A stretch of DNA of 64,000 nt. Origin: Tricharina praecox (taxonomy: Eukaryota). The notes under the pieces are model-generated. The model ran no database searches. It was given only the letters and a program-made list of their open reading frames with translations, and was not told the DNA's origin. Below are positions 1 through 64,000 of the stretch, in pieces; positions within the stretch are counted from its first letter, which is position 1, and every line of letters begins with the position of its first letter. The stretch is taken from contig NW_026250417.1 in NCBI RefSeq assembly GCF_024521635.1, forward strand, positions 1 to 64,000. Direction: 5' to 3'. Position numbers and translations under genes: made by a program.

Positions 1-1
1 G

Positions 2-1423
2 GAAAAAATCGCTCGAGCAGAGAACAAATTGAAGGCTGTAGAGGTAAGGACAGGGAAGGCGAAGGAAAAGGCCCCAGAGTGGGTAAACACCACCCCAAGA
101 GGAGGATCGCGGGCAGAAAGGTCAGCAACAAGGGAAACTCCGGCAGGTGCAGGAATGTCCCCTCCTCCTCCACCCCCAAGACGTCCGGTGACTAACCTTG
201 GAGGTGATCCCTCGGATGAGGAACCATCGGATGATGACGGTTCCATCCCCTTGCCGCGTCGTTCGCCGCCCCGTCACCGAAACGCCCCGCTACCAAGAGA
301 AAACGACGAAGATCAAGAGAGTCGCTTCGCTCGGATCATCGCTGCTCTCGTCTCCGCATCCAACCCGAGGGCCATCAAGCTTAAAATGAAAGAGCCCAAG
401 CCGTTCGATGGCAAGCAAAGAACAGCCTTCCGTCCATGGTGGGACTCCGTTGAAGAATATCTTGAGTTCCACCCAGAGACAAACGAGCAGCAGAAGATAG
501 CGTGGGTGGGATCCCGACTGGAAGGGACAGCGGCAGAATGGCATCAGGCCCGTCGAAAAAGCCTGAGGCAGCTACACTTGGAAGATACCTGGCAGGCGTA
601 CCAAGAGGCACTCAAGGAGGCGTACCGCGACACACAGGAAGGAGCGAACGCATTAAGAAGGATGTGGGCGCTCGAATACAAAGGAGACATTCAGGCTTAC
701 ATGACCTCCTTCCGATCGCTCAACATGATCGCTCGCGCCACCGGTGAACAACTACAAGACATAGTCAACCAGGCCATGACCACCGACATCGTCGATATGT
801 GCTTCAACCAGCACACCGAACCCTACGAAGACGATGAAGACTTCCTGGAAACGGTGCTCAGGGCTGGCAACCATGTGGAACGACGGGACGCGCTGAAGAA
901 GGCAAGGGCAATGAGGAAAGGGGGATCGGGTAGCCGAGGTTCCGGCGGCGACCGGAAGGGACCTGGCAACGGCCGGCAGGGCCAAGGAAAGGGCAGAGAC
1001 CCGGGGGGCCGCAAGGAAAGCGGGGAGTCCCCGGAGGGCCGAAAGGCCAAGGAAGCAACAGGAGTCAGGAAGGGAAGGACAAGGGAAGGGGACATCTACG
1101 CAGGAGCAAAGGAGGCTCTGGTAGGGGTTCCCCAGAAGGAGATTGATGCCCACAAAGCATCCAAGTGCGACTGTTGGCGTTGCGGACGAGACGGCCACCG
1201 AACCTTCCAATGCTACGCCAGAAAAACAGTCGCGGGTACCGAACTCCCCGAAAGTCCAAAGGTGTCATCCGTGACAAAGAGAAAGCGGGACACCCAGGAT
1301 GCCGAACACACTCGACCGAGGTCCAAGCAACACAAGGCTGCGGCGGTTGTGGTGGAGGATGAAGCAATGACGGAGGCGCCTCCATTCTGGGAAGGGAATG
1401 AGAGTGAGCCGGAGGATTTTTGA
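2..1423 (+). CDS. gag: Retrotransposon Gag (5'-partial; frame open from the window start)
   Basis: Capsid-like PKPFDG...W motif, CCHC zinc knuckle CWRCGRDGHRTFQC, ends at TGA 1421-1423. Confidence 0.93.
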   Translation, partial: EKIARAENKLKAVEVRTGKAKEKAPEWVNTTPRGGSRAERSATRETPAGAGMSPPPPPPRRPVTNLGGDPSDEEPSDDDGSIPLPRRSPPRHRNAPLPRENDEDQESRFARIIAALVSASNPRAIKLKMKEPKPFDGKQRTAFRPWWDSVEEYLEFHPETNEQQKIAWVGSRLEGTAAEWHQARRKSLRQLHLEDTWQAYQEALKEAYRDTQEGANALRRMWALEYKGDIQAYMTSFRSLNMIARATGEQLQDIVNQAMTTDIVDMCFNQHTEPYEDDEDFLETVLRAGNHVERRDALKKARAMRKGGSGSRGSGGDRKGPGNGRQGQGKGRDPGGRKESGESPEGRKAKEATGVRKGRTREGDIYAGAKEALVGVPQKEIDAHKASKCDCWRCGRDGHRTFQCYARKTVAGTELPESPKVSSVTKRKRDTQDAEHTRPRSKQHKAAAVVVEDEAMTEAPPFWEGNESEPEDF

Positions 1424-4400
1424 GCGGCCCCAGCACTCCGCAGACTGGACGGCCAGGTGTATATGTTTGCGGAACGAAGAGACCACGGCCTCAGGATATC
1501 GACAGCGAATCCAGAGATAAGCGAAGACGGACGGACCGACCTATTTCTACGAATCCAACCGCGCCGAGCGCCTCAGGGTGTGAGCCCCCAAAACCTGTCA
1601 GCGGACCACGACCAATCATAGAAATGATGCTCCTCTGGTCTGAGCACAAGCCACGACGGATCCGAGTACTCCTCGACACAGGATGTGCCATTCCGATCAT
1701 CAAACGAAGCCTTGCACAAGAACTTGGGTTGCCCCTCATTCAACGACCTAAGCCGGTGGAAATCAAGGACTTCCACGGAACCATAGTGGAAGGAGCCGGG
1801 GAATATTATACAATGCCGATGCTCCTCCAACACCGGAGGCACTACACCAACGAAACCTTCGAAGTGGCTCCCTTGGACGACTGCGATGCCTACCTCCCGT
1901 ATTGGTGGATGGCTAAGCATGAACCGACAGGGTTGTGGGAGAATGAAGCACAGAAAATTCGCTTCACCAGCACCCGATGCAAGGAACAATGCACCTTGCA
2001 ACAAGCAACCAGCTTTCCGATGGAACTTGACACGTCTGTCGTTCACAATTCGGAGGCTCGCATTATTGGATACGTCTCAGCTGGCCCGGAATCAGATCCA
2101 CCCATGAATCTGCTTCCGGAGAAGTTCAGACGATATGCCAACATCATGAGCAAGGAAGCAGCCGATAAGCTTCCCGACCACAAGTCCTACGAACACGCAA
2201 TCGATCTCAAGGAAGGAGAGACTCCTGCATGGGGTCCTATCTATGCGCTGTCAGAGAAAGAACTTGAGGCCCTCAGGGAGTGGCTCAAGGAGATGCTCCA
2301 GACAGGCAAGATTCGAAGATCCAAATCACCAGCCGGGGCGCCGATATTATTTGTACCAAAGGCGCACGGCAGGGGTCTCCGATTGTGTGTCGACTATCGC
2401 GGTATCAACAAGATTACCATAGCCAATCGCTACCCACTCCCGATCATGGCAGAGTTGCAAGACCGAGTCAGGGGTGCGAAAGTCTTCACCAAGATTGATC
2501 TGAAGAATGGCTATCACCTTATCCGCATCAAGGAAGGAGACGAGTGGAAGACGGCTTTCCGCTGTCGATACGGACTATTTGAGTTTTTGGTCATGCCGTT
2601 TGGGCTGACCAACGCTCCAGCGACGTTTCAGGACATGATTAACCACATATTTCGGGATATGTTGGACCTGGTACTGGTCGCGTACATCGATGACCTCCTC
2701 ATCTATGCTAAGACGCACGAGGAGCATGACAAGATAGTCATCGAGGTACTAAAGAGGTTGGAAGAAAATAAGTTGGCAATCTCACCAGAGAAGTGTGTCT
2801 GGTCGACAGGGAGAGTCAAGTTCGTAGGATACGTGATATCCCAAGATGGAATTGAGATGGCTAAGGACAAGGTGGAATCTGTGCTCTCGTGGGAGGCGCC
2901 GCGGTCCCTGAAGGAAGTACAAGCCTTTCTTGGGTTCGCCAATTTTTACAGGCGCTTCATCAAGGATTTCTCAAAGATCACGAGACCCTTGACCGAGAGC
3001 ACAAAAGAAAAAGGGAAGGATTGGAGAAGGACAGCGGAGATGGAACTGGCCTTCGAGGAGGTGAAGTCTAGGTTCACCACGGCACCGATTCTCGGGCACT
3101 TCAACCCAGAATTAGCTGTCGTGGTGGAATCCGACGCTTCGGACTTCGCTTTGGGCGCGGTCCTGTCTCAAAGGACAGAGGATGGGAAGTTACACCCAGT
3201 TGCGTTCCACTCAAGAAAGTTTACCCCAGCCGAAATCAACTTTGAGATTCACGATAAGGAACTACTCGTGATAGTAGACTCTTTCAAACGCTGGCGGCAA
3301 TACCTTGAGGGAGCAAAACACCAGATCCAGGTGTACAGCGACCACCAGAACCTTGAGTACTTCACAACCACGAAAGTACTCAATCGACGGCAGGCGAGAT
3401 GGGCACAAGAACTCGCTGGCATCGACTTCAAAATCTACTACCGGCCCGGCAGCCAGAACGGCAAGCCTGACGCATTATCCAGGCGCCCGGAGTACCGCCC
3501 TGAAAAAGGGGGGGGTGAAGATCAGCCGATTACGACGATCCTGCATAAATCACACTTTGCAGGCGACGATTCGAGAGTTTCATCAATCAGCACCGGAGGC
3601 GAAAGCACCGTGTTCCTGGTTTCGTCAACTCGGCTACAATTAATCCCCGTGCCAAAGTGGAATGACGAATTTCTGGGTTGGGTCAGGAAGGCAGGAAAGG
3701 AAGATGCTGGGTATCAGGAGGCTCTGAGCAGCATCAAGGACACGAACGAGGACGCGGCTCAGAAGGACACTGAGTCGGAGGGCCGAAAGGCCTGGGAACT
3801 GGCCGCCGAGAGTAGGGACTCCGGCAGGATGGGCCGAAAGGCCAGGATTTTGAGGATGGAAGAGGGGTGCCTGTATAGGAAAGAAAGGCTATGGGTACCA
3901 GACGATAAGGAACTCGTAAGACACATCCACGAGTCGGAACACAATACGAAAGTCGCGGGGCATATGGGCCAGGACAAAACTATCGAACTTATCCGACGCA
4001 ATTTCTGGTGGCCAAAGATGGACGAGCAGATTATAGACTTCGTCCGGAGTTGCGCGCAGTGTCAGAAGGACAAAGCAACAAGGCACCAGCCGTATGGACT
4101 ACTCAATCCCCTCGAGTTACCATACACCCCATGGCAATCAATAGCCATGGAGTTCATTACCGACCTACCGGAATCCAACGGATGCGACCAGCTATGGGTG
4201 GTCGTCGACCGCTTCACCAAGATGGCGCATTTCATCCCCCTATCTAAGGATGGAAAGATAGCCGAGGATCTCGCGAAGATTTTTGCCCGCGAGATATGGC
4301 GCTTTCACGGATTACCAGCAGACATAGTGTCGGACCGAGACTCACGGTTTACCTCTGGTACATGGAAAGAATTCATCCGGCTGCTAGGCATTAAGCCCCG

Positions 4401-5229
4401 GATGTCAACAGCGTTCCACCCACAGGCGGATGGACAAACCGAACGCCTCAACCAGACGATCGAAGCATACCTCCGCTCCTTCGTCAACTACGAGCACAAC
4501 GGTTGGGTGAATCTCCTACCGATGGCTGAGTTTGCCTACAACAACTCGGTTACATCGGCAACCGGAATGTCGCCCTTCTATGCGAATTTCGGATACCACC
4601 CGTCGGCGACAAACCCTGCTGCGGCTAATTCTCTCAACCCTGCCAGCAAGGTCTACGCTCACTGGATGCATACAGTCCACGAGGAAAACATCAAGACCCT
4701 CGAACGAACGCGCGAACGAATGCGCAAGTATGCAGATCAACATCGTCAGGAGGCACCGGCTTATCAAGTAGGAGACTTGGTAATGCTCAATGGGCGGAAC
4801 ATTCAAACCCGCCGACCCTCGCGGAAGTTGGACCACAAGAACCATGGTCCCTTGCAAATCGAGAAGATCGTATCGCCGCTCGCTGTCAAGCTCACTCTGC
4901 CAAGGAAGTGGAAGATTCATAATGTCTTTCACGTCTCGCTCGTTGAACCGTTCCGAGCCGGCACCCGAGCACCACCGGATCCCTCTCAAATCTTACGAGA
5001 GGCCGATGATGTGGAAGGCAACGAAGAATACGACGTCGATGAGGTTATGGGCAGCTCGAAGAAAGGTCGACGAGTGCTCTACCTCGTCAAATGGCTCAAC
5101 TACCGCGAACGACGGGACTGGACGAACGAGCCATTCGACAACTTCTCAGTAGGCGGTCGGGAAAAGCTACGCGAGTTTCATCGCAAAAATCCCGATGCGC
5201 CGAGGGACTACCGGCTCACAGATGAGTAA
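1420..5229 (+). CDS. pol: Retrotransposon Pol (protease, RT, RNase H, integrase, chromodomain), in the -1 frame relative to gag
   Basis: LLDTGC protease, YIDD RT, ESDASD RNase H, H..H..C..C zinc finger, SDRD/QTER integrase core, EYDVDEV...YLVKW chromodomain. Confidence 0.97.
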   Translation: MSGPSTPQTGRPGVYVCGTKRPRPQDIDSESRDKRRRTDRPISTNPTAPSASGCEPPKPVSGPRPIIEMMLLWSEHKPRRIRVLLDTGCAIPIIKRSLAQELGLPLIQRPKPVEIKDFHGTIVEGAGEYYTMPMLLQHRRHYTNETFEVAPLDDCDAYLPYWWMAKHEPTGLWENEAQKIRFTSTRCKEQCTLQQATSFPMELDTSVVHNSEARIIGYVSAGPESDPPMNLLPEKFRRYANIMSKEAADKLPDHKSYEHAIDLKEGETPAWGPIYALSEKELEALREWLKEMLQTGKIRRSKSPAGAPILFVPKAHGRGLRLCVDYRGINKITIANRYPLPIMAELQDRVRGAKVFTKIDLKNGYHLIRIKEGDEWKTAFRCRYGLFEFLVMPFGLTNAPATFQDMINHIFRDMLDLVLVAYIDDLLIYAKTHEEHDKIVIEVLKRLEENKLAISPEKCVWSTGRVKFVGYVISQDGIEMAKDKVESVLSWEAPRSLKEVQAFLGFANFYRRFIKDFSKITRPLTESTKEKGKDWRRTAEMELAFEEVKSRFTTAPILGHFNPELAVVVESDASDFALGAVLSQRTEDGKLHPVAFHSRKFTPAEINFEIHDKELLVIVDSFKRWRQYLEGAKHQIQVYSDHQNLEYFTTTKVLNRRQARWAQELAGIDFKIYYRPGSQNGKPDALSRRPEYRPEKGGGEDQPITTILHKSHFAGDDSRVSSISTGGESTVFLVSSTRLQLIPVPKWNDEFLGWVRKAGKEDAGYQEALSSIKDTNEDAAQKDTESEGRKAWELAAESRDSGRMGRKARILRMEEGCLYRKERLWVPDDKELVRHIHESEHNTKVAGHMGQDKTIELIRRNFWWPKMDEQIIDFVRSCAQCQKDKATRHQPYGLLNPLELPYTPWQSIAMEFITDLPESNGCDQLWVVVDRFTKMAHFIPLSKDGKIAEDLAKIFAREIWRFHGLPADIVSDRDSRFTSGTWKEFIRLLGIKPRMSTAFHPQADGQTERLNQTIEAYLRSFVNYEHNGWVNLLPMAEFAYNNSVTSATGMSPFYANFGYHPSATNPAAANSLNPASKVYAHWMHTVHEENIKTLERTRERMRKYADQHRQEAPAYQVGDLVMLNGRNIQTRRPSRKLDHKNHGPLQIEKIVSPLAVKLTLPRKWKIHNVFHVSLVEPFRAGTRAPPDPSQILREADDVEGNEEYDVDEVMGSSKKGRRVLYLVKWLNYRERRDWTNEPFDNFSVGGREKLREFHRKNPDAPRDYRLTDE

Positions 5230-5357
5230 GAGTTTTTGCCCATGTGGTTTTTCTCGAACTCGGGCAGGTAGTAGGATGAAGGGGTTGGAGGACTTCATCC
5301 ACAGTTATCAAGTTAGGATAAAGGCGAGGACTTGGGTGCTTCGGGCCGAAGCCTCGT

Positions 5358-5371
5358 GGGAGGGGAGATGG
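5358..5371 (+). promoter_or_regulatory. Polypurine tract of element A
   Basis: GGGAGGGGAGATGG immediately 5' of the LTR TG; the same tract precedes the LTR at 12613. Confidence 0.85.
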
Positions 5372-6060
5372 TGTGACACCCCGATAGGTATCGGGTGTCA
5401 CGACGGTCGCAAGAGATGTGATTAGATAGTTCGGGTGATTAGGATAGAGTTGCGAGCCGAAAGGATAGTTAGAAGCGATCAAGGACAAGATAGGAAGGAG
5501 GGAGCAAACGGATTCCAGAGTCTAGACAGTGATCGGAGATGCGGGAGATTGGGATAACAGTCCAGAGGACTTTGAGATCTCCGATCATAGGGCCCCGCAG
5601 TAGGAACTCCGATCCAGGAAAAAACTGTTATGACGAGAGAATCGAACATCGACCGATGGGGGCAGACAACTTCGAGCGAAGAACTCTGCCGGCGCGTGAG
5701 GGAGATAATTGCTCGGAAACTCCGATCTATCTTGGGCGCGTGGTGTTTACCACCTGCCTAGTCGAGAAGACTATCCGAAGAGAGCTGACGACGACTCAAG
5801 GCTAGGCCGCGGAACTCCGATGCAAAGGAAGCAACGGAGCTACGTTAGGCCGCACTCTAGAGGAATCACGTGCTGAGGATCGGGACGACTATAAGTCGAA
5901 CCGAGCGGGCAACCGAACAAACTACAATCATCGCACCGAACAAACCATCGAACAAACACCCTTAAGATTATTCCGTTGTGAATTGTCGAAATCCCTGACT
6001 TTTATTCTATCCTCGATATCACCATAGACTCCGACGGCACCAACCCGTCCCAGTCTCACA
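5372..6060 (+). repeat. 3' LTR of element A (689 bp, LTR type A)
   Basis: TGTGACA...TCTCACA ends; highly similar copies at 8540-9229, 11626-12032 and 12613-13868. Confidence 0.95.
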
Positions 6061-6769
6061 TCAGGGTCCGGCTTCCTATCAACGGAAGTTCGGGAAGAAT
6101 AGGTAGATAGATCGGGGAGCAGGAGGAAACCTTTAGATTAGTCGTAGCTACTCAGAGACGAGATAGGAAGGAAGGAAGCAAACGCGACCAGAGTCTAGGT
6201 GGGATCAGAGGCGCAGCGATACGCACGAAAAGTCCGATACAGTCATGCTTGACTTGAGGCAGGCGAATCGCGAAACAAGCGCAGAGAAAACTCTGATCGG
6301 AGACAAACCACTATGACGAGTGTTGCCCCTCTTCTCGCGTCTTGAGCAAATAAGAGCCGTGCCGAAAGGCGCAGCCGTTGCCCAGCGAAGAGATAGCTGA
6401 AACCGGACTATGCTCGGGTAAGGATTGGTGCGCCATACCTGCCTAGTTTGTATAAACTATCCTTCAGGTTTACGAAGACTCTGATGACATGGCGGAGAAA
6501 GTCTCCGCACGAAGTGCAGAGATTTCACGCCAGGGGTTCCATCCGGCAACAAGCTACGGCAACGGCTGGCACGTGACTCGACGAAATCAACCAACTATAT
6601 AGACTTCCGACGACACGGCGAAATATTCATCATTAGAATCAGCAACCAGAAAACCATCGACACTACCCCTTAAGATTATTGCGTTTGTGAAAGAAAGAAT
6701 ACTATCTATTTTCATTCTTATCCTATTCTATCAATCGACTCCGACGACCGAAATCGTTCCAGTCTCACA
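6061..6769 (+). mobile_element. Divergent LTR type B lacking its first bases (interrupted by element A), itself inserted in the protease region of element C
   Basis: Ends GACTCCGAC...CCAGTCTCACA and shares AAACCATCGA..CCCTTAAGATTATT and a TATA-like block with LTR A; no TG start; followed directly by HALIDCGAT-coding sequence. Confidence 0.8.
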
Positions 6770-9700
6770 CATGCGCTAATCGATTGTGGAGCAACCGGAG
6801 TCGCCTTTGTAGACAAACACTTCGCCCGCCATCACAACCTACCCCTCGTACCCCTTGAATCCCCGCGCGCCCTTGAGGTCATCGACGGCCTCCCCATCGA
6901 GTCTGGCGACATCACACACCTTGCCACCACCATCCTGTCAATCCAAGAGCACCACGAAGAACTCCCGATGTTCGTCACTAAACTGGGGCACTACCCAATC
7001 GTACTCGGAAATCCCTAGATGCACCTACACGGCGTGGCCATCCAATTCAGCTTCCGCACACTCACCTTTGGTTCCCAATATTGCACTGCACACTGCAATA
7101 CGGTATCCACAGTAGCCCACGGTATCACCACGGACCCATTGGAACTACCCTACGCTCTCGCACCAAACGTAGCTCTGGAGGAGCCAGCGGTAAGCGCCGG
7201 GGCCGGCGACATCGTGGCCCGATGCGTTACGTCTCCCCAGATCAAAGAATACCAGCAGGATGCTAACCAGAGAAAACTCACAGTCAGAATCTCAGCCCTC
7301 CGAATAAAGCCTTTTCAGCAGATGGCAGAAAAGGAGAACCTCACCATCTTCGCCACGACCCTGACGGAGATCAATAAAGTTCTATCTGAAGAGAAACAGA
7401 GCTCAACCGCCCACATTCCCCCCGAATACCACGAATTTCTCCACCTCTTCTCTGAAAGGTTGGCGCAATACCTACCACCCCATCGGCAATACGACCACAA
7501 GATCCCACTAAAGGAAGGATTTGTGCCCCCTTACGGACCCCTCTATTCGCTCTCGAAAACCGAAGCTGGTCGCACTCAAGGAATGGCTTGACGATAATCT
7601 GAGCAAGGGATTTATCCGTGTGTCCTCATCACCAGCGGCATCACCGATCCTGTTTGTCAAAAAATCGGACGGCTCCTTGCGACTGTGTGTGGACTATCGA
7701 GGCCTGAACGAAGGAACCATCAACAACCGCTACCCACTTCCCCTGCTCCAGGAAACCTTGATGCGACTGTCCGGTGCAAAGTATTTTACAACACTGGATA
7801 TCCGCGGTGCTTACCACCTGGTACAAATGGCAGAAGGGGAGGAATGGAAAACGGCCTTCCGGACCCGCTACGGACTTTTCGAATCATCGGTAATGCCTTT
7901 CGGGCTAACCAATGCGCCAGCCGACTTCCAAGCCCTGATCAACGACGTTTCACGACCGTTCCTGGACGGCTTCTGTACCGCCTTCCTAGATGACGTCTTT
8001 ATCTACAGCGCGTCACTGGAAGAACACCGAAAACAGGTTACCAAAGTGCTACGCGCCCTTTCATCGGCCGGACTGCACTTGAAACCGGAGAAATGCCACT
8101 TCCACCAAACAGAGGTCAAATACTTGGGCCTGATCATAACCACAGAGAGTATTAAGATGGATCCTGCCAACGTCTCTAGCGTACTCGAATGGGAAAAACC
8201 GACGACGGTAACGGATGTGCAGTGTTTCTTGGGCTTCGCGAACTTCTACCGACACTTTATCCAGGACTACTCTAAGGTGGTATCTCCCCTGACGGCAATG
8301 ACAAAAAAGGAAAATGGGAAGTACGTCCCCTTCGAATGGGGTATTGATCAACAGCAAGCCTTCGACACTCTCAAGACTGCCTTCTCTACCGCCCCGATCC
8401 TCCAACATTTCGACTACGACCGAGAAACAGTGGTGGAAACTGATGACTCGGATTACGTGTCGGCCGGTATTCTCTCCCAGTACGACGACGATGGAATCTT
8501 GCATCCAGTTGCCTTCTATTCAAAGAAACACTCCCCGGCTGTGACACCCCGATAGGTATCGGAGGACACGACGGTGGCAAGCGGTGTGATTAGATAGTCC
8601 GGGTGATTAGAATAGAGTTGCGAGCCGGATGGATAGTTAGAAGCGATCGAGGACAAGATAGGAAGGAGGGAGCAAACGGATTCCAGAGTCTAGACAGTGA
8701 TCGGAGATGCGGGAGATCGGGATAACAGTCCAGAGGACTTTGAGATCTCTGTTCATTGAACCCCGCAGTAGGAACTCCGATCCAGGAAAAAACTGTTACG
8801 ACGAGAGAATCGAACTTCGACCGATGGGGGCAGACAACTTCGAGCGAAGAACTCTGCCGGCGCATGAGGGAGATAATTGCTCGGAAACTCCGATCTATCT
8901 TGGGCGCGTGGTGTTTACCACCTGCCTAGTTGAGCAGACTATCCGAAGAGAGCTGACGACGACTCAAGGCTAGGCCGCGGAACTCCGATGCAAAGGAAGC
9001 AACGGAGCTACGTTAGGCTGCACTCTAGAGGAATCACGTGCTGAGGATCGGAACGACTATAACTCGAACCGAGCGGGCAACCGAACCAAACCACAATCAT
9101 CGCACCCAACAAACCATCGAAGAAACACCCTTAAGATTAATCCGTTGTGAATTATCGAAATCCCTGACTTTTATTCCACACCCAATATTACCATAGACTC
9201 CGACAACACAAACTCGTTCCAGTCTCACACCGGCGGAATGCAGTTACGAAATCTATGACAAAGAATTGTTGGCAATTGTTCAGGCCTTTGAAGAATGGAG
9301 ACTACACCTTGAAGGAGCCGCGCACCCGGTCCAAGTCCTGAGCGACCACAAGAACCTGGAACACTTCATGTCAACCAGGTTGCTCAACCGCCGGCAAGCA
9401 CAATGGTCGGAATTCCTGTCCCGTTTCGACTTCAAAATCGTGTATCGACCTGGTAAAGCAGGAGGGAAACCGGATGCATTGACAAGGAGGTCAGGAGACT
9501 TCCCTAAGGAGGGGGATGAAAGACTGCTGGCGAACCAACAAGCAGTCCTCAAGCCCCAAAACCTTCCTGAAGAATTGAGATTGTCAGCTACTAACCCGTT
9601 TGAAGTACCCCGTCCCGCACTCTCTACCATGATAACCGAAGCATACCAGGTAGACCCAGCGCCGAACAAGATCCTCCAACCACTCAGAAACGGAACACAC

Positions 9701-11218
9701 CACTCGAAGGACATCTCGCTCGCCGACTGCAGCGAAGTCAACGGACAATTACATTACCGCGATTGCTTCTATGTTCCTGAACACGGCCCACTCAGACTTC
9801 GCCTGATCCAGGACCACCACGGCCCACCGGCTATGGGCCATCCCGGAAGAGCAAAAACCTTGGAACTGCTGGCCCGGAACTACTACTGGCCCCAGATGCG
9901 GAAGGACGTTGACCGATCCGTGAAGAACTGCCACACTTGCAGACGAACCAAGGCAACAAGACACGCCCCCTGCGGTGTGCTCCGCCCACTGCCAGTACCC
10001 GAGAAACCCTGGCAACATATCTCTGTCAACTTCGTAACCGGACTCCCTCCCTCAAAAGGATTCGATGCCATTTGCGTATTTGTGGACCGCCTCACCAAGC
10101 AACGACACCTGCTCCCCTGCAACACAACCATCACCTCTGAGGGACTCGCCGAACTATTCTGCGATCGGATCTTCAGATACCACGGACTACCCGGCACCAT
10201 CGTATCGGACCGGGGCCCCCAGGTTGCATCACGATTTTGCAAACATCTATGCTCTTGCCACAAGATCGACGCACGGCTCTCCACGGCGTTTTACCCGCAG
10301 ACAGACGGTCCAACAGAGAGAATGAATGCGGTAATGGAACAACACCTCCGAGCATACGTCAGCTACCTGCAGGATGACTGGGTCGACTACCTATTCTTGG
10401 CAGAGTTTGCTGGCAACAACCAGGCATCCGACACCACCACCCTCTCCCCGTTTTTTGCTAACCTAGGCTACCACCCCCGTTGCGACTTCGAGCTTGACAT
10501 CCGAACCGACACGAACGAACAGCAACAGGCACAGACAATGGCAGAGCGACTCCAGCAGATTCATGACGTTGCCCGCAGTGACATGCGATACGCCCAAGCG
10601 CGGCAGCAGGACAACACGGACCAGCACGGAAACCCCGCAGCGGCCTTCCAGCCTGGGGATATGGTATGGGTGGACGGCCGAAACTGGCGGACGGAGCGAC
10701 CAAGCCGAAAACTGGAAAACAAACACCAGAGACCCTATCGGATTACCCGAGCCATCGGAACTCACGCATACGAACTGGACATCCCGAACACCATCCAAAA
10801 GCATCGCACCTTCCCAGTGTCCCTCCTCCACGCATCCGTCAACGACCCCGTCCCCGGCCAGATCCTGCCGCCACCGTTACCGGTAATTGTGAACGACCAA
10901 GAAGAATGGGGGGTGGAGGAAGTGCTGGACAGCAGAACGCTGAGGGGAAGACTCCAGTACCCAGTCAAGTGGAGGGGTTTCACGGCATCGACGTGGGAAC
11001 CTGAGGAGGACCTTGTGGACGTACAGGCAGTGGACGACTTCCACCAACGGTACCCAATGAAGCCTGGACCAGTTCAACTTGCTCTCGTGGGAACTCGAGC
11101 CTTAGGAGGCGCTACTGTCACGGCTGGCGACGGCACGTTCGAGGAAGAGTCGGAACAGGGGCCGGAAGGCAGCGCGGGGGCAGTGCAAGGGGCTGCGCGG
11201 GCGGCAATGCAGGAATGA
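6770..11218 (+). pseudogene. pol: Degenerate pol of element C
   Basis: Frameshifts near 6865 and 7565, TAG at 7016-7018, RNase H split by a solo LTR. Removing 8540-9234 restores [21 protein letters not shown]. Confidence 0.92.
8540..9229 (+). mobile_element. Solo LTR type A with 5-bp TSD CCGGC
   Basis: CCGGC at 8535-8539 and 9230-9234 flank a complete TGTGA...TCACA LTR. Confidence 0.96.
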
Positions 11219-11625
11219 GTCGCAGGAATTGGGGCTGTGTGCAGGAAGCAGGGGTAGTGCGGCTGCGCACGGTATGAGTCACGGAAGCGGGGTACTGGCA
11301 AGGTGGATTTCTCAGGGTCTGGCACACGCCCACGGTTATTGTCAGGTTGCGGGAAGAAGTGGAGGATTTGCTATATAAACGGGCCGTTGCCCCTCTGTAC
11401 TTAGTTCTTCACGCAACAACTTGTTAATTCAATCACTGTTACCTCTGTCCTTGCCTCGGCTGCCGTCTGCGCCGTAGTCCTTGTCCCTGCCTCTGTTCTC
11501 AGTTGCCGTCTGCACTGAGCCCTGCCTCACCTTATGCCCTGAACCCGTCTTGCCTCTACCGAACCCAGAACCCAATCCCCAGCCCGACTTCGCTACCTGG
11601 AGCCTTGCCCAACCGTGCCGTTACA
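11116..11625 (+). repeat. 3' LTR of element C (510 bp, LTR type C)
   Basis: TGTCACGG...CCGTTACA inverted ends, TATATAAA at 11372-11379, homologous to 12784-13342. Confidence 0.92.
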
Positions 11626-12032
11626 GATAGGAGCAGACAACTTCGAGCGAAGAACTCTGCCGGCGCATGAGGGAGATAATTGCTCGGAAACTCCGATCTA
11701 TCTTGGGCGCGTGGTGTTTACCACCTGCCTAGTCGAGAAGACTATCCGAAGAGAGCTGACAACGACTCGAGGCTACGCCGCGGAACTCCGATGCAAAGGA
11801 AGCAGCGGAGCTACGTTAGGCCGCACTCTAGAGAAATCACGTGCTGAGGATCGGAACGACTATAAGTCGAACCGAGCGGGCAACCGAACCAAACTACAAT
11901 CATCGCACCAAACAAACCATCGAAGAAACACCCTTAAGATTATTCCGTTGTGAATTATCGAAATCCCTGACTTTTATTCTACACTCGATATTACCATAGA
12001 CTCCGACGACACAAACTCGTTCCAGTCTCACA
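11626..12032 (+). repeat. 3' portion of an LTR type A interrupted by element C
   Basis: Resumes LTR A sequence mid-way (GATAGGAGCAGACAACTTCG vs GATGGGGGCAGACAACTTCG) and ends AGTCTCACA. Confidence 0.92.
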
Positions 12033-13868
12033 CGGGCAGAACAATCGAACCCGCCCACCATCACGGAAGTCGGACCACAACAATCATGGTCCCTTCCAAA
12101 TCAAGAAGATCGTATCGCCGCTCGCTGTTAAGCTCACTCTGCCAAGGAAGTGGAAGATTCATAACGTCTTTCATGTCTTGCTGGTTGAATCATTCCGCGC
12201 CGGCAGCCGAGTACCACCGCATCCCTCTCACATCTTACGAGAGGCCGACGGTGTGGAAGGCAACGTAGAATACGACGTCAATCAGGTTATGGGCAGCTCG
12301 AAGAAGGGTCGACGAGTGCTCTACCTTGTGAAATGGCTCAACTACCCCGAACGACGGGAGTGGACGAACGAGCCATTTGACAACTACTCAGTAGGCGGTC
12401 GGGAAAAGCTACACGATTTTCATTGCAAAAATCCAGATGTGCCGAGGGACTACCGGCTCACAGATGAGTGAGAGTTGTTTCCCATGTGGTTTTCTTGAAC
12501 TCGCGCATGTAGTAGGATGAAGGGGATGGACGACTTCATCCACAGTTATCAGGTTAGGATAAAGGCGAGGACTTGGGTGCTTCGGGCCGACGCCTCATGG
12601 GAGGGGAGATGGTGTGACACCCCGATAGGTATCGGGAATCAAGACGGTCGCAAGAGATGTGTTTAGATAGTCTGGGTGATTAGAATAAAGTTGAGAGCCG
12701 AAGGGATAGTTAGAAGCGATGGAGGACAAGTTAGGAAGGCGAAAAGCAAACAGATTCCAGCCTCTAGACAGTGATCGGAGATGTGTCACGGCTCGCGACG
12801 GAATGACGAAGGGAGGGTCGGCACAAGGATCGGGAAAGTTGGGGGGCAGTGCAGAGGCAGTGCACCGGCAGTGCAAGCATGAGTCGCAGAGGATTGGGGG
12901 CTGTGTACAGGGAGCAGGGATAGCGCAGTGATGAGTCGCAGGAGATTGGGGCTGTGTGCAGGAAGCAGGGGTAGTCCGGCTGCGCAGGGTATGAGTCACG
13001 GAAGTGGGGTACTGGCAAGGTGGATTTCTCAGGGTCTGGCACACGCCGACGGTTATTGTCAGGTTGCGGGAAGAAGTGGAGGATTTCCTATATAAACGGG
13101 CCATTGCGCCTCTGTATTTAGTTCTTCACGCAACAACTTGTTAATTCAACCACTGTTACCTCTGTCCTTGCCTCGGCTGCCGTCTGCGCCGTAGTTCTTG
13201 TCCCTGCCTCTGTTCTCAGTTGCCGTCTGCACTGAGCCCTGCCTCACCTTGTCCCCTGAACCTGTCTTGCCTCTACCGAACCCAGGACCCGATCCTCAGC
13301 CCGGCTTCGCTACCTGGAGCCTTGCCCGACCGCGCTGTCACAACATGCGTGTGAGCGGGGTAAGAGTCCAGAGGACTTTCAAATCTCTGTTCACAGGGCC
13401 CCGCAGTAGGAACTCCGATCCAGGGAACAACTGTTATGACGACAGGATCTAACATCGACCTATGGGGGCAGGGAGCTTCGAGCGAAGAACTCTGCCGGTG
13501 CATGAGGACGATAATTGTTCGGGAACTCCGATCTATCTTCGGCGCGTGGTGTTTACCACCTGCTTAGTCGAGAAGTTTATCTGAAGAGAGCTGCTGACGA
13601 CCCCAGGCTAGGCCACGGAAATCTGATGCAAAGGAAGCAACGGAGCCGCATCAGGCCGCACTGTAGAGGAATCACGTGCCCAGGAACGGGACGGCTATAA
13701 GTGTTGAACTGAGCAGGCAACCGAACCGAACACAAATCATCGCACCGAACAACCATCGAAGAAACACCCTTAAGATTATTCCGTTGTGAATCATCGAAAT
13801 TTTCGACTTTTATCCTTTACTCGATATCACCATAGACTCCGACGACCCGAACTCGTTGCAGTCTCACA
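12033..13868 (+). mobile_element. Older family-A element, 3' end (integrase C-terminus/chromodomain 12033-12471, PPT, LTR 12613-13868 interrupted by a solo LTR C)
   Basis: Colinear with ~4791-6060 with many substitutions; pol ends RLTDE at 12471. Confidence 0.93.
12784..13342 (+). mobile_element. Solo LTR type C with near-perfect 5-bp TSD (AGATG/ACATG)
   Basis: TGTCACGG...CTGTCACA; the flanks rejoin into continuous LTR A sequence. Confidence 0.9.
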
Positions 13869-13969
13869 CCTTAAGATTATTCTGCTGTGAATCGTCGAAA
13901 TCTCTGACTTTTAGTTTATACTGGATAACTACCAAGACTCCGATGTCCCAAAACCGTCTCAGACTCACA
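13869..13969 (+). repeat. Terminal ~100 bp of a further, more diverged LTR type A (outermost layer)
   Basis: CCTTAAGATTATT...GACTCCGA...GACTCACA matches the LTR A 3' end. Confidence 0.8.
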
Positions 13970-15471
13970 GGTGAAGTGGCTGAGGGTGATGGGGAGATTA
14001 TTGGGCAGGAGCACTCACTGCTGCGAAACTGGGTGTTAGGGGATGTTGATGTTTTTGATATCACTCGGTGTGATTATGTTGAAGCTCAGGCGCTAAAGCA
14101 TATCACACACGCTCATATCACTGTACGTAGTACCCCGCCCTGGACTTGCCACCCAAGGGATAGTACAGTACGTTATCTGAACTCGCCATCTTGTTTGCAG
14201 ATGGACAGAACTCAATACTGTGCCGGTGGGGCTGCGTGGGTTTCTACCATTTACATAGAGCCACTCCGTCAAATAGGTAGTAGCTCCAGCGGTGTCAATC
14301 GCCGCCGCGACTCGCCGACCAGACGATCACGAATCACCGCAGGGGATCACGCGGAGAATCAGGGTTCTCGGCTAACGAGCTCCGCCCAAGCCCAAGCCCA
14401 AGCCTTGACCTGGGATATCGTTACGATGCCGTTGCCGGGGGTTCAATCTCCAGTAACGTAAAATCAACTCGGTGCTGGCAACAGCTGCTGCTGCTGCATG
14501 CTGGCAACGCCTATGTACTCCGGGGGGGGGGGGGGGGGGGCGGCTAGTACATACAATCCTCGTGAGCAGTGGAGCCTTGAATATTCGCCTCACCGTCACC
14601 GGCCGTCGTCGGATGGTCGGCGTTTCCATCGGGCCGAATCGACTGACAACAACGATGCGGGGATTCCCCCTATGTAGAGTATATAGACTACCAACATAAA
14701 TGGTGCGCCTGCACCTGAATCTGCACTAATCGAAGCGATGTGGAGTGGAGACGGAACTCTCCATCGCCGCCAGCGCCGTCGCGTTTATGTGATGGCGAAT
14801 CCCCAGCGACCCCATCAACCGGGGGCGGGGGTCGAGGGGCGGGGGGGAAGCCTCAAAAGCCTCAAAAGCCTCACCGAACGGAGTGGACAGCTAGATACCT
14901 AACTATCCTATGTATCTAACTACCTACTCCGTCTGGTATCCCGATGCCGAATTGTACGTAGCAAGCACTGCTTACTTCATTTTGGATACATTATTCAGAC
15001 TCCGCACGTCGCACGCCTCACCCACTGGCGGGCCGGCCGGACATGTCATCCGTCCGATTCGCACCGCCCCGTCCCTCGCGCCCCCCGCTCGCTCGCTCGC
15101 TCGCGCGCCCGTCCAGAGTCCATCCATCCCCGCTTCACCTAGACAACGGGCCATGTTTAGTACAAGCCTAGACCGGCGACAAGAAAAAACAAAGCGGGCG
15201 GACGGGCTAGACCCCATGGTTCCTCCGCAACCGCAACGCAGCGCGAGTGCCAAATGCAGGTACCCGCCATGGATGATGGATGTGTGGGCTGGGCTCGTTG
15301 CGCTGCGCTCGCTGCGGGGTCACGGGTGTTGATTAGTCGGTCGGTCGGTGCGGCGGCGGTGCACCCCCACCCGCTCCGGGCTCCGATTGACCGTTCGTGT
15401 TATACCTCAGTAAAGTAGTGGTGTGATGTCGCCGCGGCTCTGACCGCTCCTTGCACGGTAGTTATGCATCG

Positions 15472-15473
<2 letters not shown>

Positions 15474-15505
<32 letters not shown>
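15474..15505. repeat. (GT)n microsatellite
   Basis: About 16 GT units. Confidence 0.95.
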
Positions 15506-15506
<1 letters not shown>

Positions 15507-15781
15507 GTGCGTGTGTGAACGTGCATATCTACCTAGAGATCTTGGGCCGGTTTGCTTCCGCTCGCTGACAGTCCGCGCCGAAGCATCCCGCGCAGTAGCT
15601 TGGGGAATTGTGACTCGTCAAGCGTGGGGTGTGCTGGGGGCACTGCGTGCGCTGCGATGTCCGAACCAAGAGGTCGGACATGGGGTTAATATCGCCAGGA
15701 ACTCCGTGAGTGAGGGATCCGGAGTTGTGTGTGTGCACGGCGACCCGTCGGTCTCTTGACTTTTTGCCACCGCGACATATA

Positions 15782-16231
15782 TGGTTGGGGACTCCTAGAG
15801 CCGGTGGGGTGGGACATTCGTGGAAACATCGAATTAATTACAAAACGCGTAATAAATAGCGATTTGTGAGATTTATTTTAGCAAAATAGGCATTTTTAAA
15901 TCCATTTTAGGCCTATCTGAACCAAATATCAGCCCAAAATGGTTCTTGGCTTACCCGATTGGCTGTCCATGGGCCCAGAATCGGCAAATTCAGTGCAAAC
16001 ATGGGTAAATCGGGTGATAACAGGGGAGGGACATTGGGTTGGCCTCCATACAAAATGATTTATTTTCTAAATTCTTCTTCTCCACAACCCCGCGTCTTAA
16101 AATTAATCGGACGTTATTTGAATGACGGCCATGCGATTCTCTATCGATTAATAGAGAATTTTTGTTCAAAAAGAACTTTTTGGTGGAGGAGATAGGTGTC
16201 AAAGTTAGGGGTGTTTTTCCGTCCCCAACCA
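15782..16231. mobile_element. Putative MITE (~450 bp, AT-rich)
   Basis: Perfect 14-bp inverted repeat ATATGGTTGGGGAC (15779-15792) / GTCCCCAACCATAT (16221-16234), readable as a TIR plus TA (or ATAT) TSD; interior markedly more AT-rich than the flanks. Confidence 0.65.
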
Positions 16232-19200
16232 TATGGAAATAGTAGACTGCGATTGATGACGATCTGCCGGTTTGTGCATATGGTGATAAGTTGGTTGGTA
16301 GGCTAAGCTGCCTTACTTGCGCTTCGTGCGATCGGCGGTGCCGCGCAGTGTTGATAGGTACAAAAGTAGATGAGCGGGTCTGTGGGCGAGGTCCAACGTC
16401 CAACCAGTTCAACACTTCATTATTAATTGGCCCGTGTATACATCTCAGGCATCGTCAAACAGTTAGGCTACTATTTACAGGATGTAAATAGTAGGCGCAG
16501 ACTCAGCCCTGCCGCTCTGCGTTCGTGTTGCGGCGGGCTGTTGCGCTACGCCGTGCCGTGGAGTGATGGCTAGTGATACGATTCGGAGCCGCCGTCAACG
16601 CACGATGTGAGATCGGCTGCAGCGATTATTCTATTGGACCGGATGCGAAGTGGCGCACGTATCGTAGCTTAAATGTTCGCAGTAATCACCTGCATCTGAG
16701 ATCTGTCGTCGTGCAAGCAAGCAGACAGGCAGGCAATAAGGCAGGCGAGCGGAAACAGAGCCGTCGATTCGGCGCAGCTCTGGGTGTGTGGACTAGTTAT
16801 AGGTACTAATATGTACGTGAAGTCATGCTCACGAAATTCTTCAGGATCCGTTCGACGCTCTACGTGGTACGGAATGGCGAGAAACCCGTTTCACCACCCC
16901 CCCCCCACCCAGTCCACCAGCCGCTTGTCTCTCTTCTGCTGCCTCCTCCGTCCCCCCCAGAACTTGCTTTTCGAGGGCGGGAGATTGCACCTCGCGTAGG
17001 CGACTAGCAATTCCAGATCCGTGGTCGTGGACCACCCCCATCTCCCCCCCCTCTTATCCGTCGGGGGGTCTGGCCGGGAGGCCTGCTTGCGGTGGACTGG
17101 CTCTGCTGCTGCTGCTGAGCAGCCCCTCATTTCTGGGGAGTGTGCACGGCCGTGGGCAAGATTAGACGAGACGAGACTTGAGACATGAGGTACTCACCAT
17201 ACTTGGTAACTCATAGTTATGCTCATGTGAATTTCCGGCTGCGACAGGCGGTAGGTCCCGGTGGAGCGGGCATCTGGGGCGTGCGTGAGGGCGCATGCGG
17301 TCAACCGGATCCGTGACGATTCATTCGTGCGCAATTCGTAACTGCAGACTCTTTTGCATCCGATCTCGTCTCGTCTTGTCTGGTTTGGTCTCGTCTCGCC
17401 GTCCGGTTGCGGTGACCGTGACGGCTCGAAATGGGTCGGCGATGGACGCGGACGGCGATGGGGGAGGGGGATGACGAGGACAGGACGGTTAGATGGAGGC
17501 ACGGCGTGACCGGAGAGACGCATAGCATGCCGCGTCTATGCAGATACTGTATGCACACGTAGAGTACTCTACAGCACTCCTCCTCCTCCACCTCCTCCTC
17601 CTCGTCTTCCTCCTCCTCCTTGTCCTCCTCCTCCACTCCTCATCCGCGCACTCTCCTATTCGCACCTCCCTCTTGTCACATTCTTCACCCCCATCACCCT
17701 TCGTCTCCTCCTCCCACAAGTCTTTTCCGCGGGGGTTGCCAACTACCGAAGCAAGACGCGCGCCCAGTGCACAGACGACAACCCGTCCTTCTCCGTTCGA
17801 ATTTGTGTGCACGCATGCAGCATGTGCCTGCCGCTTTCTGAGCCGCCCGGTTTTTAGCCGGCGAACGAACAGCGCAGCTCAGCACAGCACCACCCTCTTC
17901 GTCGGGTCTTTTTCTTCAGCCCCACCACCACGAAAGCGACAGACCAGCGGCGGAGGAGCACCGGTAAGAGTAGGTACCAAATCATATCAGATGCGAACAT
18001 GTCCGTCCTTCCTCCTGATCCTGCTCCTCATGCAATGCACGCGCAAGGCGAGGCGACCACAGGCAACGAACGATGCAGATTTGTGCAGATGCATCTGAGG
18101 CATAATGTATTTGCTTTCTTTTCTGCTGGTACTGCTGCGTGCTGGTGGGCTGTCTCGATGACAGGTAGACGATTAAGGGAAGGTCCGCAGGCCCCAGGGG
18201 GGGTGGAGAAAGCCCGGCGGAGACAGCAGGAGGCAGACAGGCCCCGTCCTCTTTCTTTCCTTTTCTCAGTTGTTTCTCGATTTCTTTTTTCGCCGAGGAG
18301 TGGTAAGTCTGTCCGACGAAAACGCTCGGTGCAGCCATCGCATCGCATCGTACTTCACCGAAACGCCCAGAGCATTTTTCCTCCGTGTCGTGAAGACTTC
18401 GCGACATGCCCTATCGCCGCGCCTTCTGGACTACTGTACAAACGTGTGTCTGTGAATGCGGTGCCGATACGAGCGTGAAGACAATGGGCTGTTTTCTGAG
18501 GAGGGGCGTGGGAAGTGGGGGGCGGCGTGGTGCTCCTGGAAGGGCCGTTAGTTCTGTGGCAAGCGGGCTGGCTTCCAACTCGGTAGCATCCAGGCGGCGT
18601 CTGACCCATGTTGGTGGGGTGATGACTGGAGGCGGAGGAATAAGTGGAGATGGCATCTCACGGGGGGTATTCGCGTTCGAGGGGGGAGTTCGGGCAGCCC
18701 ACCACCATCACCACCACCGGGACCTCGACCACCACCCACCAACAACACCACCACCACCACCACCACCACCACTACCAACAACAACAACATTATCACCACT
18801 AGCCCACTGTTCATGACAGGAGAGACGGCCAGAGAGGCGATGCCGTGAACGAACAAAAAGCAATAGTTGGCCAAGTACCTTGTGCGTACTCTACAGGTGC
18901 TGTTTGGCTCTGTCCCACTGCTCGGGTGTCAGCAGGGAAGAGCCCCATCGCGGCCGTCCACTGGCTGCGCCCATCTTTCCCGCTATCGAACACTAGTTCG
19001 GCGATATTATCGAATTATTGGCTGGAACCTCGCCCTAGCAGAATGGCCATCGCTGCTACACTTTACCACCTTGTCCTGGTTGTATGGACGTAACTACCTA
19101 AGGAAACCACTACTTAACTCATCACACCCTCCCCCTCACCCGACACCACTCTCCTCACCTCGTCTCAGCTGTCGTCTTCGCCTCCTCCACCCCCCACACA

Positions 19201-19411
19201 CCCCCTTCTCCCTTCACTCTCCGAGCATTCCCTCCAGCAGCTCCACCGTCGTTGTCAACCGCCTCTCACTCTTTCCGCTCGCCTCCACTGAGCCATCGTC
19301 GCCCTCCATCCTACCGCTCGATCGCACTCCAACTCATCTTCGCCATCAGTCGTTCCCGCCATCTCAACCCGCCCACTCCCCGACGCAACCAATTTCGTCG
19401 CCGCGAACGAG

Positions 19412-20864
19412 ATGCTGTCTCCGCCCACCAACCCGATCGCAATCACCATCCTGACCGGCTTCCTCGGTTCAGGTAAGACGACACTGCTGCTGTCGTTGTT
19501 GCCTCAGCTGCCCGCCGGCTACAAGCTGTGCCTGCTCAAGAATGAGTTCGGTGATGTGGCCGTCGACTCGAAACTCGCGCAACAGAGTTCGGTTGCCGGC
19601 GTCACGGAACTTCTCAACGGCTGGTACGGCACCCCCTCCCTCTCCCCCCTTCCCCGACAATTCCGTGCCTTGTCTTCAACTTCCATTCTCTTGCGCCGGT
19701 GAACTCAATGGCTGATGGAACGAATGTAGTATCTGCTGTAACCTCGTCGGCCAGCTCGGAGAGGCTCTGCTCACTCTCAGGGACACTTACAAGCCTACAC
19801 GAATCGTGATTGAGACCTCGGGTTCCGCCTTCCCTGCCACACTAGCGATGGTACGACTCCACAAAACCCCCCTACCCCTCACTTTCCACAGCCTCCAAAA
19901 AAAAGTTGCCACCCGCTAACAAGGGGCCGCACAGGAGGTAAACCGCATCTCCGCCGAGAATGGTGGTATCTTTCCCATCGACGGCGTCATCCAAGTCATC
20001 GACGTCGAGAATTGGGCTGGCTACGCCGACACGAGCTACACCGCGAAGCTGCAAGCAAAGTACACGGATCTGATCATCCTTAACAAGTGGGAATTCCCGG
20101 GGAAGGAGCGCGAGGAGGAGGTGATGGACCGCATCCGCGACGTGGCTGACGACACTCCGATCGTCAAATCGCGACACGGCTGGGTCGACAAAGACGTCAT
20201 CTTCGGAATCGACGTCAGTCTGGCGCGCAGGCTGTCCACCGACGCTGGAATCCCCGAGGAACACGACCACGAACACAGCCGCGAGGTTGATGTCCTCTCG
20301 CTTACGCTGCCCCAATCGAGCGATGACGACGGCGGATACGTGGACGTTACGGCGCTCGAGACACTACTCAAGACGGTGCCGAACGACGAGGTCTACCGCA
20401 TCAAGGGAATCCTACGACTGCGCGTACCGCCGCCGCAGCATCCCGACACCGTTACGAATGAAGACACACCCATCACGCCGCCCGCCGGAAACCGCTGGGT
20501 GCTTAACTGGGCGTTCGGGCGATGGCGGTTCGTGCCGCTGCGCGAGAGCAGCGTCATCACCACTATCGACACGGAAACTCCGATCAAGACAGTCGAGGAG
20601 TTCCCGCCATCCAGCCTCACCGTGTGCGCCGAGACCGAGGCTTCGCTGAAGCAGCGCAAGGGCAGCATCGAAGTCATGGTACAGACCAGCATCCGCACGG
20701 TCGTCGAGGAGAAGGCTCCCGAATCCGGCGAGTGCGCACGGATGAGCTTCGTGCTGGGTCGGGGCGAGGGCCCCCGGTGGAAGGCCAAGCTGGAAAAGAA
20801 CCCATTGGTGCGCTACGATCGTCCTGGCTCAACCACCGTGGCTAGCATCGTGAGTTTGGTTTAG
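19412..20864 (+). CDS. CobW/P47K (COG0523) G3E-family metal-binding GTPase, ~420 aa; exons 19412-19623, 19730-19850, 19935-20864
   Basis: Walker A GFLGSGKT, NEFG, spliced GCICC, Walker B IVIETSG, LNKWE, short HDHEH, YRIKG; both introns GT-AG with branch sites and frame-preserving. Confidence 0.92.
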
Positions 20865-23800
20865 TGGGCTTCGGTTGGGGGCGGGGGATTGATATGGTTT
20901 CTGTATGGGCGCAGTATTGGTGTTTGGCGTTTTTATTTCCCTTTCTTTCTTACTGTTCTGTTCTGTTTTGTTCGTTTTACTTGATAGGGTTATTTTTGCG
21001 ATTTGTTCATTGTCTCGCCGCTGCGATTGGGCAGGCTGGCACATGTCGAGACTGGACAATACTGGACCGACAGATGGATGAAACGATGGGGAATCTCGCA
21101 GTACGGTACATACAACCTACGTAGCCACACGTCGCATTCTATACATACCCAATCAGTAGTTACATCTTGTTAGTTATGGAGAAACGCGATAACCGTGCAA
21201 TGTCTCCCTACTGTCCTCAGCAAACTATTTCCCTGTAACCCCCTTCTACCGACCTATGTATAATACGTAGATGCTACTGGTAATGCCTAAGTAATCCCTT
21301 CTGTGTAGATACCACAGCCCCTGAAGGCTGACATCCGTCCACGTCGGTGTGCAGTCGGTGTGCAGCGTTATCCGCCCTACCTACATACATCCGTGTCGGA
21401 CCACCCGTGTCGGACAACCGTACGGTACCTGCACAAGACGGCCAGTCTACGGCAGCTGCCGTCGAGTATGTATGCAGTCCGTTTTCTGGTGTGGGCCGGG
21501 ATGGATGGGTGGTATGCATGGGAGTTTTTCCGTTGGCGGGGGCCGGGGGTGGCATAAGTGAACGGGGGGCAGAGGGGGCATAAGGGGACGGGGGGCACGG
21601 GGGAAACGGGACGGGACGGGCGAATGCGGGTGCGGGATTTGCTTGCTTACATACTACATAAATACGTATAGCCTTGTAGGCTTGTAGGCTTGTAGGCTGC
21701 CAGCGGGGATGGGAGTGGTGGGGTTGGGCAGGGGAATGCGATGGGAGGGAAGGCAGGGGAGGGAGAGCAGGACGATGAGAATGGCAGGGGAGGACGATGA
21801 GGCAGGGGCAGGGGGGCGATGGGGATTAAGCATTGGTAAAGCCCGTGACAAACTATTGAACATCATTGACGGGTAGCACATTCGTTACCAAGGGCGGCGG
21901 CGGCGGTGGCGGCGGCGTTTGCGTGTAGTACGTGTGGCCTTGCACTCGCGAGTCGCCATCCAGCGTTTGCCGCGCCCGCGAGCGGCAACATGTGAAGGTG
22001 CGTATGTACCAGGAACTACCGGTATACATAGTAGGCGTCCAATCGCGGAGTACGCGCGTTTACATGTACCACAGCACCGCAATACCGGCGAAGGTATGGT
22101 CTCTTCTTTGCATCCCATCGGGCGAAAACACCAAGACATATTCTGAAAGTACATTGGTGCACTATGTGCCTACTATATATCGGTACCTACATTGTGTTCC
22201 CATTTGCTTTCCTCCCCGGTATTGGATGCAGGTACGTACTATAATTCTCCCCCACGCCCACCTGCCGTGTTACCGGCTCGGTCTTTCGACCGTCACGCTG
22301 TTTGCAACTCTGGATGTAGGCATGTGCGGCATGTGCGGCAGATGGGCGAGGGGCAGATGGGGAATTCGTTCGCCAGTGCACTCAGGGCGCCTGGTAGAGG
22401 ATAATATATTATAGTACCTATCGAGAGGCCATCCAGAGGCCACACGGGAGTGCATTACTGTTAGCTGCACCGTAATTCGCATGAACATGTGGTCCGGTAC
22501 CGTTCACGTCTCCTTCCGGGCTGATTGACTCCCCGTTCAATGGCAATGTTGGGTCTACTGCCGCCCGCGGTGTGGTGAGTGGTGAGTGGTGATTGGTCTT
22601 ATCTAGTTTCTCTCTCGCCTGGGTGTAATCTGTATATTACGGTAGGTGTTGTACCGAATGTAGGCAGTTGTTCGCATTGCATTCGCACACGGCAGAGGCT
22701 GCGTAAGTAAGTGTTCGTTTGAAGGACGGTACATGTACATGTGAAGACTCGTGTATCACATTTGTTTTTTCCGAGGGACGAAACCGCCCCCCAACCTATC
22801 TCCCGGTTCCGGTGGTATGTCTGCAGGTATGTACGCACTCCTCAACCATGCATGTCGGCGGGGGGGAGGGGGGGAGTTGGGGGAGACTACCGGTATTATC
22901 TGGCCTCTACCCGCAGCCCGGTTGTTTGCAATTTGTAGCCGTTGGATAGGTGGTGATCGTTCCGCATCGGCACCTTCAGTTGTGGAAGACGCCCAATGCC
23001 CAATTCGTCCGCGCTGCATTAGGGGCGGGAGCCGAGAGGTGGGAGCCTGGGAGGCGGTGGTTATTTGCGGAGCGGAGGGTGGACAACGACTCAACGAGCA
23101 AGTACCGTACTTACCTGGGTAGGCAGCGGTTCGCTTTTCTTCCCGGACCCTGGCACTGGCACGGGTGTTATGCAGGTACCTACATGCACCGCCACCGTCC
23201 CATAGTTACACCCAGCCACAAGCGAAGGAGGGAAGCAGTCGTTATCTGGTGCCTGGTCAGCCCGATAGTATGTAGGCAGTCGTTCGCATTTGCCCCTTCG
23301 TATCCGCCACAAGCCGTCTATCAGTCCGTCCTGCAGAGCTTTTCTCGCTGGATCTAGCGGGATGCAGGTACCACTATGTATACTAATATACACACAAGCT
23401 GCACACGGAAGAGGAGTTGTTGCCAAGGACAATCTAATTGTTGTCTGGTCTGGTCTGCTTAATGTACTTCAACCGGAGAACCCAGTTTTCTACAAATGTT
23501 GGAGACACCTATGGTAACGGTAGTTATCATCTGCCTTCCAGATGAACCCCCGTCCCGCCCGTCCGACGCCGGGGTTTTTACTAGGCCCATTTCCCTCCCT
23601 CGAAATAGGTAACCAAAGACACGTCCGAACTTTGTCCGCATTAGCCCCCGTGGCCGGCTCTGGGGGCTATCCAGCCGCGGCCCATGATTGTTTGCAGCGG
23701 ATGATGGTTTATCCGCGCTCAAGTTCCGTGTCACTTCCCCGTTGGGAAGGTCCACACTCCTTCACAGGATATCACCCGCTTACCGACCAGTGGCCATCGG

Positions 23801-25185
23801 GGAGTATGTATGTGGACTAGTTAGATATGCGCGCTGACCGGTGGCGAGTGGGGTACGCCCAGGGTGCGACGATGGGAGGCGATTTGTACCCAGTGTCTGC
23901 ATGCGCTGGTGAGGTGGGCGGGTTATCTGCCGAGCGGTGGTCTAGCCTCCCCCCCTGCTGTGATGAGTATATGTACATTACATAAACCAGATATGACAGT
24001 CGTGGGAGGCGAAGGTGGTACGACAACTCCCGTGGTCTAGAAGTGAACTCCGAATCGTGGAGTGGTTGGGGGGTGAGGACTGGGGAAGGGGCCGATGGAC
24101 CAACACATCCAGGATCCGCAGGGAAAGTCATGGCGCTTGGGCGCTTAGCTGGAAGACGGCCCGTCCCTGGCTGTGAAGGTGATGCTGCGGTTTACCCGAG
24201 CGGCCAATTATCGCCGGCGACAAGGGTAAGGTTTTGGTGGTCGGCGGGGGCGAGGCAGGTTGTTGTTGCTAGTGAAAATCTGACCGGATTCGGGGTCCGT
24301 AGGTGGTAGGTACTCGTGGTGAGTGTAAAAAGTGGCTGCGGTACCTAATCGCCACTGTGAGCCGGGGTATGGCCTCATCTAGAGGACGTTGTCGGCGATG
24401 GGCGGCTCGACCCATTGTGGCTAAAGCTACTGGTGATTACTTGGGAGGGAATGTCACAATTCGAGGTCTCGATGCCGCAAATGATATGCACAGATGCGAT
24501 GATGTTGGTTCGACATGCAGATTTTCGCGAGCTATTTTTTTGTTTCTTCGTTTATTCAGATACCTAGGCCATCTAGACTTGTATTTGACTATACGCACAT
24601 CTCCTACCCCCGTCTTCAGTCCCGGCAAAAGACTCGATGCAGCAACCTCGCCTCCCCAGCCTCCTTTGGCCACCCAACAGAGTGATTCTACCAAGCATCT
24701 CAATCCCAAGCTGAGCCGATAATGACAGACTTGTTAAAGCAAGGCAACCCGTCTCTGTCCCTCCACTGCCTCCCTCATTTCCCGCTCCAGCCGAGCCAGG
24801 AACTGATCGATATCCAAGGCTAGCACATGTTACAATGCCTTTCATCCCTATCCACTCCAGGCTACGCGCTAGCCGCCTCCTCCGCTTCCGCCACTCCAGG
24901 CATTAGATCGCCTGCCAACGTCTACTCGGAGCCCCGAGTAGGTAGAGAGTTCTATAGGACGTCCGTAACTCCCGGGCTGCATCGATCGGTCCCGCAAAGA
25001 GAGTTCCGGTCATTGTGCGGTTGAGTAATCGGGCTGATCAATCATGATTCATCACCTTTGACCACCCGTTCGGCTTGCCACACTGTCTTCTGCCCCAATC
25101 TAGGTATAGGCGTTGCATTCTTCATAGAGGTGCCACCGGGACCGTACTTTTTGGGGGGTGTACCGCTAACTTTACCGGGTAGGCA

Positions 25186-25701
25186 CAGTGTTCGACGCAG
25201 TCCGGTCCGAACTGCAGTCCGGACTGGACGAACTGCCAAGATCTGGACCCGACCGGCCATTTGGACGGACTGCGTAAAAGTAGTCCGTCTAGTCCATGGA
25301 TTTCGTGGACGGAGTACGGACTACAGTCCGTCCTGGCCTCAAGTTTTTTGGACTAGTCGTCCAAATACCGCTCATGGACGGACTATCAAGATACAGTCCA
25401 GTCCGGTCCGAGGCTGAGGACGGACGGATCGGACTGCCAAGATCCAATCCCATCCGTGCCTTTTGGAGGACGGGATAAAAGTAGGTAGTCCGTCCCGTCC
25501 ACAGATTTGCTGGACGGGGTTGGACTGCAGTCCGTCCCATCCGACCTTACTGGTAGACTACTTAGTCCGTCCGACAGACACCTCCGGACGGACTGAATGT
25601 ATGTGGTCTAGTCCCGTCTATCAGTCCGGACGGACTGGACTGGACGGACTGGACTGGACGGACTGGACTGGACGGACTGGACTGGACTATGTTGAACGCA
25701 G
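25186..25701. mobile_element. Non-autonomous hAT-like element (516 bp)
   Basis: Imperfect TIRs CAGTGTTCGACGCAGTCCGGTCC / GGACTGGACTATGTTGAACGCAG (17 of 23 match), 8-bp TSD GGTAGGCA/GGTAGGTA, dense GGAC(T/G)/(A/C)GTCC repeats inside. Confidence 0.78.
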
Positions 25702-28700
25702 GGTAGGTATCCGGCTGCCTCGATGTCCCGTGCGGGTATCGGCCCTGACTTGTGCTGGCAGACCCTCGGTGCCGTGGTGCTTCTCGGCCTAAGAGCGGCT
25801 GGATCCGGCGACCGTTTCCTCCGGAGTAGGTAGGTGTCTCATGCCAAAAACGGGCTTCCGGCAGTTTCCTGGCCGAGGCCGTCCTCTGGAGACGGGCAAG
25901 AGATGCCGAAACGAATGTCGGTCGTTAACGGTACTTGTTGGTGTAGACCGATCACTCGGATTCGTGGTCGTCCACCAGCTTGGTCCCGCCGTCTGCGGTT
26001 GTCGTCGGCGGGTATACAGAGTATGTGACCGCTGGCCAGCCGTGGGCGTCAATCTCGATAGGTAGTTAATTCCCGCTTACCGAGCACCAAGATCGACTTC
26101 TTGGTTTGTATGTAGGGCATCGGTACAGCTCCGTATTCTGCCCAGTTTTCAACCCGAGTGTCGCGGGTAACGGGCCAGACGCCGCAGCCTCGGTCTCCCG
26201 CCGGGCATGCAACAGTAAATACGTTTTTACAGGCCTGCACATCCAGAGCTGGCCGAAAAGACAGTCAAAGAACCTGGAAATCTCTCTGCCTCCTCGCATC
26301 TCCGTCCGCCAAATACACGGTAGTAACAGGGTTTGTAAGCAGTCTGCGCTCGTTCGCTTGCCTCACCGCCGCCTCCTCAACTGCCTCCCTGTCCAGCCGA
26401 TCCAGGAAGGTCATCCCCCCACCTCCTCGAACCGCTCCACAGCTACTCGTTGCACATCGGGTGGCTCGCTTACTGCCTCCTGGTAGTCCGCCTCACTACG
26501 CACTGACCTGCCAACGTGTGGCGAAGGAACTTCAAGATCGCTGGGCAGCATCTTGGGTCTGTTTACGAGCAGTGGCCGCATCATCGTCCGAGAGAGGGAC
26601 TTGCTTTGTCATCCTCTGTTATCCACTCTCCTTCTCGCCACAACTTCTTCTGTTTTGCTCTACCCTGCCACAGGTTGGAAGGACTCCTGATGGTGATCAC
26701 AGGAACGATCGAGATGGGGAGAAGTAGGATTTTCGTGTTTAAGAGATGCAGGCACAAGAGAGAGAAAGAGAAAGAAAACCGAACTTGGAACCGCTACCGC
26801 ACCGAATGTTCCAGGCACCCACCACCTCCGAATGGCTAGTGGACTGCTCACAGTAACACATTCGTTTCCACACCGCAGTGCTTGAAGGGATAGTCTCGGG
26901 GTTGTGCTCCTCAGTCGGTGGACAATATGTCAGCAGTTGTCGTCCGGCCTGCTCATAGGCGAGTTTAGACGTGTGCCGGCCGGTATAAGCATGCGCTGAC
27001 TTCCGTCGGGAGTACCGGCACGCCGATGCCGAGCGCTTCCCCGCTCACGCTGGGAGTAGGTCCAGTCCGGCTTGCTGTTCTTCCACGATACCGGTAAGCA
27101 GCCATTGTTCAGCTGCCTACAAAATCCCGCATGGTGACCAAGCTTCGGGTCAAATATGCGACTGTCTGAGATGCGCCAGTGATACCGGGAACGGGACCGC
27201 GTCGGCGCCCGGACATGCTTGACAGCGTGGTGTGGCCATTCTTCTCTATGGTCATCCGGTTCGCAGGCCGCCAGGTCGGCTCGGCTTGGACATCCGCCGT
27301 ATAGTTGCCGGGAGAACTCTTATGTTTGCCAGGTGCCAAGGGATTTATTTCCACGCTCGGTTCCGGACTCCGGAGTGTGTCTAGGTATGCTTATCCTACC
27401 TACCTCGCTATGAAGTTACATGTTTGGTCCAGTCCGGATTTCTACGTGTCCCATCCGAGGAGGGCTGCCTGGACAGCGGCAGAGATGGGCACGTGGCCGA
27501 GTTTCTGGCACAAGTGTCGCGAGCCAACCAGCACTTTCGTCTCGTCCAATCGCGTCCAGCCGAGTGACATCGATGAAGAACCCGTGAGATCAGAAACCGG
27601 AAGTCCGGTCCGGATGACAGCAGCAGCTCGGATCGGATGGTTATCGCAAAAGCAATTAGTAAACTCGCCGAAGCAGCCTAAGAAGACGGAACTTTTTCGC
27701 GGTAACGGAACCCCGTTGCCGGCAGGCGCACGGGGCTTCTGCTCCAGCATTGAGGTACTTCGACCGAGTCGCGGTCAAAAGATATAGCGGCCTCCGATCG
27801 CGTACGCCTAAAGTCAGCTCATGGCTAGGTAATGGTGACTGCATACCGGTACCGGGCGCCGAAGGTATGTATCGACACGCGTATTCCTAAGCTGTGTCCA
27901 GGGACACAGATCGTTGATGAAGACATCGATGAACGCCTGCACGTAGCAGTACGTACCAGGTATTCGACACACTCGTATTCGTATCCCCGCAGTCCCAAAC
28001 TCTCACCCCCCGGCGATCTCTTAACTCCGCGACCTTCTTCAAAAATTGTTTGTTTTGAACCGACCGGCTGACGCCGTGCACGGGCCTGATCATGGATATT
28101 TATCTCCACACGTTTTGGGGGCCAAGTGCAGGCCGGATAACACGGCACGCGCTACCACGACTGCAACTGCTGGTGTGTGCGGCATCGTCCGGCGCCCGAC
28201 CCCGAGTCGTCTCGCGCTCTTGTGTGGAAACAGAACTGTAGATGAATGAATGTTCCACTTCGACCTAGGTTTGCGGTGATTCAAACATCACAGTGCGGCG
28301 ACAAATACTGGGGATTGCAAACTTGCATATATTCGTCGCTTGTGGATACAAACACGAACACGGGCGGTACAGCAGCCTTCACGCATATCGCTGCATAATT
28401 ACTTGCCTATGAATGTTCGAATCGAATTCACATCATCACTTCCAGCTCGGACTTTGTCGATTGAGCTGCGCGTGGCTGGAGCGGAGATAAGACATCGTGG
28501 ATCTACTCTATTCCACTTCTTGATCCTGGGATGCAAGTGCTTGTTTCGATCCCCGTTCAGGATCCTCCTGTCAAGAAGTTGGACAGCTGGCTGCCTGCCT
28601 TGTTGATGCCTTCTTCTGTGGAGCACTTAGAATGAACGGTACATAACCACTACATATATAACGTCATTCCTTCTCCCTTCAGGCCATCTGCCGTTTTCGC

Positions 28701-29151
28701 CCCCTCGATCGCGCTCCTCAAGCTCAGTCAGGCCCCATCTGTGTTCTGTGCAGACAGCGATCAAACGCTTGATCGACGACCCTCACAATCGCCAGCCAGC
28801 CGGCCAGGACTCTATTTATTTATTTTCCGGTTTCCAAATTTGATTCAGCCTCGGCTTAAATCCTCTAAACGCCGGATTGGAATTTGGAAGCAGAAGGAAG
28901 AGGTCGGACTTTGCCGGCAACAAAGATACACCGAATTCCGCGCCCGTCCCCATTGCCAGCCAGTACATAACATTACCACTCGGGAAAAAAAACTCTTTCT
29001 TCTCTCACGTGGTGGTGGTGCTTTCTTCTATCCCGTTCACCTTTCTTGACTACTACATACCCGTTATTGATTGCATTGCTCTTCGGGGAAAGAAAGAAAA
29101 TATCTTGTTCCTTCCATTGTTTTGCCCTTCACTCCATCTCCGTAACCGCAT

Positions 29152-32100
29152 ATGGCAGCAGTGGAACCGCTCTCAGCGGAGGCTGGCGCCACCCTGACGA
29201 CGACCGCGGCGACGACGACACACACATCCGCCCCGACACGTGTAGCACCACCACCATCACCGGTCGACTACGACGAGAAGCCATCGGCGACATCACCGAC
29301 GCGGCGCGGCTCCTCTGGTTCATCGTTCAGCGACAAACCCGATCCCGAGAAGGGCGGCGGCAGCGGCGGCGCGCGAAATGGGAAGAATGGCCTGCCGTGG
29401 AGGAGGTACGGCTCGTACAATCCGCTGAGATGGAGCGATCCCCCACCGGTGCCGCCAGAGAGGGCTATCAGTCAGGAGGCGGACGCGAGTCTGTGGAGTC
29501 GCGCGACGTTCATGTGGATGGGCGATCTGATGAAGGTTCGCATAATCTCTGCTTAGCTATATGTTGAAGTGCCCATAGTGCTGTGCACATATACCCTCCC
29601 CCCCTCTGTCTTACCCACCCCGCCGGTCATGCCCCTCTCCCCATTCCGTACCATCTCCGACCCAATCCTCCATTCCCCGCGGTTTCACCGAACGATGAGG
29701 TCGGTACCGAGGGCGCGGACGGAGGATTCATTGGATTCGTTTTATCCGAGCGGGATGTAGAGTGCTGACGCCCCGCCAAATCAACAGACAGGATACCTGC
29801 GACCCCTGGAGCCCACCGACATCCCGCTCGTCGCGCCGCGCCGATCGGCAACAATCATCACCGAGAAGCTGCAAAGCGCGTTTAAGCGGCGCCAAGAGAA
29901 GGGCGACAAGTACCCGCTGCTGTGGGCGCTCAACGAGATCTTCTTCTGGGAGTTCTGGTTCTCGGGCGTGTGCCGCCTCATCGCCGATATCCTGCTCGTC
30001 ATCAACCCGTTCATCCTGAAATACCTGATCCGCTTCGCCGTCGACGCGTATAATGCGTCCAAACATGGCACCCCCGGACCGAGTGTGGGCAAGGGTGTCG
30101 GCCTCGCTGTCGGAATCGCGTGCATACAGCTGGTCGTCTGCGTCGGTGTTTCGCAGTTCATCTACAACTCGATGATGGTCGGAGGGCAGGCACGAAGCGG
30201 CATCATCGGCATGATTTTCGACAAGTCGTTGAAGATCTCGGGCAGGGCTAAGGCGGGTGGAGATGCGGCGACCGCGTTCACCATGGCTACGGCAAGGCAG
30301 CAAGGGAAGGAGGACAAGAACGGGAAGAAGACGAAGGAGAAGAAGGAAAAGGAGGAGGAAGTGGGCTGGTCCAACGGACGTGTGGTGAACCTGATGGGAA
30401 CGGACTCGTATCGTGTCGACCAGGCGGCTGGATGGTTCCATATCATCTGGACGGCACCGGTGCAGATTATCCTGTCGCTGATTCTGCTCCTCATCAACTT
30501 GGGATACTCCGCTCTTGCCGGTTTTGGGCTGTTGGTCATTGGAATACCGATTCTTTCGTGGGTGGTGAAGATCCTCGCGCGCAAGCGCAAGACCATGAAC
30601 AAGATCACCGACAAGCGAGTCGCCCTGACACAGGAGATCCTGACCGGCGTGCGGTTCGTCAAGTACTTTGGATGGGAGGAGAGTTTCCTCTCGCGCTTGC
30701 AGGATCTGCGGAACGAAGAGATCAGTGCAGTGCAGTTCTTGCTCGGTGTCCGAAGTGGTGTCAACGCCGTCGGAATGTCGCTGCCGATTTTTGCGTCCAT
30801 GCTCGCCTTTGTTACCTACTCGTTGACCGACAATAGTCTGGATCCCGCCTCCGTCTTCTCGTCGCTAGCACTGTTCAACGCCCTCCGAATGCCACTCAAT
30901 ATGCTTCCCCTCGTCATCTCGCAAACTATCGATGCGTGGGTATCCATGTCGCGGCTTCAGGATTATCTTCTCGCCGAGGAGACTACTGACCGAGTCGTAC
31001 ATGACGAAGAATTGGAAGCGGCCATCCAAGTAGACAACGCCAGTTTCACTTGGGAACAGACAATGCCGGAGTCGGAGAAAAAGAAGTCCAAATCGTCGCG
31101 GAAACAGAGGAAGCTGGATGCTGCTACTGCCGCCACTGCGGCTGCCGAGAAGGAGCAAAATCCGGACGTACCTGGTAACACCACCCCAGTCTCACCGTTC
31201 CATCTTGACGCCATCAACCTCTCCGTGTCTCGCCACGAACTCCTGGCCGTCGTTGGATCCGTCGGATGCGGCAAGAGCTCGCTCCTAGCAGCTCTGGCCG
31301 GTGATATGCGCAAGACGGAAGGAAGCATCAAAATGTCGGCAAAGCTCGCATACTGTCCACAGTACGCGTGGATCCAGAACGCCACCGTCCGTGAGAACAT
31401 CGTCTTCGGCAAGGAATTCGACCCGGAATGGTATGCGGCGGTTGTGGAGGCTTGTGCGCTCGAAAGGGACTTAGACATGTTGCCGGACGGAGACAGGACC
31501 GAGATCGGAGAGCGGGGTATTACCGTGTCTGGTGGACAGAAGCAGAGGCTCAACATCGCCCGTGCCATCTATTTCAATGCCGATATCGTGCTGATGGATG
31601 ACCCGCTCTCTGCCGTCGATGCGCACGTCGGAAAGCACCTGTTTGATAAGGCCATTTGTGGGCTGCTGAAGGATAAATGCAGGATCTTAGCTACACATCA
31701 GCTTCACGTACTCGACAAGGTGGACAGAGTGGTGTGGATGGAGGAGGGCAGGATCCAAGCTACCGGCACCTACACTGAGCTTATGCAGAACAATCTGGGC
31801 TTCGCCGAGATGATGAAGGAGATCGCGACGGAGAAGAAGGAAGAGGAGAAGCTCAACAAAACTGCCGATGGTGATGAGATCTTGGAGGAAGCGGTTGATG
31901 TGGAGGAGGAGGAAGCGGCCGTATTGACGAGGAAGAAGACTCCTGCCGCAGCAGCAGCAGCATTAATGCAGACCGAGGAACGAGCGGTCGCCAGTGTTTC
32001 ATGGAAGGTCTATGAGGCTTATATCAAAGCTTCCGGCACGATACTCATCGCTCCCGCCATTGTCATTTTGCTGGTCGTTATGCAGGCGTCTAATATCTGG

Positions 32101-33832
32101 ACGACGCTTTGGCTGGGATACTGGACGAGCGATCACTACAACCTCTCGAACGGTGCCTATGTTGGTTTGCCCATTCCCATGGTTTCCATTCACGTATATT
32201 AATCGGTGCCTACACAGATCGGAATCTTTGCCGCTCTCGGTACTATCCAGTCCATCCTGATGTTCGTTTTCGCATTCGGTCTCACAATCGCGGGTACCAA
32301 ATCCAGCCGTGTTCTCTTGCAGAAGGCCATGAAGTCGACTCTGCGCGCCCCGATGTATGTCTCCCGTAATTCACTTCACTCACACCTGCTGACCCTTCCG
32401 CAGGAGCTTTTTTGACACGACACCTATTGGCCGCATCGTCAACCGCTTCTCTAAGGACGTGGATGTGATGGACAACATGCTGACGGACGCCATCCGCATG
32501 TACTTTCTCACTTTGGCCATCATCTCATCGGTCTTCGTCCTGATCATCGTCTACTTCTACTACTTTGCCATCGCGCTTTTCCCCCTCTCGCTCATATTCC
32601 TCTTTGCCGCCTCTTACTACCGTTCCTCAGCACGCGAAGTCAAGCGTCATGAAGCAGTCTTACGTTCCCATGTATTCGCCAAATTCGGCGAATCCCTCAC
32701 TGGAGTAGCATCGATCCGCGCGTACGGTCTCGAGGACCGGTTCAAGAACGTGCTGCACAAGGCGGTGGATGAGATGAATGGCGCGTACTTCATTACCTTC
32801 GCCAACCAGCGCTGGCTCTCGACCCGTCTCGACGTGATCGGAATTCTACTCGTATTCACCACCGCGATTCTAGTTGTCACCTCGCGCTTCAGCGTCCATC
32901 CATCTATCGCCGGTGTCGTGCTCAGCTACATCCTCATGATCGTCATGATGCTGCAGTGGATGATCCGGCAGTTGGCGGAGGTAGAGAACGCGATGAATGC
33001 GACTGAGCGCATTCATTTCTATGGCACATCACTGCCCGAGGAGGCGCCGCTACGCACAAACGCACAAGTGCCACTTTCGTGGCCGGAAAAGGGCACGGTG
33101 GAATTCAAGAGAGTGGGCATGCGTTACCGACCCGGACTCCCGCTGGTCCTGAAGGACCTGAATCTCACGATCCCGGGCGGCAGCCGAGTAGGAGTCGTTG
33201 GCCGCACCGGTGCCGGAAAGAGCTCCATCACCTCCGCGCTCTTCCGCCTAGTCGAACTGGCGGAAGGTAGCATCACCATCGACGGCGTCGACATCTCCAC
33301 CCTCGGGCTGGCCCTGCTCCGCAGCAAACTCGCCATCATCCCCCAAGATCCCACACTCTTCCGCGGTACGATCCGTAGCAATCTCGATCCCTTCCATACC
33401 TACAAGGATGAGGAGCTGTACGCCGCCTTGCGATCGAGCTCCCTCGATTCTACGGTCACCTTGGAATCGATGGTCGACGAGGAAGGGTATAACTTTTCGC
33501 TCGGACAGAGACAGCAGATTGCGCTTGCGCGCGCGTTGGTCAGGAATAGTCGTGTGGTCGTCGCGGACGAGGCGACGAGTAGTGTTGATGTTGAGACGGA
33601 TCGGATTATTCAGAAGAGTATGAAGGAGGGGTTCGAGGGAAGGACGCTGGTGTGTGTCGCCCACAGGTTACGGACAGTGGTGGGATACGACATGATTGTC
33701 GTCATGGAGGCGGGTCAGGTTGTTGAGGTGGGCCCGCCAGGAGAGCTGTGGAGACGCGGAGGCGTCTGGAGGGGAATGTGTGATCGTAGTGGCATCTCTG
33801 AGGCGGATTTTGAGTTTGCGAAGGAGGAGTAG
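29152..33832 (+). CDS. ABCC/MRP-family ABC exporter, YOR1-like, ~1440 aa; exons 29152-29535, 29788-32160, 32218-32354, 32404-33832
   Basis: TMD-NBD-TMD-NBD; NBD1 GSVGCGKS, VSGGQ, LMDD; NBD2 GRTGAGKS, FSLGQ, VADE; spliced APMSFFDTTPIGRIVNRFSKD motif. Confidence 0.95.
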
Positions 33833-34327
33833 AGGGAGTGGTGGACTGTATATAGGTGATTGACGTGATGGCCACGACGTGAGATGGTTATGGCGGCTGG
33901 GTTTTGATTGTTTGGGTTTTATTTCTGTTTGGCGGGAAAACTTCTATAGACGAACGGTTGTGGTCTCAAGATGAGATGATCAGATGATGAGATGAAAGTA
34001 CCTATACATGTACTCATTTCTACTAATATATACCTTATGATGCTGTAAGAGACTATGACTTGCTTGAGATGTCAATGAACGCAATTGCTGAGGTTTCGTG
34101 TTGGTTTGACTGAATCGTGGATGGTTCAATTTGAAAATCCCAGTACCTGCAAATATGTCCATTTTCGGGAAACCGAGTGCTGTGGTGTGCACCTATTCCG
34201 GGCTTTCATCTCCCACCACAACCACACCCTTCATTCTGACAACATCAAGCCAACACGACCTGTTGGCTCCCCACAACCTTTTACCTCCCCACAACCACCT
34301 TCCTCCCTTCACGCAACATCTTACCCC

Positions 34328-34764
34328 ATGGCTCCCAGGATGCAATTCTTCGGCCTTCTGCCATGCGTCTCCACCCGGCCCATGAGCTTCTACCACACGC
34401 AAACCATCGGTACTTTCCCGCTGCGCTCCCCCACTTGTCTCGCACACCCGCTAACTCCGCAACAGCAAACTTCGAGTACCTCTACCCGGAGCTGCACTCG
34501 CTGCACATCGTCATCGCGCCGCGGACGATCTATATCATGAGCGTTGTCGAGGACGATCGGCAGGTGGTGGTGCTTCAGCGCGGCTACTGGGGCGCCCTCC
34601 CCGGCGCCGCTGAGTGGACGCTCAAGAATATCTACAGACAGAGCGTCAAGGAGGTCGTCAAGGAGCTGGGAAGGAGGAGGGAGGTGGAGCTCGAGCAGGG
34701 TCGGAGGCGCTGGGTCGATGATGTGGTGAAGGGAGGGGTGGGAAGGTGGGATGAGAAAATGTAA
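34328..34764 (+). CDS. Small hypothetical protein, ~126 aa; exons 34328-34409, 34466-34764
   Basis: 56-nt intron GTACTT...GCTAAC...CAG joins two frames in phase; GC3-rich codons in exon 2; GT-rich 3' flank like neighbouring genes. Confidence 0.65.
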
Positions 34765-35953
34765 TCAGCTGCCATTGTGCTGGGGAGGGTTGGGGGATGG
34801 GTTTGTGATGAGTTAAAAGTTTGTGTTTGGGTCCGATGGACATTTGTTTGTGACTTTTGTGCCGCATGTTCGCTTTGTTGTTGATGTTGTTGTGTTGGGT
34901 CGGTGGAGCACCGGCCGATCAAATGGGTTCATACCGTGTCGATAGGATAGTGCTGCATTGTGCGAAATGAAATGCTTGTTTGAGTTGTCGTTGAGGGAGC
35001 GAGTGGGCATAAGTAAGTGGTTGGTTGGTGTCGACATGTCTCCACCGCCGCCGTGATCTCGCGCGGGTGTTGGCTGCGATCACTCGTCGTATGTAATCTG
35101 ATCATCTCATTGATTCTACCCAATATCCCCACTGTCCTTTACTGACCGCGTCTTCTGCATCAACTCGCGAATGTGCAGCATTCAATGCGCCAGCTACTGA
35201 TGATCCTCGACCCGGTTCTATCAGGCACAGTCAGTGACGGGATACTATGTACTACTACCACCTACCTAATATCACCCCTCCATCTAGGTTGCTGGGGCCT
35301 AGCAACGAGCCTACGATAACAGGGGTGCGTCGCGACGACCTCGAAAAGGATAAAATTGAAATCATTGAGGATGCAGTTGATGCGATAAATTTGAAAAAAG
35401 GAAAGAAGAAAAAACAGCTCCCGAGGCCCTAAGCCTCCTCCTTGCCTTCCACACCCTCCTGCTCCTTTCCGCCTTCCATGTGGTTTTCGTGTCCCTCCTC
35501 GTCAACACCCTCCTCCTCCTGGCCCTCCTCTCTCTTCTCGACCTCCTCCTTAATTTCCATCAGATCCGTCTCCTAGTCGCCTCCCTTGCGGTCCGTATTG
35601 CCCTCCATCTCCTCGCCTGCATCGTCGGTAGCGCCGGTGCCGGCTTCGTCTCGGTATAGTAGAGTGGCCCATCAACAGTAATGCTAGGTATTTCAAGTGC
35701 TCCCAGCAGTGAGTCCTACTTGTATCACCCGCTGAATGCCCTCGGACCGGCAAGGTATCCTCACGGATGCCCACGCATAATTGATCGAGGTTTCTCTCCT
35801 CATAGCGGTACATAGGTACATAGAAGACAAATTGGGGCCATGAATATCCCTTTTGGCGTCGTTCCAACTTCCTCACCGCCACCCTAACCCTTTCTCTCCG
35901 CCTTCCCTCACCCTTTCTCTCGGTCTCCCCTCACCCTTCCTCGCCGGCTTCCC

Positions 35954-38900
35954 TCACCCTTCCTCTCCGCTTCCCCTCACCCTTCTTCTCCGCTTCCCCT
36001 CACTCTTCACCTCCACCTCCCCTGACCCTCCCCGACCGCCTTCCCTTCTATCCGATCGATGTGGGCCTCTCAACCGCCCTCCACGCAGATCCATCATCTT
36101 TGCGACCAATGCGTACATCCATCTTAGAAGTCTTAGTATACCTCGGCATACCCACTGGAACCACTCTAGAACCTTGTGATAATATCCCTGCTCTCGAAAA
36201 GCTAAGGCCATGTTGTTGACCGTGGCGAGGGTGGCGAGAGTGTGGGGGTGGTCTTTTCCGAGGGCCTTCTCATAGCCGTCAAGTGCACGCTGGAACCACT
36301 CCAACGCCTTGTGATATTCCCCCTGTTGATGAAAAGTGTTGGCCATGTTGTTGACGGTGTTGAGTGTGTCGGGGTGGTCTTTTCCGAGGGCCTTCTCATA
36401 GCCGTCTAGTGCCCGCTGGTACAACTCCAGCGATTTTTGATAATCCCCCTGTTGATGAAAAGTGTTGGCCATGTTGTGGACGGTGGCGAGGGTGTCGGGG
36501 TGGTCTTTTCCGAGGGCCTTCTCACGGCCGTCAAGTGCACGCTGGAACCACTCCAACGCCTTGTGATAATCTCCTTGCCCCAGAAAGGTGTTGGCCATGG
36601 TGTGGACGGTGTGGAGAGTGTCGGGGTGGTCTTTTCCGAGGGCCTTCTCACGGCCGTCAAGTGCACGCTGGAGCCACTCCAACGCCTTGTGATAATCCCC
36701 CTGTTGATGAAAAGTGTTGGCCATGTTGTGGACGGTGGCGAGGGTGTAGTGGTGATCTTTTCCGAGGGCCTTCTCACGGCCGTCAAGTGCACGCTGGAAC
36801 CACTCCAACGCCTTGTGATAATCTCCCTGATTGTCATAAGTGATGGCAATGCTGTGGACGGTGGCGAGAGTGTCGGGGTGGTCTTTTCCGAGGGCCTTCT
36901 CACAGCCATCAAGCGCCTGCTGAAACAACGTCAAAGCACCTGCGGCATCCCTGTTGTTCGTTACTAGAAAACTCCCTAAACAATACGGTAGCCCCATGCT
37001 TGAATGAAACTTCTTGTGGGAACCACTGTTCGAGGTGTGCAGCAGTACGGTAATTGCATGTACTTCTAGCAGCGAACACTGGTTGTGATTTCCGCGCATG
37101 TCCTGCGGGAAACTATCGTACAACAAGCCACAAAGCGTCTCTAGAAGCTCATCTCTCCGTTGTGGGATTTCCGCTATCTCTCTCCGGATACATAATCCCA
37201 CAAGACGATGCAAGCGGAATTTTGAAGATTTGAGACGGTCAATTAGGGAGAAGGCTAGGAGCGGTGCAAAGGCCGCACTGAACTGTACGTCACTTTTGTC
37301 GGATAGGACGCCTCTCAGTAATCCTTTTGGTATGTCGTCCGGGCTCAGGAAGCTCATGATTTCCAGTAGTCGCACAGAATCAGGGCTTTGGTTCCGGATC
37401 TTTCCAACGGTGAGTTTCCAGGTAGTCATCACCGCACGCGAACAATGCCTCCGACTGTCTTCATCCTGCACTGGCAAAGCCTTGCTTAAAAGCTCCTCTT
37501 GGTTGTTCTCACATTCTTTGAACATCTTCATGTAGGTTGAGATTTCCACCCCCGTCTCTCGTATATACGCTGCCGCTTGCGTGATCGCCAAAGGTAGGTG
37601 GTCCAACTGATTCAGGAGCTCGATGGTATCTTTCGAAACGGCCGCTTCGTCGGTAGGCGAAAGATTTGTGAACAATCTCAATGCTTCGGCATCACTCATT
37701 GCCCTAATGTGCATTGCCGCGGCACGCGGCACAAAGTTTCCAACGATGGTGCCGTCGCGTGTCGTGTATAGAATTGCACCCCGCTTTACCGGGAGGTATT
37801 TCGCTAGACGCAAGTCGGGTTCGTCGTGGTTGGCCAAATGGTCTAAATTGTCGAAATTGTCGACGATTAGAATCCAGTCACCACTGGTAGCGCTGTCCAA
37901 CCATTTCTTGACCTGCTTCAAACGGTCTTCCTCCAAGTCGATGCCATCAATAATAATATTGGCTTCCCGGACAACCTCCAAATAGCTGCTCTTGAAGTTT
38001 TGGTACGAGTCCCCGAGCACCCAGAAAATGTGACCGTCTGGCTTCGCTTTCTGCCTTCGGTGACAAAACTCGATCGCAATAGTCGTTTTCCTGGACCATG
38101 TTAAACACACTCAACAAAATTACGCGGAACGTGGAGCCTTACCCATTTCCTCCGAGTCCATACAATGCGGCCCGCTGTTGGCTTTCGCTATCGGGAGGTA
38201 GCAGTGACTCGAGCCGGTTTAATGTCTCCTCTCTCCCGACGAAATCTGGATTCTTCCTCGAGGGCACCATGAATATAGGCGACATACCCGAGTTGAAGCC
38301 TAAAGGCCTGATTAGCATGGAACTATATGTGCCTAAATCAACCAAGTGGCCTTTCGGAATGACATCGTGCGCAGACCCCGATACAAAGAGACTCGCGAAA
38401 GAAAGATTGCCGCGGCGGCAAAGGTAGGCGAGGCCTAAGCCACCACCTGGACCTCCTTAAGGCCCGGATGACAGACTTGGATTGAAACAGGAACAAGCCA
38501 TTTAAAAATATACATTCAACAGTGGAAAAGCGGGGTACAGGGGGGCATGGTAGTGAAAGTGATATAACCTACCTAAATTATCCCGACCTTCTTTGATCGG
38601 AGCAAGGCCAGATTGTGGGGCATAGTTGTGAATCTGAACCGTATCTCCTACGAAGAAACAGCGTGCGTCAGCTAAAGTCTTGTAGTTACCATCGCAGCAC
38701 GGAATAGATTGGCGAACCTATATTTACGTGGCCTGTGAAATTTGAGTCCTGGAATTCGTTGTGCCGTGATTTCGTATACCCGCGAGAGCTGTCCGTGGTG
38801 CTATTTCCGATTGAAATCGTCGTGCTGGAGCTGCTGACGATGTGACTGATGCTTCGAATAGTTGCACCTTGTGAGGTGCCTGTCGCAATGCTGAGGTTAT

Positions 38901-39084
38901 CTCGCCCCTGTACCGCCTGCGCAGATCGTTGTCAGCTACATTCGGATCTTCACGGCATCCGGAAGGTAATGCGAACCGTCCCACTAGCAATTATTCCACC
39001 TCCCTGGAGGTTCGGATTCGGTCGCGCATCCCATAGCTGATCTGTCCGCTCGTCTTCTGTCCAGGGGTGTCGCCGAACAGACAT
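35954..39084 (-). CDS. Fungal NLR (short N-terminus, NB-ARC, TPR array), ~891 aa; predicted exons 39084-38977, 38916-38718, 38647-38573, 38299-38143, 38090-35954
   Basis: NPDFVGRE, spliced P-loop GLGGNGKT, WILIVDNFD, YTTRD, HLPLAI, LHRLV, six 42-aa TPRs. The NB-ARC-TPR part is secure; the three 5' exons are inferred from in-phase splice signals. Confidence 0.85.
36152..36925 (-). repeat. 126-bp tandem repeat array encoding TPRs (about 6 units)
   Basis: (G/A)TCTTTTCCGAGGGCCTTCTC recurs at 36251, 36377, 36503, 36629, 36755 and 36881. Confidence 0.97.
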
Positions 39085-40917
39085 CTTGAAATGAGCTGAG
39101 GATCAATGGAACAAGTCGAACGTAGACGGAAAGCTGCGGAGTGTGTGGTTGGGAGTGAAAAGTAAAGATCTATGGTAGCTAGCAGTTGTTCTATTCTCCT
39201 ACTCTAGCAGCTGGCACGACTGTCTGCAGAGTCTACGGGCAGTGCCCACCCATCTGGACAACTGGAAAATCAAGTCGGCCAATCGAGTGTGTACAAGAAG
39301 CTACAATACATGGACCATCACGGATTACAGCCGCAAATAAGCACTAGTCTATATGAGGAGCGCACTAAGCCAGATACTGTCAACCGAGTGAGTGGTTATG
39401 ACTACACTGTACAGTAGAGCAGAGGGCAGGCGGTGTGATGTACGAGGTGCACTCGTGAGCGAAAACCTGTTTCAGCGAACGAGGAGCCAAGTCCTCTTTC
39501 TCGCCAAGTCATGATGCTGATCAATAGCCCAATGCTCTCGCCCAACCTTATTCGTGCTCCCGTCTTGGCCCTTTCACCAACACTATCTATGTATTCTTAG
39601 CCGTCTTCCAAGCCTCCATCACGTGCCCATATCAGCCTCCATCGGCACATAGGGCGTACAATACGATGAAGATAAAGTTCGATACCCGATACCTTTCCCA
39701 TTCCCACTCCTCAGCTCCCCGCCTTGCCAACCCCCCCCCCCCCCCCCCCCCCCCCCCCTCGGAGCCGTCCAGCACCCACTATTCTGCGCCCACTATGGTG
39801 GTGAGGCAGCACTTACCCTTACACCCATCTTTCACCCTGTACGTACCTATGTATGCTCATGCGCACAGGCTCGAGCCGCAGCTAACTACGAGTACAGCGA
39901 TCGCGAGTTATGCCTACCAACCGATCCTAAGTCACTCAATTCTTCACCGCCTAAGGCTTCGGGGTCAAATAGATGTGGCTTGAGTGCTGGGTTTTCAGGC
40001 GCGAATGAGCTGCTGATGGCGCATCTGATCCCGTTCCTCCCGCACCCATCTCCCATTGCCGCCATCCATCCATATACCACCCCACTAACACCACGAGTCA
40101 CGTACCCCAGAAGCTTCAATACAGTCACCGACTTATAAGATCTCTGCGACCGGAACTTGCCCCGATGTTCAAGTTACTGTACCGTACTCTATTGTGGCGT
40201 CAGTGAGAAGGTCGACACGTGCGGAAGCTTGGTACATTGGCGGGGACTGAGATTCCAAGCTCATGAGATAGACTTGGAAAGAGGCACACCACTGCGTGCG
40301 GTGGCGGTGCCATGTCAGCTCGGCACAGGTCAACGGTTCTTCATGTGCAGCCGTGCTTCCCGCAAGCCTCGGTACACCGCTTTTCGTACAACAACAGTGT
40401 GGTATGTATCTCAACGACATATCCCCCCACCGCCGCATACAGATAATCCTTGATTGCCCAGAGCCCACACGCCCCAAGCGCTAGCCGGAGCTGGAACCAA
40501 CCAGGAAAGATTCCGAATAATCCGAGGATTCCAAGTTGGCTGCACGATATCTCACTCGGTGATTCTAAATGCTGAGCCGCAATCAGCTGCCAGAAACCGG
40601 AAAGGGAACAAGCGATAGTTCTGTTGGCTCGAGTGTGGACGACTACATATCAGATGTTGACACGAGCGAATTTGCGTCGAAATTTCTTCGTGACCATCAC
40701 ACTGGCGGAAATGGGAACGACTACGTTCCGACAAGCAGGGCCCCGCTAGTTGGATCTTCAAGTAGTACATCAGACCCGGAGAAGTCGGGCATAACTAGAG
40801 GTCCAATACTATTATGACCGGATACGGTCGAATACAGAATAATGAATATGAAGAAGAAAACCCCTTCTCTACAATACAGAATCGACCGTCAAAGTCATCG
40901 GTTCCCATACAAATCTT

Positions 40918-42338
40918 CTATTCCTCGTCAAGTGCAATCTCGATCACGCCATACACCTGATTATCTGGCAAATTGATGTTCAGAATCTTCAGTCTGTCGT
41001 CCGCCAGCTTCACCAGCTTGTGCCAGTCGGCAGCGCCTCTCTCTTTGCCGCCCAGAAGACTCATCATAAACAAGTCTCCGCATCTGTTTTCACCGTCAGC
41101 AGGTGTCTTCATCCGGCATCGTAGGTGGGGATGGCGTGCCTCTGCATCTTTTCCAACACCTTGGGCGCAGAGCCAGGATCCGGTAGGACATAATCGACGA
41201 TCACAATCCGAGCGCCCTTCTTCATCGATGGTATGATGTTCTTCAGAATCTTGGCGCAGTACGTGTCGGACCAGTCGTGCATGATGTGGCGGAAGAAGTA
41301 GACGTCGGCGTCCTTGACGGGCTGGGGGTCGAAGAAGCTGTGTGCCATGAAGCTGACCCGGCAATTATCCTCGGCATTCGGCAGAAGCTGGTTGAAGTTG
41401 GCGGACGCGAGCTCGACGACCGGCGGAAGATCCTGCACGATGAACTTGAGCTCCTTGTGTAGTGGGGCGAGGGCCGCCTCGACCGAGCCGTGGGATCCCC
41501 CGACATCGACGACCAATCCTCCCTCCAGTTTCGCCCAATCGAAACCCGCCAGCACCTCCTCGGCGGTATGGCTCTTCCCCGCGGTGCCCCCGTACTTCCA
41601 CATGTACCTCATCATGCCGGCCAGGTACTTCCCACGGTGCTGCTCTTCGGGGCGCTGGATGAAGGTGAAATAATTATCGTCGGTATCGAACGCGATATTG
41701 AACGCGGTAGTCTTGCACTCCTCGACGCCGCCGAACTTGGCAACGGCTTCATTGAAATGCGCAGCAGACTGGAATCCCTCTTCAAGACACGGCTTCATCG
41801 CCTCCTTCAGCAGCTGATTCTCCTTCATGGCCCGCGAACTGGCCGTGTGCCGCACGCGGCCCGGGCAGAACTCGTCAAAGATCCGCATCGTCGTGGCGTG
41901 GCGCACGATGCGCGTGATCACCTCCTCGTCAACGCCGGTCGCCGCCGCGATCTCGGCGTACGAGGCGCCTTCGTCCGTCAGCGGTACCGCATCCGCCACA
42001 CAGAAGCTGTTCAGCGCGCGCAGCGTCATCGACGTGAAGTGGTTCTGTTCCGACCGTCAGTCCTAGTGCTCCCCTACATCACCACGAGCGACACTTACCG
42101 CGATTGACCCCCACATCACCGAGTTCGTCGGGCCCTCCGTGAGATCGTAGATGGTCTTGGAGGCGTCCATCAAGGCGGTCCGGGCTTTGTGGAGGCTGTC
42201 GGGGGCGTGCCCGGGCAGCGGGAACATTGCTGGCCCATCACGGTCGAACGACGGCTGCGGCAGGTCGTGCTCGGCGATGTAGACGTCGAGCGCCTGTGCG
42301 TGCTTGAGGATCTCGGTGGCTATGGCGGTGAGGGACAT
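40918..42338 (-). CDS. SAM-dependent O-methyltransferase (Methyltransf_2, fungal secondary-metabolism type), ~436 aa; exons 42338-42099, 42044-41140, 41083-40918
   Basis: VVDVGGSHG, IVQDL, HSFF, RHIMHDW, DLFMM...GKER motifs; second intron is GC-AG. Confidence 0.93.
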
Positions 42339-44529
42339 AGCTGCGGCGGAATGGATGGGGACGGTGAGCGCAACAGCGGAGGAGAATTGACGCCAGGAAT
42401 GGACCGCTCTTTAAGCTGGTCGATGAATGAGCGTGAGCTGGAGCTGGACGAGACCAGGAATGCGAGCATGCGAGGGGTCAGTTAGCTCATGCTGGCAGTC
42501 CTGATACGTATACAGGTACATAACTACCTCGGTTGGCCCTCGCAGCAGGTCCCCATATGCTCCTACGAACGGACGCGGCCTTCCAATCGGCACAGGACAA
42601 GATACATCCGCAAGTACATCCGCATGCTCTTGGCGGCCCACATCCGACGTCTATGTACAATATGTACATACGGAGTGAACGGCAATAGCCAATTACACGC
42701 GGCAGACTGCAGAGCGATAGCTACTACCTAGCGTCGACCAATCGAACCCCGCCAAGCGGCAAAAGCAGAGTCCATCATATCTGCGGCCTACGTAGGTACA
42801 TACTCCACGCCATTTCTGCACGCAATCATCAGCAGATCCCGCGCATCGTCACATGGGATTGCCGCCCTTACGACTCACGATTGCCATCATAACCCCGAGC
42901 ACCCCCGAGAAATGCGCAACCCCGGTTCCGACCGCTATCGATGCAGGCCCAAACTTCCACTGCAAGTGCTGTAGGCCTGTAGGTACACCGTACATATCGA
43001 TATCGGCTGCATTTTCCTGCCGCGTACGGCGGAATAAATACGTGTGCATGAAGGATTATTAGTAGAGTATTTACCCCGCCGTGGATGTGCCCAGGCTCTC
43101 TCTAGCCAGTGGGGGCGGCTGCGGCGTTTGCGGGTTTGCGGAGTTTCGTATCGAGGTGGCGCGGCCGGCCGCTGGCATGACCGCATAAGTACCGGTACTT
43201 GGTAGTTGGCACGTGGCGATAAGCGGAGTCCGGACTAGAGGACTTATGTACATACGCATAATGCAGCGTCGACCGGCTGTTGTGTGTACTCGAGTACATA
43301 CATAGAGAAGGTGAGGCTTGTTTGTTCACCACATACATACATACAACTACGTGGGGGAGGGCGGAGCGGGGGCGCGCGGGATACGATGTAGAACAACCAC
43401 GCCATCGCACGAACCGGTCCCCGTCACGTGCGAGCACTCGCGCGCTCAAGCGCAACCGAGTGAGCGCCCATGCCTGACTACCAGACTGCAAGACTGTGCT
43501 CGATACAACCTACCACCGGGGCCCGGGGCAGACATTCCAATGCACATCGTGCCTGCCTGTGGCCACTGTCGCCACTGTCGCCTGCTCTCCGTCGGTGCCA
43601 GGGCCGGAGGAGGAGGACGGGATTCGTGCCCATGCCGGCCGATCAAGGAGGGACAGAGGGACAGAGGGACGGAGGGACGGAGGAACAGAGCTTGTTCGCC
43701 CCGTAGGTTGTTGGTCGGCAATGCTAAGCGACGGGTCTCGTCCTCTATGTTGGAGTCTGGGTACGTGCACTCGATAATGGATAATCTACAAGCCATCTAC
43801 ATACCGACGTCTACACAGTACACAGTGCACCATACCACCATTACCATCCCGTTTGCCCCCCAACTCTTCCATCGGACCCGGTAACATTAGCGGTACTAGT
43901 AGCGGAAGTGGAAGCGGTTCCTCCAAACGCGCGCTATCGCCTCGCTTCGGGACTTCAGCGAGACGCTGGCTGTCCCATCGCAAGATTCGCAGCATTCCTC
44001 CGCTCCCAGCTCTCGCCAGTAACCACTGACCAATAACCAATAACCACCGACCACGAGTCCATGACTCATCTACCACTGGCTATATGTATACTGACCAATG
44101 AGCACCCACGACCCACAAGTATCTGCGCGGATCTAAAAATACACAAATACCCGCCCGGCGCCCGCTTTGATCCAGCGAATCATCGAGTGCACACCGCGGT
44201 CCACACCGCGGTCCGCGCTAGATATGTAACTATCGCATGTCTCAGACTCCATTCGAGTTGGGCTATCAATAGCCTCATGCGGTTGTGGTTAAAAATACCT
44301 AGAGATCTAGCGACTAGCGGTAGTTGGCACCGTGATAGCACGTGCCTGGTGAATTCGATCCAACCTTCTCCAGACTTGAGTCTTAAGTCTTCGACCGAAA
44401 ACTCGAAGTCTGGTCGGTCACCACCTGCATCACGAGTGACGAGAAAAGAGCGGAAAAAGGGACTTCCTAGGTATCATGATTCATTCTGCAAAGAAAACAT
44501 CTAAACTTTAAACAGACCGCAATTGATTT

Positions 44530-44631
44530 TTCCCATATTCCCATATTCCCATATTCCCATATTCCCATATTCCCATATTCCCATATCCCCACATTCCTAT
44601 CTTCCCATATTCCCATACCTATTCCCATATT
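44530..44631. repeat. (TCCCATAT)n 8-bp tandem repeat
   Basis: About 7 perfect units followed by degenerate units. Confidence 0.9.
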
Positions 44632-45255
44632 CGCACACCTCCTACCCAACATCCCAAGTCCAACGTCCAAGTATCCAAACCCCCAAGCCTCCGAGTATCC
44701 ATCGTAGAAATCAAAAAAACAACCATCTCGAGTTCCCGTATCCACGAGCATCTGCAATTACAACCACGAATCGAAGTAGAAAAAAAAATATCATAAAGTG
44801 AAGTAAACGCCAAACCGGACCTCTCCTACAGAAAAAAAATAACCCGCCCCAAATCCAAATCCAAATATCCAAGTATCCCCGATCCCAGACCGAAAGAAAA
44901 AAGCTCCAAGCCCCCCAAGCCCCGTCCCCTATCCCCATCTCAACCATAAACAAACAAAGAAACAGAAACAGAAAATAGATAGAAAAACAAACAACTGCCC
45001 GTAACTCATCCACATCGTCCCATCCCTAACCCGTCCTAACTACACTACACGCAAGAAGAACAAGAATCGAAAAGAAGAACAAAAAGAAGCAGAAAGAAGA
45101 AGAAGCGAAGTGAAGAAGTAAACAAAGTGGAGCGTCAAACAAAAGCCAAAACAGATCCGTCGCTATGATGATCCAACATACGTGCACCGAAGCCAAATCA
45201 AAATCCAAATCCAAACTGAAAACCAAAAACAAAAGAAAGAAAAAAGTGTGACAAT

Positions 45256-48200
45256 CTACACGCGCTCACCATTGACCTCGACCTCGAACCCCTGGCCCTT
45301 CTGCTTAATCGCCTTAGCGAGCATGAGCTCACGCATCCAATCGATGCGCTCCTCGCGACTCCCAACGGCAAAGCAGTGAACCTTGCCCAAACTCTTCTTT
45401 CCGCCCTTGCTGGCATCATTCGCCGGAACAAGCTGGAAGAAGTACGAGCCAGGCGTGCCATCCTCCTTCTTCTTGCCAAAGATGCGACCGGCCTTAAACG
45501 CGGCAGACAATTTCGTGCTGCCAGAGTTAGAGCACGCGACCTGGTACTGATCCATATCGATAGCGCCCTCCTCGGAGACGCCGACGTCGCGGGCGTAACC
45601 CAAGCGTGTGCCGCGGAGGACAAAGTGGTGGTCAGGCCACTCGTGGCGGAACCAGTTTGTGCGGCGCTTCTTCATCCAACCGGAGTGGGTGCGCATGCTG
45701 GGCGACGGCGCCATCTTCGGCTCCTCGTCTACGGCCTCCCACTCGGCGTTCTCGTCGACGATGTTGAGGTGGGTGGGGCGGAGGGGCGCGGAGCGAGGGC
45801 CGGCGGGGATGATGGGTGCGGTGAGAGATTCGAGGGTCGGCGTGGGGAAGCGGCGGTAGTGCGCGTCTGGCGGCACGGACTGCGATTGGTCGCGGAAGTT
45901 GACGGGCGTGCCGGTCGGGCATGGGACGTCTGCCTCCGAGAAGGGGGTGGTAGTGCGCATCATGGGGCCGCGCGCGGAGACGCTCGAGATGCTGCTCGCG
46001 TATGGGGGAACAACCTGCTCCATACCCTGGATGCGGAGACCGCAGGATGGAGTCTGAGACCGAACGGGAGGGGTGGTCTGCGACCTGGGTAGCTGGGCCG
46101 CTGCGGCGGCAGCCATGGGTACCGACTGGTGCGACGCCGCCGGGATCGCGGCGAGGCGGCTCTGGGCGGCGTAGGAAGGGTAGCCTGCGGAGTGAGGAGG
46201 GATGGACATCTCACGCGCGACGGGAGGAGGGGAAGGAGTCGAGCGCTGAGCACGGTTCATGTCATCCTGAGACTTGTTGGGCACGGGAGGGGGAGATGTT
46301 CGTCGCTCTTCCATGTGCTGCAAGTGCTGGTGGGTAAGGAACTTCCTGACGTTGTCCAGGGGATCCAGGCGAGAAACCTCACGGAGGACGCTCTCCTTGA
46401 GTCGGATGTCGCTGCGGTTGAACTGGCCCAGGGCATCCGAGGATGCGATGATGCTGGGGCTGTAGCTCTGGGGACGGGGCGACCCGGAAGCGATCGACTC
46501 GAGCATCGGCAGAGGCTCGTTGTCAAAGGCGGCAATGCTGGGAGTGGTGGCGATGAGGATGGTTCCGGCATCGGAGACCACTTCGGACCTGATCCTTCTC
46601 CTCAGAGTGGTGGTCTTGGTCTTGGCGGTCAGTTGCGCCTGCTTTCCGTGCTTGCGGCACCGGTCACCCTTCTTGCAGTTGTGAGCCTTGGGCTCATCCG
46701 ACTTCTTCCTGTACTTGCGGGCAGCCCTCAGGGACACCGAGTCGGATGGCGCTAAGCTCTCGCGCTTGCTCCTGCTGCGTCCAATGGGACGGCTGTTCTC
46801 GAACGAGGTCATGGCCTCGATCTTGGCGACGTATCCACCGGGCGCCTCGTCGTCGGACTGGATGATGATCGAGTCGACGGCAAGGGTGCGCTGAGGCATG
46901 CGGACCTGCATGCGCTTGCTCTTCTTGCGCACCTGGGGGCGGGTACGTTGGCGAGGACCGTCGTCGGAACCTTCCTCGTCGGCCTCGGAGACGATATCGG
47001 GCTCGGAGGGACACTTCATGGTCACGGCCGGGAGCTGCTCCATCATCGGGGAAGCCATCTGCTGTTGAAGGCCGGATTGGGGGTGCGACTGCCTCGACAT
47101 CGAGGGGAACCGGGCCGACCGAGCGGATTGAGGCATCACGGGAAGATCGGGAAGGATCATGGACTCGAACTCATCGGCGGTCATCATCTGCGAGCCGACC
47201 GAAACCGAAGAGTTGGAGCGCATCCTTGGGGTCTGGGCGAGGCGAGGGGTCGAAACGGTGCGTGTGGAGTTGACACTGCCGCTGCGGCACAGCCTGGCGG
47301 AAGATTGCACAAACTCGGCACGGTCCGGCGTAGGCAGGCTTGCGGCACGGAGGTGGTTGATCTCCGTCCACAGCTCGGTGCGCTTACCGAAGGAGTGGAT
47401 ACCCAACTATATTTCGATGTCAGCCCTTCGCTTACGAAAAAGAAAAAAGTGTCAAACAAACCTCCTTCAGATCCTCCCACTTCAGATCGATCAGGATCGC
47501 TCCGGTGATGTCGTTCTGTGCAAAGGCGTCGACCATCTCCTGGTCAAACAGCGCAGCCATCCACCTACACACCTGGAAGGTAGCCCATCCTCGCACCGCG
47601 TCGGTGTCGAAAAAGCATTCGCTCTGCGGCCGCATGATCATGATCTCCTCGCCCTCATCGGCCGACGAGGCATAAGAGAACCTGTGGCTGTGGCGGGTGG
47701 ACGGCGAGCGGAGCGATGGCGAGTGTACCGTCGGCGAACGGAGCGACGGCGAGCGGACCGAAGGCGATCGCACCGACGGAGAGCGGACTGATGGCGAGCG
47801 CACCGACGGCGATCGGAGCGATGGCGTGCGGACCGAAGGCGAACGGGTCGATGGCGAACGACCATCCACAATGGGAGTCGAAGGTATCGACAGGGTCGGG
47901 AGCGAGATATGGTTAGTGGAGATCTTGGAAGCATGGCTCGTCGAGAACGATCTGAACAAGTGCGGTCCCCTAGGGCCCTGCGTGGTCATCTCCTTCATCT
48001 GCATCTGCATCGACCCGGTAACCTCCATGGAGACAGCGCGTTCCCTTGGCGTCTTCTCATCATAGATCTCAATGTATCCATCGTTCATGTACTCCGGCGC
48101 AGGAGTCTTTGGCGTGTCCGGCCCGTACGACGAGATGGACGTCATGGAGTTGCGGCCCTCCGAGAAGGCCGAGTCGCTGTCGCTCAGCAGATCGCTCATG

Positions 48201-48409
48201 AACTTTGCGCGCGAGCTCAAGCTGTCGAAGCTCTCGGCATCGGACACATCGTCCTGTTCGGCGTGGCGCATGACCTGCGACTGCTTCCTCGACTGCCAGC
48301 CGCCGCCGTGCTGCGCCGACTTCCTCCGCGACGGCTGCTGCTCCTCGGCGTCAGACATGCTGTCGATCGAGGTGGCATTGGAGACCGGGCGCGATGGGCG
48401 CCGGCCCAT
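45256..48409 (-). CDS. SAM- and PH-domain protein (Boi1/Pob1-related architecture, no SH3 seen), at least 1032 aa; exons 48409-47462, 47406-45256; true start may be upstream
   Basis: SAM W...QV..W...F.QNDITG..L..L...DLKE|LGI.SFGKR across a 55-nt intron; C-terminal PH HSGWMKKR...W...FVL...DWMREL; in-frame splice acceptor at 48482 suggests a further 5' exon. Confidence 0.88.
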
Positions 48410-51400
48410 TGACAGTAGACGGGGAGGAATGGCGGTGTTGCCGTTCGTCTGGGAACGGCGGAATTGTAGAGACGAAGAGGCCTAGAAGCAAGCGAGTGAT
48501 CAGCACTGTAGTTGCCGATCGGTATGAGTGAGTTCGCTCACCATTTCTTTAATATTTTCGCGTACGATCACAGTCGTTCCGGAACGGCTATCGTAAGCCT
48601 CTGATGGTGTGGAGTCCACTTGCCTTTCACCGTTGTACAGCCAGATACAACTTGGAGAAGGATGGACTTGGCCCTGCTGGAGGGAGGAGTGAGTAGTGGT
48701 GGTGGTAGTAGTAGCGATGGACAATGTCGACTGCACAGATTCGCTTGCTGGTTTGCTGGAAACGACGACGAAGCTGCAGAATAAAAACAGAAAGCACAGC
48801 AAAGCAGTGAGGGAAGAAATGGTGATTATATTCAGGCGGAAAGAGTACGGCGCAGGACTCTTTTCGATACGGCGGGTGAGGGGGTGGTAGGCTTATGTAC
48901 TACGCTGGCTGCAGGCGCTCAGGTGTGGGTAGAACGCTAGGCTGGTAGGGATGGGGGCGTGGTATTTGGGGGGATGGGTGGTGGGTTTGGGGGGGATGGC
49001 CGAGGGGGTGGGGCAGGATGCTGGTAGAGTACAGACAGACAGCTATCCGTGTTGCTGGTTGGCTGGGAGAAAGAGAGTGTGTGGTTGAGTGGACAGATGG
49101 GCGATGGTCTTGCTTGCAGTGTCAAAGCGAATGTGGGTGTGATGTTGGTATGTATTTCGAGTGTGTATGCGGCGGCCGTTCGTCGTCTATATACGGAGTC
49201 CACCATCAACGTCGAGGTCACTCTTCCCCCCATTGCGATGTCCTTTGGCGCTGAGGGGGGAGATCGAAAGAAGGCTGGTGCCACACTTGGGGCTTGGGAG
49301 GTTCGAGATGTGTGGCCGAACAGCACGGTAAGCGTGCGTGATCGCAGTTCGCGCTTCTATGTTTTTCCCTCTTCTTCTTGTTCTTTTCTTCTTTGGTTTC
49401 TTTTTTTCTTGTTCTTTTCTTCTTTTGTTTCTTCTTTTCTTCTTCTTGTCCTTTCGTCTGTCGTCTTCGTGCTTTCGTCGTTTCTTATTTCCATCTCTTC
49501 GTCTTCTTCCAGTTTTCCCTCGAGCATGCGGGCGGTGGGAGAGGCAGCAGAGGATTCTCTGCTCCAGCCACGGCCAGCGTTGGTTGCTTGCTCAAGGCGA
49601 TCCGCGCAGCCCGACATCCTGCGTGCCTTCGCCCACTCCCCTCCCCGGGCGAGGGCGAGAGCGCAACTCGGTTCTGCTCTACTTCGGTGACGAGGCACCA
49701 CCCCCCCCCCCCCACTCACCCACCACCCACCCTCCGCCGCCCAGCCTAGGTGCCAGCATCGTTGTTGTTGGGTTTATGGTTGGTGGTGGTGTGCGGTGGA
49801 GAAACAGCAGCCAGGATTCGGATTGGCTCGCACATCTGAAGATGCGACAGGGGGGGTTAAGCGCCCGCAGGTTGCTTGCACGGCACACTGTTGGTTGGGC
49901 CGCATTGCTCGCACCAAGTGCATTGCAGCCCCTCTATCTCTCAGACCGGGGCTGGGGGTGGGATGGGGGGGAGGGACAGATTAACGTCTTTTGCTCGAGG
50001 ACGAATGGGCGAAGAGTATGAGGGCGGGTTGTAGTCCACCGGTGGGGGAGACGGAGGTGGAGACAGGCATGGAGACAATGACGGAGACGGCGAGGATGGC
50101 AGCGAGACAGAGAGCCAGCTCTAAAACGGACAAAATAAAAAGCATCGTCGCTGCATCACAGCAGCCTGCTGTATTTACTCTAGACTCCAGTTAGACGGAT
50201 GTCGTGCTGTCTGTGGTTGACTGGCCTGGCCCTCCGTTCGAAGTTCGGGCCGAAAAGCAAAGAAAGCACATACATTCTGCGAAAGAAGAGAAAGAAAGAA
50301 GAAAAACCATCGAGGGTGTGCGCACTCACTCCACACACTTCTCTACTCTACGTGCATACACACATACCCAGCCCGGTGCGGTCCCACGATGCATGTCCGA
50401 CTACTTACTTTGCACAGGTACTCTACATACATACGATATGATATGGAGAACCTGGGAAACTGCCATCTGCAGCCCAAGATCCGCATCGTCGCTCAAGGCG
50501 GTTGGTGCGTTTTCGGGTGTGATTGGGGCGGATTAGGTGGATTGCGGGAGGAGAGTGGATTGCGGGTGGAGAGTGGATTGCGAGGGAGGGCTGTCTGTCA
50601 CGGCGAACGGGCTTTCTCCGCCGGCGATACTCTACTCTAGCAGCGTAGGTACGAGCCCTCCATCCCATGACTCTGCCGAGCCCTGTTTGAACTTTGCATC
50701 TGTCGAGTCGGCATAGGGCAGTAGGGAAGTACTCTACTCTACTCTACTCTACCTAGCGAAGCACGTTCCGTACATCCATACCGCACATACTGTAGGTAGG
50801 GAACCTGCAGCCCGCAGCGTCCACCAGCAGAGCCCACCGGCAGAGTACGTACCGCCGACTACACCAGTAGAGCATGTACCGGTACCGCTGCGCGTGGGAG
50901 CTCGCTGTGAGTGGGAGCTCGCTGGGAGGTGGAGGCAGAAGAAGGTTTCGTTTGGGGTAGGTACATCCAGGCGGGCGGGCGAGATGACATCGCCGTTCCT
51001 GCTGCTGCTCCTGCTGCCGATGATGATGCGGGAAACGTACGTTCCGCTGGGAGTCTGGATGTCGACGGCAATGATGGTCAAATCTCAATCTCCACACTGG
51101 CCAATGCTGGGCAAGTACGACCGAAGTCGACGACAGCGGCAACGAGCGTTTCCACGCCCTCACGTGGGCAGTGGGCACAGTCCACAGAACACCTCGCCCC
51201 ACCGGTTCAGCAAGTCACAACTCGCAGGTTTCACCAGCGCCCTCCAAATCCTGATGCGAAACCCTTCCCGCTCGCGGCAGAAGATTTTTTCTTTCTTCTC
51301 CCCCCCTCCTTCCGCGCGCGGTCGCGTCAGGGTCCCCGAAGCAGACGCAGTCGAAGACTCCTCCTCCCGGATCCTCCTGCTCACCGAAATCGACGTCACG

Positions 51401-53140
51401 GCCTCCGCTCGATTCTCGCGATTCTCGCTACCGACGAACGGCGGCGGCACTTGGTCCGAATGGGGATAACGGTCGACATGCGACTTTCTACTCAACTTTC
51501 GAAATTCACGGGCCAATAATAATTTGTGTCGGGCTGCTGGGGTGCTGCTGGGCCAGTGGTGCGTGCGGATTAGCCGCCGGCCACACTTTTGCACTTTCTA
51601 GTAGTCTCGACTTGGGTAGGTCGGTAATAGAAGAATAGAATAGCTGGGCTAGGGATATAATAAGCAGCCAATCATGGTGCGCTCTGCAACGTCCCGTGCA
51701 GCGAACGCAGTGAACGCTCGTGTTATGTGTGTGCGTGCTCTGGAGTCTGCAGGAGGAATTGACCAATCAGAAAGCAAAGGTGCTTCTTCTGAGGATGTGG
51801 CTACATGCCGAGTTTGGCATCACGGCGACCGTGTAAGAAAGTAGAGTACTCTGCCTGCTATCGCAGTGATGGTGGTCGGCGGTCGCAGGTAGGAAAGGAA
51901 AGAAAGGCAGGGCCAGCCAGCCTCGCAGCCTCGTCGGCGTGAATATGTTAGGTAGCATCGCAGCCACCACCACCACCGCCACTATGCATGTAGCGCATGT
52001 AGATGGCATATTCAATTCTCACCGCCGCTTAGATTTGGCAATTGAATCCCATAGGCTTCTTCAGTGGGCAGTAAAAAATCCCTGCATTCACTGCCGTAGT
52101 TCAATATGTTGAGATGGTGGATTCCGCGAGTAAAAACCCAGATGAGCAATATATCGGCAGCCAATGCCTCACCGCTTTCCCGGTAACTCGGTAGGTACTC
52201 TAGATATGTATGAGGTATGAGGTAGGTGTGCATACCTACTATACAGTGAGGCATCGCGGAGGTGTGCGTAGAGTACTTACCGAACCTCTGCAGGAAGAAA
52301 AATGGAAAGGAAGGAAAGGAAGGAATTGTCACTCCGCATCGTATCGCCGCATCTCATTCCTCAGCCGGCCGGGCTCAATATACCTACCATACTCTGCGCA
52401 CGCACCACCGGCACTGTAGGATGGATGCCGATGCGGTGCCGAACAAGCAGCCTTTCACAAACCATTCACATTTCGTTCGCATTTCGTTCGCATTCAATTC
52501 ACATTTCCGGGGTGAAATGCAGCAGCTGCACTCCACTCCGCTTCACTGTGCATACCCCCCTCCGAAGGTCGGATCCAATACCGCGAATGCGATGCGATGC
52601 GATGCGATAAACATTATTTTGCGCGCGCTCACCGCCCCCGGAACCTCGTCGATCGAGTCTCGGTGCCGGGCGATGGAGTACATAGCGACCGAGAGAGGGA
52701 GAGCATACCAGTAGGTATCCCAGAGTGCCGGGGCCCTGAATGCCCAGGTTCGATATTCCACAGCTCTACTACCGGGGGGTAGTATGCACGCTCTCGATCA
52801 ATCGATGCTGGCCGAAGCCGAGCATCCCTGCGCGCTGAAGAAGAACGAGAAGAAGAACGAGAATTCCATGAAAAACAACGAGAAGAAGAAAATCTACCGA
52901 TGCGATGTGATGTGATGGGGCTTTGCGTTTCCCTACATACATAGAGGACTTCCTTACTCGCTCTAGGTATCTACCTGCTTAAGGACCTCCCCAAGCACCT
53001 GCTCCACCACTGCCAATAGCCGAGACGTCGCCACGACCCATATCATCAGCACATCCATATTGTAGTATAGGCAGGGAGCATCCCGTACCCACGCGTATGC
53101 ATACTACTTATAGGCGAACTGCCACGCCGAGAAGGCTGAG

Positions 53141-53440
53141 AAAAGCAAAAGCCGACCCGGCCCGGATATAGTAAGTTCTTACTCAGTTATCGCACTGCAT
53201 CTGCCATCGCATAATCCTTCCCGCGCGCGCGTCAAGTGCAAAGAATGCGGAGTACATATCCGCCTAGGTAGGTAGCACTGTGTGTAAGAAGCAGTAAAAG
53301 CAAAAGCCGTCCCGGTCCGTACTCTCTAGCATGGTAAGCATAATTACCGACGTTATCGCGCTGCCTCGCATAATCCGGTGACCGGTCCGCGCGTCAAGCG
53401 GGAGGAATGCGGAGTGCAGTGCATACTTGGTAGCAGTGTC
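53141..53440. repeat. Diverged tandem duplication, 155-bp period, 2 copies
   Basis: AAAAGCAAAAGCCG at 53141 and 53296, each followed by the same ordered blocks. Confidence 0.8.
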
Positions 53441-54584
53441 GGCTTGTAACTTGTTTGAGCACGGCTAGAATATGTAGATCTGACGCTGGCGCAGAGACAT
53501 ATGTACCGTAATGTTTACTTCTGCGCCTCTGGCTTGCGCGCTGGCGCCTACGCTTTACGCTCGGACAGTGGCAAGTTAGCGGCAACCGCCAGGTGGAAAC
53601 CGGGAGGGAGCGGGTATGTAAGGGGATGGTTATTCCTTCCAAGTTCCCGCGGCATCGTTGAATCCTAGAAACCTGGAATCGCGGAATGATGGAGATTACG
53701 CGATAATGTTTCGCATCCCTACCCGCATCCGCTCCCGTCAGCGCGCCTATGTAGTGCATAGATGATAGCGACGATCGCTGCGAGATGCGCGGAGCGTCGG
53801 AGCGCCGGAACGCCACCGGCAAAGCAGCAAGCTCGAAGCGCGAAGATGATGGATCCACTCGAGAGAATACAGTACCGACCTACCTACCTGGGGGGATTTC
53901 CACTCGCCGTTCACTGTTCACCGGCCACAGACCGGCTACAGACGCCGCACTGGGAGCCTGGCACTGGGAGGCGGTTGCCACCATTCCGATCACGAGCGAG
54001 AGACGACTCTCAGCCGAGAGGCGAGAGGCGAGTCCGGAACACACGCCTCAATCTTTAAGGTCTCATCTCATGCGCAGAGTAGGTAGGTGCCGAGCGAGCG
54101 AGCCAATGCTTTCCTTCCTTCCCTTCCGCTCAGAGACCAACGCGAAACACGCCTCCCTCTCCCTCATCATACACCCACACACTCATACACCCGCACACGC
54201 CCACCCACCACCACCACCTCCTCCTCCACACCCCTCCATACCCCTCATCCTCGTCCTCCTCATCCGCGACCAAGACATTCGCAGCTGCACGTGAGATCCT
54301 GTCGATGCAGGCCTTTCCGAGCCCACCGAGTCCCATCACACCCCAAGCCAACCCCACCCCACTGCACGCACGCACGGCACTGCACAGCGCTGCAAGGATC
54401 CTCAGCGATGCATGCATGACATTTCCTTCTGTCTTTCTTTCTTTCTCGAAATGCGCACCCCCCCCCCCCCTCGGAGAACCCTCGTATCTTGCCGTGATTG
54501 ATGTGCTGTGCTGTGATGTGATGTGATGTGCTGATTTGCAGCGTCGTGCACAGACTTCCGTTCTTCGTTTCCGTAGTGGCTCCT

Positions 54585-54849
54585 CTACTATCCCCTTGGG
54601 TGGCATTCCGGGGGGGGTACTACGTACAGTGCATTAGCGTGTGTACAGTGCATTAGCGTGGACAATTCACGCCAGTAGTAGTATAGTGTTTTGAATTCAG
54701 GGCCAGCAGTAGTATAGTGTATTTTGGCAGCGAACCTATCTCAATACACTATACTACTACTGGCCTGAATTGTCCACGCGAATGTGTACACACGCTAATG
54801 CACTGTACGTAGTACCCCACCGCGGAGTCAGCACACAAGAGGATAGTAG
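54585..54849. repeat. Fold-back inverted repeat (~265 bp)
   Basis: Perfect 34-bp arms at 54614-54647 / 54785-54818, plus further inner and outer paired blocks. Confidence 0.92.
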
Positions 54850-56401
54850 CTGGCCTTCCCTCCAGAACAGCTACATAGGAGCAACTAATACCGGTACATA
54901 GCCCCCGGGGAACACGGCAGCGACGACAAGACCAACCGAGACCAGACCGGACGAGACGAGACGAGACCAGGCGAGGAGAGACGAGGCGAGGCGATACGAT
55001 TGGATCTCATCGTCGCCGCAGGTGCACGTAGATGATAGTTGGCGAAATGATAGCTGCCTCCCTAGTTGATTTTCATGAGTACTCTAGGTCAGTGCAACAG
55101 CAATGATCCCCATCTCGGCCACAAATGTTGGCCGCATCTACCCTCCCTCACCCCCCCCCCCCCCCCCCCCACCCTTCCCCACGACAATTAGATGAAGAGC
55201 CCGATGTTGCTCGGTCTCCGCCGTTGCTTGGTTGTTTGGTTGGTTTGTTGGTTGGTTTTTTTTCTCATCGTCGGGCATCTCGTGCAGCGATTGGAGCAAC
55301 CGCAACGACCGTGTCGGACAGAACTCACCGTTCCGTGGCAGATAGAGTGTTTATCCGTGTGCATGTGTACACTACATACGAGCCGGGGTTGGGAGGGGGG
55401 GGGAGTGTGGATAGTGTATTCGGGTAAGCCTTATCGCAACACCTGGACCTGAGCGCAGGCTGTGCAGCGACTGCCTTTTCTGCCGCGTTTTACTGGTTGA
55501 CTGCTCTACGGCTCTAGATTATCATGGTAGTTGCTATGATAGTACTTACGCCCGCGCATAATTATCTACATTGTACGGTAGATACTTGCCTGCCAATGTA
55601 TCCTGTCGGGCACCTACCTCGTTGGCTTTCGCAGCAATCCTGTCTGGCTTCTTGCACCCTTCCCCGCCCGAAGGGTGAGGTTATTGATGGCCTCCGGATG
55701 GCCTCCGGATGGCGTGCGGAGTCGTTCATGCGAAAGAGGGAAGCTGAAAGCAGAATAAGCAGAGCGAGCGATCTGGTTGGCTGCTGGTCGGGTGAACACT
55801 CGACTTCCTGGTGGTGCTGGTGGTTCTGGAGGTGGTGGTGGGCGGAAGTCGCAGTTGGTTGGTCGACGCGTGGTAAGTCCCGGCTAACTATCGACATGCT
55901 CTTCCCGATGAGGTAGAGATCACGCATCAGGCGTGAGAGAGAGCGAAGAATCCAGCGTAGTTACTTTCCAATGTCCATGTATCTACCGTATCTACCGACC
56001 TTCCCTACCCTTCCGTCCCTTCTTGGTACATAGCATACATTTCCAACACGGACGACTTGCCTCCATCCAGCGTGCATGGCCCCACGGTCGGAATCGGAAA
56101 GGATGGATGGGGGGAACGGACGGGCAGCGTTGGAGATGAGGGAATAAAAAGGCTGCCGGTTGGAGTTGGAGTTGGAGTTGGCGATCGATTGATTGCGATG
56201 CGAGAAACAACTAGGTACTTTTTAGGTACTTACCTGGTAGGCACGCGGACGAGGAGATGGGCCGTACCGTATAGTAGAGTGAGTAGAGTGAGTAGAGTGA
56301 GTTGAGTGAGTAGAGTGATCGTAGGGGTTCGTCTTTTTCTTCGAGCTGAGCTGTGAATGTGAATGTGAGCTTTTTCCCGTAGTTCCTGTCGCGCGAGACT
56401 G

Positions 56402-56508
56402 GCGAGGACGCTTGATGCGCGAGGACGCTTGACGCGCGAGGACGCTTGATGCGCGAGGACGCTTGATGCGCGAGGACGCTTGATGCGCGAGGACGCTTGA
56501 TGCGCGAG
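56402..56508. repeat. 17-bp minisatellite GCGAGGACGCTTGATGC, about 6 copies
   Basis: Direct reading; one substitution in copy 2. Confidence 0.95.
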
Positions 56509-56560
56509 AACAGTGCCAACCTTGGCGGGAAACGAGACGAGGCACGTCAGCGACGCTCGT

Positions 56561-56786
56561 TACGGTGGAGATCTCGCCTGCCTATCACCGCTGCTCTAGT
56601 TGCTAGTACCGTGCTGCTCGGAGGTCTCGCCTGCCTAGGTAGAGTATTACTACCGGCTACCGCAATGCTTGAAGATCTCTCTGCCTCACCGGCTACTCTA
56701 TGATAATACTACCGTGATGCTGAGATCTCTCCTGCCTTCATACCACCAACTACTCTACGGTAATACTCAGAGATCTCGTGTCTGCC
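56561..56786. repeat. Degenerate ~50-bp periodic repeat with a GAGATCTC core, 5 units
   Basis: TAC(C/G)GT...GAGATCTC..CTGCC recurs five times with variable linkers. Confidence 0.7.
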
Positions 56787-58443
56787 ACCAGATATGATAG
56801 TACTGGTAGTACATACTGTAACTGCACTTCAGCTACGCAGTATAAGCCAACCTCCATCTTTCTGCACTTCTCTACTCCACTGTGCTCTGCTCTGCACTTC
56901 TCTACTTTGCTTTCCTTTCTTTTGTCATTGTGCTCAGAATCTCATCCGCATGCGACCAAGCCCGCAGGCCGCAGTGAATTGACACACGGCTCGGAAACGC
57001 TACTTGTGTATCGATCAAAAAAGAAAGAAAAGTCACGATGGCAGCCCAGCCAGCCCAGCCAGCCAGCCGAGATGCCCCCCCCCCCCCCCCCCGAAGTGTC
57101 GTTTCGACGAGAGCGAAATGAGCAGTAACTAGAGTATTCGCAATGCCAATTCTCGTTGGCTGAGCTCCAACGGGCGTATTTTATCGTCTTTCTTGAAATC
57201 TTCATTTCAAATCCCGCGTAGTGCAGTGCGGCGGAAGCCACTCGCGCAAAGTGCCGAGTCGCCTCCGGTGTTTCCTTCCCGGATTGCCGACCTGCCTCGC
57301 CTCGCCTCGCCTCGCTATGTGGGGTGCTCGGCTATACTCCAGTAGAGTTATGTAGAGTACGCGTTCGAGTCCGAGGAACAATAGCCACAGCCTCGTGTGT
57401 ACTATGGAGAAACTGCACTACGGAGTAACTCTGTACGAGTATAGCAGCTCAACTCCAACCGTGCCGTGGAGACACCTGGGGACCTGCCATTGCGAGCACA
57501 TGCCCTCCGTGCCCCCGTGCCACCCGTAATTGATGATCATGTTGAAACAGGTCATTTTCTCGCCAATCGCCTACACGCACGAAACTCGAAAATCCTATCG
57601 CCAACTACTAACCCCTCCGAGGAGTAGCAGTATCCTACTTACTTTTTTTTATGTACTTGCTGTTCATCATCTCCTTGGCGTAATGCATACACCTCCATTC
57701 CAACACCAACAATGCTGATCTGATCCTACCCGGCAGCTAGTTTTCTATGCTAACTCACCATCCCTTCCGCCCCGCCCCGCCCACACACACATTCATACAC
57801 ACTCACACACTCGCCCACACACACAGAGGACGGAGAAACACGAGTCTGTTGCAACAGCCCAATGTGGGCCTGAAACCGTTCCGGAGCCGAACATTTCCAC
57901 ATGTGTGTGAGTACTACTCCTACAAGGTAGTGTTGGACGAACGAGCGACGGCCGTTGAGGTTTCGACTCAGCCCGATCTAGGTATCATCTCACATGGACT
58001 GCAGTTTACATACCGTACTCTACTTCGAATTCCCAATGAGGATTGTAATTTGTAGGACGAAACTTGAAACGAATGCTGGATTCGACATTCGTTCGTTCGC
58101 CCTGTTTTTCGTTGCGCCTCCCCCTCCCCCTCTCCCTCCCCCTCCCCCCAGGCACCGAGACCGAGACCTCATTTCGCTTCGGCGCTGATGCAGCGCCTAT
58201 CGGATCATGTCACCGTTGCAGCTTGCTTGCTGCTTGCTTACTTCCTTCCCTCACTCGCTACGGCAACCGAAGTACCCGAGCATGATGAGCGTCTGTCTAT
58301 GCTACATAGAGTACATACTCTACACGTACCATAGAGTGTGCATACGTAGTCACTCTACCTACTTGTTACCGCACGGACATGTGTGCTTAGTTCTCACGTC
58401 AGGGGCAGGCGCATAGGCAGGTAGGCCGGTCGACCCTACCTAC

Positions 58444-58499
58444 GGACCGGACGATGGACCGCACGAGGACCGGACGATGGACCGCACGAGGACCGGACG
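58444..58499. repeat. 23-bp tandem repeat, 2.4 copies
   Basis: GGACCGGACGATGGACCGCACGA repeated exactly. Confidence 0.9.
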
Positions 58500-61400
58500 G
58501 CGGACAGCAACAAGGCTGTCCAAGCCCGATCTCTCAGCGGCAACATCTCGACCGTGCCTCAGCCACAACAGTCATAAGCTGTGTACTAATGAACTCCAGC
58601 GTCAAGCTTCATTCCAGCGCATACATATGAACCCAGCGGCAAAAGTATCCCACCCCCATCACCCAGCACCCATCACCCATCACCCACCACGGAGAATTGT
58701 TTTTACCCTCTCCCCGGCGCCTACATACATACTTCCTGCATACCCAGAGCGAAAATGCCATGTTACATATGCATCTCTTGCATAAGGCTGTCCCAGATCT
58801 AACGTGTCAACCACAGATCACGATTCGACCCAGCGGTAAGGACCGACCCTCCCCCCTTTGACAGCTGTTGGGCGCGAGCGTGCTGGATATGGATGGAAGT
58901 GGGAGCGTACGCGCCCGCCCAGGGCAACAGTGACTGGGCCTGTGGCCCGTGGCATGTGGCAGCTGCACGCAAGCCACGTTGGCCTGTGGCTGGCGCTTAC
59001 AGCATCATCACACATCACTCACAGACTCGCACATACCTCTGACCTTGTATTCGCGCTCGGGACGGAGGGAGGAAAACCGAGAGCACCGCCCACCGGTGTG
59101 CAAGCTTTTGCACTTGCATTCCATCCCCCTTTCTGCCACATTCTAGAGCATTCCAAACTTCCCGGTCAGTGGGGATCGGATTTCACAGTCTCCGCCCGAA
59201 AGCGCAGCGCAGCTCAGCGCGCGCGTAACGGAGGTGCGAAACTGGTTTGTGCACTTTACTGCACGCGGTTTTCGAGAGAGCTCTCTCCTCTTCATCATCA
59301 TCATCATCATCATCATCTTCTTCTTGCTGTCGTTCTCGGCCCAATAACGGACTAATCACGGCGAGTACCCCCTCTTGCCGACCGGAACAGGAGATACTTA
59401 CACCTAGTACCCACATACCATGAACTCGCTGACAGGTAACAGGCTAGACTTCAAAACCAGAGCCAGATTAGTGAAACTACGTACATACATCCAAACCTGT
59501 AACTACGCCCCCCTTCCACTCGTCATCTCGTAACCGCTGATGAGCGAATGCAGTATGAAATTGGTGGCAAGAAAACAGGGAGCCACGAACGAATGGGTGG
59601 GGCATGGGGCGTCACTCGGCCCAATCTCGCCCCCCATTGTCAGTCCACCCCCCGACCCCTATGGACGTTCATGCTCTATGCTCTATCCCCGCAGAGGTGG
59701 CGCTGTGGTCATTTGCGGGCTTGTGTGCTCTACATTAGAGCGTACATGTACATGCTATGGCTCATCATGGGACGGATGGGAAATGTGGGTTCCCTACCTG
59801 GCTATCCCATCCCATCCCATCCTGTATGTACGAGTACGGTGACTCCGACTCCTGCTTCTCCTTCTCCCGAAGGCTGATTGATCATTGAATCTCCCCTTTC
59901 CTTGCATTTCCATTCCTTTCCCGGCTCACCACTACCACCAACCCCGGTGATCCACCGAAGGTATCCAGGGCTCTCCTGATCCTGATCCTTTCCCGCATCA
60001 GTCCTCTCACATGTTGGCCAAAGTACCTACGTATCATGGCGGTCGTTTGCCACACCCTCATCTCATTCAAACCTCTCCCCACCCCATACCAACTTCCGTT
60101 TTGGCTTTCACTTGGTCCTGCACGCTGCAGGAGCGGACAAAACCTGCTGGCACTTGTGGATAGATGGATGGATCAGCGGGTGCAAGCACGGCTGGACGGA
60201 GAAGGGAGAGGAGGAGGTGTGGTGTGTCTATGCCGCTGCCAACGATGCCAACCGGCTTTCCTGCACTGACGACGCTCTCCTTTCGAGCCTAGATCCGGGC
60301 CTACCACCAACAGTGGCCACTGGCCACTGGCCAAATGGTATGTACATTGAGGGATCGTGGATATCGCGGCACCGTCGTGGATACAACAAAACTAGCTCAG
60401 ACCGGAATAAAGCAGGCAGCAGGCAGACAGGTTGGTGGCAAGATGCAGGGGCTGCAACTGCAACTGCAGCTGAGGCGAGAGGGGGAGCTGAAGGGGAGGG
60501 GAAGCGGGAGGGGAAACACGCCAGGAAACTTGCAAGACGTGGTCCCGTATGCTAGCAAGAGGCCTGGTCGATGCACGCTAGGTAATGTGATATTGTGATC
60601 ACCGGGCTCGGGAGGTCGGGGGGCGAGTGAGGGGTTGAATGCAGACACAGGGACTAGAGGGACGGACGGACGGATGGGGGGTGGAGAGGGGGTGGAGAGG
60701 GGGTGGAGAGCGATGGAGAGACGTGGTTCCTCACGAGCCGGTGCTTTGATGTAGCTGCAGGCGTAATGGTAGTGTGATATTCCATGCGGGGATAGATTGG
60801 CTAAAGGCCCAGCGGCCCAGCGTGCTCCATCGGGGCAATCTACTTGGAGGAGGCATTTACGGCCGGGCCGCCGGGCAGAGACACTAGCATTACGTTATGC
60901 AAGGAAATGACATATTACTGCGGTCGTAATTGCTCGCCCGTAGTCTGGATTCTGGAATCGAGATGGACCTAGGCAGACTACTGATAGACAACCGTGGTGG
61001 GGAGCCCCGCCAGCGAACCCAGAATCCAAATACCGCATCAAAAGGAGCACCTACGTACACGCCCCAAGACCAACCACTCCGAGTGCCAAACTCTGCGTCC
61101 TTGAATGGTGACGAGCTTGCGTCGCCCGTGAACGGCTGGTAGCGGAATACCGCAGCGAGTGCTAGACGATGATGTTACTGTATTTGTTGCACCCCCGTTC
61201 CGCGGGCAACACAAATAAGGATATATCAGCTGAACGTACTACCAAGATCATAGTAGACGTCGCGACTAGCGCAGCACCAAAGACGCAGCGAATACTCCTA
61301 CCTTCCCCCGGGAGTGACAGGGCGAGTGATCTCCTGTGACCACGCGACGTCCAGCAGCGCATCTTAGTGGCTGCGATGGCTTAGCCCCTTTTCTTTCGCT

Positions 61401-62479
61401 AGGACTCGGGACACTGCCATCAGAGCTATGAGACAGTGATGTGGGGAGCGCACCGGATTCGACTGATTTCCATGGGCTCCTGCTGGCTCCAATGATAATC
61501 CAATGGTACATACAGTAGTAAAAAATATGGGCTGCTCGGAACCAGAGTGCAACTTGAATTGTGCAATTTCCATGTTGCTTCAGTACCGTGATAGAATTTA
61601 GCACCCAGTGTAACGCAGATTCATATGAATACGTCATGCCCGAAATCCTGTCGCGCTACCGTAGTTGTAACACTCTGTACCGGTTTTACAATGCAAATTT
61701 GTCTGAAATGCTGGTGATAAATGCCTGATTTTATGACTGCGGGAGCTGGTCTAAATGCTGCATTTACAGGCAGGATGCCCGATGCCTTCAATACGTAATC
61801 ATTTGCCCTCCGTAGTGCGATGGCTATCATAATACTAGGCAGCGAAACTACATGCGGCATTCCTTAGAATGCCGTTTTCTCGACATACTAGGTACTAGGT
61901 ACCACACCGTACGAACGGTTGCAGCATTCTTGACGATTACCAACATAAAGGCAAATGCTCAGGTACGACGACTGCTGCATAGAATTAGGATACCGTCTCC
62001 TACCATTACATATAGGAGTCACTCGAATCCGATAAGATTGGAGAAAGATAGGCGAAATAGGCTACTTCCTGTGCATAATATCATCTTGCTCGACCCGCCG
62101 CGAATGCCCTGTCCCTCAACTGCTACTTGCCCCGCCGGCACCACCACGAATGCTGTCTCCTCCTACTGCTACTCGCCTTTTGTGGGCGGTATCACTTCCC
62201 CCCTCTCTACTCCTCCTCACCCTGTTCGACCCACCGTGCTTAGCATCGCCTGCTACTACTGCTCCTCACGCTCCTGGATCCGCTGTAAATATCACAGACA
62301 GCTTCTCCGTCACTTCCTCCATCACCTCACCCGCACACACAGACAGCTTCCCCGTTACTTCCTCCATCACTCCCCCCTTCACAGAAAACTCCTCCACCCG
62401 CTGACAGCTCCTCCACTTCCTTTCAATGATAGCTTCTCTCGATCTCTTGTTGATATTTTCTCTCTCTTATAGCTCCCAC

Positions 62480-63250
62480 ACCCGCCGCAACTGCTATTCC
62501 CGCCGCAACTGCTATTCCCGCCGCAACTGCTATTCCCCCTACTGCCCCAACTGCTATTCTCGCTGATGCTGATCTGTTTTCCAGTTCTTCTCGCTGCAGC
62601 TTCTACTCCCGCCGCAACTGTTACTCCCCCTCCCGCCACCACTACTATTCCCCCTCCCACCACCACTGCTATTCTCGCTGATGCTTCTGTCCCACAGCTC
62701 TCCCTTCGCCGCCACTGCTACTGCTGCCCTCGTGGCAGCTCTGTCCTCGCCGCCAATGCTATTCCCCCTCCCGCCGCCACTGCTACTCTCGCTGATGATT
62801 CTATCCCGCAGCTCTGCCCTCGCTGCCACAGCTCTGTCCTCGCCGCCACAGCTCTGCCCTCGCCGCAACTGCTATTCCCCCTCGCGCTACAACTACTACT
62901 GCCGCTGTTAGCACTTCTCTCAAAGCTCTACTCCTGCCACAACTGCTGTGCCCCCTTCTGACGCTACTGCTACATCCGCTGAGATTCCCTCAATCATAGC
63001 TTTACTTCCACTGCAGCCAGTACTCCCACTGCCGCCGCAACTGCTTTTCTCGGCGCAACTCTATTCTCCCCTCATCTCGGCACAACTCTACTCTGACCGC
63101 AAGTCTACCCTCCCCCGACACTCTACTCTCGGCGCCACCAACTCTACTCTCGGCGCAACTCTACTCTAGCCGCAAGTCTACCCTCGCTAATAGCTTCTCT
63201 CTCATATCTTTTCTAGCAGCAACTCTATTCTCCATTCCCCTCGGCGCAAT
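62480..63250. repeat. Low-complexity C/T-rich degenerate repeat region
   Basis: CCGCCGCAACTGCTATTC x3 at ~62481-62536 and many variants (GCAACTCTACTCTCGGC). Confidence 0.8.
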
Positions 63251-63540
63251 ACATCCACTTGGCACAGGCTAGAAAGAATATTAAATAATGTAGGAAGTAG
63301 ATAAAATACTAGATAGAAGTTCAATGCGAGACACACTGGATTACTGCATACAAACCGGCCCTTAGTGATATAAAATCAGCATTCACCCCGGTACTATAGT
63401 CATATAAAATATTGAGATTGAACTGATGCTCATATCCACTGACTGCGCATCGCACGTAATATTGTCTTTTGACGAGTAGAGAATTCCAGTTGATGCTGTA
63501 TTGGTCTAGTAAGGCTATGAGAGTTGTGCGAAGACGCATT

Positions 63541-63678
63541 CATTTGAATGCCAGCATGCTGCCGTACCGATCCGGAAAGGTTATGAGCGTTGTGGGCATT
63601 TGAATACCAGCTTGCTGCCATACCGATCCAGGAAGGTTATGAGTGTTGTGGGCATTTGAATGCCAGCATGCTGCCATA
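63541..63678. repeat. 56-bp tandem repeat, 2.4 copies
   Basis: CATTTGAAT(G/A)CCAGC at 63541, 63597 and 63653. Confidence 0.9.
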
Positions 63679-64000
63679 GCGCGACCAAATCAAAGAACAG
63701 GATGATTCACATCTATCGGTACCGACGTGGCAATGCGCATTACTTTTCTCAGTATAATCATTTTTTGGCCGTAAAGATTCCGCTGTTTTTGGATTGCCTC
63801 CAATCATTCTACTGCCGCCTGGCTCTGTTACTGCCTCCATACCGATCAGCCCTAGTTGTTGACCACTGTACTTTTTCAGCTGGGCAGATTGCGGGGTGGA
63901 GTTGAGCGGATACCTCATAAGGGAAAAGTTATTGAACTGTCATATAGACGAGGGGAGGTCAGACATCACTTACGGGATGTCATTCGATGGTGTAACCTCA

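Follow-up and report, generated by a model that had tools for sequence, protein, structure and literature searches.

The minus-strand NB-ARC–TPR NLR gene of the window (the whole 64,000-nt stretch of Tricharina praecox contig NW_026250417.1 analysed here) is expressed, and its hidden exons 1–3 are genuine. These exons encode a short N-terminus with a conserved motif that, going by its sequence, is best read as a lineage-specific, unclassified signalling motif of the family Pyronemataceae, and the same motif ends a domain-less 77-aa protein encoded on another contig of the genome. Signalling by NLR motifs is itself already known; what our analysis suggests to be new is a family-specific motif outside the known classes, together with an unusual partner that appears to have no domain besides it.

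Hidden 5' exons of the window NLR

Contigs holding the gene in the runs X1 and X2, which stem from two studies and are labelled RNA by guess only, lack all of its introns (4/4), with the skipped segments showing CT..AC ends on the plus strand. Since four GT-AG introns are exactly removed in these contigs, spliced transcripts are indicated. The spliced frame of 891 aa is made up of five minus-strand exons, the last running from 38090 to 35954 (the others are in Table 1). The initial annotation had proposed that three minus-strand exons join the NB-ARC exon in phase, and had named different splicing as evidence against this; X1 and X2 splice exactly as proposed, with all of the predicted junctions seen in both. 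The donors (GTTCGC, GTTCGC and GTAGGT) and the branch-like sites (GCTGAC, GCTGAC and GCTAAT) also lie where it had located them, as does the start, TTCAAGATG at 39084, which has an in-frame stop just upstream and no other ATG between it and the end of the X2 contig at 39251. Its estimate of ~128 aa rich in S, T, G, I and N agrees with the 127 codons plus 1 nt of exons 1–3, the commonest residues among the first 128 aa being S (17), G (14), T (13) and I (11). GTTCGC is found as well directly after the first exon of the ABC gene, at 29536, as a candidate donor.

The public protein P0002 (770 aa; source name Tricharina praecox) is identical over the searched region and starts at an ATG inside intron 3, and the public model is therefore without exons 1–3. 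Proteins named Tricharina praecox are probably from the same genome, and were for this reason excluded as independent evidence. At the other end of the gene, the R/G-rich tail has the look of sequence read through past a final TPR repeat that is interrupted.

Table 1. Features of the window NLR gene (positions are those of the window).
Feature	Position	Strand	Basis
5' untranslated leader, >=167 nt	39085..39251	-	X2 contig piece 38976-39251; no ATG inside
Exon 1 (108 nt), codons 1-36, absent from public model	38977..39084	-	X1/X2 splicing
Intron 1, 60 nt, phase 0	38917..38976	-	skipped in X1 and X2
Exon 2 (199 nt), S/T-rich module exon	38718..38916	-	alignments A6, A8
Conserved motif core, residues 81-103	38718..38784	-	position table over 35/40 instances
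Intron 2, 70 nt, phase 1, inside the last Gly of the motif	38648..38717	-	skipped in X1 and X2
Exon 3 (75 nt): short strand-like stretch past the motif, then linker	38573..38647	-	X1/X2 splicing
Intron 3, 273 nt	38300..38572	-	skipped in X1 and X2
Exon 4 (157 nt), NB-ARC start, P-loop ~38159	38143..38299	-	X1/X2 splicing
Intron 4, 52 nt, within P-loop	38091..38142	-	skipped in X1 and X2
Remaining NB-ARC and helical domains (bounds approximate)	37130..38090	-	PF00931 precomputed for P0002; DUF7779
Near-identical 42-aa TPR repeat array (bounds approximate)	36150..36950	-	TPR_12 E 1.8e-98, TPR_10 E 5.7e-72
Non-TPR R/G-rich tail to stop	35954..36150	-	translation

A conserved N-terminal motif apparently outside the known families

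Tabulated by position in 35 of 40 instances, the motif has the consensus R-x-Y-x2-S-x-H-N-E-F-x4-F-x-G-x-V-x-I-G, its conserved positions being R(-2), Y0, S/A3, H5, N6, E7, F8, S/G11, F13, G15, V/Q17 and F/I19. Across the tabulated instances, Y and H are invariant, R and E near-invariant, and Pro occupies +16 in 12/35; its charge exceeds that of the receptor-side motifs known so far. The peptide quoted in the initial annotation does lie at 38766-38622, across intron 2, and belongs to a genuine conserved motif, but the core starts upstream of it, at R81/Y83 (38784/38778). A GT follows the same motif G in seven other loci, and the 3' half of exon 2 is homologous to the coding exon of the micro-protein described below (alignments A6 and A8; BLASTP against P0001, E 7e-6). 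Against a profile built from 11 foreign C-terminal tails, the window motif scored 32 bits, compared with 12.2 for the best of 5000 shuffles of the N-terminus. These tails had been collected with a motif-derived pattern, so that their similarity is partly built in, whereas their C-terminal position is not. No second copy was found within the window with the motif profile (next score 7.6 bits).

None of the 40 instances passed the tests for HRAM1-5 (N/Q/H at 3, hydrophobic at 5, 8, 10, 16 and 18, and G at 19, our rendering of positions given in PMC4518210), PP/RHIM/BASS3 (NxGxQxGxN or a G-hydrophobic-Q-hydrophobic-G core), PUASM (FxGxGxQxxGxGxF) or the GDQN signature (0/40 each). The repeated, G/Q/N-rich sigma motifs A and B, as described in PMC3321046, were absent on inspection of the alignments, with no Pfam NACHT_sigma match, and Pfam as a whole matched 0/15 motif instances, in line with the initial picture of an NLR that has a short conserved motif and no effector domain. 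Its guess of an unclassified family is compatible with these signature scores and with the lack of a Pfam match. The N-to-G spacing is indeed two residues shorter than in HET-s (14 in the window against 16 in HRAM numbering; PMC4518210). The HET-s-like N...IG frame was nevertheless rejected as the conserved unit that it had been taken for: 0/40 instances fit HRAM spacing, and the micro-proteins end before that G.

Motif carriers in this genome and in other Pyronemataceae

Protein and pattern searches, followed by a profile, yielded 16 distinct motif loci in the genome and one near-duplicate (C38/C63); this number is a lower bound, and the last search pattern added none. The range for true loci, most of which belonged to the training set, was 26-54 bits, while 1.5 million reversed residues reached no more than 11.1; two pattern matches, C64 at 15 bits and C33 at 9 bits, were not accepted as motif loci. 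Thirteen of the 16 loci stand directly before a NOD, 11 of them as N-termini and two between a SesB-like lipase and NACHT-WD. The latter two NLRs, at C39:36.6k (intact) and C61:90.3k (frameshifted), are the only effector-linked carriers found in this genome. The other three loci are C88, at a contig end, C85, without a NOD downstream, and one on C47 that ends a 77-aa ORF. Broken carriers occur on C50, C10, C41, C61 and C85.

In comparisons of the window NB-ARC with three NACHTs, E was at least 0.17, and four carrier NACHTs are 23-28% alike; to judge by these alignments, the NODs carrying the motif are unrelated beyond the P-loop. In the nearest NB-ARC relatives of the window gene (P0007 and P0020; loci on C26, C45 and C2), a SesB-like lipase is present and the motif absent. 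Because the carrier NODs are unrelated and these nearest relatives have the lipase in place of the motif, the motif behaves as a mobile module in the effector's place. This choice of lipase or motif among relatives matches the 'all-in-one versus two-gene' alternation described in PMC3321046.

The initial annotation had counted lack of conservation in homologous NLRs as evidence against the motif; Sphaerosporella P0010, whose NB-ARC is 49% identical to that of the window gene over 364 aa, begins with it. When 1.84 billion representatives were searched with a profile, 51 matched, 45 of them with the motif, and eight of the motif matches are named Trichophaea, Wilcoxina or Tricharina (names were checked for 30 of the 51); the six without the motif (four bacterial adhesin-like repeat proteins, P0113 and P0117) were set aside as chance. 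The motif is present in four genera, all Pyronemataceae (Tricharina, Sphaerosporella, Trichophaea and Wilcoxina). A pattern scan of metagenomes returned 52 loci, 17 of which fell under 20 bits and were discarded before counting. A NOD signature lies at most 2.5 kb downstream in 20/52, none was seen in 6/52, four of these near contig ends, and 9/52 end in G-[GA]-Q-[SN]-W-S-stop. The last collapse to four distinct loci, three with an NLR within 8 kb and one without an NLR signature within that distance. Many of the metagenome contigs may stem from one campaign.

A domain-less micro-protein that ends in the motif

The 77-aa protein (G000:C47:91343-91573) is N/T/S-rich and domain-less, with the motif at its C-terminus. 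Its gene lies 980 bp behind a motif-bearing NACHT-ANK NLR with a very short N-terminus, little of it beyond the motif, and the two show the polarity of a C-terminal motif in one protein and an N-terminal motif in the receptor. The initial annotation had expected a partner to be unlinked or lost, and an unlinked protein with a C-terminal motif does exist, but it is a domain-less micro-protein and not a cell-death protein. A contig of 1434 nt also has it on record as a 77-aa product. That the ORF merely terminates some longer gene was rejected, since stops interrupt the frame upstream with or without a 63-nt leader intron, though a distant exon could still belong to it; in its own gene and in the locus L121, an intron directly precedes the micro-protein exon, with a splice site like that of the locus L141 considered below.

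Over 25 residues, the micro-protein is identical to the window motif at 11 (44%) and likewise to the neighbouring C47 NLR at 11, within a range of 8-14/25 over all 15 loci; with its neighbour no better a match than the other NLRs, it gives no sign of pair-wise co-evolution in the C47 cluster. Cross-seeding BASS pairs are 43-56% identical, according to bioRxiv 2020.01.06.895854.

Micro-proteins of this kind are found in Trichophaea (P0087, 91 aa), in Wilcoxina (P0132), in the cluster P0120 (98-112 aa) and at three distinct metagenome loci, where they measure 76-92 aa when counted from the probable start. All stop at the motif G or 1-5 residues past it, and P0087, P0132, P0120 and the three metagenome loci have no domain above the Pfam cut-off. 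N, T and S together make up 38-52% of the micro-proteins where measured. The micro-proteins keep start, frame and stop across genera, and domain-less forms outnumber fusions. Among five tails, 40 of the codon differences are synonymous and 49 non-synonymous (the pairs are not independent), and third positions account for 59 changes, the other two for 18 and 40. A 6- and/or 8-residue periodicity was seen in 5/7 micro-proteins (z 2.3-4.2, for 13 lags per protein, uncorrected); that of T. praecox is without it, its lags being 9 and 14. A single-sequence search with the 77-aa protein returned only itself, ESM Atlas gave only matches under 0.9 for P0001 and P0108, and alignment A7 had 0 matches among PDB sequences. 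AlphaFold2, run on two micro-protein alignments as monomers, gave pLDDT 52.8 and 51.4, with no secondary structure.

Search for effectors

The motif at the C-terminus of HeLo/SesB-type proteins, which the initial annotation had suggested looking for, was found at none of the loci examined in this genome (0/6 HeLo, 0/9 HeLo-like, 0/7 patatin and 0/30 SesB-like, with a 1.5 kb flank each). For PNP_UDP, SesA, Goodbye, HET and gasdermin-like genes the search was by the motif patterns, which are domain-independent; the tail pattern run over the genome picked out only C47. An effector within the window was also sought and rejected: Pfam on 30 ORFs gave retrotransposon, ABC, O-methyltransferase, PH, SAM and CobW domains only, which, like the motif profile, agrees with the initial statement that the window holds no matching effector gene. 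With no second motif in the window, the NLR is without a neighbouring partner gene there.

Proposed mechanism and alternatives

We propose that the window gene would act as a sensor NLR of the SesB-like-lipase/NB-ARC/TPR clade, with the motif exons in the lipase's stead. By analogy with NWD2/HET-S as described in PMC5485727 and PMC12881547, ligand binding by the TPR array would make the NB-ARC oligomerise; the N-terminal motifs would then stack and, on the same analogy, form a seed that templates the same motif in trans. The only candidate receivers found in this genome would be the 77-aa micro-protein and the SesB-like-motif-NACHT-WD NLRs. The likeliest wiring might run from many sensors to a single micro-protein common to them, by which the seed is either propagated or damped, amplification or damping being what could be expected of it because it is without a killing domain, and output would come from lipase domains gathered on the fibril. 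By this analogy, the motif is probably a homotypic one of amyloid type (beta-arch), in which case the micro-protein would serve as an amplifier or a decoy. More tentatively, and at less than even odds in our estimation, domain-less amyloid micro-proteins of 76-112 aa could be a Pyronemataceae hub for many NLR sensors, serving as a prion-like adaptor that would amplify the seed and hand it on to lipase-bearing NLRs, or as a decoy that sets the threshold for firing.

The system might, however, be a conventional two-component amyloid one whose effector with a C-terminal motif (a patatin, a two-helix membrane domain or something diverged) was lost, unassembled or missed, leaving the micro-protein as its left-over tail. 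In the metagenome locus L141, the exon that ends the gene carries the motif and is joined in frame, across an intron of 45 nt, to a patatin exon (PF01734, E 9.5e-9), and the intron just before the micro-protein exon, with its L141-like splice site, points the same way; yet the patatin copy has an apparent frameshift, and L113, a probable L141 allele, is interrupted. P0108 shows two hydrophobic helices and then the same type of tail, but it is a single partial metagenome protein, and its relative in this genome is without the motif. At the locus L111, moreover, a motif-NACHT gene is found joined to a TPR array, and the motif exon therefore also ends up in odd chimeras. The L141 and P0108 fusions are in our view leads and do not prove that there is an executioner; with domain-less forms more numerous than fusions and their start, frame and stop kept, a missing effector of this kind seems unlikely.

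A non-amyloid function, whether as an interaction, localisation or turnover signal or as a scaffold stabilising oligomers in cis, with the micro-protein as a competing peptide, would accommodate both the occurrence of the motif inside effector-bearing NLRs, scaffold roles for internal motifs having been proposed in PMC9815663, and its invariant and near-invariant Y, H, R and E, which fit a binding motif. We consider it quite unlikely, given that published work recognises amyloid signalling in genomes by the polarity of N-terminal receptor motif and C-terminal partner motif and by adjacency such as that on C47, and that the register is like that of an ASM-like group. It is very improbable that the motif is just a neutral 5' exon cassette, copied many times and carried from one NLR gene to another by recombination: the broken carriers, the chimera L111 and the free divergence of the flanking parts of exons 1-2 would fit such a cassette, but a consensus kept at the protein level in four genera and the synonymous excess in the tails would not, and neither would X2, which has 0/475 nt differences in the leader and exons 1-2 against 14/1369 nt in exons 4-5, a weak contrast (chance ~0.015).

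The amyloid-type reading, if true, bears on a wider question. The survey in PMC9815663 lists hundreds of NLR N-terminal amyloid-like motifs without a matching effector, with neighbours limited to 200-400 aa. One answer suggested here for such orphan motifs is that they may be partnered by another NLR or by a micro-protein too short for that limit. With a hub micro-protein, the known architectures, 'all-in-one' and 'receptor plus effector', would be joined by a third, one that a 200-400 aa survey would not see. The 77-aa protein and the 25-residue receptor motif make a directly testable pair for the standard Podospora prion assay, and there is ground for rescanning basidiomycete genomes for short ORFs that end in orphan motifs. 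Annotation may conceal such N-termini, as it does here, where the public model of the gene misses all three exons.

Comparison with known systems

Mammalian CARD-only/PYD-only proteins and Drosophila Pirk are proteins reduced to a signalosome interaction module. Viral RHIM decoys (PMC13506858) resemble the micro-protein in being reduced to an interaction module of an immune signalosome, and no sequence kinship is claimed. In the NWD2/HET-S and HRAM1-5 systems (PMC4518210, PMC5485727, PMC7889193), as here, an effector-less NLR has a short N-terminal motif, and NWD2/HET-S shares with C47 the presence of the same motif at the C-terminus of the protein of an adjacent gene; unlike HET-S, the partner here is without HeLo and has one motif plus short N/T/S repeats instead of two 21-aa repeats. 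As with sigma, PP (PNT1/HELLP) and PUASM (PMC3321046, PMC9815663), the motif is common to receptors of both the NB-ARC and the NACHT type, whose repeats are TPR, WD or ANK. The associated effector class is the SesB-like lipase, as for sigma (het-eN/sesA/sesB; PMC3321046, PMC9815663), but the SesB-like domains here carry the motif internally and not at a free C-terminus. The het-eN motif was likewise initially overlooked, owing to an unnoticed 5' intron (PMC3321046, PMC9815663).

The literature covered, which leaves subscription papers aside, held nothing on this motif, on Pyronemataceae amyloid motifs or on motif-only fungal partners. The listed rows of S1 Table in PMC9815663 include no Tricharina, Trichophaea or Sphaerosporella and at least 79 mentions of Pyronema, of which the 11 viewed are all without a motif call. 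The same paper describes a basidiomycete meta-family, NLR05/08/22/29/44, as yet without experimental validation, that is like the present one in having many NLRs per genome, both NB-ARC and NACHT, and few or no linked effectors. The motif appears to resemble NLR05/22 of this group, compared by the pattern in Fig I of the PMC9815663 supplement: both have aromatic or aliphatic residues at 0, 8 and 13 and small ones at 3, 10 and 11. A 14-position pattern taken from that figure, and written after the motif had been seen, fits 10/40 instances, against at most one among shuffles, the window copy missing it by one position. Unlike NLR05/22, the motif described here is ascomycete, with Y and H invariant, R and E near-invariant and G-D/N about two residues later, and its counterpart sits at the C-terminus of a protein without other domains.

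The NLR gene of the window and its surroundings

Over the leader and exons 1-2 of the NLR gene (38718-39251), the contigs of sequencing run X2, presumably RNA, were identical to the window (0 of 475 nt differing), and over exons 4-5 (36878-38298) 14 of 1369 nt differed. At the 3' end of the gene, a short duplication closes the TPR array. The R/G-rich tail that follows is not TPR sequence, and it looks as though the final repeat had been interrupted; a contig of run X1 covers 35800-36274. In several paralogues, GTTCGC or GTTCGT donors lie directly 3' of the motif exon, comparable to the donor-like site in the ABC transporter gene.

Features in the window and at related loci
Feature	Location	Strand	Remark
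Two pol regions, Ty3/gypsy-type chromodomain retrotransposons	window 1408-11218	+	second one fragmented
ABC transporter gene	window about 28971-33832	+	GTTCGC donor-like site at 29536
End of NLR gene	window 35954-36150	-	
NLR cluster at contig start	G000:C39:2,500-62,000		
Micro-protein	L116:7788-8063	+	
Chimeric gene	L111:673-1296	-	
Two-helix domain	L141:2127-2612		
Two-helix domain	G000:C17:614064-614351 (L089)		

Related gene groups in the genome

Elsewhere in this genome (G000), at least five NLR genes are clustered on contig C39, four of them with the motif. A further family (L074-L080, on C41, C19, C34, C23 and C10) combines HeLo-like and ankyrin domains, and no nucleotide-binding domain (NOD) was seen between the two. 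The locus pairs L055/L056, L075/L076 and L086/L087 are near-identical and lie on separate contigs, with small indels distinguishing one pair; they are either recent copies or assembly duplicates.

Unusual motif carriers and a candidate effector

At locus L111, a chimeric gene runs in frame from a TPR array through a doubled motif to NACHT-type exons. P0134 (143 aa, metagenome) has ankyrin repeats immediately after the motif, without a NOD, and may be a partial or a NOD-less sensor. In four bacterial adhesin-like repeat proteins (P0098-P0100, P0115), each repeat matched part of the motif profile, which we took as chance. One type of micro-protein, represented by L101, L106 and L116, begins with a short hydrophobic/basic stretch ahead of its N/T/S repeats, and no NLR signature was found within 8 kb of it. 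P0108 (a partial metagenome protein), L141 and L089 have in common a fungal domain without a name, for which two membrane helices are predicted. This domain is seen both in fusion with the motif tail and next to NLRs, and is a candidate for an unrecognised effector.
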